Origin: Candidatus Moraniibacteriota bacterium
GTDB taxonomy: Bacteria > Patescibacteriota > Minisyncoccia > Moranbacterales > UBA11712
NCBI GenBank assembly: GCA_030679895.1
Contig: JAUXSN010000039.1
Location: 34,128-98,127 of the forward strand
Direction of reading: 5' to 3'
Length of the DNA: 64,000 nt
Shown here: in pieces, positions 1 through 64,000 of the stretch
Position numbering within the stretch: position 1 is the first letter of the stretch
Layout of the letters: each line of letters begins with the position of its first letter
Notes under the pieces: generated by a model
The model's database searches: none
What the model was told of the DNA's origin: nothing
The model's input: the letters and a program-made list of their open reading frames with translations, nothing else
Made by a program: the position numbers and the translations under genes

Positions 1-1167
1 AATTTTTGGTATATATACAGTCTTCTTGCCGGAACTTTTCTGGTCTCGCGTCTTCCGCTGGCTTTTATGCACAAAGATGCATATGCGAATTCTCGTGAAA
101 AAAATGACAACTATATATATCCGAATGTAAGTTTTATTATTGCTGCGAAAAACGAAGAGGAATCGATATACAAAACGATCGAGGCTTGTATGGAATCTGA
201 TTATCCTGCTGAAATGGAGTGCATTGCAATTGATGACGGATCAACCGATAAAACTCTCTCGGAAATGCAGCGGGCAAGTGTTGCGTTCGGCTCTGACGAG
301 GTAAGGGCAGTAACCCTCGGTGTTAATAAAGGAAAGCGCGAGGCTATGTTTGAAGGGGTGAGACTTTCAAAAAATGAAATTATTGTCTTTGTTGATTCCG
401 ACAGTTTTCTGGAAAAGGGGGCTTTGCGGTTGCTTATTCATCATTTCTCTGATGATAAGGTCGGAGCAGTTTCGGGAAATACCGGGGTTGCAAATCACTG
501 TTCAAATCTATTAACGAAAATGCAATCTATACGGTATGCGGTTTCATTCGATATCTTTAAATCCTCCGAAAGTTATTTTGGAGTTGTAACTTGCTGCCCC
601 GGCTGTTTTTCCGCTTATCGCATGAAAGCGATCACGCCGGTGCTTTCCTCGTGGCGCAATCAAATGTTCATGGGGACACGCAGCACTTTTGGTGATGATC
701 GGAGTCTTACGAATTTTGTGCTTCGAGATTGGAAAGTAGCTTATTGTGAAAGTGCAAAAGCGACTACTATTGTTCCTGAAAAATACATGAAGTTCTTGAA
801 GCAGCAACTCCGATGGAAAAAATCATGGATTCGCGAAGGATTTGTCTCGTCTTCATTCATGTGGAAAAAGCATCCGATAGCGGCATTGTCTTTTTATGTC
901 AATTTGATTTTGCCGACTCTAGGGCCATTCGTTGTCGGGTGGGTTCTATATATGACGATTGCGCATTATAACCTGCTATTTCTTATTACATTTTTATTTG
1001 GGGTTACAACAGTAGGGTTATTGTATAGCACCTTCCTTTTTATTATTCAAAGAGAAAAATATTGGTTATATATGCCTGCCTTTTCTATTTTTTATACACT
1101 AATAATGATATGGCAGATGCCATACGCAATCCTAACGCTTAGAAAAACCCACTGGGGTACAAGATAA
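1..1167 (+). CDS. Processive family-2 glycosyltransferase (NodC/hyaluronan/chitin-synthase-like), 5' end truncated by window edge
   Basis: Frame 1 is open from nt 1 into the ORF called at 67, and the upstream residues (FWYIYSLLAGTFLV) look like a TM helix. GT-A motifs DDGSTD and VDSDS are present, as is QQLRW (the QxxRW processive-GT2 signature), followed by C-terminal TM helices. Confidence 0.8.
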   Translation, partial: NFWYIYSLLAGTFLVSRLPLAFMHKDAYANSREKNDNYIYPNVSFIIAAKNEEESIYKTIEACMESDYPAEMECIAIDDGSTDKTLSEMQRASVAFGSDEVRAVTLGVNKGKREAMFEGVRLSKNEIIVFVDSDSFLEKGALRLLIHHFSDDKVGAVSGNTGVANHCSNLLTKMQSIRYAVSFDIFKSSESYFGVVTCCPGCFSAYRMKAITPVLSSWRNQMFMGTRSTFGDDRSLTNFVLRDWKVAYCESAKATTIVPEKYMKFLKQQLRWKKSWIREGFVSSSFMWKKHPIAALSFYVNLILPTLGPFVVGWVLYMTIAHYNLLFLITFLFGVTTVGLLYSTFLFIIQREKYWLYMPAFSIFYTLIMIWQMPYAILTLRKTHWGTR

Positions 1168-1170
1168 TTT

Positions 1171-4100
1171 ATGGCTGCGCAAAATAAGAAAACAATTCTC
1201 ATGATAACAATTGCAGTTCTGATATTATTGGTAGCTGCTTTTTCGTACCCATTTGGCAAGAGAGTCCGGGACATGATGTATACAAACTCTCGTCCTGTTG
1301 AATATGGCAAGGAGGTTATATATTCATATATCGAAGAAGGTGACATTCGTGTTGCAGACGAAATTTCTGAAAATAAATATGAAGTAAGTCGTTTCCAGCC
1401 TGTTCAAATTGACGAGTTAAAATGGAAAGAAGATCCATTTTCTGATTTATATTGGCGCTTCAATTTTTATAATCTGGAGCCTGTAAGAAATCTTCTTTTT
1501 GCTTGGGGGAAAACGGATAATCCGAAGTATAAGGATAAGTTAATAGAAATCACTGAATCATTTATAGATAATGGCATGAACGGACCATATTCTTGGGATT
1601 ATCACGGCGCGTCATTCAGAACCATGACACTTATTAATGTAAGGGAAAAACTTCGCCAAAAAAACGAATTGCCGGCTGACCTGGATAAAAAAATTATTGA
1701 TGCGCTGAAAACTCACGGAGACTTTTTGGCCAACCCAGATCATTTTGAAAAGGACTATAATCACGGTCTTGATCAGGCTGCCGCGCTGTATCTTCTAGCT
1801 GTCAATTATCCAAAACTGTCAGGGGCGGATGTTTGGCTAAAGCTATCTTCTGAACGAATGGCGGGGGTACTTTCTGGAATCATTGATGATGACGGAATCT
1901 TGGTTGAAAATTCTCCCTATTATCATCTTTATGTTCTAGAAAAAATATTGGACATCGATAAATATTTGAAAAAAAATAATTTAGCTATTAAAGGTTTTTC
2001 TGACGAGAAGGTGGACAAAATGGTGTCTTATGCTGTTTATATGTTACAACCCGATTTGAATGTGCCAACAATTGGCGCTTCTATCACGAGGCAGATTGGC
2101 TTGTCGGGAATATATAAAGAAATTGCAGCATCCCATCCGAATCTACTATATGTTTTGACACAAGGCGCCTACGGTGAAAAACCTTCGAACCTGAATGTCC
2201 AGTATCCAGTCAGTGGCGAGACCATAATGCGTTCTGGATGGGGAAGAGGAAAAGATTATATAAATCAGACCCAGCTTATTTTTGATGCAGGCAATTACAG
2301 GACCAATCACAGTGATCTTGATGCGCTTAGCTTCAATTTATTCAGCAAGGGTGTTGCATTGATGCCTGACGCAGGTCTTTATTCCTATGAACCGGGACCG
2401 TATCGCTCATATTTTCATGGTACAAAATCTCACAATACCGTCGTTGTTGATGGAAAAGATCAGAGTGTGGGAGATATAGCAACCTCGATGAAGGCTTCTC
2501 ACGGCTCTTTTCAGGAAGGACCTGGCTATGTTTATCAGTCTGGAGAGAGCAATCTTTACGCCGGAGTTTCTCATGAAAGAGCTGTTGCAATGATTGAGGA
2601 TTCCACGATACTTATATTTGACAACCTTAGATCATCTTCTGACCATACGTATGAGCAAATGTTTCACATTTTTCCAGATGCTAAAGTAAGTTCAGATGGG
2701 TTGACTTTCACAGCGCAAGGAGATAAACCCGAGCAATTATTAACTATAAAGCAATTTATTACTGACGGAGTCGAATTGCATACAACCATCGGTGATCAAA
2801 ATACGCCAAATAGCCTTTGTTCGTCTGAGTATAATAAGGCGCTTCCTTGCCATGCCCTTTCATATACTCAAAAAGGAAAACATGTCTCTTATGTAACAGC
2901 AGTCAGTATTGGCAAAAAAAAGACAGAAATTAAAGCAGAAAAAGACGGAGAAACTTTGACTATTAAGACAGATAAAGGTGAATACACTATAAAAATAAAC
3001 GAAGTGATGGGCGCGGAAAGAAAAACAGAAGTAGATAAAAAAAATGATGCATCTGCGATTTATTCAGAAGCTCAATCGAGTAGCTCGCTGAATATACCAA
3101 ATGAATGGAAAAATGTTACTGGATTTAATGGAGGTTCGGTGGCTGTCGACGGGAAGGAAAATAGTTTGGAAATAATGACACCCTTGGATGGATCAATAAT
3201 TGATGCGGTGAAAACTGCCAATCTGGATTTATCAAACAAAAATATATACTTCAAAATTAAAATTGACAAAACTTCAAACTTGCAAGGGATTGATATTGGC
3301 CTTTCAAATAATAATTGGAAAACAGATGCCAGATATAATATTGACGAAGTATTCAACTACCAATTTGCAAACAGAGAAAGCGATTGGTTACAATTCGGAG
3401 TCGGAAAGAGCGGTTTGCGGAAAGAAGAATTGGGGGGTTGGATAAAAAGCTCCCCATATTTTGACTGGTCAAGAGTTGACGCTGTAAAAATCACTGCTAG
3501 ATCAAAGCAGGGGCAACAATCCACAATAAATATCAAGGAATTCATATTGGTTCCTGATCAAAAGGAGGCTCGCGCGGTTATTGTATTTGATGATGGTTGG
3601 TCTTCAGTTATGGATGCGGCTACGAGTATGAACAAATATGGCATCAAGGGTAATGTCGGTGTTATAACTAACAGCATTGGAAAAAACAGCTATCTGACGC
3701 TGGATAATTTAAAAGAGCTCCAAAATAATTATGGCTGGAACATAGCGAACCATTCAAGTCTCCATAAAAATGCCTTTAACGATTATGAGTCTAACAATAA
3801 TTTGCAGGGGCTTGATGACGATGTGGTCGATGCCCTCCAATATTTGATTCAAAATGATATCAACTCTGCCCCCAACTGGTATATTTACCCAGATGGCAGT
3901 ACTGATGGTTCTATCAAAAAGATAATTAGTAAGTATTATAAATTTGGACGGGCGACATCGGGCATAACGCAATTATTCCCTTTTTCTGAGCCGCTCGAAG
4001 TGGGAGTATTTCCAGTATACAGTGATCGGGCTACGCCCGCCGATGTTCATAGCGCCATTAGCGATGCTATAAAGTACAACCAAACAATTTTCCTAATGTT

Positions 4101-4455
4101 TCACAAAATTTCAGAAGAGCAGCCCTCAATGTTCACAGAAGTTTCACAAAATGATTTTGACACAATTATAAACGACATAAATGCGCAAGGCATAAAAGTA
4201 GTTACTTTATCTGAACTAGATAAAGAAAATAACATACCGGAAACAGAATTTATGCTGCATTCCGCTGTTCCGGGGCAGATTAAATTAGATGTTTCCTCAA
4301 AGCGCATGTCCAATATATTCAGTTATGCTATACTCCAAATATGGGAATATCTAACAAATTCCGGAAAAAGCCTGGCTCAAGGCTTAAAATATATTTATTT
4401 TTTCTCTTTGTTGGGATTATATTTGGATCATCCTACTTTATTTTCATATTTTTAA
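1171..4455 (+). CDS. Multidomain exopolysaccharide-modifying protein: N-terminal TM anchor, heparinase II/III-like (alginate-lyase-like) domain, C-terminal polysaccharide deacetylase (CE4/NodB-like) domain
   Basis: The N-terminal hydrophobic segment is ILMITIAVLILLVAAF. DYNHGLDQAAALYLLA and NHSDLDALSFNLFSKGVALMPDAGLYSYEPGPY match the Hepar_II_III signature H.H.D..SF....G. The C-terminal VIVFDDGWSS...NHSSLH resembles CE4 deacetylase motifs. The gene starts 4 nt after the GT2 stop. Confidence 0.7.
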   Translation: MAAQNKKTILMITIAVLILLVAAFSYPFGKRVRDMMYTNSRPVEYGKEVIYSYIEEGDIRVADEISENKYEVSRFQPVQIDELKWKEDPFSDLYWRFNFYNLEPVRNLLFAWGKTDNPKYKDKLIEITESFIDNGMNGPYSWDYHGASFRTMTLINVREKLRQKNELPADLDKKIIDALKTHGDFLANPDHFEKDYNHGLDQAAALYLLAVNYPKLSGADVWLKLSSERMAGVLSGIIDDDGILVENSPYYHLYVLEKILDIDKYLKKNNLAIKGFSDEKVDKMVSYAVYMLQPDLNVPTIGASITRQIGLSGIYKEIAASHPNLLYVLTQGAYGEKPSNLNVQYPVSGETIMRSGWGRGKDYINQTQLIFDAGNYRTNHSDLDALSFNLFSKGVALMPDAGLYSYEPGPYRSYFHGTKSHNTVVVDGKDQSVGDIATSMKASHGSFQEGPGYVYQSGESNLYAGVSHERAVAMIEDSTILIFDNLRSSSDHTYEQMFHIFPDAKVSSDGLTFTAQGDKPEQLLTIKQFITDGVELHTTIGDQNTPNSLCSSEYNKALPCHALSYTQKGKHVSYVTAVSIGKKKTEIKAEKDGETLTIKTDKGEYTIKINEVMGAERKTEVDKKNDASAIYSEAQSSSSLNIPNEWKNVTGFNGGSVAVDGKENSLEIMTPLDGSIIDAVKTANLDLSNKNIYFKIKIDKTSNLQGIDIGLSNNNWKTDARYNIDEVFNYQFANRESDWLQFGVGKSGLRKEELGGWIKSSPYFDWSRVDAVKITARSKQGQQSTINIKEFILVPDQKEARAVIVFDDGWSSVMDAATSMNKYGIKGNVGVITNSIGKNSYLTLDNLKELQNNYGWNIANHSSLHKNAFNDYESNNNLQGLDDDVVDALQYLIQNDINSAPNWYIYPDGSTDGSIKKIISKYYKFGRATSGITQLFPFSEPLEVGVFPVYSDRATPADVHSAISDAIKYNQTIFLMFHKISEEQPSMFTEVSQNDFDTIINDINAQGIKVVTLSELDKENNIPETEFMLHSAVPGQIKLDVSSKRMSNIFSYAILQIWEYLTNSGKSLAQGLKYIYFFSLLGLYLDHPTLFSYF

Positions 4456-5336
4456 ATTTGAACCATCGGCTCTCAAATTCAACTACTGTTGATTCCGTAA
4501 CTCAAGGTTTAGTAGGCGCGGATTATATCATTGATCCAATTAATGAAAATAACATTAAAATGTTGTATCCAACGAAAGAAAATGGACGCGTCTGGAGCGC
4601 AAAATGGTCAAATGGAAATAAGGAGACCATTGCAAGCGGAGAACGCGATCCTTTTGATTCGGAGTTTATTGCGCGGGGAAACGGCGATGTCTCTATCGAT
4701 GGTGACGGTGTAGCGCAACTTCAAGGAGATTCTCCAAGAATGTATATCTACGATCCTGCCAAGGATAAAAAATGGAATAATGTTGAAGTTACCGTTTATG
4801 CCAAACGCATATCGGAAACGGAGTCGGTGAGCTACCAGGGGATAGTAATCGGTGCGAGAAGCGAACATCAGGATGCAACCCTAAAAAAACCCTGTCTCGG
4901 CGCGACATATTATGGAAGATTGCTCTATGATGGTCGGGCAGTTTTTCAAAAAGAAGTGATTCATGAAGGCGCATATAGCACCAATAAGCCATCAGAAAAT
5001 AATAAAGCGAAATGGAATACCCCCAATGGAACAATGCCAAAAAATGAGTGGATTGGAGTCAAATTTATTGTAAAAACTAACCCAGACGGAAAGTCAGTAA
5101 AACTAGAGCTCTATAGGGATTTAACAGATGGAAAAGATGGAGGAACATGGGAAAAAGTTGCTGAATATAATGATAACGGGAAATGGTCGCAAACAAACTC
5201 TGGCGCTGATGTCAAAGAAAAGTGCGGTTATCAGGCAAATAAAGTACTCTTAAAATCTGGCACCTCGGTATTTATTAGAAATGATAAAATAAAAAATGCG
5301 GAATATAAGTTATTCAGTATTAGAGAAATAGATTAG
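4341..5336 (+). CDS. Hypothetical membrane-anchored/secreted protein
   Basis: There is an N-terminal TM segment (IYLFFLFVGIIFGSSYFIFIFL) and no recognisable catalytic motif. The called start overlaps the upstream gene by 115 nt, and the next in-frame ATG (4560) lies after the TM segment, so the start is uncertain. Confidence 0.5.
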   Translation: MGISNKFRKKPGSRLKIYLFFLFVGIIFGSSYFIFIFLNLNHRLSNSTTVDSVTQGLVGADYIIDPINENNIKMLYPTKENGRVWSAKWSNGNKETIASGERDPFDSEFIARGNGDVSIDGDGVAQLQGDSPRMYIYDPAKDKKWNNVEVTVYAKRISETESVSYQGIVIGARSEHQDATLKKPCLGATYYGRLLYDGRAVFQKEVIHEGAYSTNKPSENNKAKWNTPNGTMPKNEWIGVKFIVKTNPDGKSVKLELYRDLTDGKDGGTWEKVAEYNDNGKWSQTNSGADVKEKCGYQANKVLLKSGTSVFIRNDKIKNAEYKLFSIREID

Positions 5337-5362
5337 TTTTTCTAAAGCTTCGCCTTAATGAC

Positions 5363-5390
5363 GCTTCCCAACATCCGATGTTGGGAAGCG
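5363..5390. terminator. Perfect palindromic hairpin (cgcttcccaacatc|cgatgttgggaagcg) immediately after gene 4341-5336
   Basis: A 13-bp inverted repeat sits 27 nt after the stop codon. Its stem sequence CCCAAC..GTTGGG is related to the dispersed REP-like palindromes. Confidence 0.5.
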
Positions 5391-5841
5391 ATTCAGATTC
5401 TTCTTGCAGCTTCTCTTAATTATGCCATAAAATTGGTGAAGGGGTGAAGTTATCCACATATTGGCTTGCTTTTTGCGGCACAGTTTGCTTTTATAAAGAC
5501 AGAAACAAAAAAGAAAAAAGAAGATTTTCAGGAAGAGGACTTCTTTTTATTTTGCAAAAACAATAAAAACAATGCTTATGCTCAATAAAAAGCATAACTT
5601 AAAAAAGGCCGGTCTAAAGTTGTCACAATAGTGGCGGGTTTGGATTGGCTTTTTTGTTTTCTCAAAATTCAAATGGGAAAATAAAAATTAAGCAGCTGAA
5701 TAATTTATGCCCTCTTAACGAGGGCGGTCTGGAGGAGGGCCTAAAAGATTTGTTGCTTATCAAAAAAAAGCCTTGAAAGGTCGAAGGCGACTGGCTGCCT
5801 CAAATGCGGGAAATAATAATTGGTAAAAATTAATTAAAACT

Positions 5842-6408
5842 ATGAAAAATATAATCAAAAGTCTGGTGATTGTCTTCGCCGTCGCGGCGGTGGCAAGCGT
5901 TGCGACTTATGCTTACTTTTCAAGTCAAGCAACGGTAACAGGCAATACTTATTCTACTGGAACGCTAGAAATTAGAGTAAATGGGCAGCCTTCAATAGCT
6001 GGATTTACTGCATCAAATATGGCGCCTGGCGATTGTAAAGCAGGAGAATTTACAGTAATGAATTATGGAGCGCCTTGGTTTGGTGGCCCAAGCACATTAA
6101 CCGCTGAAGAGCTTGTTATAAGCACCAATAATTTTGGTGGCGATACGAGTGGTTTATGTAATGCGCTAACAGCTGAAATTCAGAACTGTGCAGGGCCATG
6201 CGAAACCGCATATGCTACCGGACCAGTAAACGCTGTAAGTGAGGAAGATCTGCTAATGTCATGGTTTTCAAGTGGATTGGCTGCTGGAAATTCTGAAATT
6301 ATAAAATACGATGTGTGCTTGCCAGATACAGGTTCTGCTCAAGATTCATTACAGGGCAAAACTTGTACATTTGACTTTGTAGTTGACGCATACAACCCAA
6401 AAAGATAA
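5842..6408 (+). CDS. TasA/camelysin-like secreted fibre subunit with SipW-cognate-type signal peptide
   Basis: The N-terminus MKNIIKSLVIVFAVAAVASVATYAYFSSQATVTGNTYSTGTLEI fits the A.F.D....N.F..GTL pattern of TasA/CalY signal regions. An AGGTG-like RBS lies upstream. A paralog is at 6505 and a SipW peptidase at 7178. Confidence 0.65.
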   Translation: MKNIIKSLVIVFAVAAVASVATYAYFSSQATVTGNTYSTGTLEIRVNGQPSIAGFTASNMAPGDCKAGEFTVMNYGAPWFGGPSTLTAEELVISTNNFGGDTSGLCNALTAEIQNCAGPCETAYATGPVNAVSEEDLLMSWFSSGLAAGNSEIIKYDVCLPDTGSAQDSLQGKTCTFDFVVDAYNPKR

Positions 6409-6421
6409 TCCAATCTCTTTT

Positions 6422-6447
6422 CTCTCCGCGTGGCAGGGAACGGAGAG
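6422..6447 (+). terminator. Hairpin between the two TasA-like paralogs (ctctccg..cggagag)
   Basis: A 7-bp stem with a 12-nt loop sits 14 nt after the stop and upstream of the RBS (aaggaggtg) of the next gene. This placement suggests a partial terminator or attenuator. Confidence 0.35.
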
Positions 6448-6504
6448 ATGAGAGCGAGGATTTTGAAGCTCGCGAAACAAAAATAAAAGAAAGGAGGTGA
6501 AAAA

Positions 6505-7113
6505 ATGAAAAATATAATTCGAAGCTTGGTAGTTGTCTTTGCCGTTGCGGCGATTGCCGGAAGCGCGACATATGCGCTTTATCACGCGGAAGGCACAGTT
6601 TCTGGCGTAACCGCTTCAGCCAGCGATATGGATCTGAAGATAGATTCAAATCCGGATCCGAGTGGGTATAATTGGTCGGATGGCTTTGCCGTCACCAACG
6701 CGCAACTTGAAGCGCTGGGGCTTGACAGCTTGAAGCCGGGCAGTCATGGCCAGCAGATATTCGACATCAAAAATGTTGCAGGCGATGTTGATGGCGCTGC
6801 CTCAATAAAGTTGCATAGGACGTCTGCATGGAGCGATCTTGTGAACAACCTAAGGTTCACTGTATATTTCGATCCTGATAACAACGGAGCCTTTGGATCA
6901 GCTCTTGTGTCAGGCACTCTGGGTGAATTCGAGGGCAATACTTATACTCTCGGTCAGATCGTAGGTACTGCAACCCAAGAAAATACAGGTGGCGTTTTGG
7001 GAAAAAATGCTAGTGTCAAAATAGAATGGGACATTCCGAGTACTGCCGGAAACGAGATAATGGGAGACAGCGTCACATTTGACATCACTTTTGGTCTTGA
7101 TCAGACTCCATAA
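6505..7113 (+). CDS. TasA/camelysin-like secreted fibre subunit (paralog)
   Basis: MKNIIRSLVVVFAVAAIAGSATYALYHAEGTVSG is near-identical to the signal region of 5842. A strong RBS (aaaggaggtg) lies upstream. Confidence 0.65.
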   Translation: MKNIIRSLVVVFAVAAIAGSATYALYHAEGTVSGVTASASDMDLKIDSNPDPSGYNWSDGFAVTNAQLEALGLDSLKPGSHGQQIFDIKNVAGDVDGAASIKLHRTSAWSDLVNNLRFTVYFDPDNNGAFGSALVSGTLGEFEGNTYTLGQIVGTATQENTGGVLGKNASVKIEWDIPSTAGNEIMGDSVTFDITFGLDQTP

Positions 7114-7177
7114 TTCCCTTTCAGATCACATCTCTTGAAGGTGTGGTCGATAAAGGAAAATATTATCAAATTAATCC

Positions 7178-7783
7178 ATGAAATCAATCGGAAAAATATT
7201 CAAGTATGCCGTAAATACGATCTTGGTCTTGCTGGTTCTTCTCGGCGTGTTTGTCGTGTTCTCCTTTGTTCCTTTTCCGGGGAATTACAAGGTTTTCACG
7301 GTTATGTCGGGGTCAATGGAGCCGACGATCAAGACGGGGAGTTTGATTTTCGTGAAGCCGATGGCGGATTATGGCGTTGGAGACATCGTGACGAGGCGGA
7401 CGACCGATGCCAAAGTGACGATCACGCACAGAATTGTTTCCAAGGAAGAAATTCAGGGGAAAATTGCATTTGAAACGAAAGGCGACGCGAACGACGCGCC
7501 GGACGGGGAAAAATTCACGGCCGAGGGAATTGTCGGAAAATCAATCTTGAAAATTCCGTGGCTGGGGTATCCGGTGGGATACGCGAAGACCACGCCTGGA
7601 TTGATATTGCTGATAGTGATTCCGGCGGTGATCATCATCTATGACGAGATGAACAAGATAAAAGATGAGATCAAGAAGAAGTTCAGATATCGAAAAGCGG
7701 TTGCCGCAAGAAATGATAACAAAAATAGTGAAGATGTGATCGAGGAAATTAAAAAGGAAGAGACACCCCGTAAAATCATTTAA
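7178..7783 (+). CDS. sipW: Signal peptidase I, SipW/archaeal type (S26)
   Basis: An N-terminal TM segment is followed by the MSGSMEPT motif containing the catalytic Ser (S26 box B) and a C-terminal TM. The gene sits between the TasA-like genes and a large SipW-cognate protein. Confidence 0.75.
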   Translation: MKSIGKIFKYAVNTILVLLVLLGVFVVFSFVPFPGNYKVFTVMSGSMEPTIKTGSLIFVKPMADYGVGDIVTRRTTDAKVTITHRIVSKEEIQGKIAFETKGDANDAPDGEKFTAEGIVGKSILKIPWLGYPVGYAKTTPGLILLIVIPAVIIIYDEMNKIKDEIKKKFRYRKAVAARNDNKNSEDVIEEIKKEETPRKII

Positions 7784-7788
7784 ATCAG

Positions 7789-9795
7789 ATGAAGCGAATA
7801 ATCAGAAAAAAATTCAGGAGGTTCTGGAGGTCGGTGATCAACAGGCGATTAGTAAAGTACGCCTCTCGTTTCGGTCTGGCCGTTTTCCTGCTGGCAATGG
7901 TTTTGAGTTTTGGAAAAATCCAGGGGACAAATTCTTTTTTCATGGACACGGCGACTGTGGCAGGAAATGAGATTTCAGCCGGATATTGGATTCCGGTTTT
8001 GACGATGACCGTTTCGCCAAAAAATCCCGATGGGCAGAACAATTTTTATGTTTCTCATCCCTGCGTGACACTTGAAGCGAAATTGGGAGGCTCTGTCGCG
8101 TCGCTTTCGGAAGTGGATATATTTTATGAATTCTCGAACGACGGCAATCCGGTTTCGGGCGGAACGAAATACGACGGAACCTGTGTTTCGATTCCCGACG
8201 GAAACCCGACTTATTTTCAGGCGATTGCCGTGAACAAATTGAATTCCGACTGGAAAAGCAATGTCGTGAATGATCAGTTCAAGGTTGACACGCAATGTCC
8301 GGTTGTTGAAATCACAAATCCTGACAGCGGTGACGATTTGAGCGGTTCGGTTGAAATCCGCGGCACTGTGACGGACGCCAATCCGCACCACTACTGGCTG
8401 GTGATCGAAAATTCATCCGGCGCGAAAGTCGCGGGTCCGGGAACGGTGAACGATGCGAATTCTTTCACGGACAAGAAATTTTTCGACTGGGACACGACGG
8501 CGGTTCTGGACGGAGATTATAAAATAAAGCTCGAAGCGCGCGACGCCGCGGGAAACAAATGCCCGAATCAGGCGCCGGTTCTTGCCGATCCGAATGATCC
8601 AAACGATTCAGTTGATTGGATTGATGTGACTGTGGCCAACACGCCGGTTGTTTCTGCCGGTGATGTGATCATCAATGAAGTGATGTGGATGGGAAGCTTT
8701 GCGCATCCACATGATGAATGGATTGAACTCAAGAATACAACCGGACATCCGATAAACGTGAAAAATTGGAATATCGAGGGAGCAGTTGAAGGAAGCGGCG
8801 GGCATCTCGAAATTGCCGGAAACACGGGACACGAAGGCGACGACATGATCATCCCCGCGCACGGATACTTTCTTATTGCAAACTATAACCGAGATTCATC
8901 GGATATAAATGTTGATGTGGATTTGGTGAAAACTAGTATAAGCCTCAATGATGAATATGACGACAACGGCCCGTTGGTTTTGAAAGATACTTCAGATCAA
9001 ACGATTGACGCGACTGCGGCGCCGACAGGACACAGTTGGCCGGCGGGCATTCATGGACTTGTCGTTCCCGGCGGGATATTGCATTGGTCAATGGAAAGAA
9101 ACAACACTCCGTCAAGCGGCTGGCACACCTGCGATCCTACGGCGATGACGCCAGCCCAATTTCTAACGATGAAAAGCTATTGGGATTGGGACGCCTTATT
9201 GTTCAACTGCGGCACGCCGGGGCATGCCAATCTTTCCAAAAACGATCCTTCCAAAAGTGACATTGAAGAATATTTCAATAAAAGTGAAATAAAAGAGGAT
9301 GTGGTTTTGGAGCCGCTTGAGAAAAGTGGAAATGATGGTGTTGAAGCGTTGAAAATAACGAAAAAAGTCCCGATAAAAGTTGTTGGCGCGCCGGATGTTG
9401 CGGAGGGCTTGAAATACAAAATCGACCAGCGGATAAAAAAAGTCAATCTTTCCGGAGATTTTCCGGACAAGGAAATAATCGTAGATTTAGCCAAACTGGG
9501 ACTCATTGAAAAAACCGGCGAGATCAAAATCAGGATCAGCGACCTCGATTTACCGGATGGTGTGGAAGTCGTTTCGCAGAAAGACAACGGGCTGGTGCTT
9601 TTGATTACGGTTGAAAAGCAAAAAGACAAGGTTGCGAAAGTCGCGAAGAAAAACAATAAGTCCGGAAAAAAGTCGAAGAAAAAAGGAAAAGCCGAGCTGA
9701 AACAGGCGGAGCAGGCCGCTCTTCCCGATAGTGGAAAAGAAAGCGGGAGCGGAGACGGCGATCCGAATAACAATAATAAAAATCCCATTACATGA
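7789..9795 (+). CDS. Large secreted protein with SipW-cognate-like signal region and a lamin-tail domain (LTD)
   Basis: An N-terminal TM is followed by GTNSFFMDTATVAGNEISAGYW, which resembles the TasA signal pattern. VIINEVMWMGS...DEWIELKNTTGHPINVKNWNIEG matches the LTD signature. The C-terminus is lysine-rich. Confidence 0.55.
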   Translation: MKRIIRKKFRRFWRSVINRRLVKYASRFGLAVFLLAMVLSFGKIQGTNSFFMDTATVAGNEISAGYWIPVLTMTVSPKNPDGQNNFYVSHPCVTLEAKLGGSVASLSEVDIFYEFSNDGNPVSGGTKYDGTCVSIPDGNPTYFQAIAVNKLNSDWKSNVVNDQFKVDTQCPVVEITNPDSGDDLSGSVEIRGTVTDANPHHYWLVIENSSGAKVAGPGTVNDANSFTDKKFFDWDTTAVLDGDYKIKLEARDAAGNKCPNQAPVLADPNDPNDSVDWIDVTVANTPVVSAGDVIINEVMWMGSFAHPHDEWIELKNTTGHPINVKNWNIEGAVEGSGGHLEIAGNTGHEGDDMIIPAHGYFLIANYNRDSSDINVDVDLVKTSISLNDEYDDNGPLVLKDTSDQTIDATAAPTGHSWPAGIHGLVVPGGILHWSMERNNTPSSGWHTCDPTAMTPAQFLTMKSYWDWDALLFNCGTPGHANLSKNDPSKSDIEEYFNKSEIKEDVVLEPLEKSGNDGVEALKITKKVPIKVVGAPDVAEGLKYKIDQRIKKVNLSGDFPDKEIIVDLAKLGLIEKTGEIKIRISDLDLPDGVEVVSQKDNGLVLLITVEKQKDKVAKVAKKNNKSGKKSKKKGKAELKQAEQAALPDSGKESGSGDGDPNNNNKNPIT

Positions 9796-10871
9796 AAATG
9801 CTTTCAGAAAAAAAATTTGAAAATAGATTTTATATTTTTGGGCTCGCTATCTTGTTTTGTGGGTTGATGTTTTTCAGTTTTTCTGAAAAAGCCGAAGCAA
9901 AAACCGTGACTGACGGAAATCTTGCCATAACTTATAGCGATCCTTTGTTTGCAGTTACGAACGCGGTGCCGGGACAAACCTATTTTTCAGATATGACAGT
10001 GGAAAATTTGGGCGGAGCGGACAGAAAATTCCAATTTGAACTGAATATTGCGGCGAGTTCCAGCAATCTGACGGAAAGGCTTTTTCTCAAAATATACAGC
10101 CTTGACGAAATCGGCAAGGAATATTGCGAATACGGCTGCTTGGCAAACGAGGACATTAAGAGTCTTGACGGAGGCGAATTTGAAATAAAGACAATGCCTG
10201 GAAATTCCACGAAAAATTTCCGCTTCGCGCTGGCTTTTGATCCCGACGCGGGAAATGATTTTCAGAACGTGAGCGCCGGGTTTGATATGAAAATAGGATT
10301 TGAGGATGAATTTCAGGGAGTTACTGGCGGCGGAGGGGGAGGCAATGGAGCTACCGCGGCCGGAACAGCTCCGACGGGATTTTTGACATCGCTGTTTTCT
10401 GCCGTTTCCACGGGGACGACAGCCGGAGCAGAAACAGAAGGAGAAATGCCGCAAGGGCAGGAAGGCGAAGTTAAAGGTGAAGAAACAACGCCGGGACAAG
10501 TCGAGGGTATTTCAGTGTCATCCTGCCAAAGTTGGCCGAAATGGATTTGGGTTTTGATGCTGATTGCTTATTTCGCCGCGTTTTTGTGGCGGACATTTTC
10601 GAATTTATCGGGGCAGATTGAGAAGCGCGAAATGAGATGGGGATGGCAGGCAATTTTGGCAGGCGTGGCGTTTCTTGTCTGGTATTTCTTTGACAAGTGC
10701 CGTGAGTTTCAATGGTTTGTGATCATCGCTCTTGTCGGCGGCGCAGTGGTTTATCTTTTTTATCTTTATTTGTTCAGGAATAATATTCGCGAAGAGCACG
10801 CGGATATAGAAAGCGGATCCGGCCAAGAACCGCCGGAAAATCCAACTGATCAGGCGTCGCCGATTGTATAG
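9792..10871 (+). CDS. Membrane-anchored TasA-like beta-sandwich protein (possible fibre anchor)
   Basis: The start overlaps the upstream stop (ATGA). A signal-like N-terminus is followed by AVTNAVPGQTYFSDMTVENLG (TasA-body-like), a Gly-rich linker and three C-terminal TM helices. Confidence 0.45.
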   Translation: MKMLSEKKFENRFYIFGLAILFCGLMFFSFSEKAEAKTVTDGNLAITYSDPLFAVTNAVPGQTYFSDMTVENLGGADRKFQFELNIAASSSNLTERLFLKIYSLDEIGKEYCEYGCLANEDIKSLDGGEFEIKTMPGNSTKNFRFALAFDPDAGNDFQNVSAGFDMKIGFEDEFQGVTGGGGGGNGATAAGTAPTGFLTSLFSAVSTGTTAGAETEGEMPQGQEGEVKGEETTPGQVEGISVSSCQSWPKWIWVLMLIAYFAAFLWRTFSNLSGQIEKREMRWGWQAILAGVAFLVWYFFDKCREFQWFVIIALVGGAVVYLFYLYLFRNNIREEHADIESGSGQEPPENPTDQASPIV

Positions 10872-10907
10872 ATAACCAGCCAAAAATTAGTTTTATAAAA
10901 TAAATTT

Positions 10908-10947
10908 CAAGAAAAACAACCCCGACGTTGCATCGGGGTTGTTTTTT
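10908..10947. repeat. Repeat family C copy 1: caagaaaaacaacccc-N-ggggttgttttt terminator hairpin
   Basis: A long GC stem is followed by a T-run. The conserved flanks are shared with copies at 12627-12660 (degenerate), 14688-14734 and 15710-15749. Confidence 0.7.
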
Positions 10948-11099
10948 GTTAACCTTGTAAAAAATCCCCACCAGGGGCGGGGATTAGTTTAGAGGATTGG
11001 GAATTCTGTGATATATTTGGATTAGCAATGGCAATGATTTGATGCTATAGTTAAATCTGCCTTGTATTTAAGGCTAAACTCTAGCGAGAATGCAATTCT

Positions 11100-12590
11100 A
11101 TGAATGATGATTTGAATATTTTTTTAGCAAAATTTGATATATCGGAGAAGGACTTTGAATCCACAAATTTGAAGTGGGAAGATCTGCAATCCATAAAAGA
11201 AGATTATAAAAAAATCAAAAAAGAATTATATCTTATCGCCAGGTATATAGAGGAAAAATTGCACACTTTGGACATAGTGCATTCAGTCAGATATAGGATA
11301 AAAGACTCCGAACATCTTTTAGCCAAGATCATAAGAAAGAAAATTGAGGATCCGCATCGCGAGATCACGATCCGCAACTATAAATCTTCGATAACGGATC
11401 TAATCGGGATAAGAGCCATTCATCTGTTCAAGGAAGACTGGGTGTTTATTCATAAATTCATAGAGGAAAATTGGGATTTGAACGAGCAACCACTTGCTTA
11501 TATTAGGGAAGGAGACGCAGCTCCTTGTGTCGAGGAATACGAAAAGTATAAATGCAATATCGAATTGCATCCCCATGGCTATAGGTCGGTTCATTACCTG
11601 ATCCGCTCATGTCCCGGCAAGGATCCCTATATTGCTGAAATACAAGTCAGAACTATTTTTGAAGAAGGATGGAGCGAAATAGATCATACGATAAAATATC
11701 CCAGTAACATCGTTAATCCTCTATTGAATAAATTTCTTGATACATTCAATGTGCTGGCCGGGAATTCTGATCAGATGGGATCTTTTGTGAGGCGCTTGAA
11801 AGATGATTTGCTGAAAGGCACAGAAAAGATTGAAGAGTATGAAAAATTGACCGAAAAGAATACGGAAATAATCAATGATCTGCAGAAAAGAATCGCGGGA
11901 ACCATTGGCGAACTCAATTCCAAGATCCGAAATGCCGAATCAAAAATAAATGCTTTGACCTCTCGCGGAATTGCCGCGGAACCATTCAAGAATATTCTCA
12001 GCGAAGTGAGGGTCAAAGCTTCCAGATTTGAGCTAATGATGGCCGCCAATCCTCATGAAGCGGCAAATCTTCTCGAATCAGCCGAACAAAAACTGGAACG
12101 ATTGGAAAAGTTGCTCGAGATGACTATCGAAGAAGATAATCATGCAAATAATACTGATGATAATAGCGAAGAAGAAGCCGGTTCTTATAAAAATAATGTC
12201 AATCGCTTCATTCATAACTTGAAAACCATAGCGGAGCTGGAGGGAAGCATTGCGCCCAAAACGCTAACGAATGTGGAGGGGCAGGCTGATTCAGGGGCAA
12301 AAATTGAAAACGCAGTCAATGAGATCAGCAGTAGAAGCGGATTTGCAAAATTTCTTATCGGGCCAAAATATAAAGGCATCAAATCTTTGAATGTTGAGAT
12401 AGTTGCCAATCAAGCAAGAATCAAGACTCTGACTGACGCAGCGAATTCGATAACTGATCCTGCCGTGAAGTTTGTTCTGCAGAAGCAAATTGGTCTGTTC
12501 ACTCGCGAGAACAATAAGCTGCGGGCGTTTGTTGCCAAAAGAAAGCGAAGCGCAAGTTTGTTCGGGTGGGCGGCCAAGCTATTTAATTAA
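11100..12590 (+). CDS. RelA/SpoT-domain nucleotide pyrophosphokinase (small alarmone synthetase / toxSAS-like) with ~270-aa C-terminal coiled-coil extension
   Basis: The synthetase-domain motifs are intact: HSVRYRIKDSEHLLAKIIRK, ITDLIGIRAIHLF (Asp retained), HGYRSVHYL and AEIQVRTIFEEGW (catalytic Glu retained). The C-terminal half has heptad-like K/E-rich repeats. Confidence 0.7.
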   Translation: MNDDLNIFLAKFDISEKDFESTNLKWEDLQSIKEDYKKIKKELYLIARYIEEKLHTLDIVHSVRYRIKDSEHLLAKIIRKKIEDPHREITIRNYKSSITDLIGIRAIHLFKEDWVFIHKFIEENWDLNEQPLAYIREGDAAPCVEEYEKYKCNIELHPHGYRSVHYLIRSCPGKDPYIAEIQVRTIFEEGWSEIDHTIKYPSNIVNPLLNKFLDTFNVLAGNSDQMGSFVRRLKDDLLKGTEKIEEYEKLTEKNTEIINDLQKRIAGTIGELNSKIRNAESKINALTSRGIAAEPFKNILSEVRVKASRFELMMAANPHEAANLLESAEQKLERLEKLLEMTIEEDNHANNTDDNSEEEAGSYKNNVNRFIHNLKTIAELEGSIAPKTLTNVEGQADSGAKIENAVNEISSRSGFAKFLIGPKYKGIKSLNVEIVANQARIKTLTDAANSITDPAVKFVLQKQIGLFTRENNKLRAFVAKRKRSASLFGWAAKLFN

Positions 12591-12592
12591 AG

Positions 12593-12622
12593 TTTCGCCA
12601 AGGTCGAACCTTGGCGGGAAAT
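12593..12622. repeat. Repeat family A copy 1: tttcgccaaggtcgaaccttggcgggaaat hairpin directly after a stop codon
   Basis: The stem is 8 bp (cgccaagg/ccttggcg). Copies at 14555-14584 and 17401-17431 carry a compensatory base change that preserves pairing. Confidence 0.7.
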
Positions 12623-12733
12623 CGAAACAACTCTGTCACTCGCGCGATGGGGTTGTTTTTTCATTTCCAAAAATTAAAATATCTTGAAGATAAAAATTTG
12701 CTTTTGCATAATAGAATATAGGCTTGTATCCCG

Positions 12734-12754
12734 CCCCAACATTCAATGTTGGGG
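12734..12754. repeat. REP-like palindrome ccccaacattcaatgttgggg
   Basis: A 10-bp inverted repeat belonging to the same family as the CCTAACATT(C/G)AATGTTAGGG copies at 15760 and 63808. Confidence 0.7.
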
Positions 12755-12826
12755 TAATGAACTCTGGGAATTCACCTGCCAAGTTATCCACAGTATGCAA
12801 TTTAGACAGGACAAGCGAAAAGGAGT

Positions 12827-14551
12827 ATGATACATACAGCGATAAAAATTAAAAATAAAAGCATGAAAAAAACAGCAATGTTTGCGCTTGCGTTTGTTTT
12901 TCTCCTTGGGACAACAGGCGTAATCGCAAAAAACAACGGAGACGGCAAGAATTTTCACAAGCCTCTCCAAGTGAACAAGGAGAAAGTGAAGCATTTTGCA
13001 AAGAAACCGATTTCTAACAGCGACCGGAAAAGAGGGGATTTGCTCGAGGAGATGATAATCAAGGAAAAACCCGCCAACGTTAAACCGGCACCCACCGATC
13101 CCACTTCCGGAGGAGTGACCGGAAATCTGGGTGACCAAATGGAACCTGGCGAAGGCAAAAAATATGCCATCGTGATCGGGCTTGCCAACTATCCCGGGAC
13201 GAGCATAGTCGAAAGCGACGAGATCCTCCCTGATTTGTGCGTATCGCCAATCGCGGAAAATGACGCTTCGGTATATGAAGGGACGAACGAAGTAAAAGCC
13301 AACTGCAAAGACGGTGACAGCGTGAATATGGAAAAGACTTTGATCGAAAAATACGGCTTCGCGCCGAGCAATGTTTTTCGCTTGAGCGATTCAGAAGCCA
13401 CATTTTCTGCAATCGAAGAAAAAATAATGTACTTAGTCGGAGGAATAGATAGCAAGGAATTTAATCACACAGGAATTTTGAAACCGGAAGACGAATTAGT
13501 ATTCTTTTTCAGCGGTCATGGAGCTTTGAGTGAGGATGATAGTATTGATGGGGACATTGACGAAAATGACGATGGAGGCATTGTTGTCTATGACGAAGAG
13601 TATAGTGATGATTCATACATGAGCACAGATCCTGCGTCTACGTACGCAGCAGACTATAACAAAAATGGCTATAGTGACAGTGCCTACATCTGGGACGGCC
13701 AATTGCGAGCGTGGTTTGCGAACGCTGCCACTGACCGGATTTTCTTCGCCTTTGACACCTGCCGCGCGGAAGAAATGGATGATTTGGTATGGACGGATAT
13801 CTATAGGACCACAAAGGAACCAGACCGCGTTCTCGCTTTCTCCAGCGGGAAAGAAGAAAGTTCCTATACCTACTATCTCGGTGGGGCCAATAATAGTGGC
13901 AATATTCACGACAGCGAAGGCCTATTCTCGCACTATTTCGTTTTGCGGGCGATGTATGACGGATATGCGGACGGATTCAATCCCATCAATAAACGGAGCA
14001 AGGATCCTCTCAAATACGACGGCAAGGTGGCAGTGGAAGAAGCTTTCAGCTATGCCTATCCGCTGGTGAGAGAAGCGTCAAGCAATAACCAAACGCCGCA
14101 TCTCGATGATCTTTTCACAAATGACCTTCTGTTGGGAACGCCGCCGGAATTGGTGAAAACTGTGTATGTTTACGCAAACAATAGCGAAGAAACAGCACCT
14201 TATACTTTGAAGAGCGGCGTGAAATATCTTCTGGAAGCAAGCAAAGTTGCCGCAGCCGACGAAACTAACACGATTCGTTTTGACGCCAAATATTCAACCA
14301 ATACCACGACTGGTCTTTGGACAGATCTGGTTGATCAATCTTATGCGGACGCTACAATCTATCCAACGCTTTTGGAATTGTTTATGAACGACGCATCTGT
14401 CGATTGGGGAGAATACAACGACGAACATAAGTACAGAAAGGAAGTGACTGGCAGCGACTCTTTGCTCCCCTCCGTGAACTTCAAAATCAACGACACTGAT
14501 TATTCTGACAACAGCGAAGAGTTGCTAGTTAAAATTTATCAATTAGACTAA
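12827..14551 (+). CDS. Secreted clan-CD cysteine peptidase (caspase/metacaspase-like, C14)
   Basis: A signal peptide (MKKTAMFALAFVFLLGTTGVIA) is followed by KKYAIVIGLANYP, FFFSGHG (catalytic His) and FAFDTCRAE (catalytic Cys), which are typical of Peptidase_C14. The start may instead be the internal Met at 12863. Confidence 0.6.
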   Translation: MIHTAIKIKNKSMKKTAMFALAFVFLLGTTGVIAKNNGDGKNFHKPLQVNKEKVKHFAKKPISNSDRKRGDLLEEMIIKEKPANVKPAPTDPTSGGVTGNLGDQMEPGEGKKYAIVIGLANYPGTSIVESDEILPDLCVSPIAENDASVYEGTNEVKANCKDGDSVNMEKTLIEKYGFAPSNVFRLSDSEATFSAIEEKIMYLVGGIDSKEFNHTGILKPEDELVFFFSGHGALSEDDSIDGDIDENDDGGIVVYDEEYSDDSYMSTDPASTYAADYNKNGYSDSAYIWDGQLRAWFANAATDRIFFAFDTCRAEEMDDLVWTDIYRTTKEPDRVLAFSSGKEESSYTYYLGGANNSGNIHDSEGLFSHYFVLRAMYDGYADGFNPINKRSKDPLKYDGKVAVEEAFSYAYPLVREASSNNQTPHLDDLFTNDLLLGTPPELVKTVYVYANNSEETAPYTLKSGVKYLLEASKVAAADETNTIRFDAKYSTNTTTGLWTDLVDQSYADATIYPTLLELFMNDASVDWGEYNDEHKYRKEVTGSDSLLPSVNFKINDTDYSDNSEELLVKIYQLD

Positions 14552-14554
14552 CGC

Positions 14555-14584
14555 TTCGCTAAGGTTCGACCTTAGCGGGAAAAT
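14555..14584. repeat. Repeat family A copy 2 (cttcgctaaggttcgaccttagcgggaaaat)
   Basis: Lies 4 nt after the stop of 12827-14551. The stem cgctaagg/ccttagcg covaries with copy 1. Confidence 0.7.
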
Positions 14585-14664
14585 AGCCGAAAGAGTTCCG
14601 ACATGGGGTCGGGACTCTTTTTCTACTTGGAAACTCGGTTTCCAAGTAAATCGTCCTTGATTTT

Positions 14665-14683
14665 CCTAAAGTTAAGCTTTAGG
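14665..14683. repeat. REP-like palindrome cctaaagttaagctttagg
   Basis: CCTAA..TTAGG arms surround a 9-nt loop. The same family occurs at 39538/39561 with the loop in both orientations. Confidence 0.7.
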
Positions 14684-14687
14684 AATT

Positions 14688-14734
14688 CAAGAAAAACAAC
14701 CCCTTTGCTCGCGAGCAGAGGGGCTGTTTTTGTT
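14688..14734. repeat. Repeat family C copy 3 (caagaaaaacaacccctttgctcgcgagcagaggggctgtttttgtt)
   Basis: The flanks are conserved, the middle varies with compensatory changes, and a T-run follows. A TATAAT-like -10 box lies about 15 nt downstream. Confidence 0.7.
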
Positions 14735-14779
14735 ACCCGCTATTTATGATATAATATAAAAAAAATCGAATAATAAACT

Positions 14780-15478
14780 ATGTCCGATGACAATCAAAAG
14801 ATAATTGAAGAAGCTGAAGCGTTTATCAAAGAGCACAAGAAAAGTCTGATTGCTCGCTTTGCTGATCCGGAAAAGTATCATTCAGTTGAACATCCGATTT
14901 CGCTTTTTATGGCTGGCTCCCCAGGCGCTGGCAAGACCGAAGTTTCCAAGCGGCTCATTGAGCAGTTCGCTGACAACGCTCCTGTAAGAATTGATGCGGA
15001 TGATATCCGCGAAATGTTTCCGAGCTACACTGGCGTCAATTCGCATATTTTCCAGCGCGCCTGCACGACAGGCGTCAATAAGCTATTCGATTATGTTTTG
15101 GATCACAAGCTCAATGTCATCCTGGATGGAACTTTCGCCTATGAGCGGGCGATGGAAAATATCGAGCGGTCTTTGAAGCGCGATCGGCGCGTTATCATCT
15201 ATTATCTTTTTCAGGATCCGGTCATCGCTTGGAAATTCACCAAAATTCGCGAGGAAACCGAGGGTCGCCGGGTTTCAAAAGAAGTTTTTATTTGCTCTTT
15301 TCTCCGTGCTCGTGAAAATGTAAATGAGGCCAAAGCGCATTTTGGCGAAAAAATTGAATTAAACATGATTATCAAGGATTTCACCAACAATTTCGAGAAA
15401 GTTTTTTCGAATATTGGGAGTATTGATAAATATCTGCCAAGGGTGTATACTAAAAACGAACTTGAAAAAATATTATGA
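14780..15478 (+). CDS. Zeta-toxin family P-loop kinase
   Basis: The Walker A motif MAGSPGAGKT, the RIDADDIRE region and DGTF match the Zeta_toxin (UNAG kinase) fold. The protein is 232 aa long. Confidence 0.7.
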   Translation: MSDDNQKIIEEAEAFIKEHKKSLIARFADPEKYHSVEHPISLFMAGSPGAGKTEVSKRLIEQFADNAPVRIDADDIREMFPSYTGVNSHIFQRACTTGVNKLFDYVLDHKLNVILDGTFAYERAMENIERSLKRDRRVIIYYLFQDPVIAWKFTKIREETEGRRVSKEVFICSFLRARENVNEAKAHFGEKIELNMIIKDFTNNFEKVFSNIGSIDKYLPRVYTKNELEKIL

Positions 15479-15660
15479 TCAAGAAAATAAAAAGCTATTT
15501 TTGCCCCAAACGCGAAGAGAAAAAGGATTTTTCTTCTTTTTTTAACCGTGCCTCAGAAGCGGAAAAGCGAAAATTGATGGAAGATGTCGCCCGAAAAGCC
15601 AACGAAGATCAGCGGAATTTGATCGAGCGATACGAACGAACCAACCACAAAATCGCCTAA
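15475..15660 (+). CDS. Small K/E-rich protein translationally coupled to the zeta-toxin gene (candidate antitoxin/partner)
   Basis: The ATG overlaps the zeta stop (ATGA). The product is a 61-aa charged, predicted helical protein with no homology I can recognise. Confidence 0.35.
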   Translation: MIKKIKSYFCPKREEKKDFSSFFNRASEAEKRKLMEDVARKANEDQRNLIERYERTNHKIA

Positions 15661-15685
15661 GATATTCTTTTTGACATTAATTTTT

Positions 15686-15705
15686 CCTAAGTATTTAGCT
15701 CTAGG
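15686..15705. repeat. REP-like imperfect palindrome cctaagtatttagctctagg
   Basis: CCTAAG..CTAGG arms; directly abuts family-C copy 4. Confidence 0.5.
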
Positions 15706-15709
15706 AATC

Positions 15710-15749
15710 CAAGAAAAACAGCCCCGCCTCACCGGCGGGTTGTTTTTTT
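15710..15749. repeat. Repeat family C copy 4 (caagaaaaacagccccgcctcaccggcgggttgttttttt)
   Basis: Conserved flanks and a T-run. Confidence 0.7.
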
Positions 15750-15759
15750 ATTAACCCAT

Positions 15760-15779
15760 CCTAACATTCAATGTTAGGG
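15760..15779. repeat. REP palindrome cctaacattcaatgttaggg (plus adjacent half-copy aatgttagggtg)
   Basis: A perfect 9-bp inverted repeat with near-identical copies at 63808-63827 and 12734-12754. Confidence 0.75.
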
Positions 15780-15877
15780 TAAATAATGTTAGGGTGAATA
15801 GGTGAAAATCTTGATATTTTGGCTCGGACGTGCTATCAAGTGTCTATCAAACCTATGCCGGGGAGGGCAAATTCATT

Positions 15878-16621
15878 ATGAAAGTAAAGGCGGTTTTGGC
15901 CGGATTCTTCGTGATTTGCGGCTTATTGTTCTTTAACAAGCCCGTAATGGCGGGTTATCAACTCAATAAAGGCCAGCTGGAGCGGGAAATCAGCGCGGCT
16001 GGGCTGCGGCTTATCGGCGAAACTGATTATTATGGCGTTCCGTGCCTTGAGGTGGAGCTTCCGCTTGACGAAGCGATTTTTCAGATCTGCCGGAAAGTTC
16101 CGACGCTGAACGCGTTCTATCTTGAAACGCGGGAAGCGATCGCCATTATGAATGGCCTCAATCCTTTTTATCCGCGGAGCCAGCGAGGCCGTCAGTTCGA
16201 TACGGTCAGAAAAACCATCCTGATTCCGCTGGATACGACCATCCAGCCCAAGCTTTTTCCTTCATCCAACGGGAACTTCGCGTCATACGCCCAGGCTATT
16301 TTTGTGGACCGGGAGAAACAAGCGCTGGCTTATTATGAACACGGCCAATTGGTTGCCTGCTTTCCCGTTTCCACGGGCCGTTCCGGAAAGGGAACTCCAG
16401 CCATGCAAGGCTGGATAAAGCTCAAGGACGAGGACCATATTTCTTCAATCTATGACGTCCTTATGCCGTTTTCACTATTACTGGCAAGCCCCTATTTTGT
16501 TCACGCAGGCGTAATGCCGGGGATGCCGGATTCAGCCGGATGCATTAGGATGTTCACGGAGCATGCCAGATGGCTTTTTGACCGAATTGAAAGCCGGAAA
16601 ACGCGGTTCAAAGTGGCTTGA
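15878..16621 (+). CDS. L,D-transpeptidase (YkuD-domain) protein, secreted
   Basis: VSTGRSGKGTP, HAG and SAGCIRM (catalytic Cys) are present. The start was moved to MKVKAVLAGFF (signal peptide), which follows GGAGGG. Confidence 0.65.
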   Translation: MKVKAVLAGFFVICGLLFFNKPVMAGYQLNKGQLEREISAAGLRLIGETDYYGVPCLEVELPLDEAIFQICRKVPTLNAFYLETREAIAIMNGLNPFYPRSQRGRQFDTVRKTILIPLDTTIQPKLFPSSNGNFASYAQAIFVDREKQALAYYEHGQLVACFPVSTGRSGKGTPAMQGWIKLKDEDHISSIYDVLMPFSLLLASPYFVHAGVMPGMPDSAGCIRMFTEHARWLFDRIESRKTRFKVA

Positions 16622-16655
16622 GAACAAAATCTCAATTTTGATCCGGAGGAAACAT

Positions 16656-17399
16656 ATGAAAGCAAGACTGATGATTTTTTTGTTCGCTGTCATCGCAGTA
16701 GCGCTTCCGGCCACCAACTCGCTGGCCGATTACCAACTTGACCCGAACCGGCTCCGGGCGGAACTGGCCGCGGCGGGCATCAAAGCGGGGAAACTGGGGA
16801 AAATCAGCAACATTCCCTATTTGGAAGTAGCCTTTCCAGACGGGAAAAGCGTTGACGATCTCTGCGAGATAATTTCCTCGCTCAAGGAAAATATGCCCGA
16901 GACGCGGTTGGTCATCGCCATTTCCAACCGGCTTCATCCTGATCTTATCCGGGGAAAGGAAGGCGAGCCTTTTACCACCGAACTCCGGTGGCTGAAGGTC
17001 GTTCTGGACACGAAGGTCAAGTCCAAAAATATCTTTCCCGAGTTTGACGAAAAACTGGCCGGGAAAGAGAGTCATTTCATCATTGACTTGTCGAAGCAGG
17101 TTATGACCCTCTATGAATTCGGGCAGATGACGCTCTTTCTTCCTGTGTCAACCGGAAAACCGGGCCGGGAAACGCCCAAAATCAGCGGGGTGGTTCAGGG
17201 AAAGGCCGCGGATCTCTGGATCGAAAAGTATCAGGTCGCGATGTCCTGGGTGGTGAAGCTTTCTCCAACAATATGCGTTTACGGCGGGCTGATGGACGGG
17301 ATGTTCACCACTGCCGGCAGCGTCAAGACCTACCCCAGCGAAGCGGAAAAGCTTTTCCGTCTGGCGAAGGTGGGCGTAACCAGCTTTGAAGTCCGCTAG
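16656..17399 (+). CDS. L,D-transpeptidase-like paralog with Cys-to-Ser substitution at the catalytic position
   Basis: GGAGG lies 6 nt before ATG 16656. The N-termini align with the paralog (DYQLDPNRLRAELAAAGI versus GYQLNKGQLEREISAAGL). VSTGKPGRETP is conserved, but the SAGCIRM position reads TAGSVKT. Confidence 0.55.
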   Translation: MKARLMIFLFAVIAVALPATNSLADYQLDPNRLRAELAAAGIKAGKLGKISNIPYLEVAFPDGKSVDDLCEIISSLKENMPETRLVIAISNRLHPDLIRGKEGEPFTTELRWLKVVLDTKVKSKNIFPEFDEKLAGKESHFIIDLSKQVMTLYEFGQMTLFLPVSTGKPGRETPKISGVVQGKAADLWIEKYQVAMSWVVKLSPTICVYGGLMDGMFTTAGSVKTYPSEAEKLFRLAKVGVTSFEVR

Positions 17400-17400
17400 A

Positions 17401-17431
17401 TTTCGCCAAGGTCGAATCTTAGCGGGAAAAT
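17401..17431. repeat. Repeat family A copy 3 (tttcgccaaggtcgaatcttagcgggaaaat)
   Basis: Lies 2 nt after the stop of 16656-17399 and has the same 30-nt consensus as copies 1 and 2. Confidence 0.7.
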
Positions 17432-17486
17432 AAAAAAACTATCAGGGAGGTGCGGATCGTTGAAGGACGAATGCCATCCATGTTGC

Positions 17487-17518
17487 GGGGGAAGCCGAGT
17501 CTTCCCCTGTTTTTTTTT
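17487..17518 (+). terminator. Rho-independent terminator (ggggaagccgagtcttcccc + T9)
   Basis: A 7-bp GC stem with a 6-nt loop is followed by nine T residues. Confidence 0.6.
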
Positions 17519-17661
17519 AGCAGCTCGTTTTTCGGCGGGCTGTTTTTTTGTTCTTTAATTTAGGGAGGGAAAAATATTGTTTATTTTATTTTCGCGTGCT
17601 ATTATATTTTCGTTATAAATATTGCAAAAATATTTGAAAGTTGCCGTATTTATGCTAAGAT

Positions 17662-17734
17662 GCCGTTGTAGCTCAGTTGGCAGAGCGCATCCATGGTAAG
17701 GATGAGGTCCGCGGTTCGATTCCGCGCAACGGCT
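17662..17734 (+). tRNA. tRNA-Thr (anticodon GGU)
   Basis: The cloverleaf was folded by hand: acceptor gccgttg/caacggc, D arm gctc-agttggca-gagc, anticodon arm catcc-atGGTaa-ggatg, T arm cgcgg-ttcgatt-ccgcg. The 3' end has no encoded CCA. Confidence 0.8.
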
Positions 17735-17779
17735 CATGCGGAAAGATTTAATAAATAATTAATAATAACTAATAAAAAA

Positions 17780-18670
17780 ATGCTAAAAAAAGGAAAAACA
17801 ACGACGGTAATAATGATTGTTTTGATTGTAGCGGTGGCTGGATTTTTGTGGTATCGCAGTTCCGTCCAAAAAAGGAATACGATCCAGCCGGAGAACAGTA
17901 CCGGCGAAGCGGAAAAAAGCATTCAGGACGAGAGTTTGGCCAACAATTTGTCCAATGAAACGGACGCCAACAGCGAAGAAGCGGATCTGGAAGATACGGA
18001 TTTCAACGCCCTTTGCGAGAACGGGGAATGGATGAAAATCGCGGATTTGTCAGGAGAGATGTCAACTGCTTCCGGCAAATTGAGGAAAATTTATCCGGAT
18101 GACGAAGCCGCCGCAGAATTCGCGAGCTATTTGTTTTATCTGGAAGGAAATGACAGGATCGCCCTTTCCGGAAAAGACTTGACGAATCTTGATTATTTCG
18201 AAGACCGGGAAGTCGAGGCGCAAGGCGTGAAGGCCTCCGGCGGAAAAGCGCTTGAAGTTTCCCAGATCCGATGCGCCGGTAAAGAAACGGACAAAGATTT
18301 GATCAGCCAAAGGAACAAAGTGCTGGATTATATATCCGCGAACATCAATTCGATCGCTCCCAAAAAAGCGCCTTACCAGAAGTGGACGGTTGACATAGTT
18401 GACTTTGCGGATGAGAATAACGCGTATGTTGAATATTATGATGTAGCGGAGGATGAGGAAGATGCCGACGTACCAGTGGACACGGGCCGGAATATTTTGG
18501 TGGAAATAAGCGCCAAAACAGCCGGGAGCTATTCAGCCAAAGTGCTGGCCTATTGGGAGATGGGAGAAGACGATTATGTCTTGAAAAGCGGAACCGACAA
18601 ATTTGAAGATGTTGAAGACGTTTCTTCCTATCAATATGATTCGGAAACCAAAAAGTGGGAGAGGATATAG
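17780..18670 (+). CDS. Hypothetical membrane-anchored acidic protein
   Basis: N-terminal TM (VIMIVLIVAVAGFLW) followed by an acidic, D/E-rich body. No motif recognised. Confidence 0.45.
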   Translation: MLKKGKTTTVIMIVLIVAVAGFLWYRSSVQKRNTIQPENSTGEAEKSIQDESLANNLSNETDANSEEADLEDTDFNALCENGEWMKIADLSGEMSTASGKLRKIYPDDEAAAEFASYLFYLEGNDRIALSGKDLTNLDYFEDREVEAQGVKASGGKALEVSQIRCAGKETDKDLISQRNKVLDYISANINSIAPKKAPYQKWTVDIVDFADENNAYVEYYDVAEDEEDADVPVDTGRNILVEISAKTAGSYSAKVLAYWEMGEDDYVLKSGTDKFEDVEDVSSYQYDSETKKWERI

Positions 18671-18694
18671 TCTTAAATTTTAATTTAAAACATT

Positions 18695-18850
18695 GTGTCA
18701 CAAGAAAATATAGCCAAACTGCGCTGCGACGTCTGTAAGAGAGTGAATTATCAATCGACGCGCAACAAGAAAAAAATCAAGGAGAAACTGCAGCTCAAGA
18801 AATATTGCTCGAAGTGCAAAAAGCATACGCTGCATAAGGAAGCGAAATAA
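18695..18850 (+). CDS. rpmG: 50S ribosomal protein L33 (GTG start; below ORF-track size cutoff)
   Basis: Translation from GTG 18695 gives (M)SQENIAKLRCDVCKRVNYQSTRNKKKIKEKLQLKKYCSKCKKHTLHKEAK. This carries the C-x2-C...C-x2-C zinc ribbon and the KHTLHKE motif of L33. Confidence 0.75.
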   Translation: MSQENIAKLRCDVCKRVNYQSTRNKKKIKEKLQLKKYCSKCKKHTLHKEAK

Positions 18851-18910
18851 ACATAGGCTGTATTTGCATAATATTCAAAGTATGTGTAACATACAGAGTT
18901 TTCGATGTAT

Positions 18911-18984
18911 GCGGGTGTCGTATAGTGGCAGTACGGAGGTCTCCAAAACCTTTAGCGGGGGTTCGATTCCCTCCACCCGTGCCA
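18911..18984 (+). tRNA. tRNA-Trp (anticodon CCA), CCA end encoded
   Basis: Folded by hand: acceptor gcgggtg/cacccgt (G1-U72), D arm gtat-agtggca-gtac, anticodon arm gaggt-ctCCAaa-acctt, T arm ggggg-ttcgatt-ccctc, discriminator G, then CCA. Confidence 0.75.
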
Positions 18985-19033
18985 CAATAGATATTTTTTA
19001 CAATTTGAGTTAAAAAGCGCATAATAAACACAG

Positions 19034-19807
19034 ATGAGAAAAATCATCCTAATTTTTCTTTTTATTCTTTTTTTCGCGGGGCTGGCGACGCTGGTTTTCG
19101 GTTTTTATAATGCCGGAAATATCCGCCATTTCGCGGTATCGGCGGAAGCTTTGAACGCCAAATATGACGGAGCGCTGCGCCTCAAGGAAGTCGAAAAAAA
19201 CTATCAAAAAAGCGGAACGCGGGACGTGCTCCAGCTGAAAGTTGAATCCGAAAATTTCATTTCAAAGCTTGATGAAATGGCGGCCAGCGCCGAATCGGCC
19301 ACGCGGGAAATAGATCAGTTGAATATTCCGCTCACTGAAATGGGAATAAAAAAGGAAATGAAGGATTATTATACGAAAGCGGGAACACAGATAAGAGACG
19401 CCAAAAACATTTCCGAGTTCAGGAAACAGATATTTGAAGTCGCGGTGATTTTTGGTAAAATAAAAGAAGACGTGGCTCTTGACGAAATGAAAAATCTGAT
19501 TGCCGAGGCGAAGCAGGAAAATGCCAAAGTTGATGCCAGCCGATTGCCGAAAAATCTTCGGGAAAACGGGCAAGCGCTGAATGACGCTATGGATAAATTC
19601 CTGGTCGAAATGGAAAATGTGGCCGGCGGATCAATTGAAAATCCGGATCAGCTGAATGAAGCTTACGCGGAATTTTCAGCCAAAGAAGATGAGTTTTCCG
19701 TGAATTCGCGCGGCTTCATAAACTCGCTCGAAGATCTCAAGCCTCTCCAGGATAAAATCAGGGCGGATCTCGCGGGGATTGAGAAAATATATTTTAAGAT
19801 AAAATAA
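19034..19807 (+). CDS. Hypothetical membrane-anchored coiled-coil protein
   Basis: N-terminal TM (IILIFLFILFFAGLATLVFGF) followed by a helical K/E-rich body. Confidence 0.4.
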   Translation: MRKIILIFLFILFFAGLATLVFGFYNAGNIRHFAVSAEALNAKYDGALRLKEVEKNYQKSGTRDVLQLKVESENFISKLDEMAASAESATREIDQLNIPLTEMGIKKEMKDYYTKAGTQIRDAKNISEFRKQIFEVAVIFGKIKEDVALDEMKNLIAEAKQENAKVDASRLPKNLRENGQALNDAMDKFLVEMENVAGGSIENPDQLNEAYAEFSAKEDEFSVNSRGFINSLEDLKPLQDKIRADLAGIEKIYFKIK

Positions 19808-19845
19808 ACTCCCGCACCCAATTCGGTGAGAGAGCAGATATAATT

Positions 19846-21159
19846 ATGTCGCAGAAAAAAACCATAATCTGGACAATAATCGCCTTTGCCATAATCGGCG
19901 GGATTGTTTATTTTTCGTTTCTTCGAAAACCAAAAGTACAGTACGTAACAACGGACGCAAAAACGGAGGATCTCAAGGAAACAGTTTCCGTGACCGGAAC
20001 GCTGAAGGCTAATGACACCCTATTGCTAAATTTTGAAACCACCGGGCGAGTCAGATCGGTGGATGTCAGGGTTGGCCAAAAAGTGGGAAAGGGCGACGTA
20101 GTCGGATATCTTGACAATGCCAACTTACAGCTGGCGACTGACCAAGCTAAGGCTAATCTGGAAAAAGCGCAGGCTGATGCCGGTATAAGTTATGATACCA
20201 TCAACAGCGCCGAGGTGGGCGCAGACAACGCGGATAAATATCTTGACGACACAAAGAGCCTTAATAAAAGAAATATTACGGCCGCCGAACAGAAAGTCAG
20301 CGATGCAAAAAATTATTCCGAAGACGCCCAAAGCTACTATGATAAGGTGAAAGACGACAATGGCGCGGACAGTTCAGCGACCAAGCTGGCGAAACTCACG
20401 CTTGACACGGCCGAGGCCAACTACGAACAAGCCAAAAAAGCCCTGGACGTGGCTGATCAGACAGCCGATCTTTCTGAAACATCAGCGGAAAATTCCCTCG
20501 AAACGACCGAAGCGACACTCTCCGCGGCAAAATCGAAATATGTCACGGCTTCAAAAGACGCAACGGTAGCGAGTTTTGAAGCCGCGTATCAGACAGCGCT
20601 CAACAATCTTGACAAAGCCGTGCTTCGCGCGCCCGCGTCCGGCATGATCAAAGAAGTGAACTACAAGGCTGGAGAAGTTCTTGGTTCGACCGCGACAACA
20701 TCTTTTGCCAAAATGATTTCCTATGACTTTATTCTTGAGGCGAAAGTTTCCGAATCGGACATTGCCAAAATAAAATTAGGCCAGAAAGCGGCTCTTTCCT
20801 TTGACGCTTTTGATCCGGATGAGAAATTCACGGCCTCGGTCGTTTCGATTGATCCTTCAGCCACAGTCGTTCAGGACGTGGTGGATTATGTCGTGAAACT
20901 TTCGATGGAAAAAGACGATTTGCGCCTTAAGGACGGCATGAGCGCCGATTTGGATATCCTTATTTTTGAAAAAGATGACGTTTTAGCCATTCTGGAACGG
21001 GCGATAAAAGATGTTGACGGGAAAAAGATCGTGCAAATTCTTGAAAAAGGAAAGCCGATTGACAGGGAAGTGAAAACGGGGACGAAGGGCGATGGGGGAA
21101 TGATCGAAATCATTTCCGGGCTGAAGGAAGGGGAATTAGTAATCACTTCGCAAAAATAG
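19846..21159 (+). CDS. Efflux periplasmic adaptor (HlyD/MacA-family membrane fusion protein)
   Basis: An N-terminal TM is followed by a biotin-lipoyl-like hairpin (TGTLKANDTLLLNFETTGRVRSVDVRVGQKVGKGDVVGYLD), a long coiled coil and a C-terminal beta-barrel region. An ABC ATPase and two FtsX permeases follow. Confidence 0.7.
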   Translation: MSQKKTIIWTIIAFAIIGGIVYFSFLRKPKVQYVTTDAKTEDLKETVSVTGTLKANDTLLLNFETTGRVRSVDVRVGQKVGKGDVVGYLDNANLQLATDQAKANLEKAQADAGISYDTINSAEVGADNADKYLDDTKSLNKRNITAAEQKVSDAKNYSEDAQSYYDKVKDDNGADSSATKLAKLTLDTAEANYEQAKKALDVADQTADLSETSAENSLETTEATLSAAKSKYVTASKDATVASFEAAYQTALNNLDKAVLRAPASGMIKEVNYKAGEVLGSTATTSFAKMISYDFILEAKVSESDIAKIKLGQKAALSFDAFDPDEKFTASVVSIDPSATVVQDVVDYVVKLSMEKDDLRLKDGMSADLDILIFEKDDVLAILERAIKDVDGKKIVQILEKGKPIDREVKTGTKGDGGMIEIISGLKEGELVITSQK

Positions 21160-21245
21160 CGCAAAGCTCAAAACTCAAAGCTCAAAACCACAGCGTAAAA
21201 TTCAAAGCTAAAAATAAAAAAGTTCTACGCTTTAAGTTGTAGTTT
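21160..21245. repeat. Low-complexity imperfect inverted repeat (gctcaaaactcaaagctcaaaacc ... gttttgcgttttgcactttgcgttttgag)
   Basis: The two arms are roughly reverse-complementary and could form an extended hairpin between the adaptor and ATPase genes. Related motifs occur at 39061-39120 and 45151-45176. Confidence 0.5.
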
Positions 21246-21280
21246 TGCGTTTTGCACTTTGCGTTTTGAGTTTTTTTATT

Positions 21281-22006
21281 ATGTTGATCAGCGTAAGAAA
21301 TTTGTGCAAGGAATACGACAACGAAGGCGTCAAAACCAAGGCGCTTTGCGGCGTTTCTTTTGATATTGATAAGGACGAATTCGTGGCTATTATGGGCCCG
21401 AGCGGCAGCGGAAAATCAACCCTGATGCAGCTTTTGGGATTTTTGGACCGGCCGTCGGACGGACAATATTTTTTTGAAGGGCGCGACACGAAAGATTTTT
21501 CCGACGATGAGCTGGCATATTTTAGAAATCAAAAAATCGGTTTTGTTTTTCAGTCTTTCAATCTTTTGCCCAGAACGACCGTTTTTGAAAACGTGGAATT
21601 GCCACTCTTATATGACGAGCGGAAGGAATCGTCCGGCCTTATAAACAAGAAAGTCCACGAGGCTTTGAGAGCGGTTGATCTTGAGCATCGCGTCAACAAT
21701 TTATCCAACCAGCTTTCCGGAGGAGAGCAGCAGCGTGTTGCGATTGCGAGAGCTTTAGTCAATGATCCGGCGCTAATCTTGGCCGACGAGCCGACTGGAA
21801 ATCTTGATTCAAAAAACGGTCTTCAGATAATGCGGATTCTCCAAAATCTTAACAGGGATGGTCATACTATCATCATGGTTACCCACGAGACCTATACTTC
21901 CGAACACGCCAAGCGCATCATCCAAATGCTGGACGGGAAAGTGGAAGATGATTATTTGGTGAAGAAGAGAAGGATCGCGGACGGAGAAGAAAGACTTTTG
22001 AAATAA
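21281..22006 (+). CDS. ABC transporter ATP-binding protein (MacB/LolD-type)
   Basis: Walker A (GPSGSGKST), the ABC signature ([15 protein letters not shown]), Walker B ([11 protein letters not shown]) and the H-loop are present. The start is set at [12 protein letters not shown] (21281); the ORF-track start at 21245 lies inside the hairpin repeat. Confidence 0.8.
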
Positions 22007-22150
22007 TTTTCAATTTTCAAGTCTCAATTTACAATCAATTTTCAATGATGCAATTTTCAATTATTAAAAGGCTCCAAAGTTTTGAAATTGATCATTGATA
22101 AATTGAAAATTCATTGAAAATTGTAAATTGGTAATTGAAAATTAAAACGC
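22007..22150. repeat. AT-rich inverted repeat built from caattttcaa / ttgaaaattg units
   Basis: The left arm is tttcaattttcaagtctcaatttacaatcaattttcaatg and the right arm cattgaaaattgtaaattggtaattgaaaatt. They are approximately reverse-complementary across about 140 nt. Confidence 0.5.
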
Positions 22151-23395
22151 ATGCGTTTTAGTGATCCCGTAAAAATAGCCTATGGCAATATCAAGGGGGC
22201 GAAATTCCGCTCTTTTTTGACTATTCTCGGGATTGTGATCGGGATCGCGTCCGTAATCATAATCATCGCCATCGGATCCAGCGCCCAGGAGCTGATTTTG
22301 GATCAGGTGAAGGGAGTCGGGTCGAATCTCATTGGAGTTCTTCCCGGAGCCTCCGAGGAAAAAGGGCCGCCGGCGAGCGCGATGGGCGTCATAATCACCA
22401 CCCTCAAATATAATGACCTCAAAGCTATTCTTCAGAAAAGCAATGTTCCTGACGCGGTTGACGGAGCGGCTTATATCAGCGGAAACAATACTGTCCAATA
22501 CGAAGACAAGGACAAAAATTTCACTTTCCAGGGAACGACTGCCAGCTATGTAAACGTCGAGAATGCTGAAATCGACAAGGGGCGCTTTTTCACCAAAGAA
22601 GAAGAAACAAGTTTGTCCCGTTTCGCCGTGATCGGCGCTGAAGTGGCGACAGACCTTTTCGGGGAAGGGGGCAATCCGGTCGGAAAAAGAATAAAGATCG
22701 GAAAACAAAACTTCGAAGTGATCGGTGTTTTCACCAAGCGCGGTTCGGCCGCTTTTTCCAATCAGGATACGGCTATTTTCATACCTCTGTTCACGGCGCA
22801 AAAAGTGATGCTCGGAGTGGACTATCTCAACTTCATCCGCGTCAAAGTTGACAGCGAAGCGAATATCGATCGGGCAAAGCTGGACATCACTGCGACGCTT
22901 CGCGAGCAGCATGACATCAAAAAAGCAATCGATGATGATTTTTCGGTGCGCGACCAAAAGGCCGGCCTTGATGCCATTACAAATATCACCGGGGCGATAA
23001 AATATTTTTTGGCGGCGATCGCGGCTATTTCTCTCCTTGTCGGCGGAGTGGGCATAATGAACACGATGCTCATTTCCGTCAACCAAAGAATTCGCGAAGT
23101 GGGGCTTCGAAAAGCGATCGGAGCCAAAAATTCCCTGATCATGCTCCAGTTTCTGGTTGAGTCGATTTTTGTGACGCTTTTGGGCGGTGTCATTGGAATC
23201 ATCATTGGAATTCTGGTAACTTTTCTGGCGGCAGTGATCATTCAAAAGCTGGGATATCATTGGCCGTTTATCGTCACGATGTCGTCGATTTTGCTCGCGA
23301 CCGGAATCTCACTGCTTATCGGAGTATTTTTCGGAATTTATCCCGCCCGCAAGGCCGCGAAGTTGAATATCGTGGAAGCGCTGAGATATGAATAA
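22151..23395 (+). CDS. ABC transporter permease, MacB/FtsX family
   Basis: The N-terminal TM with KFRSFLTILGIVIGIASVI, a periplasmic MacB-type domain and three C-terminal FtsX TM helices (LLVGGVGIMNTMLISVNQRIREVGLRKAIGA) are present. Confidence 0.8.
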   Translation: MRFSDPVKIAYGNIKGAKFRSFLTILGIVIGIASVIIIIAIGSSAQELILDQVKGVGSNLIGVLPGASEEKGPPASAMGVIITTLKYNDLKAILQKSNVPDAVDGAAYISGNNTVQYEDKDKNFTFQGTTASYVNVENAEIDKGRFFTKEEETSLSRFAVIGAEVATDLFGEGGNPVGKRIKIGKQNFEVIGVFTKRGSAAFSNQDTAIFIPLFTAQKVMLGVDYLNFIRVKVDSEANIDRAKLDITATLREQHDIKKAIDDDFSVRDQKAGLDAITNITGAIKYFLAAIAAISLLVGGVGIMNTMLISVNQRIREVGLRKAIGAKNSLIMLQFLVESIFVTLLGGVIGIIIGILVTFLAAVIIQKLGYHWPFIVTMSSILLATGISLLIGVFFGIYPARKAAKLNIVEALRYE

Positions 23396-23400
23396 AAAGT

Positions 23401-24696
23401 ATGGGTCTAGATCATAAAACAATTTTCAGATTCGGTATCAGATCTCCCCACGAATGGGCGGTTGTTTTTCGCTTGGCGCTTCGCAATCTGCGCATGAATA
23501 AGATCCGAACCGCGCTTACGGTAATTGGGATTGTAATTGGGATTATGTCGGTGATAATAGTAATGGCCGGCGGAACCGGCCTCAAAAACTATGTTTTGGG
23601 GCAGGTCGATGTTTTTGGAACGGATTATATCCAGGTGGAGGTGAAGGTTCCCGGTGTTTCGGAAATGTCGTCGGAAAATATTTCCGGCAGAGGAACGGGT
23701 CTTGCCATCACAACGCTCAAAGAAAAAGATGCCGAAGCGGTCGCAAAAATTCCCAATGTCAGAACTTGGAGCGCGGGAAATATGGACCAGGAGCTGGTAA
23801 GCTATAGCAGCGTGAACAAAAGAGTGATGATCTTCGGCGTGAATCCCGCGTATGTCGAAATTGACCGCCAGATCCAGCCGGTTGAAGGAACCTTTTTCTC
23901 CGAGAGCGATGAAGCCGGAGCCGCCCAGGTGGCGGTTATCGGCGCCGGGGTTAAAAAAAGTTTTTTCGGAGAAGGGGATGCCGCGGGAAAAAATATCAAA
24001 ATAAAGGACCAAAATTATCGGGTCGTCGGAGTGCTCAAAGAAAGGGGAGCCGGCGGATTTTTCAATTTTGACGATGTTGTCTATATTCCCTTCAAAACGC
24101 TCAATAAAAAACTGCTCGGAATTGACTATGCCCAGTTCATCACGTTTAAGGTCAAAGATACGGCGCGCATGGAGGAAACAGCCGTTGATATCCGGGAAAC
24201 GATGCGGCGCGAGCATGATATAACTGATCCCGCGAAAGAAGATTTCATAGTTATGTCCGCGGCGGAAGGGAAAGATATGATCGACAAAGTTTTTGGGACG
24301 ATCAACTATCTGCTTTTGGCTCTCACCTCCATCTCTCTTTTGGTTGGGGGAGTTGGTATTATGAATGTCATGTATGTGGCCGTCACCGAGCGGACGCGCG
24401 AGATCGGGCTTCGCAAAGCGCTCGGCGCGACAAACTCGGGAGTTCTGCGGCAATTTCTTTTTGAAGCCGTTATTGTGACATTCATCGGCGGAGCGGTTGG
24501 AATTCTTTTCGGGGTGATTTCGACCTATCTTCTTAATAATTTTTTGATCCGGCTCGGATATATGCTTCAATTTTCCGTTCCCGCGAAATCCATCATCACC
24601 GCGGTCGGATTTTCCGTTTTCACCGGCCTCATTTTCGGCATCTATCCCGCGTGGAAAGCCTCGCAACTCTCGCCAATCGAAGCGTTGCGAAAATAA
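23401..24696 (+). CDS. ABC transporter permease, MacB/FtsX family (second copy)
   Basis: Same architecture as the first permease. The FtsX signature reads LLVGGVGIMNVMYVAVTERTREIGLRKALGA. Confidence 0.8.
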   Translation: MGLDHKTIFRFGIRSPHEWAVVFRLALRNLRMNKIRTALTVIGIVIGIMSVIIVMAGGTGLKNYVLGQVDVFGTDYIQVEVKVPGVSEMSSENISGRGTGLAITTLKEKDAEAVAKIPNVRTWSAGNMDQELVSYSSVNKRVMIFGVNPAYVEIDRQIQPVEGTFFSESDEAGAAQVAVIGAGVKKSFFGEGDAAGKNIKIKDQNYRVVGVLKERGAGGFFNFDDVVYIPFKTLNKKLLGIDYAQFITFKVKDTARMEETAVDIRETMRREHDITDPAKEDFIVMSAAEGKDMIDKVFGTINYLLLALTSISLLVGGVGIMNVMYVAVTERTREIGLRKALGATNSGVLRQFLFEAVIVTFIGGAVGILFGVISTYLLNNFLIRLGYMLQFSVPAKSIITAVGFSVFTGLIFGIYPAWKASQLSPIEALRK

Positions 24697-24736
24697 GCTT
24701 CCATCCTAAGATCCGATCTTAGGATGGAATAAATCT

Positions 24737-25402
24737 ATGCGAAAAGAGCGATTTTTTGAAGATCAATATTACCACATATTTAACAGAGGAACAGACAAGA
24801 GAAAAATATTTCTGGATGATTTTGATTATCGCCGCTTCTTACTTTCTATGCGGCTTATGAATGACGAAAAAGACGGTTTAATGATCCGATGGAGAGATTA
24901 TAAAAAAACTTATTCCAGTTCGACGGTCGAAGCTTTCCTAAGATCGGATCTTAGGAAAAGAAATTCACTGGTTGAAATTGTTTGTTTTTCTCTTCTTCCT
25001 AACCACTATCATTTCATTCTGAAACAGCTGGCAAGAAATGGAATTGAAAAGTTTATGCAAAGAATTGGAATAGGATATACGATGTATTTTAACAAAAAAT
25101 ATGATCGCAGCGGAGTTTTGTTTCAGGGAAAATGCAAATCTAGTCTTATCAAAGCGACTCATCACCTTCTTTACCTTTCTGTCTATGTGAATTGCAACGC
25201 GGAAGTGCACGGTATCGCGAAAGCTGAAAATTATCGTTGGAGCAGTTTTTCTAATTCTATAAATAGAAGCAAGGATAATATCTGCAACGGAAAAGTGATA
25301 TTTGATAATTTCAAGGAAAGTGAAGATTATAAAATTTACGCAAAGGAAAATGTAGAAGCGATGAAACAAAAAAAAGAGGACGAGAAATTAGTCTTGGAAT
25401 AG
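24737..25402 (+). CDS. REP-associated tyrosine transposase (RAYT; IS200-like HuH Y1 transposase, COG1943-like)
   Basis: YYHIFNRGTDKRKIFLDDFDYRRFL matches the COG1943 N-terminus. LLPNHYHFIL carries the HuH motif. The downstream GYTMYFNKKYDRSGVLFQGKCKS contains the candidate catalytic Tyr and an RxG..Q motif. Confidence 0.7.
   Translation: MRKERFFEDQYYHIFNRGTDKRKIFLDDFDYRRFLLSMRLMNDEKDGLMIRWRDYKKTYSSSTVEAFLRSDLRKRNSLVEIVCFSLLPNHYHFILKQLARNGIEKFMQRIGIGYTMYFNKKYDRSGVLFQGKCKSSLIKATHHLLYLSVYVNCNAEVHGIAKAENYRWSSFSNSINRSKDNICNGKVIFDNFKESEDYKIYAKENVEAMKQKKEDEKLVLE
24937..24955. repeat. REP palindrome cctaagatcggatcttagg located in-frame inside the RAYT ORF
   Basis: The 25-nt string agctttcctaagatcggatcttagg is identical to the copy at 25401-25425. 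It encodes AFLRSDLRK within an extra segment of about 25 aa, relative to typical COG1943 proteins, between the N-terminal motif and HuH. Confidence 0.65.
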
Positions 25403-25608
25403 CTTTCCTAAGATCGGATCTTAGGATGGAATTTGCCAACAAAAAAAGCCTTCTTTCGAAGCGCTTGAAAAATAAAGATGTGATCCGGAAGAGCCTCATG
25501 GCTCTCCCGGATCGGAACTGCAAGACAGGAAGGATTTTGAGATGTTATCTCTGCCCGGAAGTCGGTTCTCCGGAAAGATTCCTTACCGTCTTTTACTTCG
25601 GCAGGGTG

Positions 25609-26034
25609 TTACTGCAGCATGACCTCGAAGGGAACCGCCGTCGCTGTCAGGAGAGCGTAGGCGGGGGTGCCCCGGGAGGTCGCGATGATGGCCATGCAGG
25701 TCCGGGGATCAAAGATGGCGCCTTTTGCCTTCTTAGCATCGGCGAAATCCTGGATTTCCCAGGGGATCCCCTTGCAGAACTCGGCGGGCAGAGCCTGATC
25801 GGCGCGCTTTTTTTGCCCATAGTCCGCTTCCGCCAGCAGGGTATTGTTGGCCGGATGGAAATGGTAGACGCCACGTGGCGACCCCAAATTTACCTTGATC
25901 GTGAACTCATCCATCCGCTGCCCCGCCGGCATTGCCAGCATACGTGGGCTTTTTTCTTTTCCGCACTGGGGGACGTAACCCATGAGCTCGATGGGTGCCG
26001 CCCTCGGGTCTGCCAAAGGGTGCTGGTTGAACAT
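25609..26034 (-). CDS. Hypothetical protein encoded in a GC-rich (foreign-looking) segment
   Basis: A 141-aa ORF with a GGAGG RBS 7 nt upstream of its ATG (minus strand). Its codon usage and GC are clearly higher than in neighbouring genes. I recognised no family. Confidence 0.4.
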   Translation of the reverse strand: MFNQHPLADPRAAPIELMGYVPQCGKEKSPRMLAMPAGQRMDEFTIKVNLGSPRGVYHFHPANNTLLAEADYGQKKRADQALPAEFCKGIPWEIQDFADAKKAKGAIFDPRTCMAIIATSRGTPAYALLTATAVPFEVMLQ

Positions 26035-26847
26035 AGAAACCTCCGTTAAGCGGTGGTTGTTTTTCGCGCAAGTGAAGGCGGGACACGCTAGCCTTCTCTC
26101 GCACAGCCATAGCCGCGTACATATCGGGGAATAGATTTTTTAGGTACTTCTCCTCCTTTGTGATGGGTTGATATTTGTCCCCGTCTGCCATCTCTTTAGA
26201 AAATTATAACAAAAATAAAAAAAATACACAATTATTTCCCGTATAGAACCATTTGGAACTCTAAAATTAAAAACCCCAGGCAAGTGAGCTTGGATGGAAT
26301 GCGGGGCGGCATCCACAAGACATCACTCGCCTGGGGCCAGCCAGGAGGAAGGTGAAACATGGCCTCCGAGGTAAGTTTTTTCTAATATCGATCTTAGAAC
26401 AGCCTCGAACGCATCTAAAAATTTTAGACCTTTCTGCTTCATAAAGAACAAATATTGATCATGTAAAAAGGATCCACGGGCGGTCTAGGCTCCAAAACAA
26501 AAAAATGTATTGGTGGCGCGGAGTTGAAGCGTCGTTTGGCGAATCGCTCGACCATGCATGGTGTCGGGTTCTCCCCGGAGCAACTCCGACCATGAAATTG
26601 CCCAAAAAGGCGCAAATAATGGCCTTCTTAGCCGGACGGCGCATTTTCACCCTCCGCGTTGCCGTTTCTCCTTTTCCACCCGTGGATTTTGGATATTAAC
26701 AAAATTTTGTAAACTTGTCAAATTTAAAAAAGCCCAGGAAACTGCTATTGACGGGGGATAACATTCCTGCTACAATTTAAAGTTAAAAAATTAAGAAGAA
26801 AGCGTATTACTAAACATATAAATATTTACCTTATTTAAAGCAAATTT

Positions 26848-28239
26848 ATGGCTAATGAAGTAAAAACTTTGCGCGAAAAAGAAGGAAAGAAAACGTGGAA
26901 ATTTTGGTTGGCCTTTTGGTTTATTGCGGCCATTTTGCTTTTTTCCTGGTATGTATTTTTGCAAATAAGAAACAAAAATATTCAAAATCTGAAATCTTTG
27001 ACAAGTTTTTTGCCGGTAGGGAGCGAACGAAGAAATGAACTCACGGTTCTGGCTGATATATATGACAAGGCCGGCGGATTTGATCGCGAACAAACTTTTC
27101 TCATTCTTTTCCAAAACGACATGGAGCTTCGCCCGGGCGGCGGCTTTATCGGGTCATTTGGAATTCTCAAAGCAAAAAATGGAAAGGTGGGCGATATTCA
27201 GATTCACGATACGGGCGTTTTTGACGGCCGCGTTCCTGACACAGAGCAACCCCCGTATCCCATGGCGGAAATGCTCCATATAAAAAGCTGGCAGATGAGA
27301 GATTCCAATTGGTCGCCTGATTTTCGCGTGAACGCCGAAAAGGCGGAATATTTTTATAAGCTGGGACAAGGCGGTGAAAATTTTGACGGAGTGATCGCTA
27401 TCAATACCAAGGTTCTGAATTCCATCCTTGAAATCACAGGGCCGGTCAAAATCGCCGATTATCCCGGTGAATATAACGATGAAACGGCCATTCTTCAGCT
27501 TGAATACCAGGTGGAGAAAGGCTATCAGGAACAGGGAATCATGAAGGGAGAGCGGAAAAGCGTCATGAAAGACATGGCTAAAGTCTTGATTGAAAAAATA
27601 CATAACTTGAATGTTTCGCAGCAGTTGGAGCTGGCGAAAAAAATAGAGGAAAATCTCAAACAAAAGAATATCCAGATGTTTTTCAAGGACGAAAGTCTGC
27701 AAGCGGAAGCGGAAGAAATAAACTGGGCGGGGCGGGTGAAAAATTATAAGGGAGATTATCTGATGGTTGTTGACGCGAATCTCAATTCCTTGAAGAGCGA
27801 TCTTTGCATAAAACGGGAAATTAAATACGAAGTCGACTTGAGCGCTGAAAAACCGCAAGCAGAGCTCGCGCTCACCTATGATCATACTTGCCGCACACGC
27901 GACTGGATGACGGCCAATTATAACGATTGGCTGCGGGTTTATATTCCGGACGGATCGTGGCTGGCGGATTCCAGTGTTCCTCAAGAAAATCTTCGCTTTG
28001 GTAACGATTTAGGCAAGAAAGTTGTCGGTGTGCCGGTTTATGTTGAAATCGGAAAAAAAGAAACTATCACCTTGAAATATGATTTGCCTGCTGAACTAAA
28101 AAACAATAATTACAGTTTGTTTATCCAAAAACAATCCGGATCAGGGGAGGTGCCGGTCAGCATTTCGGTGAAAAAAGCGGACGGATCAGTCAGTGAAATA
28201 AACGAGGTGCTGCTGGAAGACAAGATGTTCAGTTTCTAG
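26848..28239 (+). CDS. DUF4012-family protein (membrane-anchored, polysaccharide-locus associated)
   Basis: An N-terminal TM is followed by FLILFQNDMELRPGGGFIGSFGILKAKNGKV. This matches the characteristic LxQNNAELRPTGGFIGSY motif of DUF4012 from memory. Confidence 0.6.
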   Translation: MANEVKTLREKEGKKTWKFWLAFWFIAAILLFSWYVFLQIRNKNIQNLKSLTSFLPVGSERRNELTVLADIYDKAGGFDREQTFLILFQNDMELRPGGGFIGSFGILKAKNGKVGDIQIHDTGVFDGRVPDTEQPPYPMAEMLHIKSWQMRDSNWSPDFRVNAEKAEYFYKLGQGGENFDGVIAINTKVLNSILEITGPVKIADYPGEYNDETAILQLEYQVEKGYQEQGIMKGERKSVMKDMAKVLIEKIHNLNVSQQLELAKKIEENLKQKNIQMFFKDESLQAEAEEINWAGRVKNYKGDYLMVVDANLNSLKSDLCIKREIKYEVDLSAEKPQAELALTYDHTCRTRDWMTANYNDWLRVYIPDGSWLADSSVPQENLRFGNDLGKKVVGVPVYVEIGKKETITLKYDLPAELKNNNYSLFIQKQSGSGEVPVSISVKKADGSVSEINEVLLEDKMFSF

Positions 28240-28313
28240 AGCCTGACTTCGGGATTGACAATTTCTCCGGGATGATGTATAATTATCGGTTAATTTAATA
28301 AATAAGCATTACT

Positions 28314-29036
28314 ATGAATTATTCTCAATTTAGGTCCATTTTATCAAGAAAAATAGGTCTTATGCTGCTGGCCGGCCTTCTTCTCGCGGCTATTTCGTTT
28401 TGGGGAATAATGCTTCTTTCTCCGCGCTATCAATCTAATTTCGACGTTCTGGTGATTCAAAACCAGGAAAGTTTTGTTGATTCCTATACGCTTGCCAAAT
28501 CAACGGAGCATTTTTCAAAGTTGCTTTCGGAGAGCGTCTATACGGAAACTTTTCTCAATAAAGTCATAGAAGGCGATCCGGAACTTTCGAAAATTTTGCC
28601 GATTGAAAGAGAAGATCGCATGAAAGCCTGGGGGAAAATGGTTCAAACTTCCATCAATGCCGAGTTGGGAATGATTCACCTCAAAGTTTTGTCGAATGAC
28701 AAAGGACAGGTTGAAAGATTGTCGAAAACGGTCGCGAGCGTCCTTGCGGAAAATAACAATTTGTTCATCAGCGAAAACCAAAAAATTGAAGTGCGCATGA
28801 TAAACGCGCCGCTGATCAAGAATAATCCCGGAATGAATATGCTGTCTTTCACTGTCGTGGCTTCTTTCCTTATCGGGGTACTTCTGGTGTTTATTGCCTC
28901 ATTTTACAAAAATTTCATTGATCAGGAGAAATCAAAAGTTGATAGAACGGCGGAAATAAATAATTGGAATCGAACCGTGGCGGAGGATGACCTTGGAAAT
29001 ATAATTGACGCTGAAACCGGAGAAATTATTTTGTGA
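28314..29036 (+). CDS. Polysaccharide chain-length determinant / CpsC-YveK (Wzz-family) protein
   Basis: The protein has the two-TM topology of CpsC-like proteins, about 230 aa long. The N-terminal TM (LMLLAGLLLAAISFWGIML) is followed by PRYQS, and the C-terminal TM reads MLSFTVVASFLIGVLLVFIASF. Confidence 0.55.
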   Translation: MNYSQFRSILSRKIGLMLLAGLLLAAISFWGIMLLSPRYQSNFDVLVIQNQESFVDSYTLAKSTEHFSKLLSESVYTETFLNKVIEGDPELSKILPIEREDRMKAWGKMVQTSINAELGMIHLKVLSNDKGQVERLSKTVASVLAENNNLFISENQKIEVRMINAPLIKNNPGMNMLSFTVVASFLIGVLLVFIASFYKNFIDQEKSKVDRTAEINNWNRTVAEDDLGNIIDAETGEIIL

Positions 29037-29268
29037 TGATTGCCGGCTTGGAACTTTTTCCAAGCCTTTAAATCCTCATAAATGAGGTGGAAACAGTTTT
29101 TTTAAAAACTGAATACGTGAATAAATGAACAAATTCTCCCCGCCAAAGTGGCGGAGGAGGATTGAGTATAAGTCAAACCATGGCTCCGCCTGCGGCGGAT
29201 GCCTAAAAAATTTCTTGCGACTCGTTAGTTTTTCCAAAAAGAAAACAAAAGCAAGGTTTTTCGCAGAA

Positions 29269-29341
29269 AATTCAGTGGGAGCTCACTGACTGCGAAAGCG
29301 GAATTTTTCTATTCAGATATTCAGTGGGAGCTCGCTGACTG
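29269..29341. promoter_or_regulatory. Two 23-bp direct repeats (aattcagtgggagctcactgactg / attcagtgggagctcgctgactg) upstream of the GC-rich gene 29410
   Basis: The copies differ by one mismatch and are spaced about 50 bp centre to centre. Each contains a cagtGGgagctcactg dyad and looks like an operator or transcription-factor site. They lie 70-140 nt upstream of an ATG preceded by aaggag. Confidence 0.45.
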
Positions 29342-29409
29342 TATAGGACTTTCAAGCCGAGTTTTGTTCAGGAAAACAAAAAGAGAAGCGAGAACAAAGG
29401 AGTTCGACC

Positions 29410-31746
29410 ATGGTCATCAGAAAGTTTTTAGTAACTGCGCTGGTTGGCCTTTCGCTGTTTTTCTTCAGCGGCCAAGCGCAAAGCGCAGACCCGATCCCCG
29501 CTGAAGAGTCCGGTGAGAAGACGGGTTGGTATAGGTGCTCCGGCGGCGGAGGAGAGGCTCCAGAAGCCGCTTCCGCCGAAAAATCCGATCCGAGTGTGAT
29601 CCGCGAGTGGAAAGACGCCCGCGACGGCCACACTTATCAGGAACGGAGAAACCAGGAGAGCGGGCATCTTTACACGGCTCGCAAACCCAACAAGTGGGAA
29701 AGCGCTAAGAACGAGGACAGAGAAGACGGGAAGTTTTGGAAATCCCCGTTCTGTAGTCCTCGTGACTCCTGGTCGGCCAAAAAACCGCCAAAAGAGTCGA
29801 AAAAGGTTACGGCGGTCAAGGGTTTCATCCCCACTCCGGCACTCAAGTTTGCCAAGGGGAAAACCATGAAAGTCGTGGCGGTTAATGCCAATTTGGGCCG
29901 GATCGAGGATGGTTTTGTCCTGCCGGCTGGCGGCGACCAAAATGGGAAAGTCCCCGTGGTAGTCTGCTTCAATTCCGAACTCCCCGGCTCTGGCTGGAAA
30001 GTCGTGAGTGGCGACCGCTATTTCAACAACGCGCTTGGCGGCAGCAAGCGAGGCGAGTTGATTGTTTGGGGACTAGACGGCGCAAGCTATGCCAAGATGC
30101 AGGGCGGGATGTTCGAGGAAAGAGACCCTGCTTATATGGCATTGGTCGCCGAAACTTATGGCAGCGACTTGGATAAGCTCGAAAGAGCATCCCTGATCAA
30201 CAAGGGACAGCTGGATGGGGTTATTCAGGCTTGCGGTCTCAAGAAGTTTGATGTCCCGATGGACGGCATCCGCTACGCGGCCGATCGCGGTGAACTGGTT
30301 CAGGCTTGCAAAAAGGCGGATCGGCGCCGGGGTTACATTCGCTTTGCGGATGATGGTGGTCTAACCATTAGTCCTGAGCCGATCGGAATGATTATGAGTG
30401 CTGGATCGGCATTATTCACGTCCACGGTCCTGCGTAACCACAATACCCCTTGCCTCTCGACTGAGAGCAATGGCGTGGAGCTTTTCGAAAAGGATTTTGC
30501 CTTCTGGCAATCTTTCCGGAAAGACGAAAAAGTCGGTGCATACCCAAATCCGGCTCAAGGCGCAAGAAGATATACCTCCCAAGGAACCGAAGCTCCCGTC
30601 AATAACGGCGGTGAGGTTTCTTACCAGCAGTTCGCGGCTGGTTTGGGCGGGGGATACAGCGACTACCTTGACCTCCCCGGACGCACCCGCTGGTGGGTGA
30701 ACCCGAAGCGGGTGGAGATTCCGATCGGCGGCGGAATAAGCCGCGATCCGAATTTCCGCGGACGGTTTGCATGGCATAATATCGCCTTGCGGCCGTTTGA
30801 TTTCGAGCTGTCCCCGGATGCTTTTCTCGGGGTTGGCCCGGCGGCGAAGTTTGGCTGGTATAAGTATCAGGTACTGCCATCTAGATTTTCGGGGCACGGC
30901 CAAAGCCGATCCTTTGGGATTTGGCCCGAGCTGATAACCAGAGAATCCTGGGGCGGGACGGATACGACCATCGGTTTGCTTTTCGGCCGCCGATGGGAAA
31001 AAGGCGACTTTAATTTTTCCGCTAGCCGTCGTTTTGGCACAATCGATGCCGCGACGGAGTGGTGGTGGAATCCGGTTGCCAGTGGAAAATGGGGAAAGCT
31101 CCTCCCCGGCGCGAAGGCTTTTGCGCTCTGGGAAACTGACGGGTTCTTTCATGCAGGTTTGATGCCGGTGATCTACCAATCCCCGTGCGATGACCTGTTC
31201 AAGATCTCCGCCGGTCCGGCTTTCATGCGTTTCCGCCATGGGCCCATGGGAGGCGGGGTGAAGGTTCAGGCTGAAGTTTTCGGCGGCGTGTATCTGTCTT
31301 ACGGCCGCTATTTCGGCAAACGGAATTTCTTTATGGGTTCTGTCGACCCCTATCGCGTATACTGGACGCTTCAGAATGCGATGGTGGAATGCGGAACCAA
31401 GGAGGTTCCCTGGGACGTGCCAGAAATCGAGCCGATTGTTCCACAAATTTCACCTCCGGCTCCGGTAATCCCAGCCGCGCCGAAGTTGATCTCTCCTCCT
31501 CCGGCGATTGAAACACCGCCGGTTAAAATAAAAAAACTCAAGCTGCGTAAAAAGCAGTTAAGGGAGCGGTGCCTAGTGACACAGCCGGAAGCGCCGATCC
31601 AGGTTCCAAAACCGCCCGAAAAAGGGTGGCAGGAGACCGTAAAGGAGTGGTGGATTTCTCTCACTGCTTCCCCTTCGGCGGATCCGAACAAAACCGAGGC
31701 TAAGCCGGTGGAAACACCCGCAACAGCGCCTCCAAAAACGATGTGA
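29410..31746 (+). CDS. Large secreted protein of unknown function encoded in a GC-rich segment; Pro-rich C-terminal tail
   Basis: A signal peptide (LVTALVGLSLFFFSGQAQSA) is followed by an aromatic/Gly-rich central region and a C-terminus with PPAPVIPAAPKLISPPPAIETPP. The coding GC is far above the window norm, and many overlapping antisense ORFs appear, as expected in high-GC DNA. Confidence 0.55.
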   Translation: MVIRKFLVTALVGLSLFFFSGQAQSADPIPAEESGEKTGWYRCSGGGGEAPEAASAEKSDPSVIREWKDARDGHTYQERRNQESGHLYTARKPNKWESAKNEDREDGKFWKSPFCSPRDSWSAKKPPKESKKVTAVKGFIPTPALKFAKGKTMKVVAVNANLGRIEDGFVLPAGGDQNGKVPVVVCFNSELPGSGWKVVSGDRYFNNALGGSKRGELIVWGLDGASYAKMQGGMFEERDPAYMALVAETYGSDLDKLERASLINKGQLDGVIQACGLKKFDVPMDGIRYAADRGELVQACKKADRRRGYIRFADDGGLTISPEPIGMIMSAGSALFTSTVLRNHNTPCLSTESNGVELFEKDFAFWQSFRKDEKVGAYPNPAQGARRYTSQGTEAPVNNGGEVSYQQFAAGLGGGYSDYLDLPGRTRWWVNPKRVEIPIGGGISRDPNFRGRFAWHNIALRPFDFELSPDAFLGVGPAAKFGWYKYQVLPSRFSGHGQSRSFGIWPELITRESWGGTDTTIGLLFGRRWEKGDFNFSASRRFGTIDAATEWWWNPVASGKWGKLLPGAKAFALWETDGFFHAGLMPVIYQSPCDDLFKISAGPAFMRFRHGPMGGGVKVQAEVFGGVYLSYGRYFGKRNFFMGSVDPYRVYWTLQNAMVECGTKEVPWDVPEIEPIVPQISPPAPVIPAAPKLISPPPAIETPPVKIKKLKLRKKQLRERCLVTQPEAPIQVPKPPEKGWQETVKEWWISLTASPSADPNKTEAKPVETPATAPPKTM

Positions 31747-31836
31747 ACCCCGTTCCGCGCCAGAAGCAAAAAAGCTGACGGCGCGGGACACAACTTCCCT
31801 GCGTGAAGTGGGGATAACACTGAAAAGGAGTGAATT

Positions 31837-32208
31837 ATGAATGCGAAGAGATTGGCAAACCGGATGTTGTTTCTCATTTTGGTCCTGGCCATTGCGGTTC
31901 CGGCCACGGCTCTGGCGGCAACCTATCTGCCTCACGGCGCCACGATTACGGCGACCGTTTCCGGAGACACTGCCACTATCACCGTTACTGGGATCTCCGG
32001 AGCTTCCGTGGAGCGCTATTATTGGGAGCGTATTGACAAGTCTCCCGGGATGACCATGGACCTCAAGCAAGGCCGGCGATTCCAGGTGATGTCCGGGGGC
32101 AAGTACCTCCTGATCACTCCTGAAATGGCCTCGGGCGGGCCCTATAAGCTCATCGGAGTCGGCATCGACTGCTCCAATGAAAAGGGCTGCTGTCTCATCG
32201 TTAAGTAA
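31837..32208 (+). CDS. Small secreted protein (GC-rich segment)
   Basis: A signal peptide (MLFLILVLAIAVPATALAA) is followed by 123 aa with paired Cys near the C-terminus. A GGAG lies upstream. Confidence 0.45.
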   Translation: MNAKRLANRMLFLILVLAIAVPATALAATYLPHGATITATVSGDTATITVTGISGASVERYYWERIDKSPGMTMDLKQGRRFQVMSGGKYLLITPEMASGGPYKLIGVGIDCSNEKGCCLIVK

Positions 32209-32280
32209 AATTCCGGCCGGACCCCGGCCATCATCGCCCCCATAAGGAGGTAACAAAGGGGGCAAAGAAGTAGAAGTATT

Positions 32281-32334
32281 GAGCCGTATCAGAATGTGAT
32301 CTGCCATCGCGCAGACATGTATCTGATACGGCTC
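32281..32334. terminator. Long hairpin between convergent genes (gagccgtatcaga ... tctgatacggctc)
   Basis: A 13-bp perfect stem encloses a 28-nt loop and sits between the 3' ends of 31837-32208 (+) and 32388-32876 (-). A second small hairpin, agcgagc..gctcgct, lies at 32364-32386. Confidence 0.55.
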
Positions 32335-32387
32335 TTAATTTTGGAAAAATTATATAAAAAATAAGCGAGCCGGATTTCAGCTCGCTG

Positions 32388-32876
32388 TCAGTCCCCGGAA
32401 CGTGTCCCGTGGATGATAATTTTGGTCTTGCCCTCCTCCGCCCAGTCGAACAGCCGGACAATCTCGGGCCGCGTGACATGGACGCATCCGTTGGTCGCGA
32501 GCGCGCTTCTTCTCTTTTTGGGATTTAGGTGCTCTTTTGGAGGCACTTCTCCCTCATGAATGGCCTTGCGGTCGCCATTCCAAATGAAGAAAAGAGAATA
32601 GGGCATCCAAGTGTTGTGGGTCTTGGAAAAATAGCGCCGTCTTTTTTGGACAACAACATATTCTCCCGGATCGGTTATTTTGACGCCATCACCCGTAATG
32701 ACGTTAAAATCGAAGAGCTTTATCCCGTTTTCGTAGGCTGTTCCCGTCTGGGTCAACTGGTTGATGAAAATCACCTTGCCTTCTTTTGGAATTGAAGGTG
32801 AATTTTCCCCGAAAGCCGGCAAAAATCCGACAAGTATGAATAAAAGAACAAAGGCTATATTCATGATTTCCCCCAA
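32388..32876 (-). CDS. L,D-transpeptidase (YkuD-domain) protein
   Basis: An N-terminal signal/TM is followed by HG...GCVHV, the catalytic His/Cys pair of the YkuD fold. Confidence 0.6.
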   Translation of the reverse strand: MGEIMNIAFVLLFILVGFLPAFGENSPSIPKEGKVIFINQLTQTGTAYENGIKLFDFNVITGDGVKITDPGEYVVVQKRRRYFSKTHNTWMPYSLFFIWNGDRKAIHEGEVPPKEHLNPKKRRSALATNGCVHVTRPEIVRLFDWAEEGKTKIIIHGTRSGD

Positions 32877-33137
32877 AGATCATAAGATATCCCCATATTT
32901 GAGGTTTGGAAATTATATTACTATATATAGGTCCAGTCAACAAAAACGCTCCTGGCTTATTAAAAATAACAAAATAATGCTTTATATAAGCCATAAAAAC
33001 ACTTGACAAAATTATTGCAAAATGATATTATACGAAGTTAAAACAAAAAGTTAACCTCTCGAAAAATGCGCTTCCATAAGCCCATTTTCCGGGAGATAAA
33101 CCTATCTTTCCCGATATCTTAAAAAAAAGGTGGTTCT

Positions 33138-33647
33138 ATGAAAAAAGGTATTTTTCTGCTGGCGTTGACGACCTTTATTCTTTTCTCCGGCAATGCTCAG
33201 GCCAAGGGAAAAGCGGTTGGCCGATTGACTGCTCTCGTCGCTACGGAGTCTCTCCGGGATAAGGGCTACAATTTTACAGGAGGTCACTGGTTTACCGAAC
33301 AGCGATCTTTCCAAAAAAAAGCCAAGGGCGGCGGTAATATAATTGTTATCTTGGGAGCAGACGAGGAAGGAAAAGAAGTCAAGTCATTTTTCATCTCCCT
33401 ACCCTTATCTGCTCAGGATGAAGTCAAGGAAGCTGTACTGACTGCGGTTTTGAGCCTGGCTTCTGCAAGAGGAGCGAAAAGTCCGGATCTGATTGAGGTC
33501 GGGACCGATTTGCTTCTTGATCTCTGGCCCAAAAAGATTGCAAAGTATTGGGGGACCAATACTAGCGGCCTAAAATTGAAAGGTTGCCAGATCGCAGTTT
33601 CGCTGAGAAATATCGGCGGCGGCAAAGTCCAAATCCAGATCAACTGA
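33138..33647 (+). CDS. Hypothetical secreted protein
   Basis: A signal peptide (LLALTTFILFSGNAQA) and an AAGGTGG RBS are present. No motif recognised. Confidence 0.45.
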   Translation: MKKGIFLLALTTFILFSGNAQAKGKAVGRLTALVATESLRDKGYNFTGGHWFTEQRSFQKKAKGGGNIIVILGADEEGKEVKSFFISLPLSAQDEVKEAVLTAVLSLASARGAKSPDLIEVGTDLLLDLWPKKIAKYWGTNTSGLKLKGCQIAVSLRNIGGGKVQIQIN

Positions 33648-33745
33648 CTGGCCGCGCGTCCGGGAGCATTCCTCTCTCGAGGAAAGGGGAATGCTTCGCT
33701 TTACAAAGTGCGTGAAAATATCATTCATTTTGTGAGAGCGAATAT

Positions 33746-35197
33746 ATGATTAAAAAATATTCTCAAAATCTCATCGAAACCTCAACCGCGATTTTCATTG
33801 TCGCGGCGGTTTCGATTTTTATTTTCGCCAATTTCATCGTCGGCTTCAGTTTGCCGCTCTATCTTTTCGCGGTCGCGTTCGGCTTTGTCCTTTCAGTCGT
33901 TTATCCAAGAAGCGGATTTTACGCCATTGTTTTTCTCACGGTTATTTTTGAAAGGTTTTTCACTCTAGTTCCGATATATTGGAACCGGGCAGAATACAAA
34001 ATATATCCGATCGACATCATTTTCGCCGGAGTGATACTGGGAATTATTTTTCAACTCATAAAAAACGGCCTGCCGAGAAAGCTGAAAATCGCTGATTATC
34101 TGGTCGCGGTGTTTATTTTTGCCGGCGCGGCTTATTTTATCGCCAGCGCATATCTGCTCCGGACGGACGCATCGATCGCCTTCAGCACGTTCAAAAATTA
34201 TTCTTTTTACGGACTTTTCTATTTTGTCGTCATATTCCTGTTCAGCGATAAAGAAAGACTCCTTAGACTTCTTAAGTTTTTTATGGCCGGCGCGGTTGTC
34301 GCGACAATCTTCATTTTCATCGGAATAATCCGCGGCGAAGGATTGTGGACCGGGTTCACCCCGCTTTCCACTCCAGGAACGCGCATTCTGGCTTTTCCGC
34401 ACGCTTTTTTCTTCACGATGGCCGTTCTGGTTTCGCTCGCTTGGATCGCTTTTCGAAAAGACAGCTATGCAACATTTCTCAAAATAATGATTCCGATCTG
34501 GGCAATCGGCATTGTCGGCTCCCTTATGCGCCATCTTTGGATAAGCCTTTTTGTCTCAATAATTTTTATCTTTTTTCTTCTGCCGAAGGAAAACAGAAAC
34601 CGGCTTAAAAAAATTATGTTCCATTACGCGTTGATCGGAGTCATCGCCATGATTTTTTTGTCATATTTGTCTTTTCTTTTTCCCGCCTCTGATTTTTCAA
34701 AAACTTTCGCGAGCGCAACAGGAATAACCGGGAAACGTTTTGTTTCCACGGTCCAGGTGACTTCCGATGAAAGTCTCAACTGGCGAAAATCCGTTTGGCA
34801 GAGCACCTGGCGGGAATATAAAGACAATTTGATTTTTGGCCTTGGATATGGAAAAAAAGTTTCGGTTGAGATCGGCACGAAATACAAAGATTTTGTTGAA
34901 ATCCGAAATATCCACAACTCGCTTCTCACTATTTTCATTCAAATGGGGCTCTGGAGCGCGCTTTTGTTCGCATCCCTCTTCTGGCTACTGGCAAAACCTC
35001 TTCTGATGAAAGTATCCCGCGCTTTTGACCCGTTTGATCTTCAGTTTCTTAAGATTGCCTTTTTAGCCATATTTTTGAATTATCTGATCGCGTTTCTGTT
35101 TCAGACATATCTCGAAACAAATCTTCTGGGAATATTTTTTTGGATAATTTTGGGCGGATTAGCCGTGTTAAATTCAAATACTAAAATCGAGTCTTAG
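33746..35197 (+). CDS. O-antigen ligase / polymerase family (Wzy-like) polytopic membrane protein
   Basis: The protein has ten or more TM helices, and NIHNSLLTIFIQMGLWSALLFASLFWLL resembles the Wzy_C signature. Confidence 0.6.
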   Translation: MIKKYSQNLIETSTAIFIVAAVSIFIFANFIVGFSLPLYLFAVAFGFVLSVVYPRSGFYAIVFLTVIFERFFTLVPIYWNRAEYKIYPIDIIFAGVILGIIFQLIKNGLPRKLKIADYLVAVFIFAGAAYFIASAYLLRTDASIAFSTFKNYSFYGLFYFVVIFLFSDKERLLRLLKFFMAGAVVATIFIFIGIIRGEGLWTGFTPLSTPGTRILAFPHAFFFTMAVLVSLAWIAFRKDSYATFLKIMIPIWAIGIVGSLMRHLWISLFVSIIFIFFLLPKENRNRLKKIMFHYALIGVIAMIFLSYLSFLFPASDFSKTFASATGITGKRFVSTVQVTSDESLNWRKSVWQSTWREYKDNLIFGLGYGKKVSVEIGTKYKDFVEIRNIHNSLLTIFIQMGLWSALLFASLFWLLAKPLLMKVSRAFDPFDLQFLKIAFLAIFLNYLIAFLFQTYLETNLLGIFFWIILGGLAVLNSNTKIES

Positions 35198-35205
35198 AAA
35201 AAAAT

Positions 35206-36378
35206 ATGCGTATTCTGGAAGTCAACAAATTCAACCACGTTCGTGGCGGAGCCGACAAGCACTTCGTGGATTTGGCAAATCTGCTTCAAGAAAATGGAAA
35301 TGAAGTGGCGGTTTTCGCGATGGATCATCCGGAAAATATCCCTTCTGAATGGTCAAAATATTTCGTCAGCCGCGTGGATTATGAAAACGGAAGCGCTCTG
35401 AATAAAATCAAAGGCGCATTGAGAATTTTTTGGTCATTTGAAGCCCGCCGTAAAATCGGAAAACTGCTTGATGAATTCCAGCCGGAAATTGTTCATATTC
35501 ATAACATCTATCATCAAATTTCTCCATCTATTTTATCGGAAATAAAAAAGCGCGGAATTCCGGTTGTGATGACAGTCCACGACTGGAAAATGATTTGCCC
35601 TAATTACCTTTTGAATTGTGGAGGAAAACTCTGCGAAAAATGCGTCGGCGGAAAATACTGGCACTGTCTCAAAAATAAATGTGTGAAAAAATCATATCTC
35701 AAAAGCTTGATCTCAATGCTGGAAATGTATTTCCATCGATTTATCAGGGTTTACGAAAAAAATATTGACCTATATATCGCTCCCAGCCAGTTTGTGAAGG
35801 ATAATCTCGCAAAAGCCGGATTTTCTGAAAGCAGAATCAAGGTTTTACCGCATTTTGCAAAAGCCGTAGACGCCCGACGTCTGCTAAATATGCAAAGCAA
35901 TAATTACGCCCTTTACCTCGGACGCGTCTCGAAAGAAAAAGGCGTCGACGAGCTGATTGAAATTTTCAAGGATCTGCCAATCGATCTTGTCCTGGCTGGA
36001 AAAAGGGACTCGGATTTTATGATTCCGGATTTGCCGAACATCAAGCACGTCGGGTTTAAGCCATCTCAAGAAATTGAAAGCTTGATTCGAAATTCTCAAT
36101 TTGTCGTTTCGGCTTCGCAACTTCCTGAAACTTTCGGCCTCATCGCGCTTGAAGCGATTGCCAATCAAAAGCCTTTTATCGGCTATAGAGCCGGCGCCTA
36201 CGGAGAGATTGTCCGAAATGGAGTAAACGGATCCTTGGCCGAAAGCAAAGGAGAACTAAAATCTAGAATTGAGGAATTTTTGGTAAATAAAAACCGAAAA
36301 TATTATTTTGACATAAGCCGATTCAGTCCTGAAAAGTATCATCAGAGCATAATTGACATTTTTCGGAGCCTTTGCTAA
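35206..36378 (+). CDS. Glycosyltransferase family 4
   Basis: The C-terminal Glycos_transf_1 motifs are present (ETFGLIALEAIANQKPFIGYRAGAYGEIV, with the E-x7-E region). Confidence 0.7.
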   Translation: MRILEVNKFNHVRGGADKHFVDLANLLQENGNEVAVFAMDHPENIPSEWSKYFVSRVDYENGSALNKIKGALRIFWSFEARRKIGKLLDEFQPEIVHIHNIYHQISPSILSEIKKRGIPVVMTVHDWKMICPNYLLNCGGKLCEKCVGGKYWHCLKNKCVKKSYLKSLISMLEMYFHRFIRVYEKNIDLYIAPSQFVKDNLAKAGFSESRIKVLPHFAKAVDARRLLNMQSNNYALYLGRVSKEKGVDELIEIFKDLPIDLVLAGKRDSDFMIPDLPNIKHVGFKPSQEIESLIRNSQFVVSASQLPETFGLIALEAIANQKPFIGYRAGAYGEIVRNGVNGSLAESKGELKSRIEEFLVNKNRKYYFDISRFSPEKYHQSIIDIFRSLC

Positions 36379-36414
36379 AATGTAAGGTCAATTTTTAAGT
36401 CTTAATTTAAACCT

Positions 36415-37014
36415 ATGAAAATCGCAAAAAGAGCCATTCCATTCATCGTCGCTGCCGGACTTCTGGCGGCTTCGACCGCGTTTGCCGGAAGCGATCCGGA
36501 GCTTTATAAGCTTTCAAAATACAAAGGTTACGCAGGTGAAAAAGTGAAAATAACGGGGATAAATTTCGGGAAAAAGTCAGGAAAAGTCATGTTCGACGAC
36601 TGGACAAAAGCCGAGATTGTCAGTTGGAGTAAAAAGAAGATCGTCATTCGCGTTCCTGATGTCGCCGTGACAAAAACGCATAAAGTGCGAGTCTGCAAAA
36701 GACACGACGACTGCACGAGGTCCCAAAAGTTTTTTGTGAAAAGAACCGGACCGGAACTTTGGAAAATCAAAAATTTGAGCGGTTCCAAAAAGTATCAGGG
36801 AAAACCGGGAGATAAATTAAAGCTGACCGGGCAAAACTTCGGCTCTGGACATGTCTCCGTTCTCTTCGGCAGCACTCCGGCAAAAATCACGTCGCGGACG
36901 AAGAAATGGATAAAAGTCATTGTTCCCGAATTGGCGCGCGACAGGACATACGCGGTCAAGGTGACCGATGGAGATCCTGATTCCAATACCCAAGATTTTT
37001 ACGTGATTCCATAA
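36415..37014 (+). CDS. Secreted protein with two IPT/TIG-like repeats
   Basis: A signal peptide is followed by tandem repeats of about 95 aa (YKGYAGEKVKITGINFGKKSGKVMFDD...IRVPDV and YQGKPGDKLKLTGQNFGSGHVSVLFGS...VIVPEL). Confidence 0.55.
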   Translation: MKIAKRAIPFIVAAGLLAASTAFAGSDPELYKLSKYKGYAGEKVKITGINFGKKSGKVMFDDWTKAEIVSWSKKKIVIRVPDVAVTKTHKVRVCKRHDDCTRSQKFFVKRTGPELWKIKNLSGSKKYQGKPGDKLKLTGQNFGSGHVSVLFGSTPAKITSRTKKWIKVIVPELARDRTYAVKVTDGDPDSNTQDFYVIP

Positions 37015-37034
37015 CTAAAGAATTTCCTAATCTT

Positions 37035-38222
37035 ATGCGCATCGCATATATCGGACAAAAAGGAATACCGGCCAAAATCGGTGGAGTCGAAAGATACGTC
37101 GACGAAGTGGCGGTTAGAATGGCAAAGAAAGGCCATGAGGTTTTTGTCTATGTGAGGAGCCACTACACCCCTCAAAATATGAAGAGCTACAAAGGAGTAA
37201 AGCTGGTTCATCTGCCGACAATCAAGACCAAGCACCTCGATGCCATCTTGCATACTTTTTTTTCGACGATCCATGCCCTTTTTCAAAATTACGACGCGAT
37301 ACACTACCATTCTCTCGGCCCGACATCTCTTTCTTTTGTTCCCAAGATTTTTTGCCGCAAGACTGCAATTATCGCAACCTATCAATCACAAGATTATTAC
37401 CAAGCTAAATGGGGATTTTTGGCGCGCTTATATTTGCGTTTTGGCGAATTTATGACGCTTCATATGCCTGATAAGGTAATCTCGGTTTCTGAAATCCTGC
37501 GCAATTATGGCCTTAAATTTTATAGGAAGGATTCAATAATTATACCCAACGGCGTGACGCTATTCCGAAAAGCAGGATCTCTTAACATTTTCAAAAAATG
37601 GGATCTTAAGCGCGGAAGATATTTTTTGACGGTGAGCCGTCTTGTGCCGCACAAGGAAATTCACACGCTTATCAAAGCTTTCGCGAGTCTTAAAACGATG
37701 AAAAAAATAGATCGTGACTGGAAGCTTGTAATTGCTGGGGGAGGCAGTTACACAGATCGCTACGTGAAAGAGCTAAAAGACATGAATCGCGGGCGGAATG
37801 ATGTGATACTCGCCGGAGTGCAGAAAGGAGAAAAACTGGCCGCGCTTCTCCAGAACGCCTACGCCTTTGTCCAGCCTTCACGGTCGGAAGGCCTGTCGCT
37901 CGCGCTTCTTGAAGCCATGGGAGCGGGGCTGGCGCCGCTGGTGAGCGATATTCCGGAAAATATGTCCGCGGTCAAGGGAAACGGTTTTATTTTCCGGACC
38001 GGAGACGTTTTTGACCTCATGAACAAAATAGAATATCTTGTCAATAATCCCGGCAAGGTTAAAAAAGCCGGTCAAAAATCCATAGAGATAACGAAAGATT
38101 ACTATAATTGGGATAAAATCGTAAAAGAGATAGAAGCGGTTTATACTGAAGCTATTGAAGAGAAATCAAGAAAAAATTTTCGTCGGGAAATTAATTTCGC
38201 GAGGAAAACTCGCATTTTTTAA
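37035..38222 (+). CDS. Glycosyltransferase family 4
   Basis: VQPSRSEGLSLALLEAMGAGLAPLVSDIPEN matches the GT4 EX7E motif region. Confidence 0.7.
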   Translation: MRIAYIGQKGIPAKIGGVERYVDEVAVRMAKKGHEVFVYVRSHYTPQNMKSYKGVKLVHLPTIKTKHLDAILHTFFSTIHALFQNYDAIHYHSLGPTSLSFVPKIFCRKTAIIATYQSQDYYQAKWGFLARLYLRFGEFMTLHMPDKVISVSEILRNYGLKFYRKDSIIIPNGVTLFRKAGSLNIFKKWDLKRGRYFLTVSRLVPHKEIHTLIKAFASLKTMKKIDRDWKLVIAGGGSYTDRYVKELKDMNRGRNDVILAGVQKGEKLAALLQNAYAFVQPSRSEGLSLALLEAMGAGLAPLVSDIPENMSAVKGNGFIFRTGDVFDLMNKIEYLVNNPGKVKKAGQKSIEITKDYYNWDKIVKEIEAVYTEAIEEKSRKNFRREINFARKTRIF

Positions 38223-38230
38223 GAGTAAAT

Positions 38231-39064
38231 ATGCCTAATACGTCCAAACTCAAAAACTTCCTCTCTCGCATAATCTTTATCGCCCTCGTCGGTGCGTTGG
38301 TCGCTTTTGTCTATTCCATGTTTCTTCCCAGATATTGGCAAGTGACCGGAAAAATCGTGGTTGTGCCGTCCGGGACATCGGTGACGGCAGGACAGAACTT
38401 ATATTTAGAAGCTGGGAATACGGCGGAAATCATGAATAGCCCGAGTTTCAAAAAAAACATTTTGGGCGATGATGCCAAGAATTATGATCATACGGAAACA
38501 GTTAAGAATTCTTCGACGGTCGCGGTAATTTTTTTAGCCACGGAAGCGGATATTAAATCAGCCGAAGATATAATCGTCACCTTACCGGAAAAAATAGCAA
38601 CCCATGCACGGGATCTGTATAGCGGCCAGCCTTTTAAATATCTTCTCGTGAGCGATCCGGAAGTCTCGGGAAGCCTGGTAAAGCCGGATGTTTATAAAAA
38701 TATTGCCTGGGGATTTTTGGCGGGCGCTATCATCTTTCTTTTATATTGGATTTTCATCGAAACTTTGCGAACGGCGCCCTCGGAAGCGGAAGAAAAATTT
38801 TCTGAAGAAAAACCGATCGTGCCGGATCTGCGGCCTGTTATTTCGCCTGCCATAGAACCGGAAATCGAAAAAGTTCCGGAGCCGGAAATTTTTTCCGCGC
38901 CGGAGCCGAAAGCGGAAGCGATTATCACTCCGCGCGATATGCAAAATGTCGCCCCTTCCAACCTTCCTATCGCCGAGGAAGATGAAACTCCGGCTGAAAT
39001 TCAGGAGCCAAGCGACGAGGAAGTGAAAGATAGACTCAACAAGTTAATGAGAGGGGAGCTATAA
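38231..39064 (+). CDS. Wzz/CpsC-like two-TM polysaccharide co-polymerase-like protein with acidic Pro/Glu-rich tail
   Basis: The N-terminal TM (IIFIALVGALVAFVYSMFLPRY) is followed by an extracytoplasmic region and a second TM (AWGFLAGAIIFLLYWIF). The C-terminus has PE repeats. Confidence 0.45.
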   Translation: MPNTSKLKNFLSRIIFIALVGALVAFVYSMFLPRYWQVTGKIVVVPSGTSVTAGQNLYLEAGNTAEIMNSPSFKKNILGDDAKNYDHTETVKNSSTVAVIFLATEADIKSAEDIIVTLPEKIATHARDLYSGQPFKYLLVSDPEVSGSLVKPDVYKNIAWGFLAGAIIFLLYWIFIETLRTAPSEAEEKFSEEKPIVPDLRPVISPAIEPEIEKVPEPEIFSAPEPKAEAIITPRDMQNVAPSNLPIAEEDETPAEIQEPSDEEVKDRLNKLMRGEL

Positions 39065-39179
39065 AAAGCTCAAAGCTAAAAGCGCAAAGCGTAAAGCCAC
39101 AGCTAAAAACTCAAAACTAACTTCATTGAAATTTTAGCTTTAAGCCGTGGTTTTATCAAAGCTTAAGGGAGGATGATTC

Positions 39180-39407
39180 ATGGCTTATCACTCGAGGAAG
39201 GGCGGCGGATTTAATAAAAAATCCGCGATAGATCACCTAGGGGAATTTAGCAAATCCCTCCAGCCGATCCAGGATGATCTATTTGATGAATGCGGTATAG
39301 AAGGGGAGGAAAAGGCCATAAACCAGCTAGCCATGCTCGTGTCGGGCGCGAGAAGCGCGATAGATATGGCGGTTGGGTTTATAAAACACCGAATGCCAAA
39401 GAAATAG
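39180..39407 (+). CDS. Small hypothetical protein
   Basis: A 75-aa ORF with GGGAGG upstream. A terminator hairpin (gaagggtaccggaatagcggacccttc + T-run) lies at 39442-39475. Confidence 0.35.
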   Translation: MAYHSRKGGGFNKKSAIDHLGEFSKSLQPIQDDLFDECGIEGEEKAINQLAMLVSGARSAIDMAVGFIKHRMPKK

Positions 39408-39537
39408 TACCATGTTCGAGGTGAAATCTCGACAAACCAGAAGGGTACCGGAATAGCGGACCCTTCTTTTCTTTATCAATTTTGATTTTTTTGATGAGAT
39501 GGGGTAATATGAAAATACTAAAAGTGCCAAGAGTTAT

Positions 39538-39579
39538 CCTAAAGTTTAGCTTTAGGAGCGCCTAAAGCTAAACTTTAGG
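39538..39579. repeat. REP doublet: cctaaagtttagctttagg + agcg + cctaaagctaaactttagg (loops in opposite orientation)
   Basis: Two 19-bp CCTAA..TTAGG palindromes lie 4 nt apart with reverse-complementary loops, a BIME-like arrangement just upstream of rfbC. Confidence 0.7.
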
Positions 39580-39587
39580 ATAAAAAG

Positions 39588-40139
39588 ATGGAATTTATAA
39601 AAACTACTCTAAAAGACGTCTATCTTATCAAGCCCAAAGTCTTTCAGGACGAGCGGGGTTTTTTTCTTGAGTCATATAGCGAAAAAGTTTTTGCCGAAAA
39701 CGGAATTGAAGCGAAATTTGTGCAGGATAACCATTCTCTTTCGGTGAAAAAAGGCGTGCTGCGAGGACTTCATTTCCAAAATCTGCCGCACGAACAGGCA
39801 AAGCTGGTGCGGGTGACGCGCGGGAAAGTATATGACGTCATTGTCGATCTGCGCAAAGATTCCGAAACTTTCGGAAAATGGGAAGGTTTTGAGCTATCCA
39901 CTGACAATTTCCAAATGCTTTTCATTCCGCGCGGATTCGGCCACGCGTACTGCACACTCGAAGACAATACGGAATTTATGTATAAAGTAGACAATTTTTA
40001 CGCTCCGGAAGCCGATTCCGGAATCATCTGGAACGATCCGGATTTAGCTATCAGCTGGCCGATCAAAAATCCGATTCTTTCGGAAAAAGACAGTAAGCTG
40101 CAAAAATTTAAAGATTTTATTTCACCGTTCAAATTATGA
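39588..40139 (+). CDS. rfbC: dTDP-4-dehydrorhamnose 3,5-epimerase
   Basis: KPKVFQDERGFFLESYSE, VQDNHSLSVKKGVLRGLHFQ and the YAPE region match the conserved RmlC cupin motifs. Confidence 0.85.
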   Translation: MEFIKTTLKDVYLIKPKVFQDERGFFLESYSEKVFAENGIEAKFVQDNHSLSVKKGVLRGLHFQNLPHEQAKLVRVTRGKVYDVIVDLRKDSETFGKWEGFELSTDNFQMLFIPRGFGHAYCTLEDNTEFMYKVDNFYAPEADSGIIWNDPDLAISWPIKNPILSEKDSKLQKFKDFISPFKL

Positions 40140-41143
40140 AATTATTAATCACCGGCGGTGCGGGGTTCATTGGAAGTAATTTCATCCGGTATATTCTAAA
40201 CAAATACCCGGACTACAAAATCGTAAACCTGGATCTTTTGACATACGCGGGGAATTTGGAAAACTTGAGGGATGTTGAAAATAACCCCAATTATAAATTC
40301 ATAAAAGGCGACATCGCGGACAAGAATTTAGCTAATGATTTGGCAAAAGACGCGGATATTATCGTCAACTTTGCGGCTGAATCGCATGTGGATCGCTCGA
40401 TTTTGGACAGCGCGGCGTTCATCCACACCAATATTCTCGGAACGCATAATCTGCTCGAAGCGGCCAGAAATAACGGCCTCAAAAGATTCCATCATATCTC
40501 CACGGACGAAGTCTACGGCCATCTCGGCCCGAATGACCCCGCGTTTAACGAGAAGACGCCCTATGCGCCTCGCAGTCCCTACAGCGCCTCAAAAGCCGCC
40601 GCTGACCATCTGGTGATGGCCTATTTTCACACGTACAATCTGCCAGTCACAATTTCGAACTGCTCAAACAACTACGGCCCTTATCAATTTCCGGAAAAAC
40701 TTCACGGATTATTTATTACTAACTTATTGGAGGGGAAAAAAGTGCCGGTTTATGGCGACGGCCGGCAAGTCCGCGACTGGCTTTTTGTTTCGGACCATTG
40801 CGAAGCCATCGATTTGATAATCCATAAAGGAAAGATTGGCGAAACATATTGCGTCGGCGGCAACTGCGAAAAACCGAATCTCGAGATAACCCAAAAAATT
40901 CTGGAACTTCTCGGAAAAGGCGAAGAGATGATAGAATACGTGAAAGACCGTCCCGGACACGATCGCCGCTACGCGATGAATTTCGCGAAAATAAAAAGCG
41001 AACTGGGTTGGGAGCCGCGGACGAATTTTGACGAAGGAATGCGAAAAACAGTCGAGTGGTATAAAAATAACGAGGATTGGTGGAAAACAATCAAGAGCGG
41101 GGAATATTTGAAATATTATGAAAAGCAGTATAAAGAAAGATAA
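40136..41143 (+). CDS. rfbB: dTDP-glucose 4,6-dehydratase
   Basis: MKLLITGGAGFIGSNF is the Rossmann motif and the YSASKAA catalytic motif is present. The start overlaps the rfbC stop. Confidence 0.85.
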   Translation: MKLLITGGAGFIGSNFIRYILNKYPDYKIVNLDLLTYAGNLENLRDVENNPNYKFIKGDIADKNLANDLAKDADIIVNFAAESHVDRSILDSAAFIHTNILGTHNLLEAARNNGLKRFHHISTDEVYGHLGPNDPAFNEKTPYAPRSPYSASKAAADHLVMAYFHTYNLPVTISNCSNNYGPYQFPEKLHGLFITNLLEGKKVPVYGDGRQVRDWLFVSDHCEAIDLIIHKGKIGETYCVGGNCEKPNLEITQKILELLGKGEEMIEYVKDRPGHDRRYAMNFAKIKSELGWEPRTNFDEGMRKTVEWYKNNEDWWKTIKSGEYLKYYEKQYKER

Positions 41144-41145
41144 TT

Positions 41146-42015
41146 ATGAAAAATAAAGTCCTCATCATTGGTTCCCACGGAATGCTTGGCCAGGATCTGG
41201 TGAAAGTTTTTGAAAAAGATATGAACTGGGAGGTTTTTGCTTATGACCGGGGAGAAATCGATATAACTTCCGAAGAAAGTTTGCGAAAAAAAATCGACGA
41301 ATTTGAGCCGAGCGTGGTCATCAATGCAACGGGATATAACGCGGTGGATAAATGCGAATCGGACGAGATCGAATATGAACTGGCGAAAAAAATAAACGGC
41401 TATGGCCCGGGAATTTTGGCAAAAATATGCAAAGAAAAAGATATTCCGGTGGTTCATTATGTCAGTGATTATATCTTCGACGGCGAAAAGGGAGAATATG
41501 CCGAAAACGACAAACCGAATCCGATCAGCAACTACGGCCGGTCAAAACTGTTAGGGGAAGAAGAAATTAAGAAAAACACAGACAAATATTATCTCATCCG
41601 CACCTCCAAACTTTTCGGAGCTCACGGAAAATCAACGATGTCCAAGCGCAGTTTTTTTGACACGATGATCCATTTTTCCAAAGACAACAGTCTTATGAAA
41701 ATTGTCGATGAAGAAAAAAGCTGTTTTACCTATACGCCGGATTTGGCGCTGGAGACCAAAAAAATGATCGAAGAGCCGGTTCCTTTCGGGATTTATCACG
41801 TGGTGAATGAAGGTCCCTGCACCTGGTACGAAGCGGCTTGCGAATTGTTCAAGCTGGCGAAAATTGAAGTGGAAGTGGTGCCGGTTCCGTCATCCGAATT
41901 TCCCCGTCCCGCCAAAAGACCGCCTTCGTCGGTGCTCGTGAACACAAAATTGAAACCGCTCCGAAACTATAAAGACGCCCTTAAGGAATATTTGGATAAA
42001 AATTATAATTTCTAA
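41146..42015 (+). CDS. rfbD: dTDP-4-dehydrorhamnose reductase
   Basis: VLIIGSHGMLGQDL is the Rossmann motif and YGRSK the catalytic motif. The length (~290 aa) fits, and the start is 3 nt after the rfbB stop. Confidence 0.8.
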   Translation: MKNKVLIIGSHGMLGQDLVKVFEKDMNWEVFAYDRGEIDITSEESLRKKIDEFEPSVVINATGYNAVDKCESDEIEYELAKKINGYGPGILAKICKEKDIPVVHYVSDYIFDGEKGEYAENDKPNPISNYGRSKLLGEEEIKKNTDKYYLIRTSKLFGAHGKSTMSKRSFFDTMIHFSKDNSLMKIVDEEKSCFTYTPDLALETKKMIEEPVPFGIYHVVNEGPCTWYEAACELFKLAKIEVEVVPVPSSEFPRPAKRPPSSVLVNTKLKPLRNYKDALKEYLDKNYNF

Positions 42016-42018
42016 ATT

Positions 42019-42831
42019 ATGAGTAAAAAGCAAATGAAAGGCATTGTGCTGGCCGGTGGCACGGCCACAAGGTTGTTTCCCCTTACCGCGACAACCAGCA
42101 AGCAATTGCTGCCTGTTTATGACCGGCAAATGGTGTTTTATCCCCTAAATGTCTTGGTTAAGGCGGGGATAAAAGATATTCTGGTCATTGTTGCTCCGGA
42201 ACATTCGGGCCAATTTTTGAATCTTTTAGGATCAATTTTCAAAAACTACGGAATCCATCTTTATTTTGAAGTCCAAAAAGTTCCGCGAGGGCTGGCGGAC
42301 GCTTTTATCCAGGGAGAATCTTTTATCGATGAAGGCAATGTGACAATGATACTGGGAGACAATATCTTTGAAGATGATTTATCGGGCCACATCAAGAATT
42401 TTGCTTCGGGCGGCATGATTTTCGCAAAACAAGTTCCGGATCCGGAACGTTTCGGAGTGGTGGACTTTGACGCGCAAGGCAAAGCGCTTTCCATTGAGGA
42501 AAAACCGGAAAATCCAAAAAGCAATTTTTGCGTGACAGGAGCGTATATCTATGACAACAGGGTGGTGGAGATCGCGAAAAATTTGAAACCTTCAACGAGG
42601 GGCGAAATAGAAATAACCAGCATCAATCAGAAATATCTTGAAATGGGGGAATTGGCAGTGAACACGATCTCGGGCGAATGGCTGGATGCCGGAACTTATG
42701 ACTCGCTTCTCGCGGCGGGCAACATCGTCAAGGACAAAGGAATTAATAAAAACTTTGATCCGCTGATTGACAAGGCTATTTCCGAATTCAATATGGAGCT
42801 CAAAGCGATCGCGAAAAAAAAGTTGTTATAG
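42019..42831 (+). CDS. rfbA: Glucose-1-phosphate thymidylyltransferase
   Basis: MKGIVLAGGTATRLFPLTATTSKQLLPVYDRQMVFYPL aligns with the RmlA N-terminus (GGSGTRLYPIT..KQLLPIYDKPMIYYPL). Confidence 0.75.
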   Translation: MSKKQMKGIVLAGGTATRLFPLTATTSKQLLPVYDRQMVFYPLNVLVKAGIKDILVIVAPEHSGQFLNLLGSIFKNYGIHLYFEVQKVPRGLADAFIQGESFIDEGNVTMILGDNIFEDDLSGHIKNFASGGMIFAKQVPDPERFGVVDFDAQGKALSIEEKPENPKSNFCVTGAYIYDNRVVEIAKNLKPSTRGEIEITSINQKYLEMGELAVNTISGEWLDAGTYDSLLAAGNIVKDKGINKNFDPLIDKAISEFNMELKAIAKKKLL

Positions 42832-42859
42832 TATTTAGTAACTATTCATTCTATATTCT

Positions 42860-43717
42860 ATGAAGATCAAAAAAGCGATTATCGCCGTGGCCGGATCAGG
42901 AACGCGTTTTTTGCCGGCCACGAAAGCCATGCCCAAAGAAATGCTTCCGATCGTCGATAAGCCGATCATTCAGCTGGTAGTTGAAGAACTGGTCGAGGCG
43001 GGGATCGAAGATATTATTTTGGTTACCAAATGGGACAAAAAACCTTTGGAGGACCATTTTGATTATAGCTGGGCTTTGGAAAATGATCTGGAAAAAAACG
43101 GCAAACTGGAACTTTTGAAAAAAATTAGAAAAGTTTCGGAGATGGCAAATTTTATTTATGTCCGTCAGAAGGGGCCGTATGGAAACGGAACGCCTGTTCT
43201 TTCCGCCGCCAGTCTTGTTGATGATGAGCCATTCGTGTTCGTTTGGGGAGACGATCTTGTGAAATCAAAAGTTTCTTTCACGAAACAAATGATCGAAGAT
43301 TACGAAAAAAACGGAAAACCGATGATTGGTGTGCAAAAAGTCGCAAAAGAAGATGTTGTGCGCTACGGAATAGTCAAACTGAGAGAAGGAACAAATGTAA
43401 TTGAGGATATCATAGAAAAGCCATCTGTTGAAGATGCGCCCTCGCAATTGGCTGACTTCGGCCGGATGATCTTAAATCAAGAAATTATTGACGTTCTCAA
43501 AAAAACAGCGCTGGGAAAGGGAAATGAGCTTTGGATCACCGACGCAATAAAGAGTTATGTAAAAAACGGCGGAATATTTCTGGCGAAAGAAATAAAAGAC
43601 GGCCAATGGCTTACGACCGGCGATCCACTCAATTATCTCAAAGCCTTATTGGTATACGCTTTTGAAAGAGAAGATATCGGGGAGGATCTTAAAAAGTTTA
43701 TAAAATCGAAAGTATAA
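42860..43717 (+). CDS. galU: UTP--glucose-1-phosphate uridylyltransferase
   Basis: KAIIAVAGSGTRFLPATKAMPKEMLPIVDKPIIQLVVEELVEAGIEDIILVT is a near-canonical GalU N-terminus. Confidence 0.85.
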   Translation: MKIKKAIIAVAGSGTRFLPATKAMPKEMLPIVDKPIIQLVVEELVEAGIEDIILVTKWDKKPLEDHFDYSWALENDLEKNGKLELLKKIRKVSEMANFIYVRQKGPYGNGTPVLSAASLVDDEPFVFVWGDDLVKSKVSFTKQMIEDYEKNGKPMIGVQKVAKEDVVRYGIVKLREGTNVIEDIIEKPSVEDAPSQLADFGRMILNQEIIDVLKKTALGKGNELWITDAIKSYVKNGGIFLAKEIKDGQWLTTGDPLNYLKALLVYAFEREDIGEDLKKFIKSKV

Positions 43718-43976
43718 TAAAAGGGCTCTGCAATGCAGCAGAGCCGGAGGGTGATAGCGCTACCGCGCAACTTAAGGGGCAAGCGCCTAGAGCTTCGGTA
43801 CATCGGCCAAAGTATTTATTGCGCTGAAGACCGCAACCTTAACTTCTAGTCAGGGTGTTACCCTTTTGTCCCTCTGCTACTTGCCGTAAGAGCTTGATTC
43901 CCGACTCACCCCTTAGAGTCAGCTGTCTTAGACAAAGAGAGGCTTTCGCGCCATCATTTAATAAAAGTATATAACA

Positions 43977-45119
43977 ATGAAAATTGCTGTCAACGCGGCC
44001 GATCTTGATCATTCACGGATTGACGGCACGCGTATTTATATCCAAAATATTTTGAAAAACTTTGGTCCCGCCTCTCGCGATCGGCGGGACCATTTTTTGA
44101 TTTACCATAAAAACAAACTCAATCCGGAACTAATTTTTCCTGTTTTTGATAATTATTCCATAAAAAAGCTGCCTTTCCCTTTCTATTGGACGCAAACCAG
44201 ATTTGCCTGGGAAATTTTCCGGACTCGGCCCGATGTTTTATGGATGCCGATGCATTCCTTGCCGTATCTTAGGAGCAAGAAAACGAAAACCGTTGTGACG
44301 ATCCATGACCTGGCCTTTAAGTTCTTCCCGCAATTTTTCAATAGAAAGGATCTGCGAAGATTGAATTTTTTTACCGACTACGCGGTTCGCAATGCCGATC
44401 GCCTCATTGCCGTTTCCAATTCGACTAAAAAAGATATTCTAAAACTTTATCCGGAGACAAAGGAAGACAAAATAAAAGTCATCTACCACGGCTATGATAA
44501 AGATTTATTTAATGAAAATATTTCGGAAGAAGAAATGAATGAAGTAAAATCTCGTTACGGGTTACCTGCCTCGCCGTCAGGCAGGCGCGTTTCACGTTAC
44601 GTGATTTATGTCGGCGCCTTGCAGCCTCGCAAAAACCTTGATGTTCTGGTTGACGCTTTTGAGTCTTTGCGCCGCGATGAATCGTATAAAGATATAGGGC
44701 TTGTAATCGCCGGTGATTTGGGCTGGATGTACAAAGATTTTCTTAAAAGGATAGAAACTAATCCCGCCATTACGGCGATCGGAAAATTTGAAACGAGAGA
44801 TCTCCCGATGCTTCTTCGAGGAGCGGAAGCGCTTATTTTCCCGTCGCTCTATGAGGGATTCGGTTTGCCGGCGCTCGAAGCTATGGCCTGCGGGGTGCCG
44901 GTTATCGCGGCGGATAATTCAAGCCTTGCGGAAATAGTTGGCGAGGCGGGAATCCTTTTTGACGCTTATTCAAGGGATAATTTAGCTAAGTCTTTGATAA
45001 AAATTCTGGAAAGTGATAAACTGCGAGATGACCTTCAGCAGAAAGGGCTCGAGAGAGTGAAAGGTTTTTCATGGGAAAAATGCGCGAGAGAGACGCTGGA
45101 ATGGTTAACAAAATGGTGA
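43977..45119 (+). CDS. Glycosyltransferase family 4
   Basis: FPSLYEGFGLPALEAMACGVPVIAADNSSLAEIVG is present. Confidence 0.7.
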   Translation: MKIAVNAADLDHSRIDGTRIYIQNILKNFGPASRDRRDHFLIYHKNKLNPELIFPVFDNYSIKKLPFPFYWTQTRFAWEIFRTRPDVLWMPMHSLPYLRSKKTKTVVTIHDLAFKFFPQFFNRKDLRRLNFFTDYAVRNADRLIAVSNSTKKDILKLYPETKEDKIKVIYHGYDKDLFNENISEEEMNEVKSRYGLPASPSGRRVSRYVIYVGALQPRKNLDVLVDAFESLRRDESYKDIGLVIAGDLGWMYKDFLKRIETNPAITAIGKFETRDLPMLLRGAEALIFPSLYEGFGLPALEAMACGVPVIAADNSSLAEIVGEAGILFDAYSRDNLAKSLIKILESDKLRDDLQQKGLERVKGFSWEKCARETLEWLTKW

Positions 45120-45186
45120 TGTCTTAACATCATATTTATGTACTCATTAAAACTATCTTTAAGTTTTGAGCTTTGAGTTTGTCTGT

Positions 45187-46128
45187 ATGAAGAAAAAAAT
45201 AATTATTTTGGTCATCCTTTTTCTTCTTGGATTATTATTTTCTGACATATCTTTGGCTGCCAAAAAATCAAAATGGCAATCGATGCTGGAACGAAACAGC
45301 GTTCCGATTATTTATTGGCAGAAATATCTTCCCAAAGTCAGCCGGGGAGAATATCGGAAAGCGGTAAAAAATTATCAAGATAAAGAAGATAACGAAGAAG
45401 TGAATATTATTGAAGGAAAATATCCATTGCCCGACCCCGAGGGAAAAATCGCCCGCGAACAGCATCTCTGGCTTAAGGATAATCAGTCTTCCTCCAGCCA
45501 TTATAAGATGACGGATACTTCAAAATCATGCCAAAATGGAATGGCTGGCGGATACGGCGCGTTTGGTGCGCTCAATAGAGGAGACAAGGGCGAAGAAAAA
45601 TATTATGTCAATATGCGCTGGGGATACGCGGATTGGGTGGAACCCGAATCCGACCTTAAGGAAAAATTGGAAAAAAAGGATAAGTCACTGCTTTTGAAAT
45701 CGGCAGAAGGCTTTCCCAAGTCCGGTTACATAAAAATAGAAAGCGAATACATCAGATATTCCTCCAAAAGCGGGGACAAACTCAAGGGACTTTCAAGGGG
45801 TTATAAAAGTTCCGCTTCAGATCACGCAAAAGGCGATAACGCAAAACTGGAATATAAATATAAAGGCGGAAACTGGGAAAGAGTCACAAAAGTGATCAAT
45901 GTTGAAAAGAAGAAAAAGGATTGGTATAAGAGGAAAAAAGTTTTGGTGACGAATAACCGAAACGGGGAAAAAGTGGTGGCTTCGATACTCGAATCCGGTC
46001 CGGCTATTTGGACAGGGCGCGTGGGCGGCTTGTCGCCTGAAGCCTATGAAGCAATCGGCGCGAAGACAAACGAAAACTGCACGTTTCAGTATGTGGACGA
46101 AAAAACAAATCTTGGTTCTGTTAATTGA
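45187..46128 (+). CDS. Hypothetical secreted protein
   Basis: The start was moved to MKKKIIILVILFLLGLLFSDISLA (signal peptide). The mature protein is K/E-rich. Confidence 0.45.
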   Translation: MKKKIIILVILFLLGLLFSDISLAAKKSKWQSMLERNSVPIIYWQKYLPKVSRGEYRKAVKNYQDKEDNEEVNIIEGKYPLPDPEGKIAREQHLWLKDNQSSSSHYKMTDTSKSCQNGMAGGYGAFGALNRGDKGEEKYYVNMRWGYADWVEPESDLKEKLEKKDKSLLLKSAEGFPKSGYIKIESEYIRYSSKSGDKLKGLSRGYKSSASDHAKGDNAKLEYKYKGGNWERVTKVINVEKKKKDWYKRKKVLVTNNRNGEKVVASILESGPAIWTGRVGGLSPEAYEAIGAKTNENCTFQYVDEKTNLGSVN

Positions 46129-46138
46129 GACACTAACT

Positions 46139-47680
46139 ATGCCATACAAAACAAAAAAAATAATCTTGCCTCTAGCGGTTTTTATTGTCTGCTTCTGCTT
46201 TTTTGGATACAGCAACTATTTTGCTTTAGCAAAAAAAGTTCAAAAAAACCAAATTGCGACGAATATTCCCACGATCTATCCTCGCTCTTCCTGGTCAAGC
46301 CTAAGCGATGACAAGAGATCAAAAAAGATTTGGCCGGCGGAAATTGAAAATCCCAAGGTGCTCATCATTCATCACACGGCGACGTCCTATAAAGGATCGA
46401 CTTCGAAACAGATCAAAAAAATATACCGGTATCATTCCTATACCCGAAAATGGGGCGATATCGGCTATAACTATATTATCGGCAAAGACGGAGCTATTTT
46501 CGAAGGGCGCTACGGAGGAAACGGGGTTATCGGAGGGCATACCTCCGGTTATAACGAAGGATCGATCGGAATTTCGGTTATCGGAAATTATCAGTCGGAA
46601 AAAATAAGTTCCGAGGCGCTGGATTCGCTTGAAAAGCTGATAGGTTGGCTGGCGGCCAACAATAGCATAGATATCTCAAACGGAATAAGTTTTCACGGCG
46701 AAAAATTGGATTCTGCCGTTATCGGCCACAAGGACGTAGCCAGCACCGCTTGCCCTGGAAAAAATATCTATAGCGATATGACGCAAATCAGAACCGCGAG
46801 CGTTGGTTTTTCCGGAACATATGCGAATTATGCTTATCAAGCGGCTGGCGACAGCCAGGTTTATGAAATAAAAAACAGCCAAAGATATTCCGGAAGCGCG
46901 AAATCGAGTATAGTTAGTATTTCAAAAACCCAGCTGGAAGCTTATTCCACGGCTGGATCGGATTCAGAAGCAATCACTTATCCCTCCGGCACGCTGGTGA
47001 AATTAAGCGCGAACGGCCGGATGGGAATTATTGATAACGGATCAATCCGGCCGGTGGAAAACAGCATTCTTTTAACCGGCTATAATGCAAAAAACATTAT
47101 TGGAATTGACCAGGCGAAATGGAACGGGTATTCAGCCGGAGATCCGGTTTCATTTCGTTCCGGATCGGTTGTCAAAAGCGCGAGCAGTTATTATTTTATG
47201 GAAAATAACCAAAAAAGGCTTCTGAAACTTCCGGACGGCCAAAATAAATACCTCGATCTAAGTTCGCCGCAAGAGGCCACCGCCGAAGAAATGCGCAATT
47301 ATCCCGACGGTCTTCAAGTTTCGGAAATATCCGATTTTCCCGCCGGGACAATCCTGACTCCAAACAATAAAAATTATTATTATATTGACGCCGGGAAGAT
47401 CAAAAGAAAAATGCCGCGAAACGTGTTTCAAGCCAGATTTTCCCGCCAAGGGGCGCTCAAGGTTTCCAGAAAACTGCTGAAGCTGTACAAAACTTCCGGG
47501 AAGGTTTCTTTTCAGGATGGATCAGTCGTGAAGTATAGAAAAAAGTATTATTTTATAGAAAATCAGAAAAAAAGGAAATTTCAAAATAAAAAACTCGTAA
47601 GCTCGATGGGCTACAAAAATGTGGTTAACGCAAAAAGAACGGAGATGAGCGGAATCGGGATCGGAGCGGACATTAAATAA
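46139..47680 (+). CDS. N-acetylmuramoyl-L-alanine amidase (Amidase_2/PGRP domain) with C-terminal repeats
   Basis: The start was set at MPYKTKKII, 8 nt after the upstream stop, followed by a TM/signal. VLIIHHTATSY, WGDIGYNYIIGKDGAIFEGR and GHTSGYNEGSIGISVIGNY match the Amidase_2 zinc site. The C-terminus has repeated SGSVVK...YYF(M/I)ENNQK(R)L modules. Confidence 0.7.
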   Translation: MPYKTKKIILPLAVFIVCFCFFGYSNYFALAKKVQKNQIATNIPTIYPRSSWSSLSDDKRSKKIWPAEIENPKVLIIHHTATSYKGSTSKQIKKIYRYHSYTRKWGDIGYNYIIGKDGAIFEGRYGGNGVIGGHTSGYNEGSIGISVIGNYQSEKISSEALDSLEKLIGWLAANNSIDISNGISFHGEKLDSAVIGHKDVASTACPGKNIYSDMTQIRTASVGFSGTYANYAYQAAGDSQVYEIKNSQRYSGSAKSSIVSISKTQLEAYSTAGSDSEAITYPSGTLVKLSANGRMGIIDNGSIRPVENSILLTGYNAKNIIGIDQAKWNGYSAGDPVSFRSGSVVKSASSYYFMENNQKRLLKLPDGQNKYLDLSSPQEATAEEMRNYPDGLQVSEISDFPAGTILTPNNKNYYYIDAGKIKRKMPRNVFQARFSRQGALKVSRKLLKLYKTSGKVSFQDGSVVKYRKKYYFIENQKKRKFQNKKLVSSMGYKNVVNAKRTEMSGIGIGADIK

Positions 47681-47689
47681 AGCTTCTTG

Positions 47690-48070
47690 CTATTTATCGC
47701 TATCTGAAACCAGCATTTTGTCGGCTGATATCATAAGAACAATTGAAAGGGCCAGGACGATCAATATTTGCCAAATCTTCATTTTATAAAGGCTTAGCGC
47801 CAGCATAACCAAGACGACAAATAAAATAATATTCAGCAAGTTGCGCGAAATTGCCCGGAACTTAATATTTTCTCTGGCGGGATATTTTTTCCCCAGCCAG
47901 GAAAAAATCAGTCCCAAAATCAAAATGATAACCAGAAAATATTTAGGATTAAAATGAGAGCTTACGATTCCCGGCAGCACCAGTTCCGGAATGAGCAGTA
48001 AAAAATAGGTTATGATAAAAGTGATAAGTAAGTCTCTGGTGATTTTATATAAAAATTTTTCCAGTGTCAT
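47690..48070 (-). CDS. Hypothetical small membrane protein
   Basis: Four predicted TM helices; convergent with the amidase gene, leaving a 9-nt gap. Confidence 0.4.
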   Translation of the reverse strand: MTLEKFLYKITRDLLITFIITYFLLLIPELVLPGIVSSHFNPKYFLVIILILGLIFSWLGKKYPARENIKFRAISRNLLNIILFVVLVMLALSLYKMKIWQILIVLALSIVLMISADKMLVSDSDK

Positions 48071-48088
48071 AAAAAGATATTATGAAGA

Positions 48089-49081
48089 TTATTTTTGTAT
48101 GTAGCGGTTAAGAATCGAAGCGAAAATTGTCCTGATAGTGTCTTTGATTGTTGCGTATGATTTCGCAGGTCTGAAATTGATAAGAGCATTATTAATGTGG
48201 ATATTTTCCACCAAACAGACGTCCTGATACTCAAGAGTGAATAAATAATATTTTCCGAGCGCTACAGGAAGGTTATCCGCATAAAAAGCGCATTTTATAT
48301 TTCCATTAGTATAATCCTTTGCTGAAATCTGGCATTGAGAGCGGTTGGCCGGAGTTATGTCATTTACGGGTATCGAATAATGTTCCGGCCATGCCTTATC
48401 CATAAAATTCGGATCAGTAATCAAGCGTTTTTGTCCGTTGAGAATGAGATAAAACGAGTGCGTTGGAAAACTTTCGAAAATAATTCCGTCCGGATGAGGA
48501 AGTGTCCAAAGAAAAACTCCCTCGTCCGCTTCCGGATATTGGTCGATCACTGATTGATCAACGTCAACCATATAATCAAAACCGTATCCAAAGGCGAGCA
48601 GTATTTCCGGTCCCGGAAAAAGGATTTTTTTGCCGTGGCTGATGAGAAAAACTCGATCCGTCGGCTTATTATGAAGCAGTGTCCCGTTGGAATATTTTGT
48701 GGAGTTGTCGATGTAGAGTAAATTTCTCAATTCATCCTGGCTGTTTATATCCGGTCCGGCGGGATAGAGAAAGGCCTGATAAGTTCTTTCGAGCGATACA
48801 ACAGGTAAATTTTCTTTACAAGATTTCTTCTCAGTCTTCTTCAGGTTCACATCCAGATTTATAATATTATTTTTCTTGAGGGGAAAAACACCGAACGAAA
48901 GTTCATTGGCGCCGGTGTCTTTTCGGATATCAAATTTGGAAAGTTTCGGCTGGCCGCTCAAATAAGCGAATTTTTCAACTGGGAAAAAGACAAGATAAAG
49001 ACCGACAATCACCACAACGACAGGAATCAGATAGATTAATATTCTTATAATTTTATAAATCTTACCAAGTGATGCTTCCAT
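48089..49081 (-). CDS. Hypothetical membrane-anchored protein
   Basis: N-terminal TM (IIRILIYLIPVVVVIVGLYLVFF); transcribed divergently from the ftsA-like gene. Confidence 0.4.
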   Translation of the reverse strand: MEASLGKIYKIIRILIYLIPVVVVIVGLYLVFFPVEKFAYLSGQPKLSKFDIRKDTGANELSFGVFPLKKNNIINLDVNLKKTEKKSCKENLPVVSLERTYQAFLYPAGPDINSQDELRNLLYIDNSTKYSNGTLLHNKPTDRVFLISHGKKILFPGPEILLAFGYGFDYMVDVDQSVIDQYPEADEGVFLWTLPHPDGIIFESFPTHSFYLILNGQKRLITDPNFMDKAWPEHYSIPVNDITPANRSQCQISAKDYTNGNIKCAFYADNLPVALGKYYLFTLEYQDVCLVENIHINNALINFRPAKSYATIKDTIRTIFASILNRYIQK

Positions 49082-49221
49082 GGCCTCATGTTAGCTAATT
49101 AGTCCGGTTTCTGTCAAAGATTAAGCGGCTCGAAAAAATAAACTTTTCGGCTTTCCAAAAAAAACTTTGCCTTTTCGTTATTTTTTAGTATAATTAAATC
49201 AAGAACAAAGAACAAAAGAAT

Positions 49222-50484
49222 ATGGGAATATTCTCGAAAATTTTTAGGCGGCGCGGGGCAGGCCATGCGTTGGCTTTGGATATTGGAACCGAAGTGGTCA
49301 AGGCTTTGATTTTTAAGATTGACGAAGAATCAGAGAAAGGGATTGTGGCCGGCGTGGGGCGGGCCCGGCAGCGCCTGGGCGATATGCAATCAGGGGCGGT
49401 GAGCGATATTTCAGGGGTTGTCAGTTCCTGCGAAGAAGCTATCGCAAAAGCGGAAGAGATGGCGGGAGCCAGGAGGGTGGAACAAACGATTATGGGAATT
49501 GCCGGAGAATTGGTCAAGGGTTCAACAACCACCGTTCATTACGAGCGCTTAAAACCGGAAATCAGGATTGATCTTCCGGAACTTAAAAATATTATTCAAA
49601 AGGTCCAGTGGAAAGCTTTTGACCGCATTCGCCAGCAGTTAGCCTGGGAAACAGGACACAGCGAAATTGATGTAAAGCTGATCAACGCCGCGATCGTGGA
49701 TGTGCGAATAGACGGTTATCGGGTGACAAATCCTCTTGGATTTCAGGGAAGGGACGTTTCTATCGGAGTTTTTAACGCTTATGCGCCGATGGTTCATCTG
49801 GGCGCTCTTCAAAAAATTGCCGAGGAACTCGATCTTGATCTCTTAAGCATTGCCGCCGAGCCTTACGCGGTAGCAAGATCTATGGGACTGGAAAATACCG
49901 TTGATTTTAGCGCTATTTTTATCGATGTGGGAGGAGGAACGACCGATATAGCGCTGGTCAGAAATGGAGGCCTTGAGGGAACGAAAATGTTCGCGCTGGG
50001 AGGAAGAGCTTTTACCAAGCGTTTGGCCCAGGAGCTGAATATCAGTTTTGAAGAAGCGGAGCAGCTGAAAATAAGGTACGGCCGGGGAGAAACGGGAAGG
50101 GACGTCAGCGCGAGAATAAACAAGCTGCTCGAGGAAGATTGCCGGGTATGGCTGGACGGGATAGAGCTTTCTTTGAGCGAATACGCGGATTCCGACTTAC
50201 TGCCGAATAAAATTCTTCTTTGCGGAGGAGGATCGGCGCTGCCGGGGATCAAAAACGCCCTTCTTGACAAGGCATGGCTAAGAAACCTCCCTTTTTCAAA
50301 AATTCCTTCGATAAGTTTTCTTCAGCCGAAAGATGTTGTTAATATCCAGGATACCACGGGGCTTCTCCGGGATCCGCAGGACGTTACTCCTATGGGACTG
50401 GCCAATCTTGCTCTTGATTTGGTAGGAGAAGAAAAAGTCTTATCGAGTATGCTCCGCCGGGCGGTTAAAATGATGCAAAATTAA
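49222..50484 (+). CDS. ftsA: Cell-division protein FtsA-like actin-fold ATPase
   Basis: LALDIGTEVVKALIF is the phosphate-1 motif, DVGGGTTDIAL phosphate-2 and LCGGGSALPGI the adenosine motif. At about 420 aa the length fits FtsA better than PilM, which is not excluded. Confidence 0.55.
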   Translation: MGIFSKIFRRRGAGHALALDIGTEVVKALIFKIDEESEKGIVAGVGRARQRLGDMQSGAVSDISGVVSSCEEAIAKAEEMAGARRVEQTIMGIAGELVKGSTTTVHYERLKPEIRIDLPELKNIIQKVQWKAFDRIRQQLAWETGHSEIDVKLINAAIVDVRIDGYRVTNPLGFQGRDVSIGVFNAYAPMVHLGALQKIAEELDLDLLSIAAEPYAVARSMGLENTVDFSAIFIDVGGGTTDIALVRNGGLEGTKMFALGGRAFTKRLAQELNISFEEAEQLKIRYGRGETGRDVSARINKLLEEDCRVWLDGIELSLSEYADSDLLPNKILLCGGGSALPGIKNALLDKAWLRNLPFSKIPSISFLQPKDVVNIQDTTGLLRDPQDVTPMGLANLALDLVGEEKVLSSMLRRAVKMMQN

Positions 50485-50488
50485 AATC

Positions 50489-52450
50489 ATGTCTCACAAA
50501 ACAATCTACATTGATATAGACGAAGAGATAACTTCTGTTATCGACAGGATGAGGAAAGCCGAGGCCGGCGAGGTGATTATTGTCGCTCCCAAAAGAGCTT
50601 TGCTTTTGCAGAGCCTGGTTAATTTAAAACTGCTGAAGAAAGAAGCTGATCGTCGGAAAAGGCGTATTATGATTGTGACCCAGGACAAGATTGGAAAAAA
50701 ACTGATAGAAAAGGCGGGAATACTGGCTCATGGCAAAGTTGATGATTCGATGGCAGACAATGGCGAGACAGAAGAACCGGCGATAAAAGGAAAACAGCTG
50801 ATTAAAAATCAGGAATTGATTGAAAACATTGAAGGCGAGCAGGAAGAAGAACCTGTCGGGTCGGACAGCTATTTTGACGAACCCTTGAAAACGGAGGCGA
50901 GCCGGGAAGCTGCCAGTCCCGGAGAAGGATTGAAAAACAGCAATATTGACAAGATTCAATTTGAAATTCCCGCTTTTGAAAAAACAGAAAATATCCAATC
51001 CAAAAGCGCGAAAAGGGACAGCGCAAGAAAGGTAAAAGATCGCGGAAAACCTGATAAATCCGTGCAAATGTCGGATATTGTCGCCGGCTCCAAACCAAAA
51101 TCCAAAAGAAAAGAAGAAAATATCGTGGAAAAAAAAGATGAGGAAAATTATGAAACTGAAAAAACGCCTTTGGGATCCGGACAATTTTATAAAAAATCAG
51201 GCCATGATCCGCATTTCGAGAATCAAACGGAAAAGTTTTTCAGCGGAACCTCGATTATGAAGGAGACAGTTTCCCGCCGAAAAGCCGGAAAATTAAACGA
51301 AAGAAGGCTCAAAGGCAAAGTTGGCCGGTACTTTGTTTTTTTCGCCATAGCCATCGTTGTTTTGGGCGGCCTTGCTCTTGCGTACTATTACTTTCCGAAA
51401 GCGAAAATAACGCTTTATTTAAAGAGCCAGGTAAAAAGCAGTTCCGTTGATATCGAGGCGAGCCTTTCAGCGGCTGGAGTCAAAGGAGAAGAAGGAATAG
51501 CGCCGGCAAAACTGGAACAGCTGGAAAAAGAAAAAAAGGAAGAATTCAACGCCACGGGAAGCAAAAACGGCGGCGGGAAAGCAATCGGAAAAGTGGTAAT
51601 ATATAATGATTTTAGCGCGGATAACCAGCCCCTTGTCAGCACTACCCGCCTGGAAACGGCTGATGGGAAAATATTCAGAATCACCAAATCAATCATTGTT
51701 CCCGGAATGACAAAAGTTGGAACGGAAACGAAGTCCGGGGCAATCGAAGTTGATGTCGTGGCTGATAAAGCCGGGCGCGAATATAATATCGATCCGGCCG
51801 ATTTCAAAATACCGGGCTTTAAGGGCGGACCGAAATTTGATAAATTTTATGCCAGATCCGCGAAAGCCATGACTGGCGGATCAACCGGAGAAACACCACT
51901 TGTATCATCCCAAGATATCAGCCAGGCGAAAGAAAAAATAATCGCGGAGGCTAAAGAGGAAGCTATCCGGGATTTGAAACAAAGCCTTCCGGCCGAAAGA
52001 AAAATTTTTGATGATTCGGTGGTTGTGGAGCTGGAAAGCGCGGCTCCTTCAGCAGCCGCGGGAACGGAAACAGATAAGTTTTTTTATACCGTTAAAGTAA
52101 GAGCGAAAACCATTTCTTTTTCAGAAGATGATGTGAAAGAAATAATCAGAATGAAAACAGATGAAAATCGGGAAGGAACGATTAGTTTCAAAACCCCCCT
52201 GAATTACATGCTTTCGGAGGAAAATCTGGAAAAAGGATACGTGAAATTTGAAGTAAAAACGGATCTGGAAACAGCCGGTGACATTGATCTTGAAAATTTC
52301 AGGAAGGGAGTGCTGGGAAAGAATTCAGATGAAATAGCGTCTTTTGCCAAGGCGTACCCGGCCGTTTTGAAAGCAGACGTAAGCTTCTGGCCTTTTTTCA
52401 CCACTCGCGCGCCGATGAATGAAAAGAGGGTGGAAATTGAGATAAAATAG
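50489..52450 (+). CDS. Hypothetical bitopic membrane protein (cytoplasmic N-domain, K/E-rich linker, one TM, ~340-aa extracytoplasmic domain)
   Basis: TM at YFVFFAIAIVVLGGLALAYYYF. The last 54 nt of the gene are duplicated at 59237-59290. Confidence 0.45.
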   Translation: MSHKTIYIDIDEEITSVIDRMRKAEAGEVIIVAPKRALLLQSLVNLKLLKKEADRRKRRIMIVTQDKIGKKLIEKAGILAHGKVDDSMADNGETEEPAIKGKQLIKNQELIENIEGEQEEEPVGSDSYFDEPLKTEASREAASPGEGLKNSNIDKIQFEIPAFEKTENIQSKSAKRDSARKVKDRGKPDKSVQMSDIVAGSKPKSKRKEENIVEKKDEENYETEKTPLGSGQFYKKSGHDPHFENQTEKFFSGTSIMKETVSRRKAGKLNERRLKGKVGRYFVFFAIAIVVLGGLALAYYYFPKAKITLYLKSQVKSSSVDIEASLSAAGVKGEEGIAPAKLEQLEKEKKEEFNATGSKNGGGKAIGKVVIYNDFSADNQPLVSTTRLETADGKIFRITKSIIVPGMTKVGTETKSGAIEVDVVADKAGREYNIDPADFKIPGFKGGPKFDKFYARSAKAMTGGSTGETPLVSSQDISQAKEKIIAEAKEEAIRDLKQSLPAERKIFDDSVVVELESAAPSAAAGTETDKFFYTVKVRAKTISFSEDDVKEIIRMKTDENREGTISFKTPLNYMLSEENLEKGYVKFEVKTDLETAGDIDLENFRKGVLGKNSDEIASFAKAYPAVLKADVSFWPFFTTRAPMNEKRVEIEIK

Positions 52451-52460
52451 CGATTGGGGG
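52407..52460. repeat. Left copy of 54-bp direct repeat (gcgcgccgatgaaTgaaaagagggtggaaattgagataaaatagcgattggggg)
   Basis: Matches 59237-59290 at 53 of 54 positions and is co-linear with the 3' end (APMNEKRVEIEIK*) of gene 50489-52450. Confidence 0.85.
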
Positions 52461-52546
52461 GCTGGTTTTGCTCATCGCGATAAGCAGATAATTGCTTGTT
52501 TAATGATACTATAAAGTTATAGAAATCATCATTTTTAACGAAAAAT

Positions 52547-53572
52547 ATGAAAACTCAAGAAACAATCAAAAAAATCGAAGAATCGAGAGGGTCAAGAGTT
52601 GTAACCTATGTCACCAGCGATCGGCAAGGGCCGGTGAATGCCCGGGTGGCAATGGATATTATTCCAATTATCAGTAATCAACTGCGGAAAATTGGAAAGC
52701 AAGACAAGATTGATTTGGTGCTGTATAGCTCCGGCGGCGACACGATGGTGCCGTGGCGCTTGGTTTCTATGATCCGCGAGTATTGCGACCACTTTTCGGT
52801 TCTCGTGCCATATAAGGCTCACAGCGCCGCGACAATGATCGCTTTGGGTGCCGATGAAATAGTAATGAGCGATATGTCCGAACTCTCGCCGATTGATCCC
52901 TCAACCGCCAATGTTTTCAATCCCGTCGATCCACAAAATCCGCAAAACAGAATTCCGATCAGCGTGGAAGATGTTATGGCATATTTCGATCTGGCAAAAA
53001 ACAAATTCGGAATCAAAAGCGATGAGGAATTGACGGAAATATTCAAAAAATTTATCGACAGCAATCCTTCAATTCATCCTCTGGCTCTCGGAAATGTCAA
53101 TCGCACGCATAATCTGATCAAAATTCTCGCGAAGCGACTCTTGAAAAGCCATAAGGCGCCGATGAAAGAGGATGAGATTGAAAAAATAATTGAATTCTTA
53201 ACGGAAAAACTTTATTCACATCAATATTATATTGGTCGCAAAGAAGCTAAAGATGATCTTGGAATAAAGTCCGTTGTTTTCGCGGACAAAGAACTTTCTG
53301 ATCTGATGTCGGAACTTTATGAGGAATACAAACAAGAAATGAAAATGACAGAAATCTGGAATCCGGAAACAGAACTCGGCGAAAATCAGGTGATGAACAA
53401 GAAAGTTTACAAAATCGCTTATGTCGAGAATGCGGAAATCAGCAATTATTTTGAGGTAAATATGGAATTTAAGAAAGTTCAACAAAACGTTGCCCAGCAA
53501 ACTACAATAGGCCCAATAAATATCCCGCAGGAGCAAATTGTGTGGAGAATGATTGGGCAGGGGTGGAAATAA
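52547..53572 (+). CDS. ClpP/crotonase-fold serine protease of the SDH (serine dehydrogenase proteinase) / S49-like family
   Basis: EESRGSRVVTYVTSDRQG, LVLYSSGGDTMVPWRLVSMIRE, AHSAATMIALGADEIVM and LSPIDPS match the SDH_sah pattern (catalytic Ser in AHSAAT). Confidence 0.55.
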   Translation: MKTQETIKKIEESRGSRVVTYVTSDRQGPVNARVAMDIIPIISNQLRKIGKQDKIDLVLYSSGGDTMVPWRLVSMIREYCDHFSVLVPYKAHSAATMIALGADEIVMSDMSELSPIDPSTANVFNPVDPQNPQNRIPISVEDVMAYFDLAKNKFGIKSDEELTEIFKKFIDSNPSIHPLALGNVNRTHNLIKILAKRLLKSHKAPMKEDEIEKIIEFLTEKLYSHQYYIGRKEAKDDLGIKSVVFADKELSDLMSELYEEYKQEMKMTEIWNPETELGENQVMNKKVYKIAYVENAEISNYFEVNMEFKKVQQNVAQQTTIGPINIPQEQIVWRMIGQGWK

Positions 53573-53602
53573 AGGAAAAAGGGCTGGACAGAAAAAACGA
53601 GA

Positions 53603-53635
53603 GTGATATAATATCACTATATCACTATGATATCA
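53603..53635. promoter_or_regulatory. Tandem palindromes gtgatataatatcac and atgatatcat (shared TGATAT half-site) overlapping a TATAAT box
   Basis: A perfect 15-bp palindrome and a perfect 10-bp palindrome lie about 35 nt upstream of ATG 53671. They look like an operator overlapping the -10 region. Confidence 0.4.
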
Positions 53636-53670
53636 TGCGAAAATCCTCTAACAATTAACATTTTATATCT

Positions 53671-54144
53671 ATGAACTATAATTTTACTATCTATTCGGAC
53701 CAAGAAAAATTATCCACGACCTCTAATATAAGCAATGGCGGGTGGGTTAATCTTAATCTTGGATATCTGCCTATTTCCATTGGAGATCGCGTCGAAGCGG
53801 CTTATGTGGCTAAAGTCGAAATAAATACAAGCTCCACTTTGGATGATGACAACACCACAAATAATATCGGTAGTTATGAAAAAATCGAAAGTGCGTTATT
53901 AAATAACAGCAATACTTTTTTTGAGAACGATTTTTTCCCCAGCTTTGTATACGGAGTCAATTATTCTTGGGATAATAACAAGCTTCTAAATTTTGATTTA
54001 ACTGAGATCGAAAAAATAGATATTTCTTGTGCCAGCGATTTGCAAGATAGAGGCAATTATGTTCGTTTTATCCTTGGAAAAAGTAATAATTCTTTGCAAG
54101 CTGCTTTGAAGTTTTGTCGGATTCCTTTTTGGATTCATAAATAA
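53671..54144 (+). CDS. Hypothetical protein (island cargo)
   Basis: A 157-aa Asn-rich product from a coding region of about 30% GC. No motif recognised. Confidence 0.4.
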   Translation: MNYNFTIYSDQEKLSTTSNISNGGWVNLNLGYLPISIGDRVEAAYVAKVEINTSSTLDDDNTTNNIGSYEKIESALLNNSNTFFENDFFPSFVYGVNYSWDNNKLLNFDLTEIEKIDISCASDLQDRGNYVRFILGKSNNSLQAALKFCRIPFWIHK

Positions 54145-54161
54145 AATTAAAACATAAATAT

Positions 54162-54851
54162 ATGGAGCCTACAATTAAAAAAATACAAACGGCGATCTTT
54201 ATTAAGAATTTTCAGATTCAGAATGAGTATGAAAAATCTAATTTATTACTTGATTCAAAAGAAAAAATTGGTGATATTTTTGATGGTCAGCCAATCTTAA
54301 TTCCTGCACCAAACGAAATGCCGCCTGAAATTCCGAGGATTGTTTTAAATAGCGCTGATAATTTGTTTTCATGCAATATCGCTCTGAATCGAACTGATAT
54401 TTTTTTTAATTCTGCTAATAGCAAAGAGAAAGATGTAAATATCATATTGGAAAAACAAAAAACAAATTCCCTTAGAGTATTTGATTTTCTGAAAGAAAAA
54501 AACGTTATCATAAATAGAATTGGTTTCGTTGTTGATGTTGAGTATGCAATTGAAAATGCCATAGAATTTTTGAAGGCAGAATTCATTAATGAAAATAAGT
54601 TTGAAAGTCCCAAAGAACTTTCATTTAGATATAATAGAAGTAGTATTATCGAGGAAATTAATATTCCGATGAATAATTTGGTAACCGTGTCAGGAAAAAA
54701 TGATAGCAATGTTATTCAAATTCAACTTGATATCAATACTGTTTCCGAAATTATGAGTTCGAGTGATTTTTCAAAAGAATATTTTGATAAGATAATTACA
54801 TATTCGGAAAATAAAATAAATTCTATTATTAAAGAATTTCCTAATTTATAA
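54162..54851 (+). CDS. Hypothetical protein (island cargo)
   Basis: A 229-aa product from a gene tightly spaced with its neighbours. No motif recognised. Confidence 0.4.
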   Translation: MEPTIKKIQTAIFIKNFQIQNEYEKSNLLLDSKEKIGDIFDGQPILIPAPNEMPPEIPRIVLNSADNLFSCNIALNRTDIFFNSANSKEKDVNIILEKQKTNSLRVFDFLKEKNVIINRIGFVVDVEYAIENAIEFLKAEFINENKFESPKELSFRYNRSSIIEEINIPMNNLVTVSGKNDSNVIQIQLDINTVSEIMSSSDFSKEYFDKIITYSENKINSIIKEFPNL

Positions 54852-54853
54852 AA

Positions 54854-55366
54854 ATGGCTGATCAAAAAAAGAAGAGGAAAACTTCTACGGTTGAAGAAGA
54901 GCCATCTCCCTCACAGACTCCACAAGCAGAAGATTCTTTGCAGGTTTTAGCGTATGAATTAGCCAAGAAAACAAAGGAAGATTTTGACGAATTTAAAATA
55001 AACTCGAAAAGCCCAGAATGGGCTCAAAAATTAATAGATTCTCAACTCAGTTTGCAGAGGGTTATGAGAATTATTTTTTGGTTATTTTTTACTTTTTTAG
55101 TGTTTGTAATAATATCTTTTATTCTCTTTTCTGTGTTCGAGCTCAATAATCTACTTAATGTCCTGGAATATATTAGAGATAGTAAAAGAATGGAACAAAG
55201 CGATGAAATATTAAAACAGTATAATCAATTATTTTTTTATTGCAAAAGCATTACGACTTTCTTCGCATCAGTAATCGGAACTCTTGGAATTATTGGCTTT
55301 TTTATTTTTATATTCACAAAAGTTTCCGAAAATTTAACAAAAAATATTATTAATAAAGATAAATAG
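54854..55366 (+). CDS. Hypothetical two-TM membrane protein (island cargo)
   Basis: A charged N-terminal region is followed by TM helices at IIFWLFFTFLVFVIISFILFSVF and FFASVIGTLGIIGFFIFIF. The stop is adjacent to the mod start. Confidence 0.45.
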   Translation: MADQKKKRKTSTVEEEPSPSQTPQAEDSLQVLAYELAKKTKEDFDEFKINSKSPEWAQKLIDSQLSLQRVMRIIFWLFFTFLVFVIISFILFSVFELNNLLNVLEYIRDSKRMEQSDEILKQYNQLFFYCKSITTFFASVIGTLGIIGFFIFIFTKVSENLTKNIINKDK

Positions 55367-56934
55367 TGCCCACACTAAACTGGATCGGCAAGGAAGCGGT
55401 TGTGAATCATGACAAAGAAGTTCCGTTCAAGCTTCTTCGGAAAGTGAAATCCGCTTCGGTCGGTGAAAATTCGCAAAACTTGATTATGCACGGGGACAAT
55501 CTTGAGGCGCTGAAAGCCCTCATGCCTTTTTATGTTGAAAAAATAAAATGCATATACATTGATCCGCCATATAATACCGGAAATGAAAAATGGGTGTATA
55601 ACGATAAATTAAATTCTCCGAAAGTCAAAAAATGGATAGGAAAAGTCGTCGGGAATGAAAAAGAAGATTTGAGCAGGCATGATAAATGGTTATGCATGAT
55701 ATATCCACGATTAAAATTACTAAAGGATTTACTTAAAGAAGATGGGGTTATATTTATTTCCATTGATGACAATGAACACTGCAATCTTAAACACGCAATG
55801 GATGAAATCTTTGGGGAGGAAAATTTTGTTTGCAATATAATCTGGCAAAAAAAATACTCACCTCAAAATGATGCTAAATATTTCTCTAATATGCACGACT
55901 TTATAGTTGTTTACGCAAAAAAGAAAAATACCAACGGATACATTGGTGGTTGGACAAGAAATCTTATGAATAGAAGCGAGAAGCAAAATGCGAGATATAA
56001 AAATCTCGATGACGATCCAAGGGGAATTTGGAAACCAAGTGATTTATCAGTAAAAACATATTCAGCTTCGACGGATTATCCTATAAAAACTCCAAGCGGA
56101 AGAATTGTTAATCCACCGGCGGGATATTGTTGGCGCGTAACGAAAGAAAAGTTTGAAGAGATGGTAAAAGATAATCGCATATGGTTTGGAAAAGAAAAAA
56201 GCAATGTTCCATCAATCAAACGATTTTTATCTGATGTTCAGCAAGGAATCGTTCCAAGCACAATTTGGTTCAGAGAAGATGTCGGAGATAATCAAGAAGC
56301 AAGCAAAGAAATAAAAGAATTATTCAAGGATTCTGATTTTCCATTTGAAACACCGAAGCCAGTTCGACTGATAAAGCGTATCATTGAAATAGCCTCACAA
56401 AATGGCGATATTTTTCTAGATTCTTTCGCCGGCTCTGGCACAACCGGACACGCGGTTTTAGATTTGAATAAGGAAGACGGCGGGAATCGAAAATTTATTT
56501 TAGTTGAAATGGAGGATAAAGTCGCGAAAGATATTACTGCCGAAAGAGTGAAAAGAGCGATCAAGAAATACGATTATAAAGACGGTTTTGAATATTGTGA
56601 ATTGGACAAGCCGCTGTTCAACGAACACGGAAATATTGAAGGGACGTGCGACTTCAGCCAATTCGCGACCTATATTTATTTCACCGAAACGCAGACAAAC
56701 ATCGACAAGAAAAAAATCAAAGGCAATCTTGTCGGAGAATATAACAATGTTGATTATTATTTGATCTATAAAGGAAAAAATAAAAATGTTTTGGACAAAG
56801 CATTTTTGAAAAAAATAAAGAAAAGCGAGAATAAAAAAGTCATCTATGCAGATTGGTGTTCGATTGACGATGATATTTTGGAAAAATACAATATTGAGTT
56901 CAAGCAAATTCCTTATGAAGTAAAAGTTTATTAA
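55366..56934 (+). CDS. mod: Type III restriction-modification DNA methyltransferase (Mod; N6-adenine, beta-class)
   Basis: HGDNLEALKAL is followed by DPPYNTG (motif IV), and then DSFAGSGTTGHAV (motif I) lies C-terminal to it. This IV-then-I order is beta-class. A Res helicase-nuclease gene starts 2 nt downstream. Confidence 0.75.
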   Translation: MPTLNWIGKEAVVNHDKEVPFKLLRKVKSASVGENSQNLIMHGDNLEALKALMPFYVEKIKCIYIDPPYNTGNEKWVYNDKLNSPKVKKWIGKVVGNEKEDLSRHDKWLCMIYPRLKLLKDLLKEDGVIFISIDDNEHCNLKHAMDEIFGEENFVCNIIWQKKYSPQNDAKYFSNMHDFIVVYAKKKNTNGYIGGWTRNLMNRSEKQNARYKNLDDDPRGIWKPSDLSVKTYSASTDYPIKTPSGRIVNPPAGYCWRVTKEKFEEMVKDNRIWFGKEKSNVPSIKRFLSDVQQGIVPSTIWFREDVGDNQEASKEIKELFKDSDFPFETPKPVRLIKRIIEIASQNGDIFLDSFAGSGTTGHAVLDLNKEDGGNRKFILVEMEDKVAKDITAERVKRAIKKYDYKDGFEYCELDKPLFNEHGNIEGTCDFSQFATYIYFTETQTNIDKKKIKGNLVGEYNNVDYYLIYKGKNKNVLDKAFLKKIKKSENKKVIYADWCSIDDDILEKYNIEFKQIPYEVKVY

Positions 56935-56935
56935 T

Positions 56936-59197
56936 ATGCAACTAAAAAAATACCAGCAAAAAGCCATTGAGAATCTCAGCGAATATTTAAAAAGGGTCGA
57001 GGAAACCGATCCAAAGACGGCTTTTATTTATGCCGCTGAAATGCCCTATAATTCCGATTTTTACGGCGACGTTCCTTTTGTTTGCGTGAAAATTCCAACC
57101 GGCGGCGGAAAAACTTTAGTCGCTTGCCATGCGGTCGCGAAGATTATGCAGACAATTCTCAAAAACAAAATGGATCGGGGAATTGTGATGTGGTTTGTGC
57201 CGTCTGAAGCCATAAAAAGCCAAACACTTCGAAAACTGAAAGACAGAACCGATTGGCACAGAAAAGCTCTGGATGAAGCTTTTGAAAATAAAGTTAGAAT
57301 TTTTTCTAACGAAGAAGCCTTGCGAATCAGGAAAGAGGATGTTTCCGACAATATTTGCGTTGTCATTTCCAGCTTGGACGCTTTTCGGAAAGAAAAGCAG
57401 AAGCGGGGAAAATATAAAGTATATCAGGAAAACGGGTCGCTCTTGAGCCATTTTGAGAATATGAAAGATGATAAGGCTTTGGAAAAAGACGAGCAGAAAA
57501 CAGTCATCAATTCCTTGGCGAATGTTGTCCGAATGAGCAACCCTCTTGTTGTTCTTGATGAGGGCCAACGAGTGCAATCCTTCATTTCAATCGAATTTAT
57601 CAAAGACTTAAATCCAAGCTTTATTATTGAATACACTGCGACTCCTCGAAGCGGAAGCAATATTTTGGTGGATATTCATTCCGGAGAATTGAAAGAAGAA
57701 GAAATGGTGAAAATCCCGATAGTTCTTGAAAGTTCGCTGCATTGGGAGCAATCAACCGAGGCGGGAATAAAAAAACGAAAAGAGCTCGAAAAAATTGTCA
57801 AAAAAAGCGGGGAATATATCCGTCCGATTGCTCTTTTCCAAGCCGAGCAGGAAAAAGAAAGTGAAAAAAAGATAACCGTTGGAAAGATAAAAGAATTTTT
57901 GATGAAAGCAGGAATTCATGAAGACGAAATCGCAATCAAGACTGCGAGCCGCAATGATATTGAAAACGTCAATCTTTTCAGCAAAAAGTGCAAAATAAAA
58001 TATATTATTACCGTTAATGCTCTGGCAGAAGGTTGGGACTGCTCTTTTGCTTACATTTTGGTTTCGGTTGCCAATATTGGCTCAAAAATTGCTGTGGAGC
58101 AGATAATCGGCCGGATTATGCGGATGCCGAATGCCAAGAGAAAGAAAGACGAAGATTTGAACAGATGCTATGTTTTTGCTTCGGCTAGAAATTTCAACGA
58201 AGCAGCCAATCAAATAATTTCCGGACTTGAGAAAAATGGATACAGCCGCGGCGATGTTATCAACGCCAACCAAAAAAATCAGAAAGACGAGTTTGTGATC
58301 GAAAGAAGGGTTCGAAAAGATTTTTCTGTTCCTATTATGTCCCTTGAGGGCGATAAATTATCTTTCGAAGATTTGGTTGGTGAAAATTTTGAACTTGCCA
58401 AGCAAAACCATGAGTTTGAATTCACGACGCACTATGACAGCGATGGCAGGGCAATTATTGATATTAAAGATGACAAATGGGTGCGAGGCATTCAGCAAAA
58501 TTTGAATTTGAATTATGGCGACAAAAATTTCACGAAAGTCGAGCTGGTCAACTGGCTGGACCGAAAACTTCACTTCACAATTCTTGAGCAGAAAGACAAG
58601 AGGGCTTTTCTTGAAAAGGCTGTTGATTATCAGCTGAAAAGTTTCAGCGTTACGGATCTTTCGGTCAATCGCTATGTTTTTATGGCAAGATTGGACGAAG
58701 TAATTCACAATCTTTTGGAGGAATACGCCAAGAAAAGGTTTGATAAATTTATTGCCAATAAGAAAATTATCTTGAAAAATTTTGATAAATTTCCGGAAAA
58801 AATAATCATCAATCAGGAAATTCCGGAGGAATTCGGCAAAAACTATTATCAAAAGATTGATAAACTGAATAAAGAGGAATTATCTTTCATTGAGAGAATT
58901 GACCTTGATTCTTTGCCGAATGTAGAATTTTGGATCAGAAATCGTGAAAAGAAAGACCCTTTTTATATCCAAGGATGGCGAAAAGGAAAATTCTATCCCG
59001 ATTTTGTTGTACTCACGAAAAAAGGAAACATTGTGGCTTGCGAGTGGAAAGGCGAGGATAGAATCAGCAATGATGATACGAAATACAAGGAAGAAATCGG
59101 AAAAATTTGGGAAAGTTTAGGAAAAGGGAAAACGCATTTCTTTCTGGCGAACAATAAAAATGTCGAGGAAGTTTTGAGTGGGATAAAAAAATTGTAG
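56936..59197 (+). CDS. res: Type III restriction enzyme Res subunit (SF2 helicase + PD-(D/E)xK nuclease)
   Basis: The helicase motifs are IPTGGGKT (motif I), VLDEGQR (motif II) and QIIGRIMR (motif VI). The C-terminal region has IDLD...EFWIRN...YPDFVV...EWKGE, which is nuclease-like. Confidence 0.7.
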   Translation: MQLKKYQQKAIENLSEYLKRVEETDPKTAFIYAAEMPYNSDFYGDVPFVCVKIPTGGGKTLVACHAVAKIMQTILKNKMDRGIVMWFVPSEAIKSQTLRKLKDRTDWHRKALDEAFENKVRIFSNEEALRIRKEDVSDNICVVISSLDAFRKEKQKRGKYKVYQENGSLLSHFENMKDDKALEKDEQKTVINSLANVVRMSNPLVVLDEGQRVQSFISIEFIKDLNPSFIIEYTATPRSGSNILVDIHSGELKEEEMVKIPIVLESSLHWEQSTEAGIKKRKELEKIVKKSGEYIRPIALFQAEQEKESEKKITVGKIKEFLMKAGIHEDEIAIKTASRNDIENVNLFSKKCKIKYIITVNALAEGWDCSFAYILVSVANIGSKIAVEQIIGRIMRMPNAKRKKDEDLNRCYVFASARNFNEAANQIISGLEKNGYSRGDVINANQKNQKDEFVIERRVRKDFSVPIMSLEGDKLSFEDLVGENFELAKQNHEFEFTTHYDSDGRAIIDIKDDKWVRGIQQNLNLNYGDKNFTKVELVNWLDRKLHFTILEQKDKRAFLEKAVDYQLKSFSVTDLSVNRYVFMARLDEVIHNLLEEYAKKRFDKFIANKKIILKNFDKFPEKIIINQEIPEEFGKNYYQKIDKLNKEELSFIERIDLDSLPNVEFWIRNREKKDPFYIQGWRKGKFYPDFVVLTKKGNIVACEWKGEDRISNDDTKYKEEIGKIWESLGKGKTHFFLANNKNVEEVLSGIKKL

Positions 59198-59236
59198 ACT
59201 TTCCTTACACTTAGTAAACCACAATAATCCGGAAAA

Positions 59237-59290
59237 GCGCGCCGATGAACGAAAAGAGGGTGGAAATTGAGATAAAATAGCGATTGGGGG
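59237..59290. repeat. Right copy of 54-bp direct repeat
   Basis: Identical to 52407-52460 except T to C at position 14. It retains the ...APMNEKRVEIEIK* coding remnant. Confidence 0.85.
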
Positions 59291-59320
59291 CGCTATTTCC
59301 GCCTGTTGGGATAGTCTGGG

Positions 59321-59350
59321 TTGACAAAAAAAAATAAAACCGTTAATATA
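59321..59350 (+). promoter_or_regulatory. Candidate sigma70-type promoter for the infA-rpmJ-rpsM operon (TTGACA-17-TAATAT)
   Basis: TTGACA at 59321-59326 and TAATAT at 59344-59349 are 17 nt apart. Confidence 0.45.
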
Positions 59351-59482
59351 CATAAAGAGATCAAAAAAAGCCGAAAAATACAGTCATTCAAGCAATCGGA
59401 TTGAAGTGCCCTATAAAATCGCTTTTAAAAAAGCAGGGCATTGGCCTTTGTTTTAATATTGGGCGTTTCAGACAACGCAACT

Positions 59483-59701
59483 ATGTCAAAAGAGAAAGAA
59501 ATTATAAAACTTCAGGGCTTGGTCAAGGAGACTCTGCCCAATACAACCTTTCGGGTTGAACTGGAAAACGGCCATGAGATACTGGCCCATATATCAGGCC
59601 GAATGAGGGTGAATTATATCCGGCTTCTCCCCGGTGACGGGGTTATGGTTGAAATGAGTCCGTATGATCTTACTAAAGGAAGAATAGTCAAAAGATTGTA
59701 A
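59483..59701 (+). CDS. infA: Translation initiation factor IF-1
   Basis: [69 protein letters not shown] is a canonical IF-1 S1-fold sequence. The start was set at the internal Met, because the track start at 59441 adds 14 non-conserved residues. Confidence 0.8.
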
Positions 59702-59716
59702 TTTACAGAAAATTTT

Positions 59717-59830
59717 ATGAAAGTTCGCGCGTCCGTCAAAAAAATTTGTAATAAATGCAAAGTCATAAAAAGGAAAGGAAAACTTTTTGTTATTTGCAGT
59801 GTGCCAAAACACAAGCAAAGGCAAGGATAA
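59717..59830 (+). CDS. rpmJ: 50S ribosomal protein L36 (below ORF-track cutoff)
   Basis: The translation [37 protein letters not shown] is a canonical L36 zinc ribbon. Confidence 0.85.
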
Positions 59831-59849
59831 TTTTTACGCGACATAGTTT

Positions 59850-60239
59850 ATGGCAAGAATCGCCGGGGTATCCATACCTGATGACAAAAGAATAGAAATT
59901 TCCCTGACTTACATACACGGGATAGGGAAATCAAGAAGCGGCAAAATACTGGCTGCTTTAAAATTGGATCCGAACACGAGAGCTAAGGATCTTGACGAAA
60001 GCGTGGTTAACAGCCTGAAGGATTATATTGAGAAAAATTTTACCATCGAAGGCGAACTGAAGCATCAAAAACAGACGAATATAAAAAGATTGAAAGATAT
60101 CGGATGCTATCGCGGAACGAGACATATGAAAGGATTGCCGGTACGAGGGCAAAGGACAAAGACCAACACAAGAACGGTCCGCGGCAATATCAGAAAGACG
60201 GCCGGAAGCGGACGAAAATCGTCAACGGAAAAAACGTAG
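59850..60239 (+). CDS. rpsM: 30S ribosomal protein S13
   Basis: [30 protein letters not shown]...[15 protein letters not shown] is present. Confidence 0.9.
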
Positions 60240-60272
60240 TCTCTGCGAATTTATTTGTAAAATTTTTAAATA

Positions 60273-60818
60273 GTGACCAAGAAAGAAGAGAAAATCAATA
60301 ATAAACCGGAACTAATTGATGAAAAATCAGAGGTTGTTGTTATTGAAAAAAACGCGGCGGAAGTAAAGAAAGATGCTGGAAAAAAAGAATCCGCCTCTTC
60401 GGCGGACATGGCGGAAGGGGAAACCGCGGAAAAGAAACCGATTGTCAAGAAAAAGAAAAAAATTCGCCGGCAGATTCTCAAAGGCCAGGCTCATGTAAAA
60501 TGCAGTTATAACAACACAATCGTCGCTTTTTCGGATCTTAGCGGAAAAATTTTATCCTGGTGCAGCGCCGGATCGCTCGGATTCAAGGGGGCGAAAAAAG
60601 CGACTCCTTATGCCGCCACTCAAATAGTGAACACGGCCGCTGAAAAGGTCGCGAAATACGGATTGCGCGACATTGATGTTTACGTAAAAGGGGTGGGATC
60701 AGGAAGGGAAGCTTCAATCAGGGCTCTGGCTAACAATGATTTTGAGATAACATTAATTAAGGACATAACCCCGATTCCGCATAACGGATGCCGGCCTAGA
60801 AAACCGAGAAGGGTATAA
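60273..60818 (+). CDS. rpsK: 30S ribosomal protein S11 with ~50-aa K/E-rich N-terminal extension
   Basis: The core GQAHVKCSYNNTIVAFSDLSGKILSWCSAGSLGFKGAKKATPYAA...RPRKPRRV is present. The alternative start at Met46 (60408) would remove most of the extension. Confidence 0.8.
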   Translation: MTKKEEKINNKPELIDEKSEVVVIEKNAAEVKKDAGKKESASSADMAEGETAEKKPIVKKKKKIRRQILKGQAHVKCSYNNTIVAFSDLSGKILSWCSAGSLGFKGAKKATPYAATQIVNTAAEKVAKYGLRDIDVYVKGVGSGREASIRALANNDFEITLIKDITPIPHNGCRPRKPRRV

Positions 60819-60825
60819 AAAAATA

Positions 60826-61464
60826 ATGAGCAGTAATTCCAATAAAAAATGCCGGCTTTGCCGCCGAGCCAAAGAAAAGCTTTTTTTGAAAGGCGATCGT
60901 TGCGGCACGCCTAAATGCGCCATGGTTCGGCGCGCTTATCCGCCCGGCGTCCACGGAGCCAAAGGAAAGAAAGCGCTTAGCGAATTCGGCCAGCAGCTTC
61001 TTATGAAGCAAAAAATCAAAAGGATATATAATGTCCTGGAGAGGCAGTTCAAGAAATATTTTAAAGAAGTCCAGAATAAACCGGGTGTTACCGGAGATTT
61101 ATTGCTGCAAAAACTGGAAATGAGGCTTGATAACGCGGTCTATAGAGCAGGTCTGGCAGCGAGCAGAAGGCAAGCCCGCCAAATTGTTATGCATTCCCAT
61201 TTTTTTGTTAACGGCAAGCGAGTGAATATACCGTCTTATGAAGTGAAAGCCGGGGATCTAGTGGAAGTGAAGCAAAATAAGATAAATAAAGGATATTTTC
61301 TCAAAACAGCCGAGATCCTAAAAGGCAAGAAAGGGATGAAATTGCCTTCCTGGTTCGAAGTGAATACTGAAAAAATGTCGATTTTGATCAAGTCAAAACC
61401 CGCCAAGGAGGATTTGAATATAGATGTTGACGCCCAAATGGTAGTTGAATATTATTCAAGATAA
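60826..61464 (+). CDS. rpsD: 30S ribosomal protein S4
   Basis: The CRLCRRAKEKLFLKGDRCGTPKC zinc finger and the S4 domain (LDNAVYRAGLAASRRQARQIV) are present. Confidence 0.9.
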   Translation: MSSNSNKKCRLCRRAKEKLFLKGDRCGTPKCAMVRRAYPPGVHGAKGKKALSEFGQQLLMKQKIKRIYNVLERQFKKYFKEVQNKPGVTGDLLLQKLEMRLDNAVYRAGLAASRRQARQIVMHSHFFVNGKRVNIPSYEVKAGDLVEVKQNKINKGYFLKTAEILKGKKGMKLPSWFEVNTEKMSILIKSKPAKEDLNIDVDAQMVVEYYSR

Positions 61465-61488
61465 CTCTAAATTGCTTAAGATAAAAAA

Positions 61489-62475
61489 ATGATAAAGGTA
61501 TCAATGCCCAAAAAACCAAGCTATATTGAAATTCGTGACAATATGGCAAAAATTGAAATAGACGGCTGCTATCCCGGATACGGAACAACGCTGGGAAACG
61601 CGATAAGGCGGGCTCTTTTATCATCGCTTACCGGAGCGGCCGTGACATCGGTTAAGATCAAGGGAGTTTCGCATGAATTTTCGACTCTTCCCGGAGTGCT
61701 GGAGGATGTTATCCAGATAATATTGAATCTCAAAAAAGTGAGGTTTAGGGTCCACAAGGATGAACCGATAAAACTTACGCTCAAGGAAAAAGGGATAAAA
61801 GAAATTACAGCCGCTCATATCCAGTGTCCGGCCGACGCGGAGGTTGTTAACAAAGAGATGCCCATAGCCACCATCACCGACAAAAAAGGAGAACTGGAAA
61901 TAGAAATCGAAGTGCAAAAAGGCCTGGGTTATGTGCCGGTCGAACAGCAAGAAAGAGAAAAAAAGGAGATCGGGCTGATTGCTATCGATGCTATTTACAC
62001 CCCGATAAGGAGAGTCAATTATACGGTCGAGAACACGCGTGTCGGAAAAAGAACTGACTATGACAAAATAACGTTTGAAGTTGAAACAGACGGAACGATA
62101 TCTCCCAAAGAGGCATTTGAGAAAGCGATGCAAATAATCATTGAACAATTTGAAGCAGTGAGCAGTTTCGAAGAGGAAACAAAAAAGCAGGAGAAAAACA
62201 TAAAGCCGGAAGAGACGGGGGAAAAGGATCTGGAGGAAACAGCAAGGAAATCGAAAGAAGAGTCGGATAAGGGCGACGTAATGGCCAAAAGAGTTGAAAC
62301 AATCGCTTTTTCCACAAGAACGGCAAATGTGCTGGAGAAAAATAATATTGAAACAGTTGCTGATCTGGTTGAATTAAGCGAAGAAGATCTGATGGAAATG
62401 GAAGGCATGGGAGGAAAAGGAGCGAAAGAAATTAAAAAAGCGATCGGAAATTTCGGACTAACATTGAAGTCATAA
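61489..62475 (+). CDS. rpoA: DNA-directed RNA polymerase alpha subunit
   Basis: The N-terminal domain (GYGTTLGNAIRRALLSSLTGAAVTSVKIKGVSHEFSTLPGV) and the C-terminal alpha-CTD helix-hairpin-helix (TANVLEKNNIETVADLVELSEEDLMEMEGMG) are present. Confidence 0.9.
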   Translation: MIKVSMPKKPSYIEIRDNMAKIEIDGCYPGYGTTLGNAIRRALLSSLTGAAVTSVKIKGVSHEFSTLPGVLEDVIQIILNLKKVRFRVHKDEPIKLTLKEKGIKEITAAHIQCPADAEVVNKEMPIATITDKKGELEIEIEVQKGLGYVPVEQQEREKKEIGLIAIDAIYTPIRRVNYTVENTRVGKRTDYDKITFEVETDGTISPKEAFEKAMQIIIEQFEAVSSFEEETKKQEKNIKPEETGEKDLEETARKSKEESDKGDVMAKRVETIAFSTRTANVLEKNNIETVADLVELSEEDLMEMEGMGGKGAKEIKKAIGNFGLTLKS

Positions 62476-62479
62476 CAGG

Positions 62480-62857
62480 ATGAAGCATCTAAAAAAGGTC
62501 AGAAAATTTAGCCGGGAGAAAAAGCAGAGAGAAGCAATGCTGAAAACTATGCTGGGAAGCTTTATTTTGAAAGAAAAAATCACAACAACGGAAGCGAAAG
62601 CGAAAGAGCTGAAAAGAATATGCGACCGGCTGTTTGGAAAAGCCGTAAAAGCGATTTCTCAAGGAGAAAAAAAAGACAAACTGGCGGCTCTGCGGCTTTT
62701 GTCTTCCCGCCTGCCGAGAAATATCAGGGTTGATAAGATAAGAAAACTAGCCGAAAGTTTTTCCGCGAAGAAAAGCGGTTTTACCAGAATAATAAAAAAA
62801 GGAGCCCGGCGTTCGGACAGCGCGAAAATGGCAATAATCGAAATAATCAAGGATTAA
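62480..62857 (+). CDS. rplQ: 50S ribosomal protein L17
   Basis: MKHLKKVRKFSREKKQREAMLKTMLGSFI...TTEAKAKELKRICDRL is present. Confidence 0.85.
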   Translation: MKHLKKVRKFSREKKQREAMLKTMLGSFILKEKITTTEAKAKELKRICDRLFGKAVKAISQGEKKDKLAALRLLSSRLPRNIRVDKIRKLAESFSAKKSGFTRIIKKGARRSDSAKMAIIEIIKD

Positions 62858-62880
62858 TTCACCAAGACGTTTATCTTTTT

Positions 62881-63297
62881 ATGAAAAGCAAGAAACCAAA
62901 AGCATCAAGAAAATATTTCCTTTTTGACTGCGATGATTTTATCCTCGGAAGAATGTCGACGCGAGCCGCTTTCCTTCTACAAGGGAAGCATAAACCCGAT
63001 TATCTCCCGAATAACGACCAAGGCGATTTTGTTGTGGTGATAAACAGCGACAGAGTCCGTGTTACCGGGAATAAACAGGAAAAGAAGATGTACCATTCTT
63101 TTTCCGGTTATCCGGGAGGGATTACGTCCCGCACGCTGAAAGACAAGATAAAGCTGGATTCACGCGAAGTTATATCCGGATCGATCTATGGCATGCTGCC
63201 GAAAAATAAGCTAAGAGACCGGATGATGAAAAGGCTTCTGATATTCAAAGATAAGGAGCATGGCCTCAAGGAGAAACTGGAAATAATAGATAACTAA
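62881..63297 (+). CDS. rplM: 50S ribosomal protein L13
   Basis: ILGRMSTRAAFLLQGKHKPDYLPNNDQGDFVVVINSDRVRVTGNK...GMLPKNKL is present. Confidence 0.85.
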   Translation: MKSKKPKASRKYFLFDCDDFILGRMSTRAAFLLQGKHKPDYLPNNDQGDFVVVINSDRVRVTGNKQEKKMYHSFSGYPGGITSRTLKDKIKLDSREVISGSIYGMLPKNKLRDRMMKRLLIFKDKEHGLKEKLEIIDN

Positions 63298-63317
63298 CTA
63301 GCGGTTAATAATTACCA

Positions 63318-63743
63318 ATGGCGGAAAAAAAAGAATCAAACAAGTATTTTAAAGGGATCGGCCGGAGAAAATCATCTGTGGCGCAAGTCAGGCTTTTTGT
63401 TTCTCCGGGAAAGAAATCTTCTCCGGGAGATATTTCAATCAATGGGCGGGCAGTTAATGATTTTTTCGGGTTAAGCGAGCTTCGAAGTATCGCCTCTATA
63501 GCCCTGGAGAGCGTTGGGACGACGTCAGCCTTCAAAGTGACTGTAAACGTAAAAGGAGGCGGAATACGCGGCCAGGCGGAGGCTATTCGCCTGGGAATCG
63601 CGCGAGCTCTGGTCGTCTTCGACGAATCCTTCAAAAAACCGCTGCGAGACCTCGGATATTTAACGAGGGACGCGAGGATTGTGGAAAGAAAAAAACCGGG
63701 CCTCAAAAAAGCGAGAAGAGCTCCACAGTGGGCCAAACGATAA
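63318..63743 (+). CDS. rpsI: 30S ribosomal protein S9
   Basis: YFKGIGRRKSSVAQVRLF...GGGIRGQAEAIRLGIARAL...DARIVERKKPGLKKARRAPQWAKR is present. Confidence 0.9.
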   Translation: MAEKKESNKYFKGIGRRKSSVAQVRLFVSPGKKSSPGDISINGRAVNDFFGLSELRSIASIALESVGTTSAFKVTVNVKGGGIRGQAEAIRLGIARALVVFDESFKKPLRDLGYLTRDARIVERKKPGLKKARRAPQWAKR

Positions 63744-63766
63744 CTCTTTTTTTCGTGTCTTACTCA

Positions 63767-63797
63767 AAGCCTCATCCCCGCGGTGAGGCTTCTTTTA
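63767..63797 (+). terminator. Rho-independent terminator after rpsI (aagcctcaccgcggggatgaggctt-like hairpin + T-run)
   Basis: The stem aagcctca/tgaggctt encloses the loop tccccgcgg and is followed by ttttattt. Confidence 0.65.
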
Positions 63798-63807
63798 TTT
63801 GAACTTT

Positions 63808-63827
63808 CCTAACATTGAATGTTAGGG
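63808..63827. repeat. REP palindrome cctaacattgaatgttaggg
   Basis: A perfect 9-bp inverted repeat. Compared with the copy at 15760 the loop is inverted (C/G centre), i.e. the opposite orientation. Confidence 0.75.
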
Positions 63828-64000
63828 TAATATTAAATTTACTCAAAATTACCCTCCAAAGAAGCCAGTTTTTTCGGGCAGTTGCATTTGAAACAAAGTA
63901 TTCGCGGAGTTTCCGCTGCCTGTAAAATAATAGTATTCATTTCTTGAATCATAAGCCGCCGGAAAAATGTCCAGATTGTTTTCGAAAATATTTGCCGAGA

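Follow-up and report, generated by a model that had tools for sequence, protein, structure and literature searches.

A REP/RAYT-like system in Patescibacteria: a Y1 HUH gene coupled to a 21-nt palindrome at both of its ends and in frame within its coding sequence

Among bacterial replicators that are long-lived, passed on vertically and accompanied by a domesticated transposase, REP/RAYT systems are the best studied. To our knowledge, descriptions of them come almost exclusively from Proteobacteria, Cyanobacteria and Bacteroidetes. We know of no dedicated nuclease gene that carries Rickettsia palindromic elements (RPEs). Patescibacteria (CPR) have genomes of about 1 Mb, which are presumed to experience strong streamlining. 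A literature search for REP/RAYT systems in CPR found no paper describing one, in agreement with an earlier reading of the present DNA from its letters alone (the sequence-only reading). In RAYT groups 1 and 4 the repeats flanking the gene are of low copy number. Here we analyze a stretch of 64 kb (the window) from a MAG of Candidatus Moranbacteria (CPR), and compare it with these systems.

The window contains a single Y1 gene, a class-2 Y1 HUH (RAYT-like) gene on the forward strand (24737..25402), which was identified by ORF call, homologues, AF2 model and HMM scores. The 221-aa protein has more than 1400 homologues, with a 100% match to Q8L09_03660 of Candidatus Moranbacteria. As the sequence-only reading had proposed, it combines an HuH motif with a downstream tyrosine. 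In the alignment of homologues the HuH motif corresponds to N89-H90-Y91-H92 (25001..25012, forward strand), located on strand 90-97 of the AF2 model; the asparagine and the first histidine are present in 142/142 homologues and the second histidine in 141/142. The tyrosine motif Y150-V-N-C-N154 (25184..25198, forward strand; Y150 codon 25184-25186) resides in helix 141-152, and both Y150 and N154 are invariant among the 142 aligned homologues. With 21.6 bits the window protein scores slightly below the gathering threshold of 23 of the Pfam family PF01797 (Y1_Tnp), whereas ten out of ten diverse homologues score above it (24.8-40.8 bits), and the Y1_Tnp match in homologues reaches position 119 of 121, covering the Tyr150 helix.

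Neither the protein sequence nor a profile of 25 sequences had a meaningful match in the PDB; the fold search alone was successful. Using the AF2 model (pLDDT 87), Foldseek returned 4er8_A, the E. coli RAYT with a REP hairpin, as the best fold in the PDB (E 2.9e-6, target-normalised TM 0.62), followed by 2vjv, 2a6m and 2xma, which are the IS608 and ISDra2 TnpA proteins. The C-terminal tail was modelled as a single long helix. Against the NCBIfam equivalog NF047646 (REP_Tyr_transpos), which has a cut-off of 80 bits, the window protein reaches 25 bits and the ten homologues 21-60 bits; by HMM score it is not a canonical RAYT. The designation of the locus as a REP/RAYT unit in the sequence-only reading can thus be retained for its kind, given a Y1 HUH protein of the 4er8 fold, cognate flanks and scattered relatives of the palindrome, but not in the sense of a canonical RAYT, given the score of 25 versus 80 bits and the missing GT[AG]G foot.

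In orthologues of 78-79% identity the Y1 gene has the same neighbours, and it is inherited vertically at a fixed chromosomal place. This bears on the reading of the locus as an autonomous insertion sequence of the IS200/IS605 type, in which the flanking hairpins would be the left and right ends of a transposing 730-bp unit. Membership in the Y1_Tnp superfamily, the IS608 and ISDra2 transposases as next-best folds, a hairpin at each end and the GC content of the gene (33-36%), which is below that of its neighbours, are in line with such an element. However, besides the conserved chromosomal site, identical copies of the Y1 gene were not found within genomes, empty sites were not seen in close relatives, and the paralogues, of which relatives carry 4-5 per genome and not one, are only about 50-60% identical to each other. 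Furthermore, the tyrosine motif is Y---N and not Y---Q, both ends bear the same perfect palindrome instead of distinct imperfect ends, and no tnpB was seen with the gene, the only Y1 gene of the window. We therefore regard an IS200/IS605-type element as very improbable.

The repeated unit at the gene is a 21-nt perfect palindrome of 10+1+10 nucleotides, TCCTAAGATC-N-GATCTTAGGA, with a GATC core, which occurs at both gene ends and in frame within the coding sequence; palindromes are given here and below without strand. The 5' flanking copy is extended to a perfect palindrome of 15+1+15 nucleotides, TTCCATCCTAAGATC-C-GATCTTAGGATGGAA (24699..24729, centre C). It begins 3 nt past the stop codon of FtsX/MacB, the upstream gene, and 7 nt separate it from the Y1 ATG; AGGA/GGA in its right arm is found at the expected Shine-Dalgarno place. 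Its RNA fold has -19.8 kcal/mol (z -5.8), and a promoter-like site was not found between the upstream gene and the Y1 gene. The 3' flanking copy, TCCTAAGATC-G-GATCTTAGGA (10+1+10; 25406..25426, centre G), starts 3 nt past the stop codon. Both flanking copies are followed by TGGAA. The perfect palindromes directly flanking the gene in the sequence-only reading were thus found at these two places, but a third perfect copy with the same arms had been overlooked inside the coding sequence. This in-gene, in-frame copy, TTTCCTAAGATC-G-GATCTTAGGAAA (12+1+12; 24934..24958; site 1), codes for F67 L R S D L R K74, with its 21-nt core (24936-24956) corresponding to codons 67-73, and closes a helical insert that separates the N-terminal strand/helix from the HuH strands. 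Together with a preceding AGCTT it forms a 26-nt stretch (24931..24956, forward strand) that recurs unchanged at 25401-25426. As an extension, AGCTT is present in all three copies and in this genome only, with codon 66 changed from T to A. The sequences beside the three copies read AGCTT(CCA)-TCCTAAG... on one side and ...CTTAGGA-TGGAA or -AAAG on the other; a GT[AG]G foot (GTAG or GTGG) was not found beside any of the three. Outside the Y1 gene the window contains no further GATC-type copy, even if 3 mismatches are allowed.

The coupling between gene and palindrome was analyzed for 135 non-redundant related loci, with expectations derived by permutation. Upstream and downstream palindromes are the same in 49 loci as compared to 0.8 expected, and the in-gene palindrome equals the flanking one in 62 of 78 loci as compared to 1.8 expected. 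Each locus has flanking palindromes of its own, and the arrangement recurs in many CPR genomes with a palindrome that differs from case to case. The in-gene copies cluster at two alignment positions and always use the same reading frame. One of these positions precedes the HuH motif (aa 67-74), and in relatives copies lie after the Y (approximately aa 158-168) or at the C-terminus. In close relatives the peptides encoded by the in-gene copy, FLRSDLRK, FLRLGLRK, FPRLSLGK and FLTLNVRK, each go together with matching flanks, with compensatory changes at every position. Each gene lineage has its own palindrome sequence, which changes jointly at the flanks and within the gene. The centre is the sole mark of orientation in a perfect palindrome. 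The opposite loop orientation of the two flanks described before is correct for the window, where the centres are C and G, but does not hold as a rule, since flank pairs across the family comprise 27 direct and 24 inverted loops, a ratio of about 1:1. In imperfect stems, G-T versus A-C mismatches as a test for strand-specific structure amount to 9 versus 3 in the flanks and 3 versus 10 within genes, numbers too small to be informative. Chance or an assembly artefact can be regarded as refuted, because the pattern counts are far above those of shuffles and the same architecture, with intact ORFs, recurs at about 135 independent loci in many assemblies; a collapse of repeats is conceivable for MAG assemblies in general, but no point speaks for this here, and the probability of such an origin is practically nil.

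The occurrence of the palindrome within the gene raises the question of its function there. HUH Rep proteins with the origin hairpin inside the rep gene are known from phiX174 gene A and the pT181 family. By analogy, the in-gene copies could be functional self-targets, with the enzyme binding or nicking hairpins in its own gene or mRNA, either for self-regulation or for rearrangement or inactivation of the gene. Consistent with this are the two fixed positions in a constant frame, the agreement with the flanks in the 62 of 78 loci, and the small number of other ORFs carrying such palindromes (5 cases in 1.63 Mb). Moreover, nucleotide conservation exceeds what the peptide requires: 7 of 7 core codons of the in-gene palindrome are identical in three orthologues, compared to 44% of the other conserved codons. 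The loops are also nearly the same length with or without a perfect palindrome (51 versus 47 aa at site 1, 17 versus 17 aa at site 2), and because of this small difference the in-gene copies of the Y1 gene are not simple recent insertions. On the other hand, the catalytic motifs are intact also in many family members without one or both in-gene copies or with decayed ones, and the same data are explained by cis-preference of the enzyme together with replacement in situ. We consider self-targeting in this strict form improbable. A broader version, in which the in-gene palindromes have a function in the system and are maintained for it, a recognition hairpin being carried in frame at two fixed places throughout the CPR radiation for self-regulation or self-directed DNA processing and co-evolving with the flanks, appears somewhat less doubtful but is still put forward only tentatively. 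If true, it would mean that an ancient pair of an enzyme and a 21-nt replicator has endured in bacteria with the smallest genomes.

Palindromes of the same style are also dispersed over the window. CCTAA-N9-TTAGG occurs in 8 copies as compared to 0.46 expected from shuffles of the window, and the relaxed pattern CCYAA-N9-TTRGG in 10 copies as compared to 0.19. The sequence-only reading had spoken of more than 10 sites of one REP family, which overstates the number: to the 8 strict or 10 relaxed copies only one imperfect one (15685-15706) can be added, and three of the copies belong to the gene itself. The related palindromes listed there do exist, but those at 5367 and 12735 have CCCAA and not CCTAA arms, and the list lacked four intergenic palindromes, at 12596, 14557, 14624 and 29045, which share the style but have other arms. 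Nor do all of these form one family, as there are several sub-families and the gene's own type is confined to the gene within the window. The CCTAA..TTAGG palindromes away from the Y1 gene are sister sub-families of other sequence classes, look-alikes of which bracket paralogous Y1 genes in other Moranbacteria.

CGCTTCCCAACATC-C-GATGTTGGGAAGCG (5362..5390) is found 25 nt after a stop codon; its look-alikes are found as flanks of P0040 (L165) and as doublets in L163 and L167. Class D is represented by CGCCAAGGT-CGA-ACCTTGGCG (12596..12616) and CGCTAAGGT-TCG-ACCTTAGCG (14557..14577), each located 5 nt after a stop codon, and look-alikes of the former flank the Y1 genes of L058 and L062. Class C comprises CCTAACATT-C-AATGTTAGG (15760..15778) and CCTAACATT-G-AATGTTAGG (63808..63826), both followed by GGGTAA, as well as the variant CCCCAACATT-C-AATGTTGGGG (12734..12754); the core at 15760..15778 is the same as that flanking and inside the L089 Y1 gene. 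To class E belongs TACTTGGAAAC-TCG-GTTTCCAAGTA (14624..14648), with look-alikes flanking the L003 and L046 Y1 genes, and the class E-like GGCTTGGAA-CTTT-TTCCAAGCC (29045..29066) lies 8 nt after a stop codon. Class B includes TTCCTAAAG-TTAAG-CTTTAGGAA (14663..14685), with look-alikes flanking the L002 and L166 Y1 genes, whereas the imperfect class-B-like palindrome TCCTAAGTATTTAGCTCTAGGA (15685..15706) was recognized by direct reading of the sequence. Two class-B palindromes in inverted arrangement, 4 nt apart, form a REPIN-like doublet (39534..39583) with 23-bp arms of 100% complementarity, which ends 4 nt before the rmlC ATG (39588) and has an RNA fold of -36.5 kcal/mol (z -8.5). A near-identical doublet is present at 6915-6959 of L167. 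No paralogue owning the other palindrome classes was detected in the source MAG, no such paralogue with a Q8L09 locus tag being among the best 120 matches.

In intergenic DNA, singlets are placed 3-26 nt after stop codons, and inverted doublets end 0-9 nt before start codons and present their ...TAGGA at the expected Shine-Dalgarno place. Plain terminators were also considered for the palindromes and rejected, since these spacers have separate terminators of the canonical kind, GC-rich and T-tailed. Searched with Rfam, the window and the GC-rich island yielded two tRNAs and nothing else. The placement of singlets and doublets would fit host cis-elements that are kept perfect and alike by selection and gene conversion without being mobilised by the Y1 protein. 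They might then serve as protectors of mRNA 3' ends, as hairpins hiding or supplying Shine-Dalgarno sequences or as protein-binding sites, the protein being a domesticated nuclease with another job or regulated by them. The high stability of the hairpins, the lack of a promoter-like site between the upstream gene and the Y1 gene, and the synteny and vertical inheritance of the latter fit with this reading, as does the scarcity of cognate copies elsewhere, only 30 of which were found in the 1.63 Mb flanking 142 loci. Signs of recent movement are lacking as well in the loci compared. There is no presence/absence polymorphism of a palindrome among L160, L161 and L162, which are 99.9-100% identical, and in 28 locus pairs joined by a megablast match (2 kb or longer, identity 85% or higher) none of the 4 indels involves a palindrome. 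Orthologous intergenic regions, by which the unit boundaries could be defined, are not alignable at this divergence.

Host cis-elements would nevertheless leave several observations unexplained. In one Moranbacteria species about 76 kb contain five Y1 paralogues with an own palindrome each, two types of which also occur elsewhere in those loci, and the presence of an own type for each Y1 paralogue, at both ends and inside the ORF, does not follow from a host function. The same applies to a CysRS gene, in which one such palindrome forms a discrete 7-codon stretch coding for FPRLSLG that is missing from three orthologues; the CysRS palindrome holds as a recent insertion, unlike the in-gene copies of Y1 genes. 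The 1:1 flipping of the loops likewise has no counterpart in this reading, and the protein has the fold and the intact catalytic residues of a hairpin-cutting enzyme. Thus, we regard host cis-elements as an unlikely, though not negligible, alternative.

The explanation we favour, and hold to be probably correct, is that the locus represents a unit of the REPtron kind, whose enzyme belongs to a clade of class-2 Y1 HUH single-stranded DNA nucleases/transferases (RAYT-like) that extends across the CPR, with the 21-nt palindrome as its partner here. In single-stranded form the palindrome folds into a hairpin, to which the protein would bind and which it would cut at its foot by means of Tyr150 and the HuH-bound metal. 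Subsequent rejoining of the DNA may then move or copy the 21-nt unit. A symmetric unit could be used on either strand and land in either orientation, which would account for the 1:1 ratio of direct to inverted loops, and as it corresponds to 7 codons with open frames it could survive inside ORFs. If the enzyme acts mostly in cis, its own gene and the gene borders would for this reason be the main landing and exchange sites, and repeated replacement or short-tract conversion might keep the copies at the gene alike. Several observations count against this explanation, namely the lack of a GATC-type copy in the 63 kb outside this gene, the rarity of cognate copies away from the gene in relatives, loops that are hardly longer with an in-gene copy than without, the lack of polymorphism and of a GT[AG]G foot, the scores below the RAYT cut-off and the failure to find an owner paralogue for the other palindrome classes.

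On this basis, a system analogous to REP/RAYT is spread across the Patescibacteria. It is distinguished by a minimal, symmetric unit of 21 nt, by several gene-palindrome pairs per genome and by an unusually tight coupling, with the palindrome present at each end of the gene and, in frame, within it, and co-varying between lineages; the in-frame copy inside the Y1 gene is its most distinctive feature. With its many natural enzyme-hairpin pairs it should be a useful testbed for how Y1 nucleases read hairpins, whether DNA partners exist for RAYT group-1-like proteins, and why reduced genomes tolerate, or make use of, such repeats at their stop codons and ribosome-binding sites.

With respect to known systems, IS200/IS605 TnpA proteins (IS608, ISDra2) share the fold and the HuH/Tyr chemistry and, by analogy, probably the recognition of hairpins on single-stranded DNA; the Y---Q motif, distinct imperfect left- and right-end hairpins, numerous identical copies and a frequent tnpB are features of these elements that are absent here. 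RPEs and intragenic REPs (cited in PMC3733652) resemble the present palindromes as short in-frame palindromes that add a peptide, as FPRLSLG does in CysRS. RPEs are longer, however, and the preferred ORF here is that of the presumed mobilising enzyme itself.

In the classification of Quentin et al. (2018), class 2 TnpA-Y1 proteins are recognized by Y---N(P), corresponding here to Y150 and N154, with a proline following in 61 of 142 homologues and A155 in the window protein. The comparison of motifs agrees with subclass 2.1 (counts out of 142: NH[F76/Y64]H; L-F130-Q131-G; Y-[I80/V58]-[N83/H55]-[L84]-N-[P61]; S130-S130). Judged by the published motif table, the protein thus appears to resemble TnpA-Y1 subclass 2.1/RAYT group 1 most closely. 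This group, also called TIRYT (Quentin 2018; Di Nocera 2013, PMC3733652), likewise has NH[YF]H, FQ in place of WQ, SS after the core and, in many members, Y[IV]HLNP, and consists of long proteins with a C-terminal tail, of which a genome has on average about two, about 49% identical to each other. It differs in that REP-like hairpins were not found beside its genes, some of which have terminal inverted repeats with GGGGWSAS, and in its HTH-like C-terminal domain, in place of which one long helix is modelled here.

Subclass 2.4/RAYT group 4 (Quentin et al. 2018, PMC6006769) has in common with the present system REPs within tnpA-REP that keep the frame, symmetric 'double foot' REPs and low-copy flanking repeats. 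The in-gene copies here, however, occupy two fixed positions of constant length, one ahead of HuH and the other behind Y, and none cluster between HuH and Y. The motifs differ as well (NH[IFV]H, WQ and YIxNNP in subclass 2.4 versus NH[FY]H, FQ and Y[IV][NH]xN here), and subclass 2.4 is found in Cyanobacteria, Bacteroidetes and others, not in CPR.

The E. coli TnpA-REP/RAYT REPtron (4ER8; subclasses 2.2 and 2.5; RAYT groups 2 and 3), finally, provides the best structural match, also being based on a Y1 HUH enzyme. In both systems the gene is bracketed by a cognate hairpin-forming repeat with one repeat type per gene type, intergenic repeats of the same style occur, some of them as REPIN-like inverted doublets, and inheritance is vertical. 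With the E. coli RAYT the window protein shares 12% identity over the structural alignment, without a sequence-level PDB match and with a score under the NCBIfam equivalog cut-off. The palindromes differ from E. coli REPs in being short (21 nt) and perfect, with a centre of 1-3 nt and no GT[AG]G foot or bulges, and the system as a whole differs by its low copy number, 4-5 paralogues per genome in relatives, random flank orientation and in-gene copies. Overall, the locus is thus a REP/RAYT-like system, a CPR variant of a known system.

The Y1 gene of the window (24737..25402, forward strand) encodes a RAYT-like HUH protein of 221 amino acids and is accompanied by three copies of one palindrome type with a GATC core. 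The 5' copy is a perfect 31-nt palindrome, TTCCATCCTAAGATC-C-GATCTTAGGATGGAA (24699-24729), which begins 3 nt past the stop codon of the FtsX/MacB permease gene upstream and stops 7 nt short of the Y1 ATG. The 21-nt 3' copy, TCCTAAGATC-G-GATCTTAGGA (25406-25426), lies 3 nt past the Y1 stop codon. A third, perfect copy that was overlooked in the sequence-only reading, TTTCCTAAGATC-G-GATCTTAGGAAA (24934-24958), is located within the coding sequence and is read in frame as TTC CTA AGA TCG GAT CTT AGG AAA, i.e. F67-L-R-S-D-L-R-K74. In a search of the window allowing up to three mismatches the GATC-core type was found at these three places only, and no second Y1 gene is present within the window. 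The dispersed REP family claimed by the sequence-only reading stands in part: other palindrome classes are scattered through the window, but the gene's own type is confined to the gene. The gene region (24650-25550) has a GC content of 33-39%, well under that of the upstream ABC-transporter genes (43-51%). No sigma-70-like promoter was found in the 40-nt gap with the 5' palindrome, and thus the Y1 gene may be transcribed by read-through from the transporter operon. Directly 3' of the 3' palindrome a GC-rich island (25430-26200; 52-60% GC as compared to 43% for the window and 33-36% for the Y1 gene) contains two minus-strand ORFs, 25609..26034 (141 aa) and 25907..26191 (94 aa), whose different frames may reflect a frameshift in a single gene. 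The island gave no Pfam or Rfam matches and is not conserved in L163 and L161, although these loci are otherwise syntenic.

The remaining palindromes of the window are all intergenic and belong to several sequence classes. CCTAA-N9-TTAGG occurs 8 times (0.46 expected) and the relaxed CCYAA-N9-TTRGG 10 times (0.19 expected). Class B, CCTAAAGYTWARCTTTAGG, is present at 14663, at 15685 (imperfect) and as an inverted doublet at 39534-39583; class C, CCYAACATT-S-AATGTTRGG, at 12734, 15760 and 63808, with a variant at 5362; class D, CGCYAAGGT-N3-ACCTTRGCG, at 12596 and 14557; and class E, CTTGGAA..TTCCAAG, at 14624 and 29045. Several of them begin 5-8 nt past a stop codon, and the class-B doublet (RNA fold -36.5 kcal/mol, z -8.5) ends 4 nt before the rmlC ATG. 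They differ from the GC-rich, T-tailed terminators found in the same spacers. The terminator hairpins at 10909, 14689, 14720 (minus strand) and 15711 have the left arm AAGAAAAACARCCCC in common (4 matches versus 0.03 expected), which is a second repeated intergenic motif, of the terminator type.

The Y1 protein is 100% identical to the hypothetical protein Q8L09_03660, encoded on a 102-kb contig of a MAG of Candidatus Moranbacteria, which are placed within the Parcubacteria group of the Patescibacteria group. It reaches 21.6 bits against Pfam Y1_Tnp (cut-off 23) and 25 bits against NCBIfam REP_Tyr_transpos (cut-off 80); ten out of ten diverse homologues are above the former cut-off, and all ten (21-60 bits) are under the latter. 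No sequence match was obtained in the PDB, profile search included. The best fold for the AlphaFold model (pLDDT 87) was 4er8, the E. coli RAYT with bound REP hairpin (E 2.9e-6), followed by the IS608 and ISDra2 transposases. The HuH and Tyr residues proposed earlier are borne out by the alignment, in which N89, H90, Y150 and N154 are found in all 142 homologues and H92 in 141 of the 142, as parts of the motif set NH[FY]H, L-F-Q-G, Y-[IV]-[NH]-x-N and S-S. Set against the published TnpA-Y1 subclass table, these motifs fit class 2 (Y---N) and, judged from motifs only, subclass 2.1 within it (RAYT group 1 / TIRYT), for which REPs had not been found (PMC6006769).

CPR genomes carry a very large number of family members; the database matches exceed 1400. 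Among the first 600 pattern matches listed from one-genome-per-species contigs 524 encode a relative, and nearly all loci retained from this set belong to Patescibacteria MAGs. Single genomes contain four to five paralogues of about 50-60% identity. From genomes and metagenomes 159 loci were gathered; both flanks were present in 142 loci, and 135 non-redundant loci were used for matching. Perfect palindromes with stems of 8 or more, at most 120 nt from the gene, were detected upstream in 98 and downstream in 72 of the 142 loci. The palindrome sequence varies between loci, and the copies agree within a locus. The upstream and downstream palindromes are the same in 49 of the non-redundant loci, versus 0.8 on locus permutation, and the in-gene palindrome equals the flanks in 62 of the 78 loci having both (1.8 on permutation). 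Apart from a few at the C-terminus, the in-gene copies form two clusters in the alignment: site 1 (window residues 62-74) ahead of the HuH strands, and site 2 (158-168) directly after the Tyr helix, with the typical peptide QLGGSASKLV from CAACTTGG...CCAAGTTG. The window gene has the site 1 copy only. In many Parcubacteria homologues (L003, L005, L013, L014, L020, L026 and others) the peptide (Q/K)LGG(S/x)(A/T)SK(L) is present twice, at sites 1 and 2; in Y1 ORFs one and the same reading frame of the ACTTGG...CCAAGT palindrome supplies it every time, while palindrome copies in genes other than Y1 are read in various frames.

In close Moranbacteria relatives the register of site 1 is constant while the palindrome is altered, and the flanks are altered alongside. 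FLRSDLRK goes with TCCTAAGATC.GATCTTAGGA (window, L163 and L161), FLRLGLRK with TCCTAAGACTCGGTCTTAGGA (L081), FLRSDLKK with TTTTTAAGATC.GATCTTAAAAA (L082), FLRCHLR with TCCTAAGATG.CATCTTAGGA (L084), FPRLSLGK with TTCCAAGACT.AGTCTTGGAA (L001 and L086), FQTLNVWK with TCCAAACATT.AATGTTTGGA (L087), and FLTLNVRK with TCCTAACATT.AATGTTAGGA, the class-C palindrome of the window (L089). Three orthologues of 78-79% identity occupy the same place between a MacB-type ABC transporter operon and a DUF4012 gene, and 7 of their 7 core palindrome codons are identical, versus 63 of 143 other codons with conserved amino acid. An IS200-type mobile gene is an unlikely explanation for Y1, because synteny is conserved, identical copies are absent, the motif is Y---N and both ends are identical.

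In the window genome only, AGCTT stands ahead of all three gene-associated copies (one at 24696-24700). The in-gene and 3' copies are identical over 26 nt (24931-24956 and 25401-25426), a stretch that alters codon 66, which encodes Ala in the window genome and Thr in four relatives. One C variant is common to both flanks of L161. The AGCTT, the 26-nt identity and the C variant are traces of recent copying between palindrome positions. A half-palindrome (e.g. TTTCCTAAGATC or ATCCTAAGATC) is doubled directly ahead of the full flank in L084 (5', ~6195-6235) and in L161 (3' end, ~10660-10700), where it lengthens the Y1 ORF by three codons; such duplications may be footprints of copying events.

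Where copies match, the loop is the same in one half of the cases and the reverse complement in the other, roughly 1:1 for each pair of positions (upstream/downstream, 27 direct and 24 inverted; upstream/in-gene, 35 and 36). The opposite loops of the two flanks described for the window gene are therefore no rule of the family. For a wobble-pair test of strand specificity, mismatches were too few to be informative. The site 1 region comprises 51 amino acids with an in-gene copy versus 47 in homologues without a perfect palindrome, the site 2 region 17 in either case, and where the perfect palindrome is lacking a decayed form of the peptide is often still present. Since the lengths hardly differ and decayed peptides persist, the in-gene copies are old features replaced in place and not recent insertions.

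Away from the gene, 30 copies of the cognate palindrome were found in 1.63 Mb of flanking DNA (25 intergenic, 5 in other ORFs), about 40 times less dense than within Y1 ORFs. About 76 kb of one Moranbacteria species contain four loci with five paralogues, each having its own palindrome type, and the types of two paralogues are also present at other places. Singlets are located there after stop codons and inverted doublets directly before start codons, one doublet being nearly identical to that of the window. In locus L167, the palindrome of paralogue P0037 is in frame within CysRS (13130-13154), where it adds FPRLSLG to the linker that precedes the anticodon-binding domain; three orthologues have a gap of 7 residues at exactly this place. 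Among the present data this CysRS copy speaks most strongly for insertion of the 21-nt unit as one discrete piece. In pairs of loci that match each other by megablast over 2 kb or more at 85% identity or higher, no palindrome was found in one locus and missing from the other, and the best 120 matches included no paralogue from the same MAG.

REPIN-like inverted doublets (spacer 1-5 nt, often GCG) occur in the window (39534-39583), L163 (18352-18400), L165 (8565-8609) and L167 (6915-6959 and 18092-18136). Only 0-9 nt separate their ends from a start codon (that of rmlC, Pth, TIM or HrcA), so that the last arm, ...TAGGA, is at the Shine-Dalgarno position, and they may act in translational control or be exapted as ribosome-binding sites. 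As the main rival explanation, the palindromes could be host cis-elements, for example 3'-end protectors or hairpins that cover the ribosome-binding site, with conversion keeping the copies alike. This accounts for their positions but leaves unexplained the rule of one type per paralogue, the CysRS insertion and the flipping of the loops.

Overall, the data fit a REPtron-like system, as a Y1 HUH enzyme is found with a cognate hairpin repeat, vertical inheritance, several pairs per genome and a low repeat copy number. By analogy to the chemistry of IS608 TnpA and the E. coli RAYT, the enzyme would recognise and cut its hairpin on single-stranded DNA, acting preferentially in cis, and the 21-nt unit would be moved, the copies being homogenised by replacement or short-tract conversion.

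No description of RAYT, REPIN or REP systems in CPR was found in full-text literature searches, and the only trace was JGI proteins annotated with labels like 'RayT'; this agrees with the sequence-only reading, which knew of no report in CPR-like bacteria. A low repeat copy number is common to the CPR system and RAYT groups 1 and 4, for which 12-14 occurrences per replicon have been reported. In-frame REPs inside tnpA-REP genes were described for subclass 2.4 (RAYT group 4) (PMC6006769); the CPR genes likewise carry in-frame copies, but at two fixed positions. Rickettsia RPEs and GTAG/CGTC REPs are known examples of palindromes inserted in frame into other genes (PMC3733652). Whereas no partner DNA was known for subclass 2.1, the subclass-2.1-like CPR clade has a palindrome. 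What sets the CPR system apart from the known ones is its host and its subclass-2.1-like clade, together with a minimal repeat unit of 21 nt that is perfect and lacks the GT[AG]G foot, two fixed positions of in-gene copies that both fall outside the stretch from HuH to Y, and copies that co-vary tightly.

Follow-up and report, generated by a model that had tools for sequence, protein, structure and literature searches.

A GC-rich, mosaic secreted-protein gene pair, probably native to a polysaccharide locus of Moraniibacteriota-like Parcubacteria

Introduction

In Clostridioides difficile, an S-layer cassette that lies beside a cell-wall glycan locus is exchanged by homologous recombination, and the sap genes of Campylobacter fetus, which have a conserved 5' region and a conserved N-terminal module, are exchanged by the same route. 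Capsule loci, for their part, encode Wzi, an allelically variable beta-barrel lectin. In diderm Terrabacteria, OmpM and SlpA join an N-terminal wall-binding SLH domain to a C-terminal beta-barrel (PMC10628300, PMC9388160). Imaging by cryo-TEM shows that CPR cells have an S-layer and lack an outer membrane (bioRxiv 10.1101/2020.05.14.094862).

Here we describe a segment of about 3 kb in a 64-kb stretch of DNA (hereafter, the window) that encodes two secreted proteins, termed BIG and small, in genes of high GC content. The evidence as a whole is best explained, with a probability that we put at about 0.72, if this segment belongs natively to the locus for cell-envelope polysaccharide in a Moraniibacteriota-like clade of Parcubacteria, as a vertically conserved module made up of a mosaic pair of genes for secreted proteins.

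Results

A sharp rise in GC begins at a start codon

An earlier note on this DNA had pointed to an abrupt change of composition at about 29400. Positions 29400-32400 do have the highest GC of all 3-kb windows in the stretch, at 0.553 as compared with a mean of 0.426 (SD 0.033, maximum 0.482) for the other non-overlapping ones (z = 3.9). When followed in 300-nt steps, GC moves from 0.38-0.44 (28850-29449) to 0.51-0.59 (29300-32300) and is down to 0.32 by 32750-33049. The rise begins at the start codon of BIG (29410), the intergenic DNA upstream standing at 0.418; on the right, GC stays above the window mean in both spacers, at 0.544 after BIG and 0.469 after small, and first falls to 0.307 in the spacer beyond a YkuD gene. 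The features of the segment are as follows.

29262-29409, plus strand: conserved 5' leader of BIG, with a pair of tandem hairpins (29270-29292, 29319-29341) and one further predicted stem, as well as a Shine-Dalgarno sequence, AAGGAG, at 29397-29402
29410-31746, plus strand: BIG, an open reading frame whose 778-aa secreted product belongs to an unannotated family restricted to Parcubacteria
29410-29723, plus strand: signal peptide and conserved N-terminal module of BIG, the module running to about aa 105
29724-31512, plus strand: variable body, for which the window has a BIG allele of class A
31513-31572, plus strand: conserved basic motif TPPVKIKKxxxxKKxLRxRC (aa 702-721), with invariant columns P703-C721, inside the Pro-rich tail
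31837-32208, plus strand: small, an open reading frame that always follows directly 3' of BIG and encodes its secreted, beta-rich partner of 123 aa

Both open reading frames, their high GC and a codon usage unlike that of the neighbors had been claimed beforehand, and all three observations are borne out. BIG has a GC content of 0.557 (0.574, 0.485 and 0.612 at the first, second and third codon positions) and small one of 0.565, with a third-position value (GC3) of 0.702 that lies between 0.65 and 0.80 in its orthologues; the means for genes in the window are about 0.436-0.438 overall and 0.474 for GC3. Amino-acid composition combined with background codon use predicts a GC of 0.514 for BIG, so that about 65% of its excess over the gene mean (0.436) stems from a composition rich in Gly, Ala, Pro, Arg and Trp, with raised GC3 accounting for the remainder. 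The third-position preference extends to both kinds of two-fold codon: at four loci, C/(C+T) is 0.48-0.59 versus 0.40-0.41 in background genes, and G/(G+A) is 0.47-0.62 versus 0.33-0.39. Since this preference is kept across alleles whose synonymous sites are expected to be saturated, we infer that it is actively maintained; the cause might be codon selection in envelope genes whose expression is abundant, or GC-biased gene conversion at a recombination hotspot. The long antisense reading frames noticed earlier are present as well, and because their breaks are not conserved among orthologues, they arise as by-products of composition.

The gene pair is a constant part of the locus

The gene order MacB, DUF4012, Wzz-like, BIG, small, (YkuD), Wzy, GT4, rfb is shared with nine other Parcubacteria or Moraniibacteriota contigs from separate samples or assemblies (L001, L002, L003, L004, L008, L009, L011, L012 and the P0006 contig). 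The neighbors had been identified correctly (DUF4012 and Wzz-like genes upstream; YkuD, Wzy_C and GT4 downstream), but the conclusion that an insertion splits a coherent locus does not stand: the genes recur in related genomes at an identical site and with similar composition, which indicates that the segment was not inserted and is the very pattern that the earlier note had named as speaking against its proposal. At the eight loci where composition was measured, BIG has a GC of 0.538-0.571 and small one of 0.524-0.594, as against 0.39-0.48 in flanking genes. GC richness is thus a property of both genes in every lineage and allele class examined.

These data bear directly on the proposal that the block, of about 3 kb, is a recent horizontal gain from a different, higher-GC organism, such as the host of an epibiont. 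Such an event would fit a step in GC that is real and sharp, a codon usage more G/C-rich than that of adjoining genes, and the fact that part of the block has a history unlike that of its flanks. It is difficult to reconcile, however, with an equal GC excess at all eight loci, whose alleles are only 23-39% identical, or with the ordinary, native dinucleotide signature of the segment after normalization for GC (delta* 56, with 57 as the mean for the window; rank 51 of 123). Homologues were found only in Parcubacteria or in unlabelled metagenomes, the BIG family having just 11 representatives among 1.84 billion proteins, and a search for phage relatives of the segment returned none. The borders lack mobility genes, direct repeats and tRNA genes (the nearest tRNA is at least 18.9 kb away), and the intergenic DNA upstream is not GC-rich. 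We therefore dropped the foreign-DNA reading, which we consider very improbable given that the pair sits, GC-rich and with a native signature, at the same site in relatives. An IS200-like gene at 24737-25402, 4 kb upstream of the segment, is a separate insertion.

A chimeric assembly join, by which DNA of another population would have been imported into the contig, had also been suggested, and the abrupt change in composition is the one observation in its favor. An independent Logan assembly (L010) is nonetheless 100% identical to the window across 6931 bp (25190-32120), a span that takes in the left GC boundary and the junction between BIG and small. Gene order and conserved intergenic islands run unbroken across both boundaries in L001, L002, L003 and L008, the right junction being covered by intergenic DNA conserved with L001 and L002, and the left boundary coincides exactly with a start codon that has a conserved leader in front of it. 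With an identical independent assembly and both junctions collinear with relatives, an assembly error is hardly credible and was likewise set aside.

BIG combines conserved ends with a body of swapped alleles

BIG has a signal peptide (aa 1-26, with cleavage probably at AQS/A) and no transmembrane anchor. The protein begins with this signal peptide and a conserved N-terminal module (aa 1-105); the variable body comes next, and the basic motif and the Pro-rich tail complete it. Over aa 11-103 the family alignment is near-invariant, and the first 100 residues are 85% identical to those of L003 and 67% identical to those of L001. The tail (aa 670-778) contains 22% Pro and 12% Lys, six family members share a C-terminal P-[KN]-x-M, and residues 430-665 contain 13.6% Gly and 17.4% Phe, Trp and Tyr, so that the signal peptide, the Gly- and aromatic-rich region and the Pro-rich tail described at the outset are all confirmed. 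Searches of Pfam, NCBIfam, PHROGs and the PDB gave no sequence match to BIG, and Pfam and NCBIfam assigned no domain to small either.

Upstream of the gene, the leader is 94% identical to that of L003 and 80-83% identical to those of L002 and L004. Its tandem hairpins correspond to a direct repeat, D4, and RNAalifold, when run on five leader sequences, places 38 pairs, nine of them with compensatory changes. Such an element could serve as an mRNA stabilizer, an attenuator or an operator.

The history of the locus changes abruptly inside BIG. DNA identity to L003, the closest relative, is 94% over 26757-29723, that is, to about codon 105, after which the two sequences cannot be aligned except in short patches (31495-31557, 31836-31916 and 32214-32307). 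A similar patch at 31495-31607, surrounding the basic motif, recurs among BIG alleles that are otherwise unalignable. Over aa 106-680, BIG is 80% identical to L001, 39% to L008, 28-29% to L002, L003 and L004, and 23-24% to L011. The flanking DUF4012 and Wzz proteins have the opposite relationships, at 96% and 94% identity to L003 and 73% and 69% to L001, and are thus contradicted by the BIG body (29% to L003, 80% to L001); the N-terminal module, in turn, tracks the backbone.

Sequence comparison resolves the bodies into at least four allele classes, with 23-39% identity: class A is present in the window and common to a distant relative, whereas the window's three closest relatives have class B. 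Lineages have traded these classes through homologous recombination, for which the conserved module and the conserved intergenic islands serve as anchors. The separate history that had been claimed for the segment accordingly holds for a part of it, where it amounts to allelic replacement among related Parcubacteria with a breakpoint near 29723, within the gene, and fails for a foreign block with an edge at 29400. The recombination boundary (29723) does not coincide with the GC boundary (29410), a further difficulty for horizontal gain, and the backbone-tracking N-terminal module, at a GC of 0.568, matches the rest of the gene; GC content therefore does not mark the transferred piece.

Small, YkuD and the right-hand edge of the variable zone

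Four further features complete the variable zone.

32209-32387, no strand assigned: convergent-terminator region between small (plus) and YkuD (minus), with terminator-like hairpins ending at 32230 and 32386
32388-32876, minus strand: YkuD-type L,D-transpeptidase (Pfam YkuD, E = 1.7e-13)
32964-33123, no strand assigned: conserved divergent-promoter island between YkuD (minus) and a 169-aa gene (plus), 81-91% identical to L001, L002 and L008
33138-33647, plus strand: 169-aa secreted protein, variable or missing in relatives, marking where the variable zone ends on the right, ahead of Wzy

Small and YkuD each have a mosaic pattern of their own. An alignment of seven small orthologues shows a conserved signal peptide and a variable body, and the best relative of small is L011 (61%), which is not the best relative of BIG, indicating that its mosaic history is independent. 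The YkuD of the window is only 42-48% identical to its orthologues in L001, L002 and L008, which are 70-75% identical to one another, and this divergent allele assigns YkuD to the same variable zone. The spacer between small and YkuD, in which a long hairpin can be read at about 32282-32335, is better conserved than the adjoining genes (90% identity to L002 over 32214-32349). Promoter-like sites lie at 32940-32912 (minus) and 33003-33031 (plus), each matching at 11 of 12 positions. The 169-aa protein is 44% identical to its counterpart in L001 and 24% to that in L008, is absent in L002, and has no match in Pfam or NCBIfam.

A barrel-like fold is predicted for the variable body

An AlphaFold model of BIG built from 12 sequences (mean pLDDT 56.8, pTM 0.51) places an alpha/beta domain at about aa 120-300 and, after a linker of low confidence (aa 300-438), a run of 12-14 long beta strands predicted to form a meander (aa 439-645; nt 30724-31344; pLDDT 62-88 in this beta domain), followed by a helix at aa 647-662. 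The best Foldseek matches to the model in the PDB are all outer-membrane beta-barrels, led by AIDA-I (E = 6e-5) and followed by EspP, Hbp, NalP and BrkA, with E-values of 6e-5 to 1e-3 for the top hits, and up to 4e-3 across the best matches as a whole, and TM-scores to the target of 0.37-0.48, values that apply to a model of moderate confidence. The top matches in BFVD are likewise outer-membrane barrels only. The prediction for the body of BIG, made with moderate confidence, is an outer-membrane-like beta-barrel, and it has no support at the sequence level: eight family members have no Pfam match at E <= 10, the autotransporter beta-domain PF03797 included, and hhalign returned a probability of 0.1% against the beta-domains of the Escherichia coli autotransporters Ag43, YfaL and YcgV.

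Taken literally, these matches would make BIG a true membrane-embedded barrel of the autotransporter or porin type, residing in an outer lipid layer of the cell itself or secreted into the outer membrane of a host to dock or to open a channel. In keeping with this idea, the region is rich in Gly and aromatic residues, one strand ends in GVYLSYGRYF, resembling an outer-membrane beta-signal, the allelic diversity is consistent with an interface to another organism, and CPR cells have been reported attached to Gram-negative hosts. Against it stand the moderate confidence of the model and its TM-scores of 0.37-0.48, the lack of profile similarity to autotransporter domains, the weak alternation of hydrophobic and polar residues, and hence weak hydrophobic face, of the predicted strands, the internal position of the barrel, whose predicted end near aa 645 leaves room for the helix and a 110-aa Pro-rich tail after it, and the reported absence of an outer membrane in CPR. 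We consider membrane insertion improbable, and we are slightly more doubtful still that a single-membrane clade of Parcubacteria encodes a hypervariable, membrane-inserting barrel of 12-14 strands. Were that so, BIG would mark an unrecognized outer lipid layer, or an epibiont's docking or feeding pore in the outer membrane of a Gram-negative host, and if the barrel enters the host membrane, allele swapping would follow host range.

Discussion

We somewhat favor the view that BIG and small form an envelope structure exposed on the cell surface, for instance an adhesin or a component of an S-layer or a pore; BIG would in that case be a variable and abundant cell-surface protein. Abundant expression is hinted at, indirectly, by the raised GC3, the strong Shine-Dalgarno sequence and the structured, conserved leader. 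The conserved N-terminal module and the basic, Pro-rich tail would hold the protein to the wall or to polysaccharide, a putative role, and the variable body would be what the cell exposes, its diversity being driven by phage pressure or by host recognition. Neither BIG nor small matches a known wall-anchoring domain (SLH, CWB2, LysM or LPXTG) in Pfam or NCBIfam.

The pair might instead be a dedicated component of the polysaccharide pathway, comparable to Wza and Wzi in capsule loci, whether as a conduit for export, as a lectin or anchor for the glycan, or as a depolymerase. Its position between the Wzz-like co-polymerase and Wzy is invariant in all loci, and Wzi offers a precedent for a variable barrel in such a setting. 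Similarity to Poly_export, Wzi, glycoside hydrolase or lyase families is lacking, however, and the downstream Wzy and GT4 do not vary in step with the allele class of BIG: the window and L001 both have class A, yet their Wzy and GT4a proteins are each only 65% identical, whereas the window and L002 differ in class and yet share 72% and 66% identity in these proteins. A specific link between BIG and the polysaccharide is for this reason unproven, and we view a dedicated pathway function as unlikely.

Among known systems, genomic islands resemble the segment in its sharp compositional step and in a codon usage that deviates from the neighbors, but the segment differs from them in occupying the same site in all relatives, in its native signature and in lacking an integrase, a tRNA or repeat borders. 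A type III restriction-modification island of low GC, at 53.7-59.2 kb in the window, is a better example.

The predicted up-and-down meander of 12-14 strands and its adjacent helix recall the 12-stranded translocator barrels of autotransporters and inverse autotransporters (AIDA-I 4mee, EspP 2qom, Hbp 3aeh, NalP 1uyn, BrkA 3qq2 and intimin 4e1s), although the barrel of BIG would be internal, shows no sequence or profile similarity to them and belongs to a group of organisms reported to lack an outer membrane. In its layout, with a predicted beta-barrel set apart by a spacer from a conserved N-terminal module, BIG also resembles OmpM and SlpA; it differs in having no SLH domain, in a putative barrel much smaller than that of SlpA and in an outer membrane not being expected.

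The surface-protein cassettes of C. difficile and C. fetus offer a further comparison. BIG has no homology to SlpA or Sap or to any known anchoring domain, and no silent BIG cassettes were found within the 64-kb window, so that within-cell antigenic switching of the C. fetus type is not supported. As in those cassettes, however, BIG has a conserved N-terminal module and conserved flanks around a highly divergent body that falls into discrete allele classes, its allele relationships contradict those of the backbone, and its site adjoins envelope glycan genes.

A GC step confined to two adjacent genes

GC content rises abruptly at the 778-aa gene BIG: 300-nt windows give 0.38-0.44 before position 29450 and 0.51-0.59 at 29300-32300, then drop to 0.32 by 32750-33049. 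The shift flagged in the earlier note is therefore real: at a GC of 0.553, the interval 29400-32400 ranks first among 3-kb windows in the 64 kb (z = 3.9; 3-kb windows free of overlap with it, mean 0.426, SD 0.033, maximum 0.482). The rise comprises two open reading frames:

29410-31746, + strand, BIG, 778 aa; GC 0.557, GC1/2/3 0.574/0.485/0.612
31837-32208, + strand, small, 123 aa; GC 0.565, GC3 0.702

Both genes, and their neighbours, are as the earlier note had described them; domain annotation places DUF4012 and Wzz/CpsC-like proteins upstream of BIG, and a minus-strand YkuD L,D-transpeptidase, Wzy_C and GT4 downstream of small. The codon usage of the pair also differs as claimed, window genes averaging a GC of 0.438 and a GC3 of 0.474. 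High GC3 is not unique to BIG and small, since two adjoining YkuD L,D-transpeptidase genes at 15830-17399 carry the next-highest values (0.58 and 0.66).

The increase begins at the BIG start codon, the intergenic DNA 5' of it having a GC of 0.418. The spacer that follows BIG (0.544) and the one that follows small (0.469) both exceed the window mean, and only past YkuD does spacer GC drop to 0.307. The long antisense open reading frames, attributed earlier to composition, are interrupted at differing places in orthologues and are thus by-products; an overlapping antisense gene in the BIG segment was rejected on this ground.

Strong Shine-Dalgarno sequences (AAGGAG) stand seven bases 5' of the BIG ATG and six bases 5' of the small ATG. 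A conserved leader (29262-29409) contains two tandem hairpins, with compensatory changes in 9 of 38 predicted pairs; this small sample of five sequences suggests a regulatory or stabilising role.

The pair is native to the locus

A GC-rich segment that splits a polysaccharide locus had been taken as possible donor DNA or as a possible chimeric assembly join. Every readable member contig (L001, L002, L003, L004, L008/L009, L011, L012 and the contig encoding the family protein P0006), from separate samples and assemblers, shares one gene order: MacB-type ABC transporter, DUF4012, Wzz-like, BIG, small secreted protein, (YkuD), Wzy, GT4, TIG-domain protein, GT4 and rfb. Synteny, proposed as a check on foreignness, thus places both genes at the same position in all of these relatives. 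Four BIG homologues were found in a 5.8-billion-protein collection, those with named sources being Parcubacteria or Moraniibacteriota, and when 1.84 billion representatives were searched exhaustively with a profile, only 11 family members emerged. By Karlin's dinucleotide signature, a measure that corrects for base composition, the segment does not stand out (delta* 56, mean 57, rank 51 of 123). With the same genes at the same site, relatives as sources and an unremarkable signature, a foreign origin is very improbable and effectively refuted. Phage collections and PHROGs yielded no relatives, and the segment borders are marked neither by a tRNA nor by a repeat pair or a mobility gene.

A chimeric join is more improbable still, and likewise effectively refuted. 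The exact BIG protein is encoded on an independent Logan assembly of SRR13727519, whose contig matches window positions 25190-32120 at 100% identity with zero mismatches and runs across the GC boundary on the left as well as the junction of BIG with small. Sequence shared with L001 (32199-32292) and L002 (32214-32349, 90%) covers the boundary on the right. BIG and small are thus a native, syntenic and clade-restricted pair, BIG belonging to a small, unannotated family. Scanning the genome_contigs collection recovered only known loci, scans of metagenome_contigs and viral_contigs recovered no relatives, and two word-index homologue searches with alignments added P0006 alone among the matches listed, low-complexity words perhaps having taken up room among the candidates.

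Discrete alleles exchanged by recombination

Comparison with L003, the closest relative of the window, shows 94% DNA identity over 26757-29723 that is then lost, with later patches of similarity at 31495-31557 (a basic C-terminal motif), 31836-31916 (the small signal peptide) and 32214-32307. Pairwise protein identities are in conflict along the locus.

Identity of window proteins to their counterparts at three related loci
Protein or region; L003; L002; L001
DUF4012 protein; 96%; 84%; 73%
Wzz-like protein; 94%; 78%; 69%
BIG, first 100 aa; 85%; 78%; 67%
BIG, aa 106-680; 29%; 29%; 80%

The BIG body (aa 106-680) falls into at least four classes:

Class A: window, L001 and, more distantly, P0006
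Class B: L002, L003, L004 and P0005
Class C: L008
Class D: L011

Within class B, identity is 86-90%, near that of the backbone genes, which indicates discrete alleles rather than continuous hypermutation. Alleles have been exchanged by recombination with a breakpoint at about codon 105. The earlier interpretation survives in a weak sense only: a portion of the segment has been exchanged, among related Parcubacteria and not from a foreign donor. The recombination boundary (29723) lies about 300 bp further in than the GC boundary (29410), and GC is 0.568 in the backbone-like N-terminal module and 0.558 in the swapped body.

The small gene follows a mosaic pattern of its own (window nearest L011, 61%; L002 nearest L008, 71%), the window YkuD shares 42-48% identity with orthologues that reach 70-75% among themselves, and a 169-aa gene is variable or absent in relatives. 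The variable zone therefore extends from about 29724 to 33700, broken by conserved intergenic islands at 32214-32349 and 32964-33123. These islands are 81-91% identical between genomes, above the surrounding coding sequence (YkuD protein, 42-48%), and carry terminator-like hairpins and divergent promoter-like sites; they may serve as recombination anchors. No template-variable repeat pair of a diversity-generating retroelement was present within 24-34 kb, nor were paralogues or silent cassettes present in the window.

GC richness is conserved and mostly set by amino-acid composition

In the eight loci measured, BIG has a GC of 0.538-0.571 (GC3 0.55-0.68) and small a GC of 0.52-0.59 (GC3 0.65-0.80), against 0.39-0.48 GC for flanking genes. 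The excess persists across allele classes sharing only 23-39% of residues, and in these same alleles the GC3 of the pair exceeds that of neighbours by 0.1-0.3. BIG is rich in Gly (10.7%), Ala (8.6%), Pro (8.1%), Arg (5.9%) and Trp (3.2%); at background codon usage of the window this composition predicts a GC of 0.514, against 0.436 for an average gene, so that about 65% of the excess is compositional and about 35% reflects codon choice. Across four loci, two-fold codons give C/(C+T) of 0.48-0.59 against 0.40-0.41 and G/(G+A) of 0.47-0.62 against 0.33-0.39, and at four-fold sites C is up and A down, a general move toward third-position G or C. Structured RNA was rejected as a cause, Rfam giving no match at E <= 1 over 24600-33200.

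The GC excess is thus conserved and mostly amino-acid-driven, with raised GC3 alongside. Because synonymous sites between alleles should be saturated, we infer active maintenance of the raised GC3. Two causes would fit: selection on codon use in envelope genes that are abundantly expressed, and GC-biased gene conversion at a hotspot of recombination. The scan of window proteins identified no ribosomal or other high-expression genes to serve as a reference. The locus offers a clean natural case for telling the two apart. A sharp GC step alone is not evidence for foreign DNA or a bad join; here it is a stable trait of one gene pair over at least four allele classes.

Other compositional outliers in the window and its relatives

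An IS200/Y1-transposase-like gene at 24737-25402 (Pfam E = 2.5e-4, just under the curated cut-off) is bracketed by REP-like palindromic repeats, TCCTAAGATC(C/G)GATCTTAGGA, at 24699-24730, 24936-24962 and 25404-25432, as arranged (24699-25432) in REP-associated tyrosine transposases. Compared with L002, whose MacB-DUF4012 gap is only 468 bp, the whole 24.7-26.8 kb spacer is inserted. Adjoining the transposase-like gene is a second, smaller GC-rich patch (25500-26200, GC 0.57-0.63) with a 207-aa open reading frame (25426-26049, +) and overlapping minus-strand frames. Pfam, NCBIfam, PHROGs and Rfam gave no match to it, L001, L002 and L008 lack a counterpart, and, unlike the BIG segment, it could be truly imported; L001 carries an unrelated 231-aa gene (GC 0.61) in this spacer.

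Horizontal acquisition is more convincing for the low-GC island at 53671-59197 (genes 0.27-0.39 GC against the gene mean of 0.438) than for the segment flagged in the note. It holds three small unannotated genes and a type III restriction-modification pair:

55366-56934, N6_N4 DNA methylase (E = 3e-43)
56936-59197, ResIII helicase-nuclease

No part of the window deviates more in dinucleotide signature than positions 1-10000 (delta* 100-128, mean 57), which encode a GT2/chitin-synthase-like enzyme, a 1094-aa heparinase II/III and polysaccharide-deacetylase fusion, a camelysin-like protein, a signal peptidase and a lamin-tail-domain protein. In L001, a 117-aa 23S_rRNA_IVP/bAvd-like four-helix-bundle gene (21747-22100, GC 0.285) lies between rfbC and rfbB; it is missing from that position in the window, L002 and L008.

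A secreted protein with conserved ends and a predicted barrel

BIG begins with a typical signal peptide (MVIRKFLVTALVGLSLFFFSGQAQSA/DPIP), followed by a module near-invariant in the family alignment up to aa 103-105. Its Pro-rich tail (22% Pro), noticed earlier along with the signal peptide, contains a conserved basic motif, TPPVKIKKxxxxKKxLRxRC (aa 702-721). Six members (BIG, at window 31729-31743, P0002, P0003, P0005, P0007 and P0012) end in P-[KN]-x-M, at the extreme end of tails whose length otherwise varies; this ending may act as a signal for processing or sorting. BIG carries neither a transmembrane anchor nor an LPXTG motif nor any known domain. Searches of Pfam, NCBIfam and PHROGs returned no match to BIG and, for small, just noise at its signal peptide; Pfam gave none at E <= 10 for 8 family members, and PDB profile searches were empty.

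AlphaFold modelling from a 5-sequence alignment was unusable (pLDDT 30.6); with 12 sequences, mean pLDDT reached 56.8 and pTM 0.51. Three parts of this model are confident:

aa 60-95
aa 120-300, alpha/beta domain (pLDDT 70-86)
aa 439-645, meander of 12-14 long strands (pLDDT 62-88), then a helix

Foldseek against the PDB returned only outer-membrane barrels as top matches (AIDA-I 4mee, E = 6e-5; EspP, Hbp, NalP, BrkA, intimin, invasin, OmpG and designed transmembrane barrels; TM-scores to targets 0.37-0.48), and a viral structure library likewise yielded autotransporter and porin barrels. Autotransporter homology was rejected, hhalign against the Ag43, YfaL and YcgV beta-domains giving a probability of 0.1% in a profile-profile test whose mid-domain control was also negative. 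Hydrophobic alternation is weak in the predicted strands, and CPR bacteria reportedly possess an S-layer but lack an outer membrane (bioRxiv 10.1101/2020.05.14.094862; PMC12102498). Given these observations, we treat the modelled barrel as a fold prediction rather than as family membership; a true membrane-inserted barrel is improbable. The prediction of an outer-membrane-like barrel is testable.

We consider it probable (about 0.6) that BIG and small together make up an envelope structure exposed at the surface. The conserved BIG ends would hold it to wall or glycan, and phages or host recognition would exert diversifying pressure on the variable body. A dedicated role in polysaccharide export or anchoring, for genes always found inside an envelope polysaccharide locus, is unlikely, if somewhat less so than the inserted barrel: BIG allele class does not track the Wzy and GT4 genes, and comparison with these revealed no allele-glycan link.

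The locus thus provides an unannotated, clade-restricted family of secreted proteins, in which the N-terminal module is conserved and the body varies, as a concrete candidate for the S-layer or host-contact structures imaged by cryo-TEM. The phenomenon is of an ordinary kind, a variable surface-protein locus, with two unusual features: a compositional island that persists among deeply divergent alleles, and the prediction of an outer-membrane-like barrel for a lineage believed to have no outer membrane.

Follow-up and report, generated by a model that had tools for sequence, protein, structure and literature searches.

How a Candidatus Moranbacteria genome came to hold a restriction-modification (R-M) system inside a 6.8-kb island that is bracketed by long direct repeats and encodes no recombinase is the question raised by this locus. 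The island lies in the window, the whole stretch of 64,000 nt of DNA that was analysed. A preliminary description had taken the arrangement for the classical attL/attR signature of site-specific integration into the 3' end of a gene.

The repeat pair, the target gene and the empty site

The observation of a repeat-bracketed island was confirmed. A 54-bp direct repeat is present in exactly two copies in the window, at 52407-52460 and 59237-59290 on the plus strand, and no match was found in 100 dinucleotide-preserving shuffles. The copies are identical at 53 of 54 positions and share an exact stretch of 40 nt. Their sole mismatch, a T/C difference at repeat position 14, is synonymous, as AAT and AAC both encode Asn. 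The left copy begins at the second base of an Arg codon and spans the last 13 codons and the stop of the target gene together with 10 nt of 3' sequence beyond it. The direct repeat thus restores the end of the interrupted gene, with the left copy encoding the conserved C-terminus and stop, and the right copy is a non-coding remnant of the same gene end. Both the repeat pair with its T/C variant and the position of the first copy at the end of the ORF had been described correctly from the sequence, the latter in agreement with the ORF coordinates.

The target gene (50489-52450, plus strand) encodes a 653-aa protein with no family match in Pfam, NCBIfam or PADLOC. The gene comes after ftsA in the Moranbacteria relatives examined, and the protein has 381 homologs, every one in a MAG of Moranbacteria or Parcubacteria. 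This family conserves the C-terminal peptide that the repeat encodes; its consensus is FWPFFVxRVPMxEKRVxIExK. A tRNA or non-coding RNA as the insertion target was rejected because there is no tRNA near the island and an Rfam search of 49000-61000 returned no match.

On the right, the repeat continues into the native spacer and infA-operon promoter (59291-59349, plus strand), which are contiguous with the 54-mer in empty-site relatives; the promoter match, TTGACA-17-TAATAT, is at 59321-59349. A terminator-like native hairpin, AAATAGCG-attggggg-CGCTATTT (59275-59298, plus strand), straddles the right end of the repeat with arms of 8 and a loop of 8. The hairpin forms only with the native spacer and is missing at the left copy, and the identity between the repeat copies stops exactly at the end of its loop. 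The operon just outside the island is infA-rpmJ-rpsM-rpsK-rpsD-rpoA-rplQ, the ribosomal-protein operon that had been placed there previously. Because the islet lies between the transcription unit of the conserved 653-aa gene and the infA-rps promoter, both flanking transcription units are intact.

The insert between the copies (52461-59236) is 6776 nt long and contains six co-oriented genes. Its mean GC content is 35.9%, compared with 44.0% elsewhere in the window, where no other 6.8-kb stretch is as low. The island is therefore low in GC as first described, but the sharp drop to about 30% does not hold for its average; values of about 28-30% are confined to the middle of the island, around 53750-55250, and the protease gene, at 41.8%, is near the host value. 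The left non-coding end of the insert, upstream of the protease gene (52488-52546, plus strand, 59 nt), had no DNA match among the fetched loci except L002, which is a contig of the sample, SRR13727519, in which the exact target protein of the window is also present. The right non-coding end (59198-59236, plus strand, 39 nt) had no match in the other fetched loci.

Empty sites were found at base level in four relatives (L003, L004, L018 and L176), in which the left flank is followed by a single 54-mer joined to the infA promoter, the arrangement predicted for an unoccupied locus in the preliminary description. The target proteins of these relatives are 87, 76, 75 and 67% identical to that of the window. 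In L003 the site is contiguous: the left flank of the window aligns through position 2105 with 89.8% identity, and the right flank aligns from position 2106 with 93.9% identity. Contigs P0004 and P0006 also have the target gene and then directly infA, and the gap between the two genes is 145-430 bp in about 50 of 80 fetched Moranbacteria loci. These alignments show the island to be a real lineage-specific insertion.

The same locus is occupied by other cargo in seven relatives, including R-M genes in L017 and L090. None of these seven sites had a repeat of the target-gene 3' end or a detected integrase; the repeat search gave only chance matches of 12 nt or less and an unrelated 22-nt repeat in L053. 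An exact-pattern scan of metagenome contigs with the degenerate 54-mer core found no match in a collection without L003 and L004, which are from JGI samples. Use of the same att site by related elements was thus not seen at the seven occupied sites or in the contig scan.

Cargo of the islet

The island is a defence islet of 6.8 kb that a Candidatus Moranbacteria genome acquired horizontally, and it has two parts, a module consisting of a protease, a 157-aa ORF, a 229-aa TBP-like protein and a membrane protein, and an intact Type III Mod-Res pair. All six genes are on the plus strand. The protease gene (52547-53572) encodes a 341-aa ClpP-like SDH-type serine protease (Pfam PF01972, E 2e-15), for which the match to NCBIfam Clp_like_SDH is below the curated cutoff. 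The protein also matches phrog_11747 (function unknown, E 3e-42), and homologs that are 67-81% identical hold the same position in L005, L006 and L008. The following 157-aa ORF (53671-54144) occupies a variable slot. It has no family, PDB or PHROG match, is absent from L006 and L008, and is replaced in L005 by a non-homologous ORF.

The next gene (54162-54851) encodes a 229-aa protein with a TBP/AdoMetDC-like double beta-alpha-beta4 fold, the core of a two-gene module. Conserved residues of this protein are R59, C71, R77, R119, E152, N171, D190, N192 and E196. Its partner (54854-55366), a 170-aa membrane protein with three hydrophobic segments, starts 2 nt downstream and overlaps the start of Mod by 1 nt; a 37% identical homolog of this protein is present in L010. 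The methyltransferase Mod (55366-56934, 522 aa) is a full-length match to PADLOC MTase_III (E 1e-191) and also matches Pfam N6_N4_Mtase (E 3e-43). The restriction subunit Res (56936-59197, 753 aa) matches PADLOC REase_III (E 3e-87) as well as Pfam ResIII and DEAD. Mod and Res are adjacent, with a gap of 1 nt, and both are full length, which identifies them as a Type III R-M system. The last four genes of the island, with gaps of 2, -1 and 1 nt, are packed as one operon.

When the protease, the 157-aa ORF, the 229-aa protein and the 170-aa protein were compared with PADLOC-DB v2.0.0, 0 families were matched at E <= 0.01. The cargo is defence-like, as had been proposed, in that the Type III Mod/Res pair is intact and the other genes sit in defence-type neighbourhoods elsewhere. 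The family of the 229-aa protein is large, with 1255 clusters at 50% identity. Its gene is always tight against a partner gene and often beside R-M genes, and the R-M genes that share an operon with the module are of several types. Within the closest clade, the partner gene encodes a multi-pass membrane protein and the pair is often preceded by a gene for an SDH/ClpP-like protease. The six-gene-type composite is also present in L005 and L097, in other contexts, and on those short contigs no direct repeat was found and no integrase was seen. Around related modules in L005, L006, L008, L010, L097, L101 and L104 no convincing flanking direct repeats were detected.

A phage origin was considered and rejected. 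In the GenBank phage collection nothing matched the 229-aa protein, which gave a single weak match to a viral contig, and the only PHROGs matched are of unknown function. A remote homolog, WP_023233475.1 (NZ_CP041118.1; 29.5% identity over 81% of the query, E 1e-9), is encoded on the 3-kb plasmid examined, a ColE1-like mobilizable plasmid of Enterobacteriaceae, where no other non-backbone ORF is annotated. In plasmid pEC3-6 a small second ORF follows the 229-aa homolog with a 4-nt overlap, which resembles the gene pair of the island. Unlike the island, the ColE1-like plasmid context has neither a protease nor an R-M gene, and the homolog is a hypothetical protein.

A more speculative reading, which we regard as doubtful, is that the 229-aa protein and its partner are an undescribed anti-phage or R-M-accessory module and that the islet spreads among Moranbacteria in a recombinase-free manner by means of a target mimic, namely a gene end plus terminator/spacer. 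Independently of that reading, the two-gene module is widespread, uncharacterised, linked to R-M genes and not in PADLOC, and it is a reasonable candidate for defence screening.

The left extension and the route of insertion

The 27 nt that follow the left 54-mer (52461-52487, plus strand) are a diverged continuation of the repeat and share homology with the native spacer that separates the target gene from the infA promoter; this extension was absent from the preliminary description. These nucleotides align in register with the native spacers of relatives, best with that of L004, and end at the point where the -35 box would start. The match to the L004 spacer is 19 of 27 nt, which 7 of 5000 shuffles reach, and the spacer homology is significant against this one of the three relatives tested. 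Between the two copies in the window, identity drops abruptly at 52460/52461 from 53/54 to 15/30 alignment columns, the latter being the match of the extension to the window's own right-hand spacer, which 1641 of 5000 shuffles reach. The 54-mer differs from that of L003 at 3 positions and from that of L004 at about 7. In a sliding-window comparison with four relatives, the target gene was uniformly L003-like up to 52423, with no mosaicism, indicating that the foreign segment begins only after the 54-mer.

Since the left extension is closer to the spacer of another lineage than to its own, the incoming DNA probably brought its own copy of the target end, and this favours homology-guided recombination as the route of insertion. 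The incoming DNA would have carried an approximately 81-nt copy of the target 3' end plus spacer, presumably acquired when the element previously occupied this locus in a different lineage of Moranbacteria, and would have recombined with the chromosomal copy inside the 54-nt near-identical stretch. This could occur by a Campbell-type single crossover of a circular form, or the repeat-island-repeat block could have been transferred as a whole, the crossover falling at the end of the 54-mer. In both cases the homologous recombination of the host would act, and not an integrase encoded by the element. The near-identity of the two 54-mers could also stem from later gene conversion. In model bacteria a homology of only 54 bp recombines inefficiently, which counts against a homology-guided arrival. 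The explanation as a whole, an acquired defence islet with the anatomy of a long target duplication that arrived by homology without its own integrase, is considered reasonably likely.

The possibility was also considered that a tyrosine recombinase integrated the island site-specifically and that the enzyme was lost or never encoded by the element. The island would then be a CIME-like decayed element or depend on mobilisation in trans, perhaps by an enzyme encoded outside the 64 kb analysed. In this case the 54-mer would serve as att core, and the target gene would regain its 3' end from the part borne by the element. Direct repeats that rebuild a gene 3' end are produced by gene-end-targeting integrative elements, and CIMEs by definition have retained attL and attR but lost the genes for integration and transfer (PMC5704250). 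In another sample, SRR22387966, the start of unitig L178 coincides exactly with the first base of the 54-mer, which hints at a fixed boundary. In L008 a related module has a large serine recombinase gene on either side, an indication that relatives of the cargo do ride recombinase-bearing elements; to our knowledge, however, large serine recombinases make no long direct repeats, which counts against site-specific integration by such an enzyme. In Pfam, NCBIfam and PADLOC, no family of recombinases or transposases was matched by the six island proteins, in line with the first description, and Pfam scans of the long ORFs upstream (window 1-49081) found no recombinase; the recombinase next to an att site that integrative elements require was not found. 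An unrecognised recombinase among the unknown ORFs, suggested earlier, is unlikely in view of the double domain of the 229-aa protein and the multi-pass membrane character of the 170-aa protein; the 157-aa ORF has neither a family nor a solved-structure match, and the ORF in its L005 slot is not homologous. The short non-coding ends of the island (59 and 39 nt) leave little room for arm-type sites, and all seven other occupied sites are without repeats or a detected integrase. Moreover, a strict fixed-point crossover does not yield 54 nt of host-lineage-specific identity followed by a foreign spacer. Site-specific integration is thus a tentative alternative to homology-guided arrival, and the attL/attR interpretation becomes one reading among others, the same anatomy being that of a published integrase-free class (PMC2853133).

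A true long target-site duplication, in which breaks staggered by 54 bp received linear foreign DNA and were filled in by synthesis, would account for the near-identical 54-mers. The breaks might be tied to double-strand breakage induced by the R-M system, and Furuta et al. propose that this kind of insertion may depend on something all R-M types share, for instance double-strand breakage (PMC2853133). An in-register foreign spacer is not expected if the local target was simply duplicated by fill-in, nor would a random insert have a left end homologous in register to the native spacer, and there are no terminal inverted repeats; this origin is judged improbable. A DNA transposon with its target-site duplication was rejected because no inverted repeat links the island ends, the duplication is 54 bp rather than less than about 15 bp, and no transposase was found among the island proteins. 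An assembly artefact, with an extrachromosomal circle or DNA of another strain threaded in at the shared 54-mer, was suggested by the k=31 Logan assembly of SRR13727519, the sample containing the exact target protein of the window. Its contigs break exactly at the 40-nt exact repeat, L001 ending at 52450 and L002 starting at 52431, and the k=31 graph fits integrated and episomal forms alike; its unitigs cannot span that repeat. The deposited 102-kb MAG contig, however, carries both junctions, and the copies differ by a SNP and each run into different sequence, as real attL/attR-type junctions would. An episome would still need the 81-nt target mimic, which would leave the biology nearly the same, and an artefact is considered the least probable of these explanations. 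There was no sign of an Xer-dependent element (IMEX or dif module) either: no dif-like inverted repeat, sought as two partly palindromic arms of about 11 bp around a 6-8 bp centre, is present inside the 54-mer, although for this host the test is a weak one.

Comparison with known systems

The insertion of R-M gene complexes with long target duplication was reportedly described by Nobusato et al. in 2000, and the islet fits this kind of insertion already described for R-M genes. As a class, R-M insertion with long target duplication was treated by Furuta, Abe & Kobayashi in 2010 (NAR 38:2428, PMC2853133), with R and M genes inside an insert of less than 20 kb, a repeat longer than 30 bp, no mobility genes, and a relative with an empty site. 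The published cases include H. influenzae, in which 46-bp repeats overlap a gene 3' end, and Type III is among the R-M types (PMC2853133). The islet has the anatomy of this class. Mod and Res are both inside an insert of 6776 nt with a 54-bp repeat, no integrase, transposase or resolvase was detected among the six island proteins or the scanned long ORFs (1-49081) and the ribosomal operon is downstream, and single-copy empty sites with contiguous flanks are found in L003 (2105/2106), L004, L018 and L176. The lower GC of the insert and the overlap of the repeat with a gene 3' end are further similarities. With regard to a local origin of both copies, the 54-mers are near-identical, but the left extension is closer to L004 than to its own spacer. 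Unlike a plain duplication, the left repeat runs into a foreign-looking, diverged copy of the spacer, so that the duplication is probably not purely local. The CPR/Patescibacteria host and the four-gene non-R-M module in the insert also differ from the published cases. The islet is thus a Patescibacteria example of the class, and its 27-nt continuation, by suggesting that incoming DNA brings its own target copy, bears on the mechanism of insertion left open in 2010.

CIMEs are cis-mobilizable elements derived from ICEs or IMEs (PMC5704250). The islet resembles them in its att-like direct repeats, which take in the end of a protein-coding gene, in the absence of integrase and transfer genes, and in its accessory cargo. 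It differs in that a cognate ICE or IME with this specificity was not found, there was no sign of tandem accretion, and the repeat is linked to no recombinase.

Genomic islands with R-M systems have been detected in Patescibacteria by composition using IslandViewer (PMC12455944), in a text in which the terms 'direct repeat' and 'recombinase' are absent. Like those islands, the islet is horizontally acquired, deviates in composition and provides a streamlined CPR genome with a complete R-M system. The difference is that the insertion point is resolved here to the base by comparison with empty sites, and the locus is thus a base-resolved example of a streamlined CPR bacterium that gained a complete R-M system without integrase or transposase genes.

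Insertion between the target gene and infA

The two positions given for the 54-mer in the preliminary description, 52407-52460 and 59237-59290, are its only occurrences in the 64-kb window; shuffled sequences gave no match. The copies differ by a single mismatch, AAT vs AAC, both encoding Asn. The left copy starts at the second base of an Arg codon in the target gene (50489-52450), spans its last 13 codons and stop, and runs on for 10 nt more. The right copy lies 39 nt past the stop codon of Res, and the sequence before it is unrelated. No terminal inverted repeats joining the island ends were found, nor any tRNA gene or Rfam match near the island. The 6776 nt between the copies (52461-59236) have a GC content of 35.9% vs 44.0% in the rest of the window and are its lowest-GC stretch of that size. 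Composition is uneven, with 41.8% for the protease gene, 27-30% for the 229-aa and 170-aa genes and 36-39% for Mod and Res; the value of about 30% proposed earlier describes the middle of the island but not the whole.

An identical copy of the target protein is annotated as hypothetical on a 102-kb contig of a Candidatus Moranbacteria MAG. The empty site anticipated in the preliminary description was found in four relatives, L003, L004, L018 and L176, whose target proteins are 87%, 76%, 75% and 67% identical to that of the window. At base level, each locus reads gene end, single 54-mer, short spacer, TTGACA promoter and infA, the first gene of the ribosomal operon. The left flank of the window aligns with L003 at 89.8% identity up to position 2105 and the right flank at 93.9% from position 2106, and the two flanks are therefore contiguous in L003. 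Gene maps of two further relatives (target 70% and 58% identical) place infA directly after the gene, and a scan of one genome per species found gaps of merely 145-430 bp between the gene and infA in about 50 Moranbacteria loci. The island is confirmed as an insertion. The L003 target gene carries an in-frame TAA at 1913-1915, where the window reads GAA; the called protein has 593 aa, yet homology extends to the normal end, indicating either a pseudogene or a sequencing error.

In seven Moranbacteria relatives (L017, L090, L053, L045, L082, L084 and L086), the same intergenic spot holds 1-5.3 kb of different cargo, which marks it as a place where variable genes are inserted repeatedly. This cargo includes an N6_Mtase/Methylase_S fusion (L017, 11998-15746), a DpnI-family enzyme with a methylase fragment (L090, 11911-14011), an APH-type kinase (L053) and a TPR protein (L084). 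The gene's 3' end is not repeated at any of these seven sites and no integrase was detected there; compared with them, the window alone has repeats on either side of the insert.

Island genes and related modules

Mod and Res matched PADLOC MTase_III (1e-191) and REase_III (3e-87), in agreement with the Type III R-M cargo reported initially, and constitute an intact Type III system. Upstream of them are four genes without any PADLOC match. The first encodes an SDH/ClpP-like serine protease (PF01972), the second is a 157-aa ORF that matched neither a family nor a solved structure, and the third and fourth encode a 229-aa protein and a 170-aa membrane protein. The intergenic gaps of 2, -1 and 1 nt imply that the 229-aa, 170-aa, Mod and Res genes form one operon.

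A profile built from 17 close homologs of the 229-aa protein retrieved 1255 clusters (50% identity), with lengths of 220-245 aa in nearly all of them. At the 28 non-redundant loci with a readable next gene, a partner gene follows at -23 to +9 nt, and the partner is a multi-pass membrane protein in the window and in 10/10 close relatives. Neighbours were surveyed with Pfam at 29 non-redundant loci, two genes upstream and three downstream. By number of neighbouring genes, upstream were SDH protease (7), Methylase_S (6), N6_Mtase (4), Eco57I (4), MmeI (3), N6_N4_Mtase (1) and HSDR_N (1), and downstream PIN (3), N6_N4_Mtase (2), Eco57I (1), Mrr (1) and ResIII (1). HEPN, AbiEii, Abi_alpha, ParE and SNase each appeared once in this census, and recombinases were rare, represented by a single rve and, in L008, a single Resolvase.

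In L005 and L097 the same composite was present in other contexts, with an extra gene between the Type III Mod and Res that follow the protease, 229 and the membrane protein; neither direct repeats nor, on these short contigs, an integrase was seen. Between mreC and mreD in L010 (1-5600, GCA_030630805.1), a 232-aa homolog and a 183-aa membrane partner accompany a 1067-aa MmeI/Eco57I-type R-M enzyme, without a protease or flanking repeats. A further module in L008 (5167-13048, GCA_041643175.1) comprises an N6_N4 methylase, a MutH-like protein, a protease, a 228-aa protein and a 292-aa membrane protein. A large serine recombinase gene flanks it on each side, both on the opposite strand, and the module may be a recombinase-borne version of the island cargo. 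The census and the related loci therefore support the defence-like label of the preliminary description well by gene association, and a defence function of the cargo is putative. The evidence is compatible with the 229-aa/partner module being a candidate undescribed companion of R-M systems.

The 229-aa protein has a remote homolog (29.5% identity, E 1e-9; 225 aa, WP_023233475.1) on a 3-kb ColE1-like mobilizable plasmid of E. coli (L092 2288-2965, NZ_CP041118.1), where no other ORF outside the backbone is annotated. Similar small plasmids from Salmonella and Klebsiella gave the same match, and 22 small enterobacterial plasmids were found besides L092. On pEC3-6 (L094), a 127-aa ORF follows the homolog with an overlap of 4 nt. 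An E. coli phage-plasmid (L093 5971-6966, NZ_CP081794.1) encodes a 39% identical SDH-type serine protease as a solitary gene on the opposite strand, where it separates the lysis cassette from the Q antiterminator; phage accessory genes (morons) typically occupy this position. Elsewhere in the window, a 496-aa RelA/SpoT-domain protein (11100-12590), a 574-aa protein without a Pfam match (12827-14551) and a 232-aa Zeta-toxin/AAA_33 protein (14780-15478) are encoded close together and may constitute a separate toxin or defence cluster, with no relation to the island.

Divergence of the sequences past the 54-mer

The sequence immediately after the left 54-mer, 52461-52487 (GCTGGTTTTGCTCATCGCGATAAGCAG), aligns in register with the relatives' native spacers between the target gene and the infA-operon promoter, and the alignment ends exactly at the start of their -35 box. 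It is identical to the L004 spacer at 19/27 nt, a match equalled in only 7 of 5000 shuffles. Compared with the right-hand spacer of the window itself, agreement was found in 15 of 30 alignment columns, which is at chance level (1641/5000 shuffles as good), while the right-hand spacer agreed with that of L003, the closest relative, in 22 of 30 columns. The identity of the copies therefore drops abruptly at 52460/52461, from 98% to what chance would give, although the two continuations are members of one spacer family. The target gene is uniformly L003-like through 52423. The repeat appears to exceed 54 nt, and its extra left part looks foreign.

At the native site, a hairpin with an 8-bp stem and an 8-nt loop, AAATAGCG-attggggg-CGCTATTT (59275-59298), lies across the right end of the 54-mer, and the end of its loop coincides exactly with the end of identity between the copies. 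At the left junction (52445-52487) the hairpin is a different one that resembles L004, GATTGG/CTGGTT and then TTTT; a near-palindrome, GCTCATCG/CGATAAGC, is also present at 52470-52485.

Routes of insertion and known systems

The divergence of the copies would be the expected outcome if the incoming DNA had brought its own ~81-nt copy of the gene end and spacer, from an earlier stay at the locus in another lineage, and this copy had recombined with the chromosome within the 54-nt stretch of near-identity. This course of events is considered likely rather than proven because the evidence consists of 27 nt only. Simple fill-in duplication of a local target cannot produce the pattern, and a true staggered-cut duplication is improbable in view of the resemblance of the insert's left end to the spacer. 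Strict fixed-point site-specific recombination does not easily produce it either. The preliminary description had proposed attL/attR-type integration at the gene's 3' end with no integrase inside the island. That absence was borne out: none of the six island proteins matched recombinase or transposase families (Pfam, NCBIfam, PADLOC). The long ORFs scanned in window 1-49081 included no recombinase, and downstream of the island is the ribosomal operon. The att reading is supported in part: the island and its repeats are confirmed, the insertion is real and the direct repeats include the gene's 3' end, but no recombinase was found among the island proteins and the long ORFs scanned, and identity breaks into a foreign-looking spacer. 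With 64 kb of genome visible, insertion by an integrase that acted in trans or was lost is possible, though rather unlikely.

The possibility was also considered that an episome was threaded into the contig at a shared repeat. The k=31 unitigs break exactly at the repeat, but both junctions are present on the deposited 102-kb contig, and this explanation is very improbable. In another sample, a Logan unitig (L178 1-60, SRR22387966) encodes an infA protein identical to that of the window. Its first base is precisely that of the 54-mer, and it continues unbroken into the native spacer and infA, a hint of a graph branch at this repeat boundary in an independent population. The branch expected at the other end of the 54-mer is missing.

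Genomic islands bearing R-M systems are already known in Patescibacteria (PMC12455944). The closest integrase-based analogue of the island is the CIME, an integrative element that has kept attL and attR and lost its integrase (PMC5704250); no cognate element for the island was found. The class "insertion of R-M with long target duplication" goes back to Furuta, Abe and Kobayashi (2010), who defined it by R and M genes in an insert of <20 kb, direct repeats of >30 bp, the absence of mobility genes and, in a genome used for comparison, an empty site; they described cases for Types I-IV and left the mechanism open (PMC2853133). In one H. influenzae case a 46-bp repeat overlaps a gene's 3' end, and in a second the insert is low in GC (PMC2853133). 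All operational features of their definition are present in the window, and the island is therefore assigned to this known class, to which it adds a new detail, the foreign-looking extension of one repeat copy.
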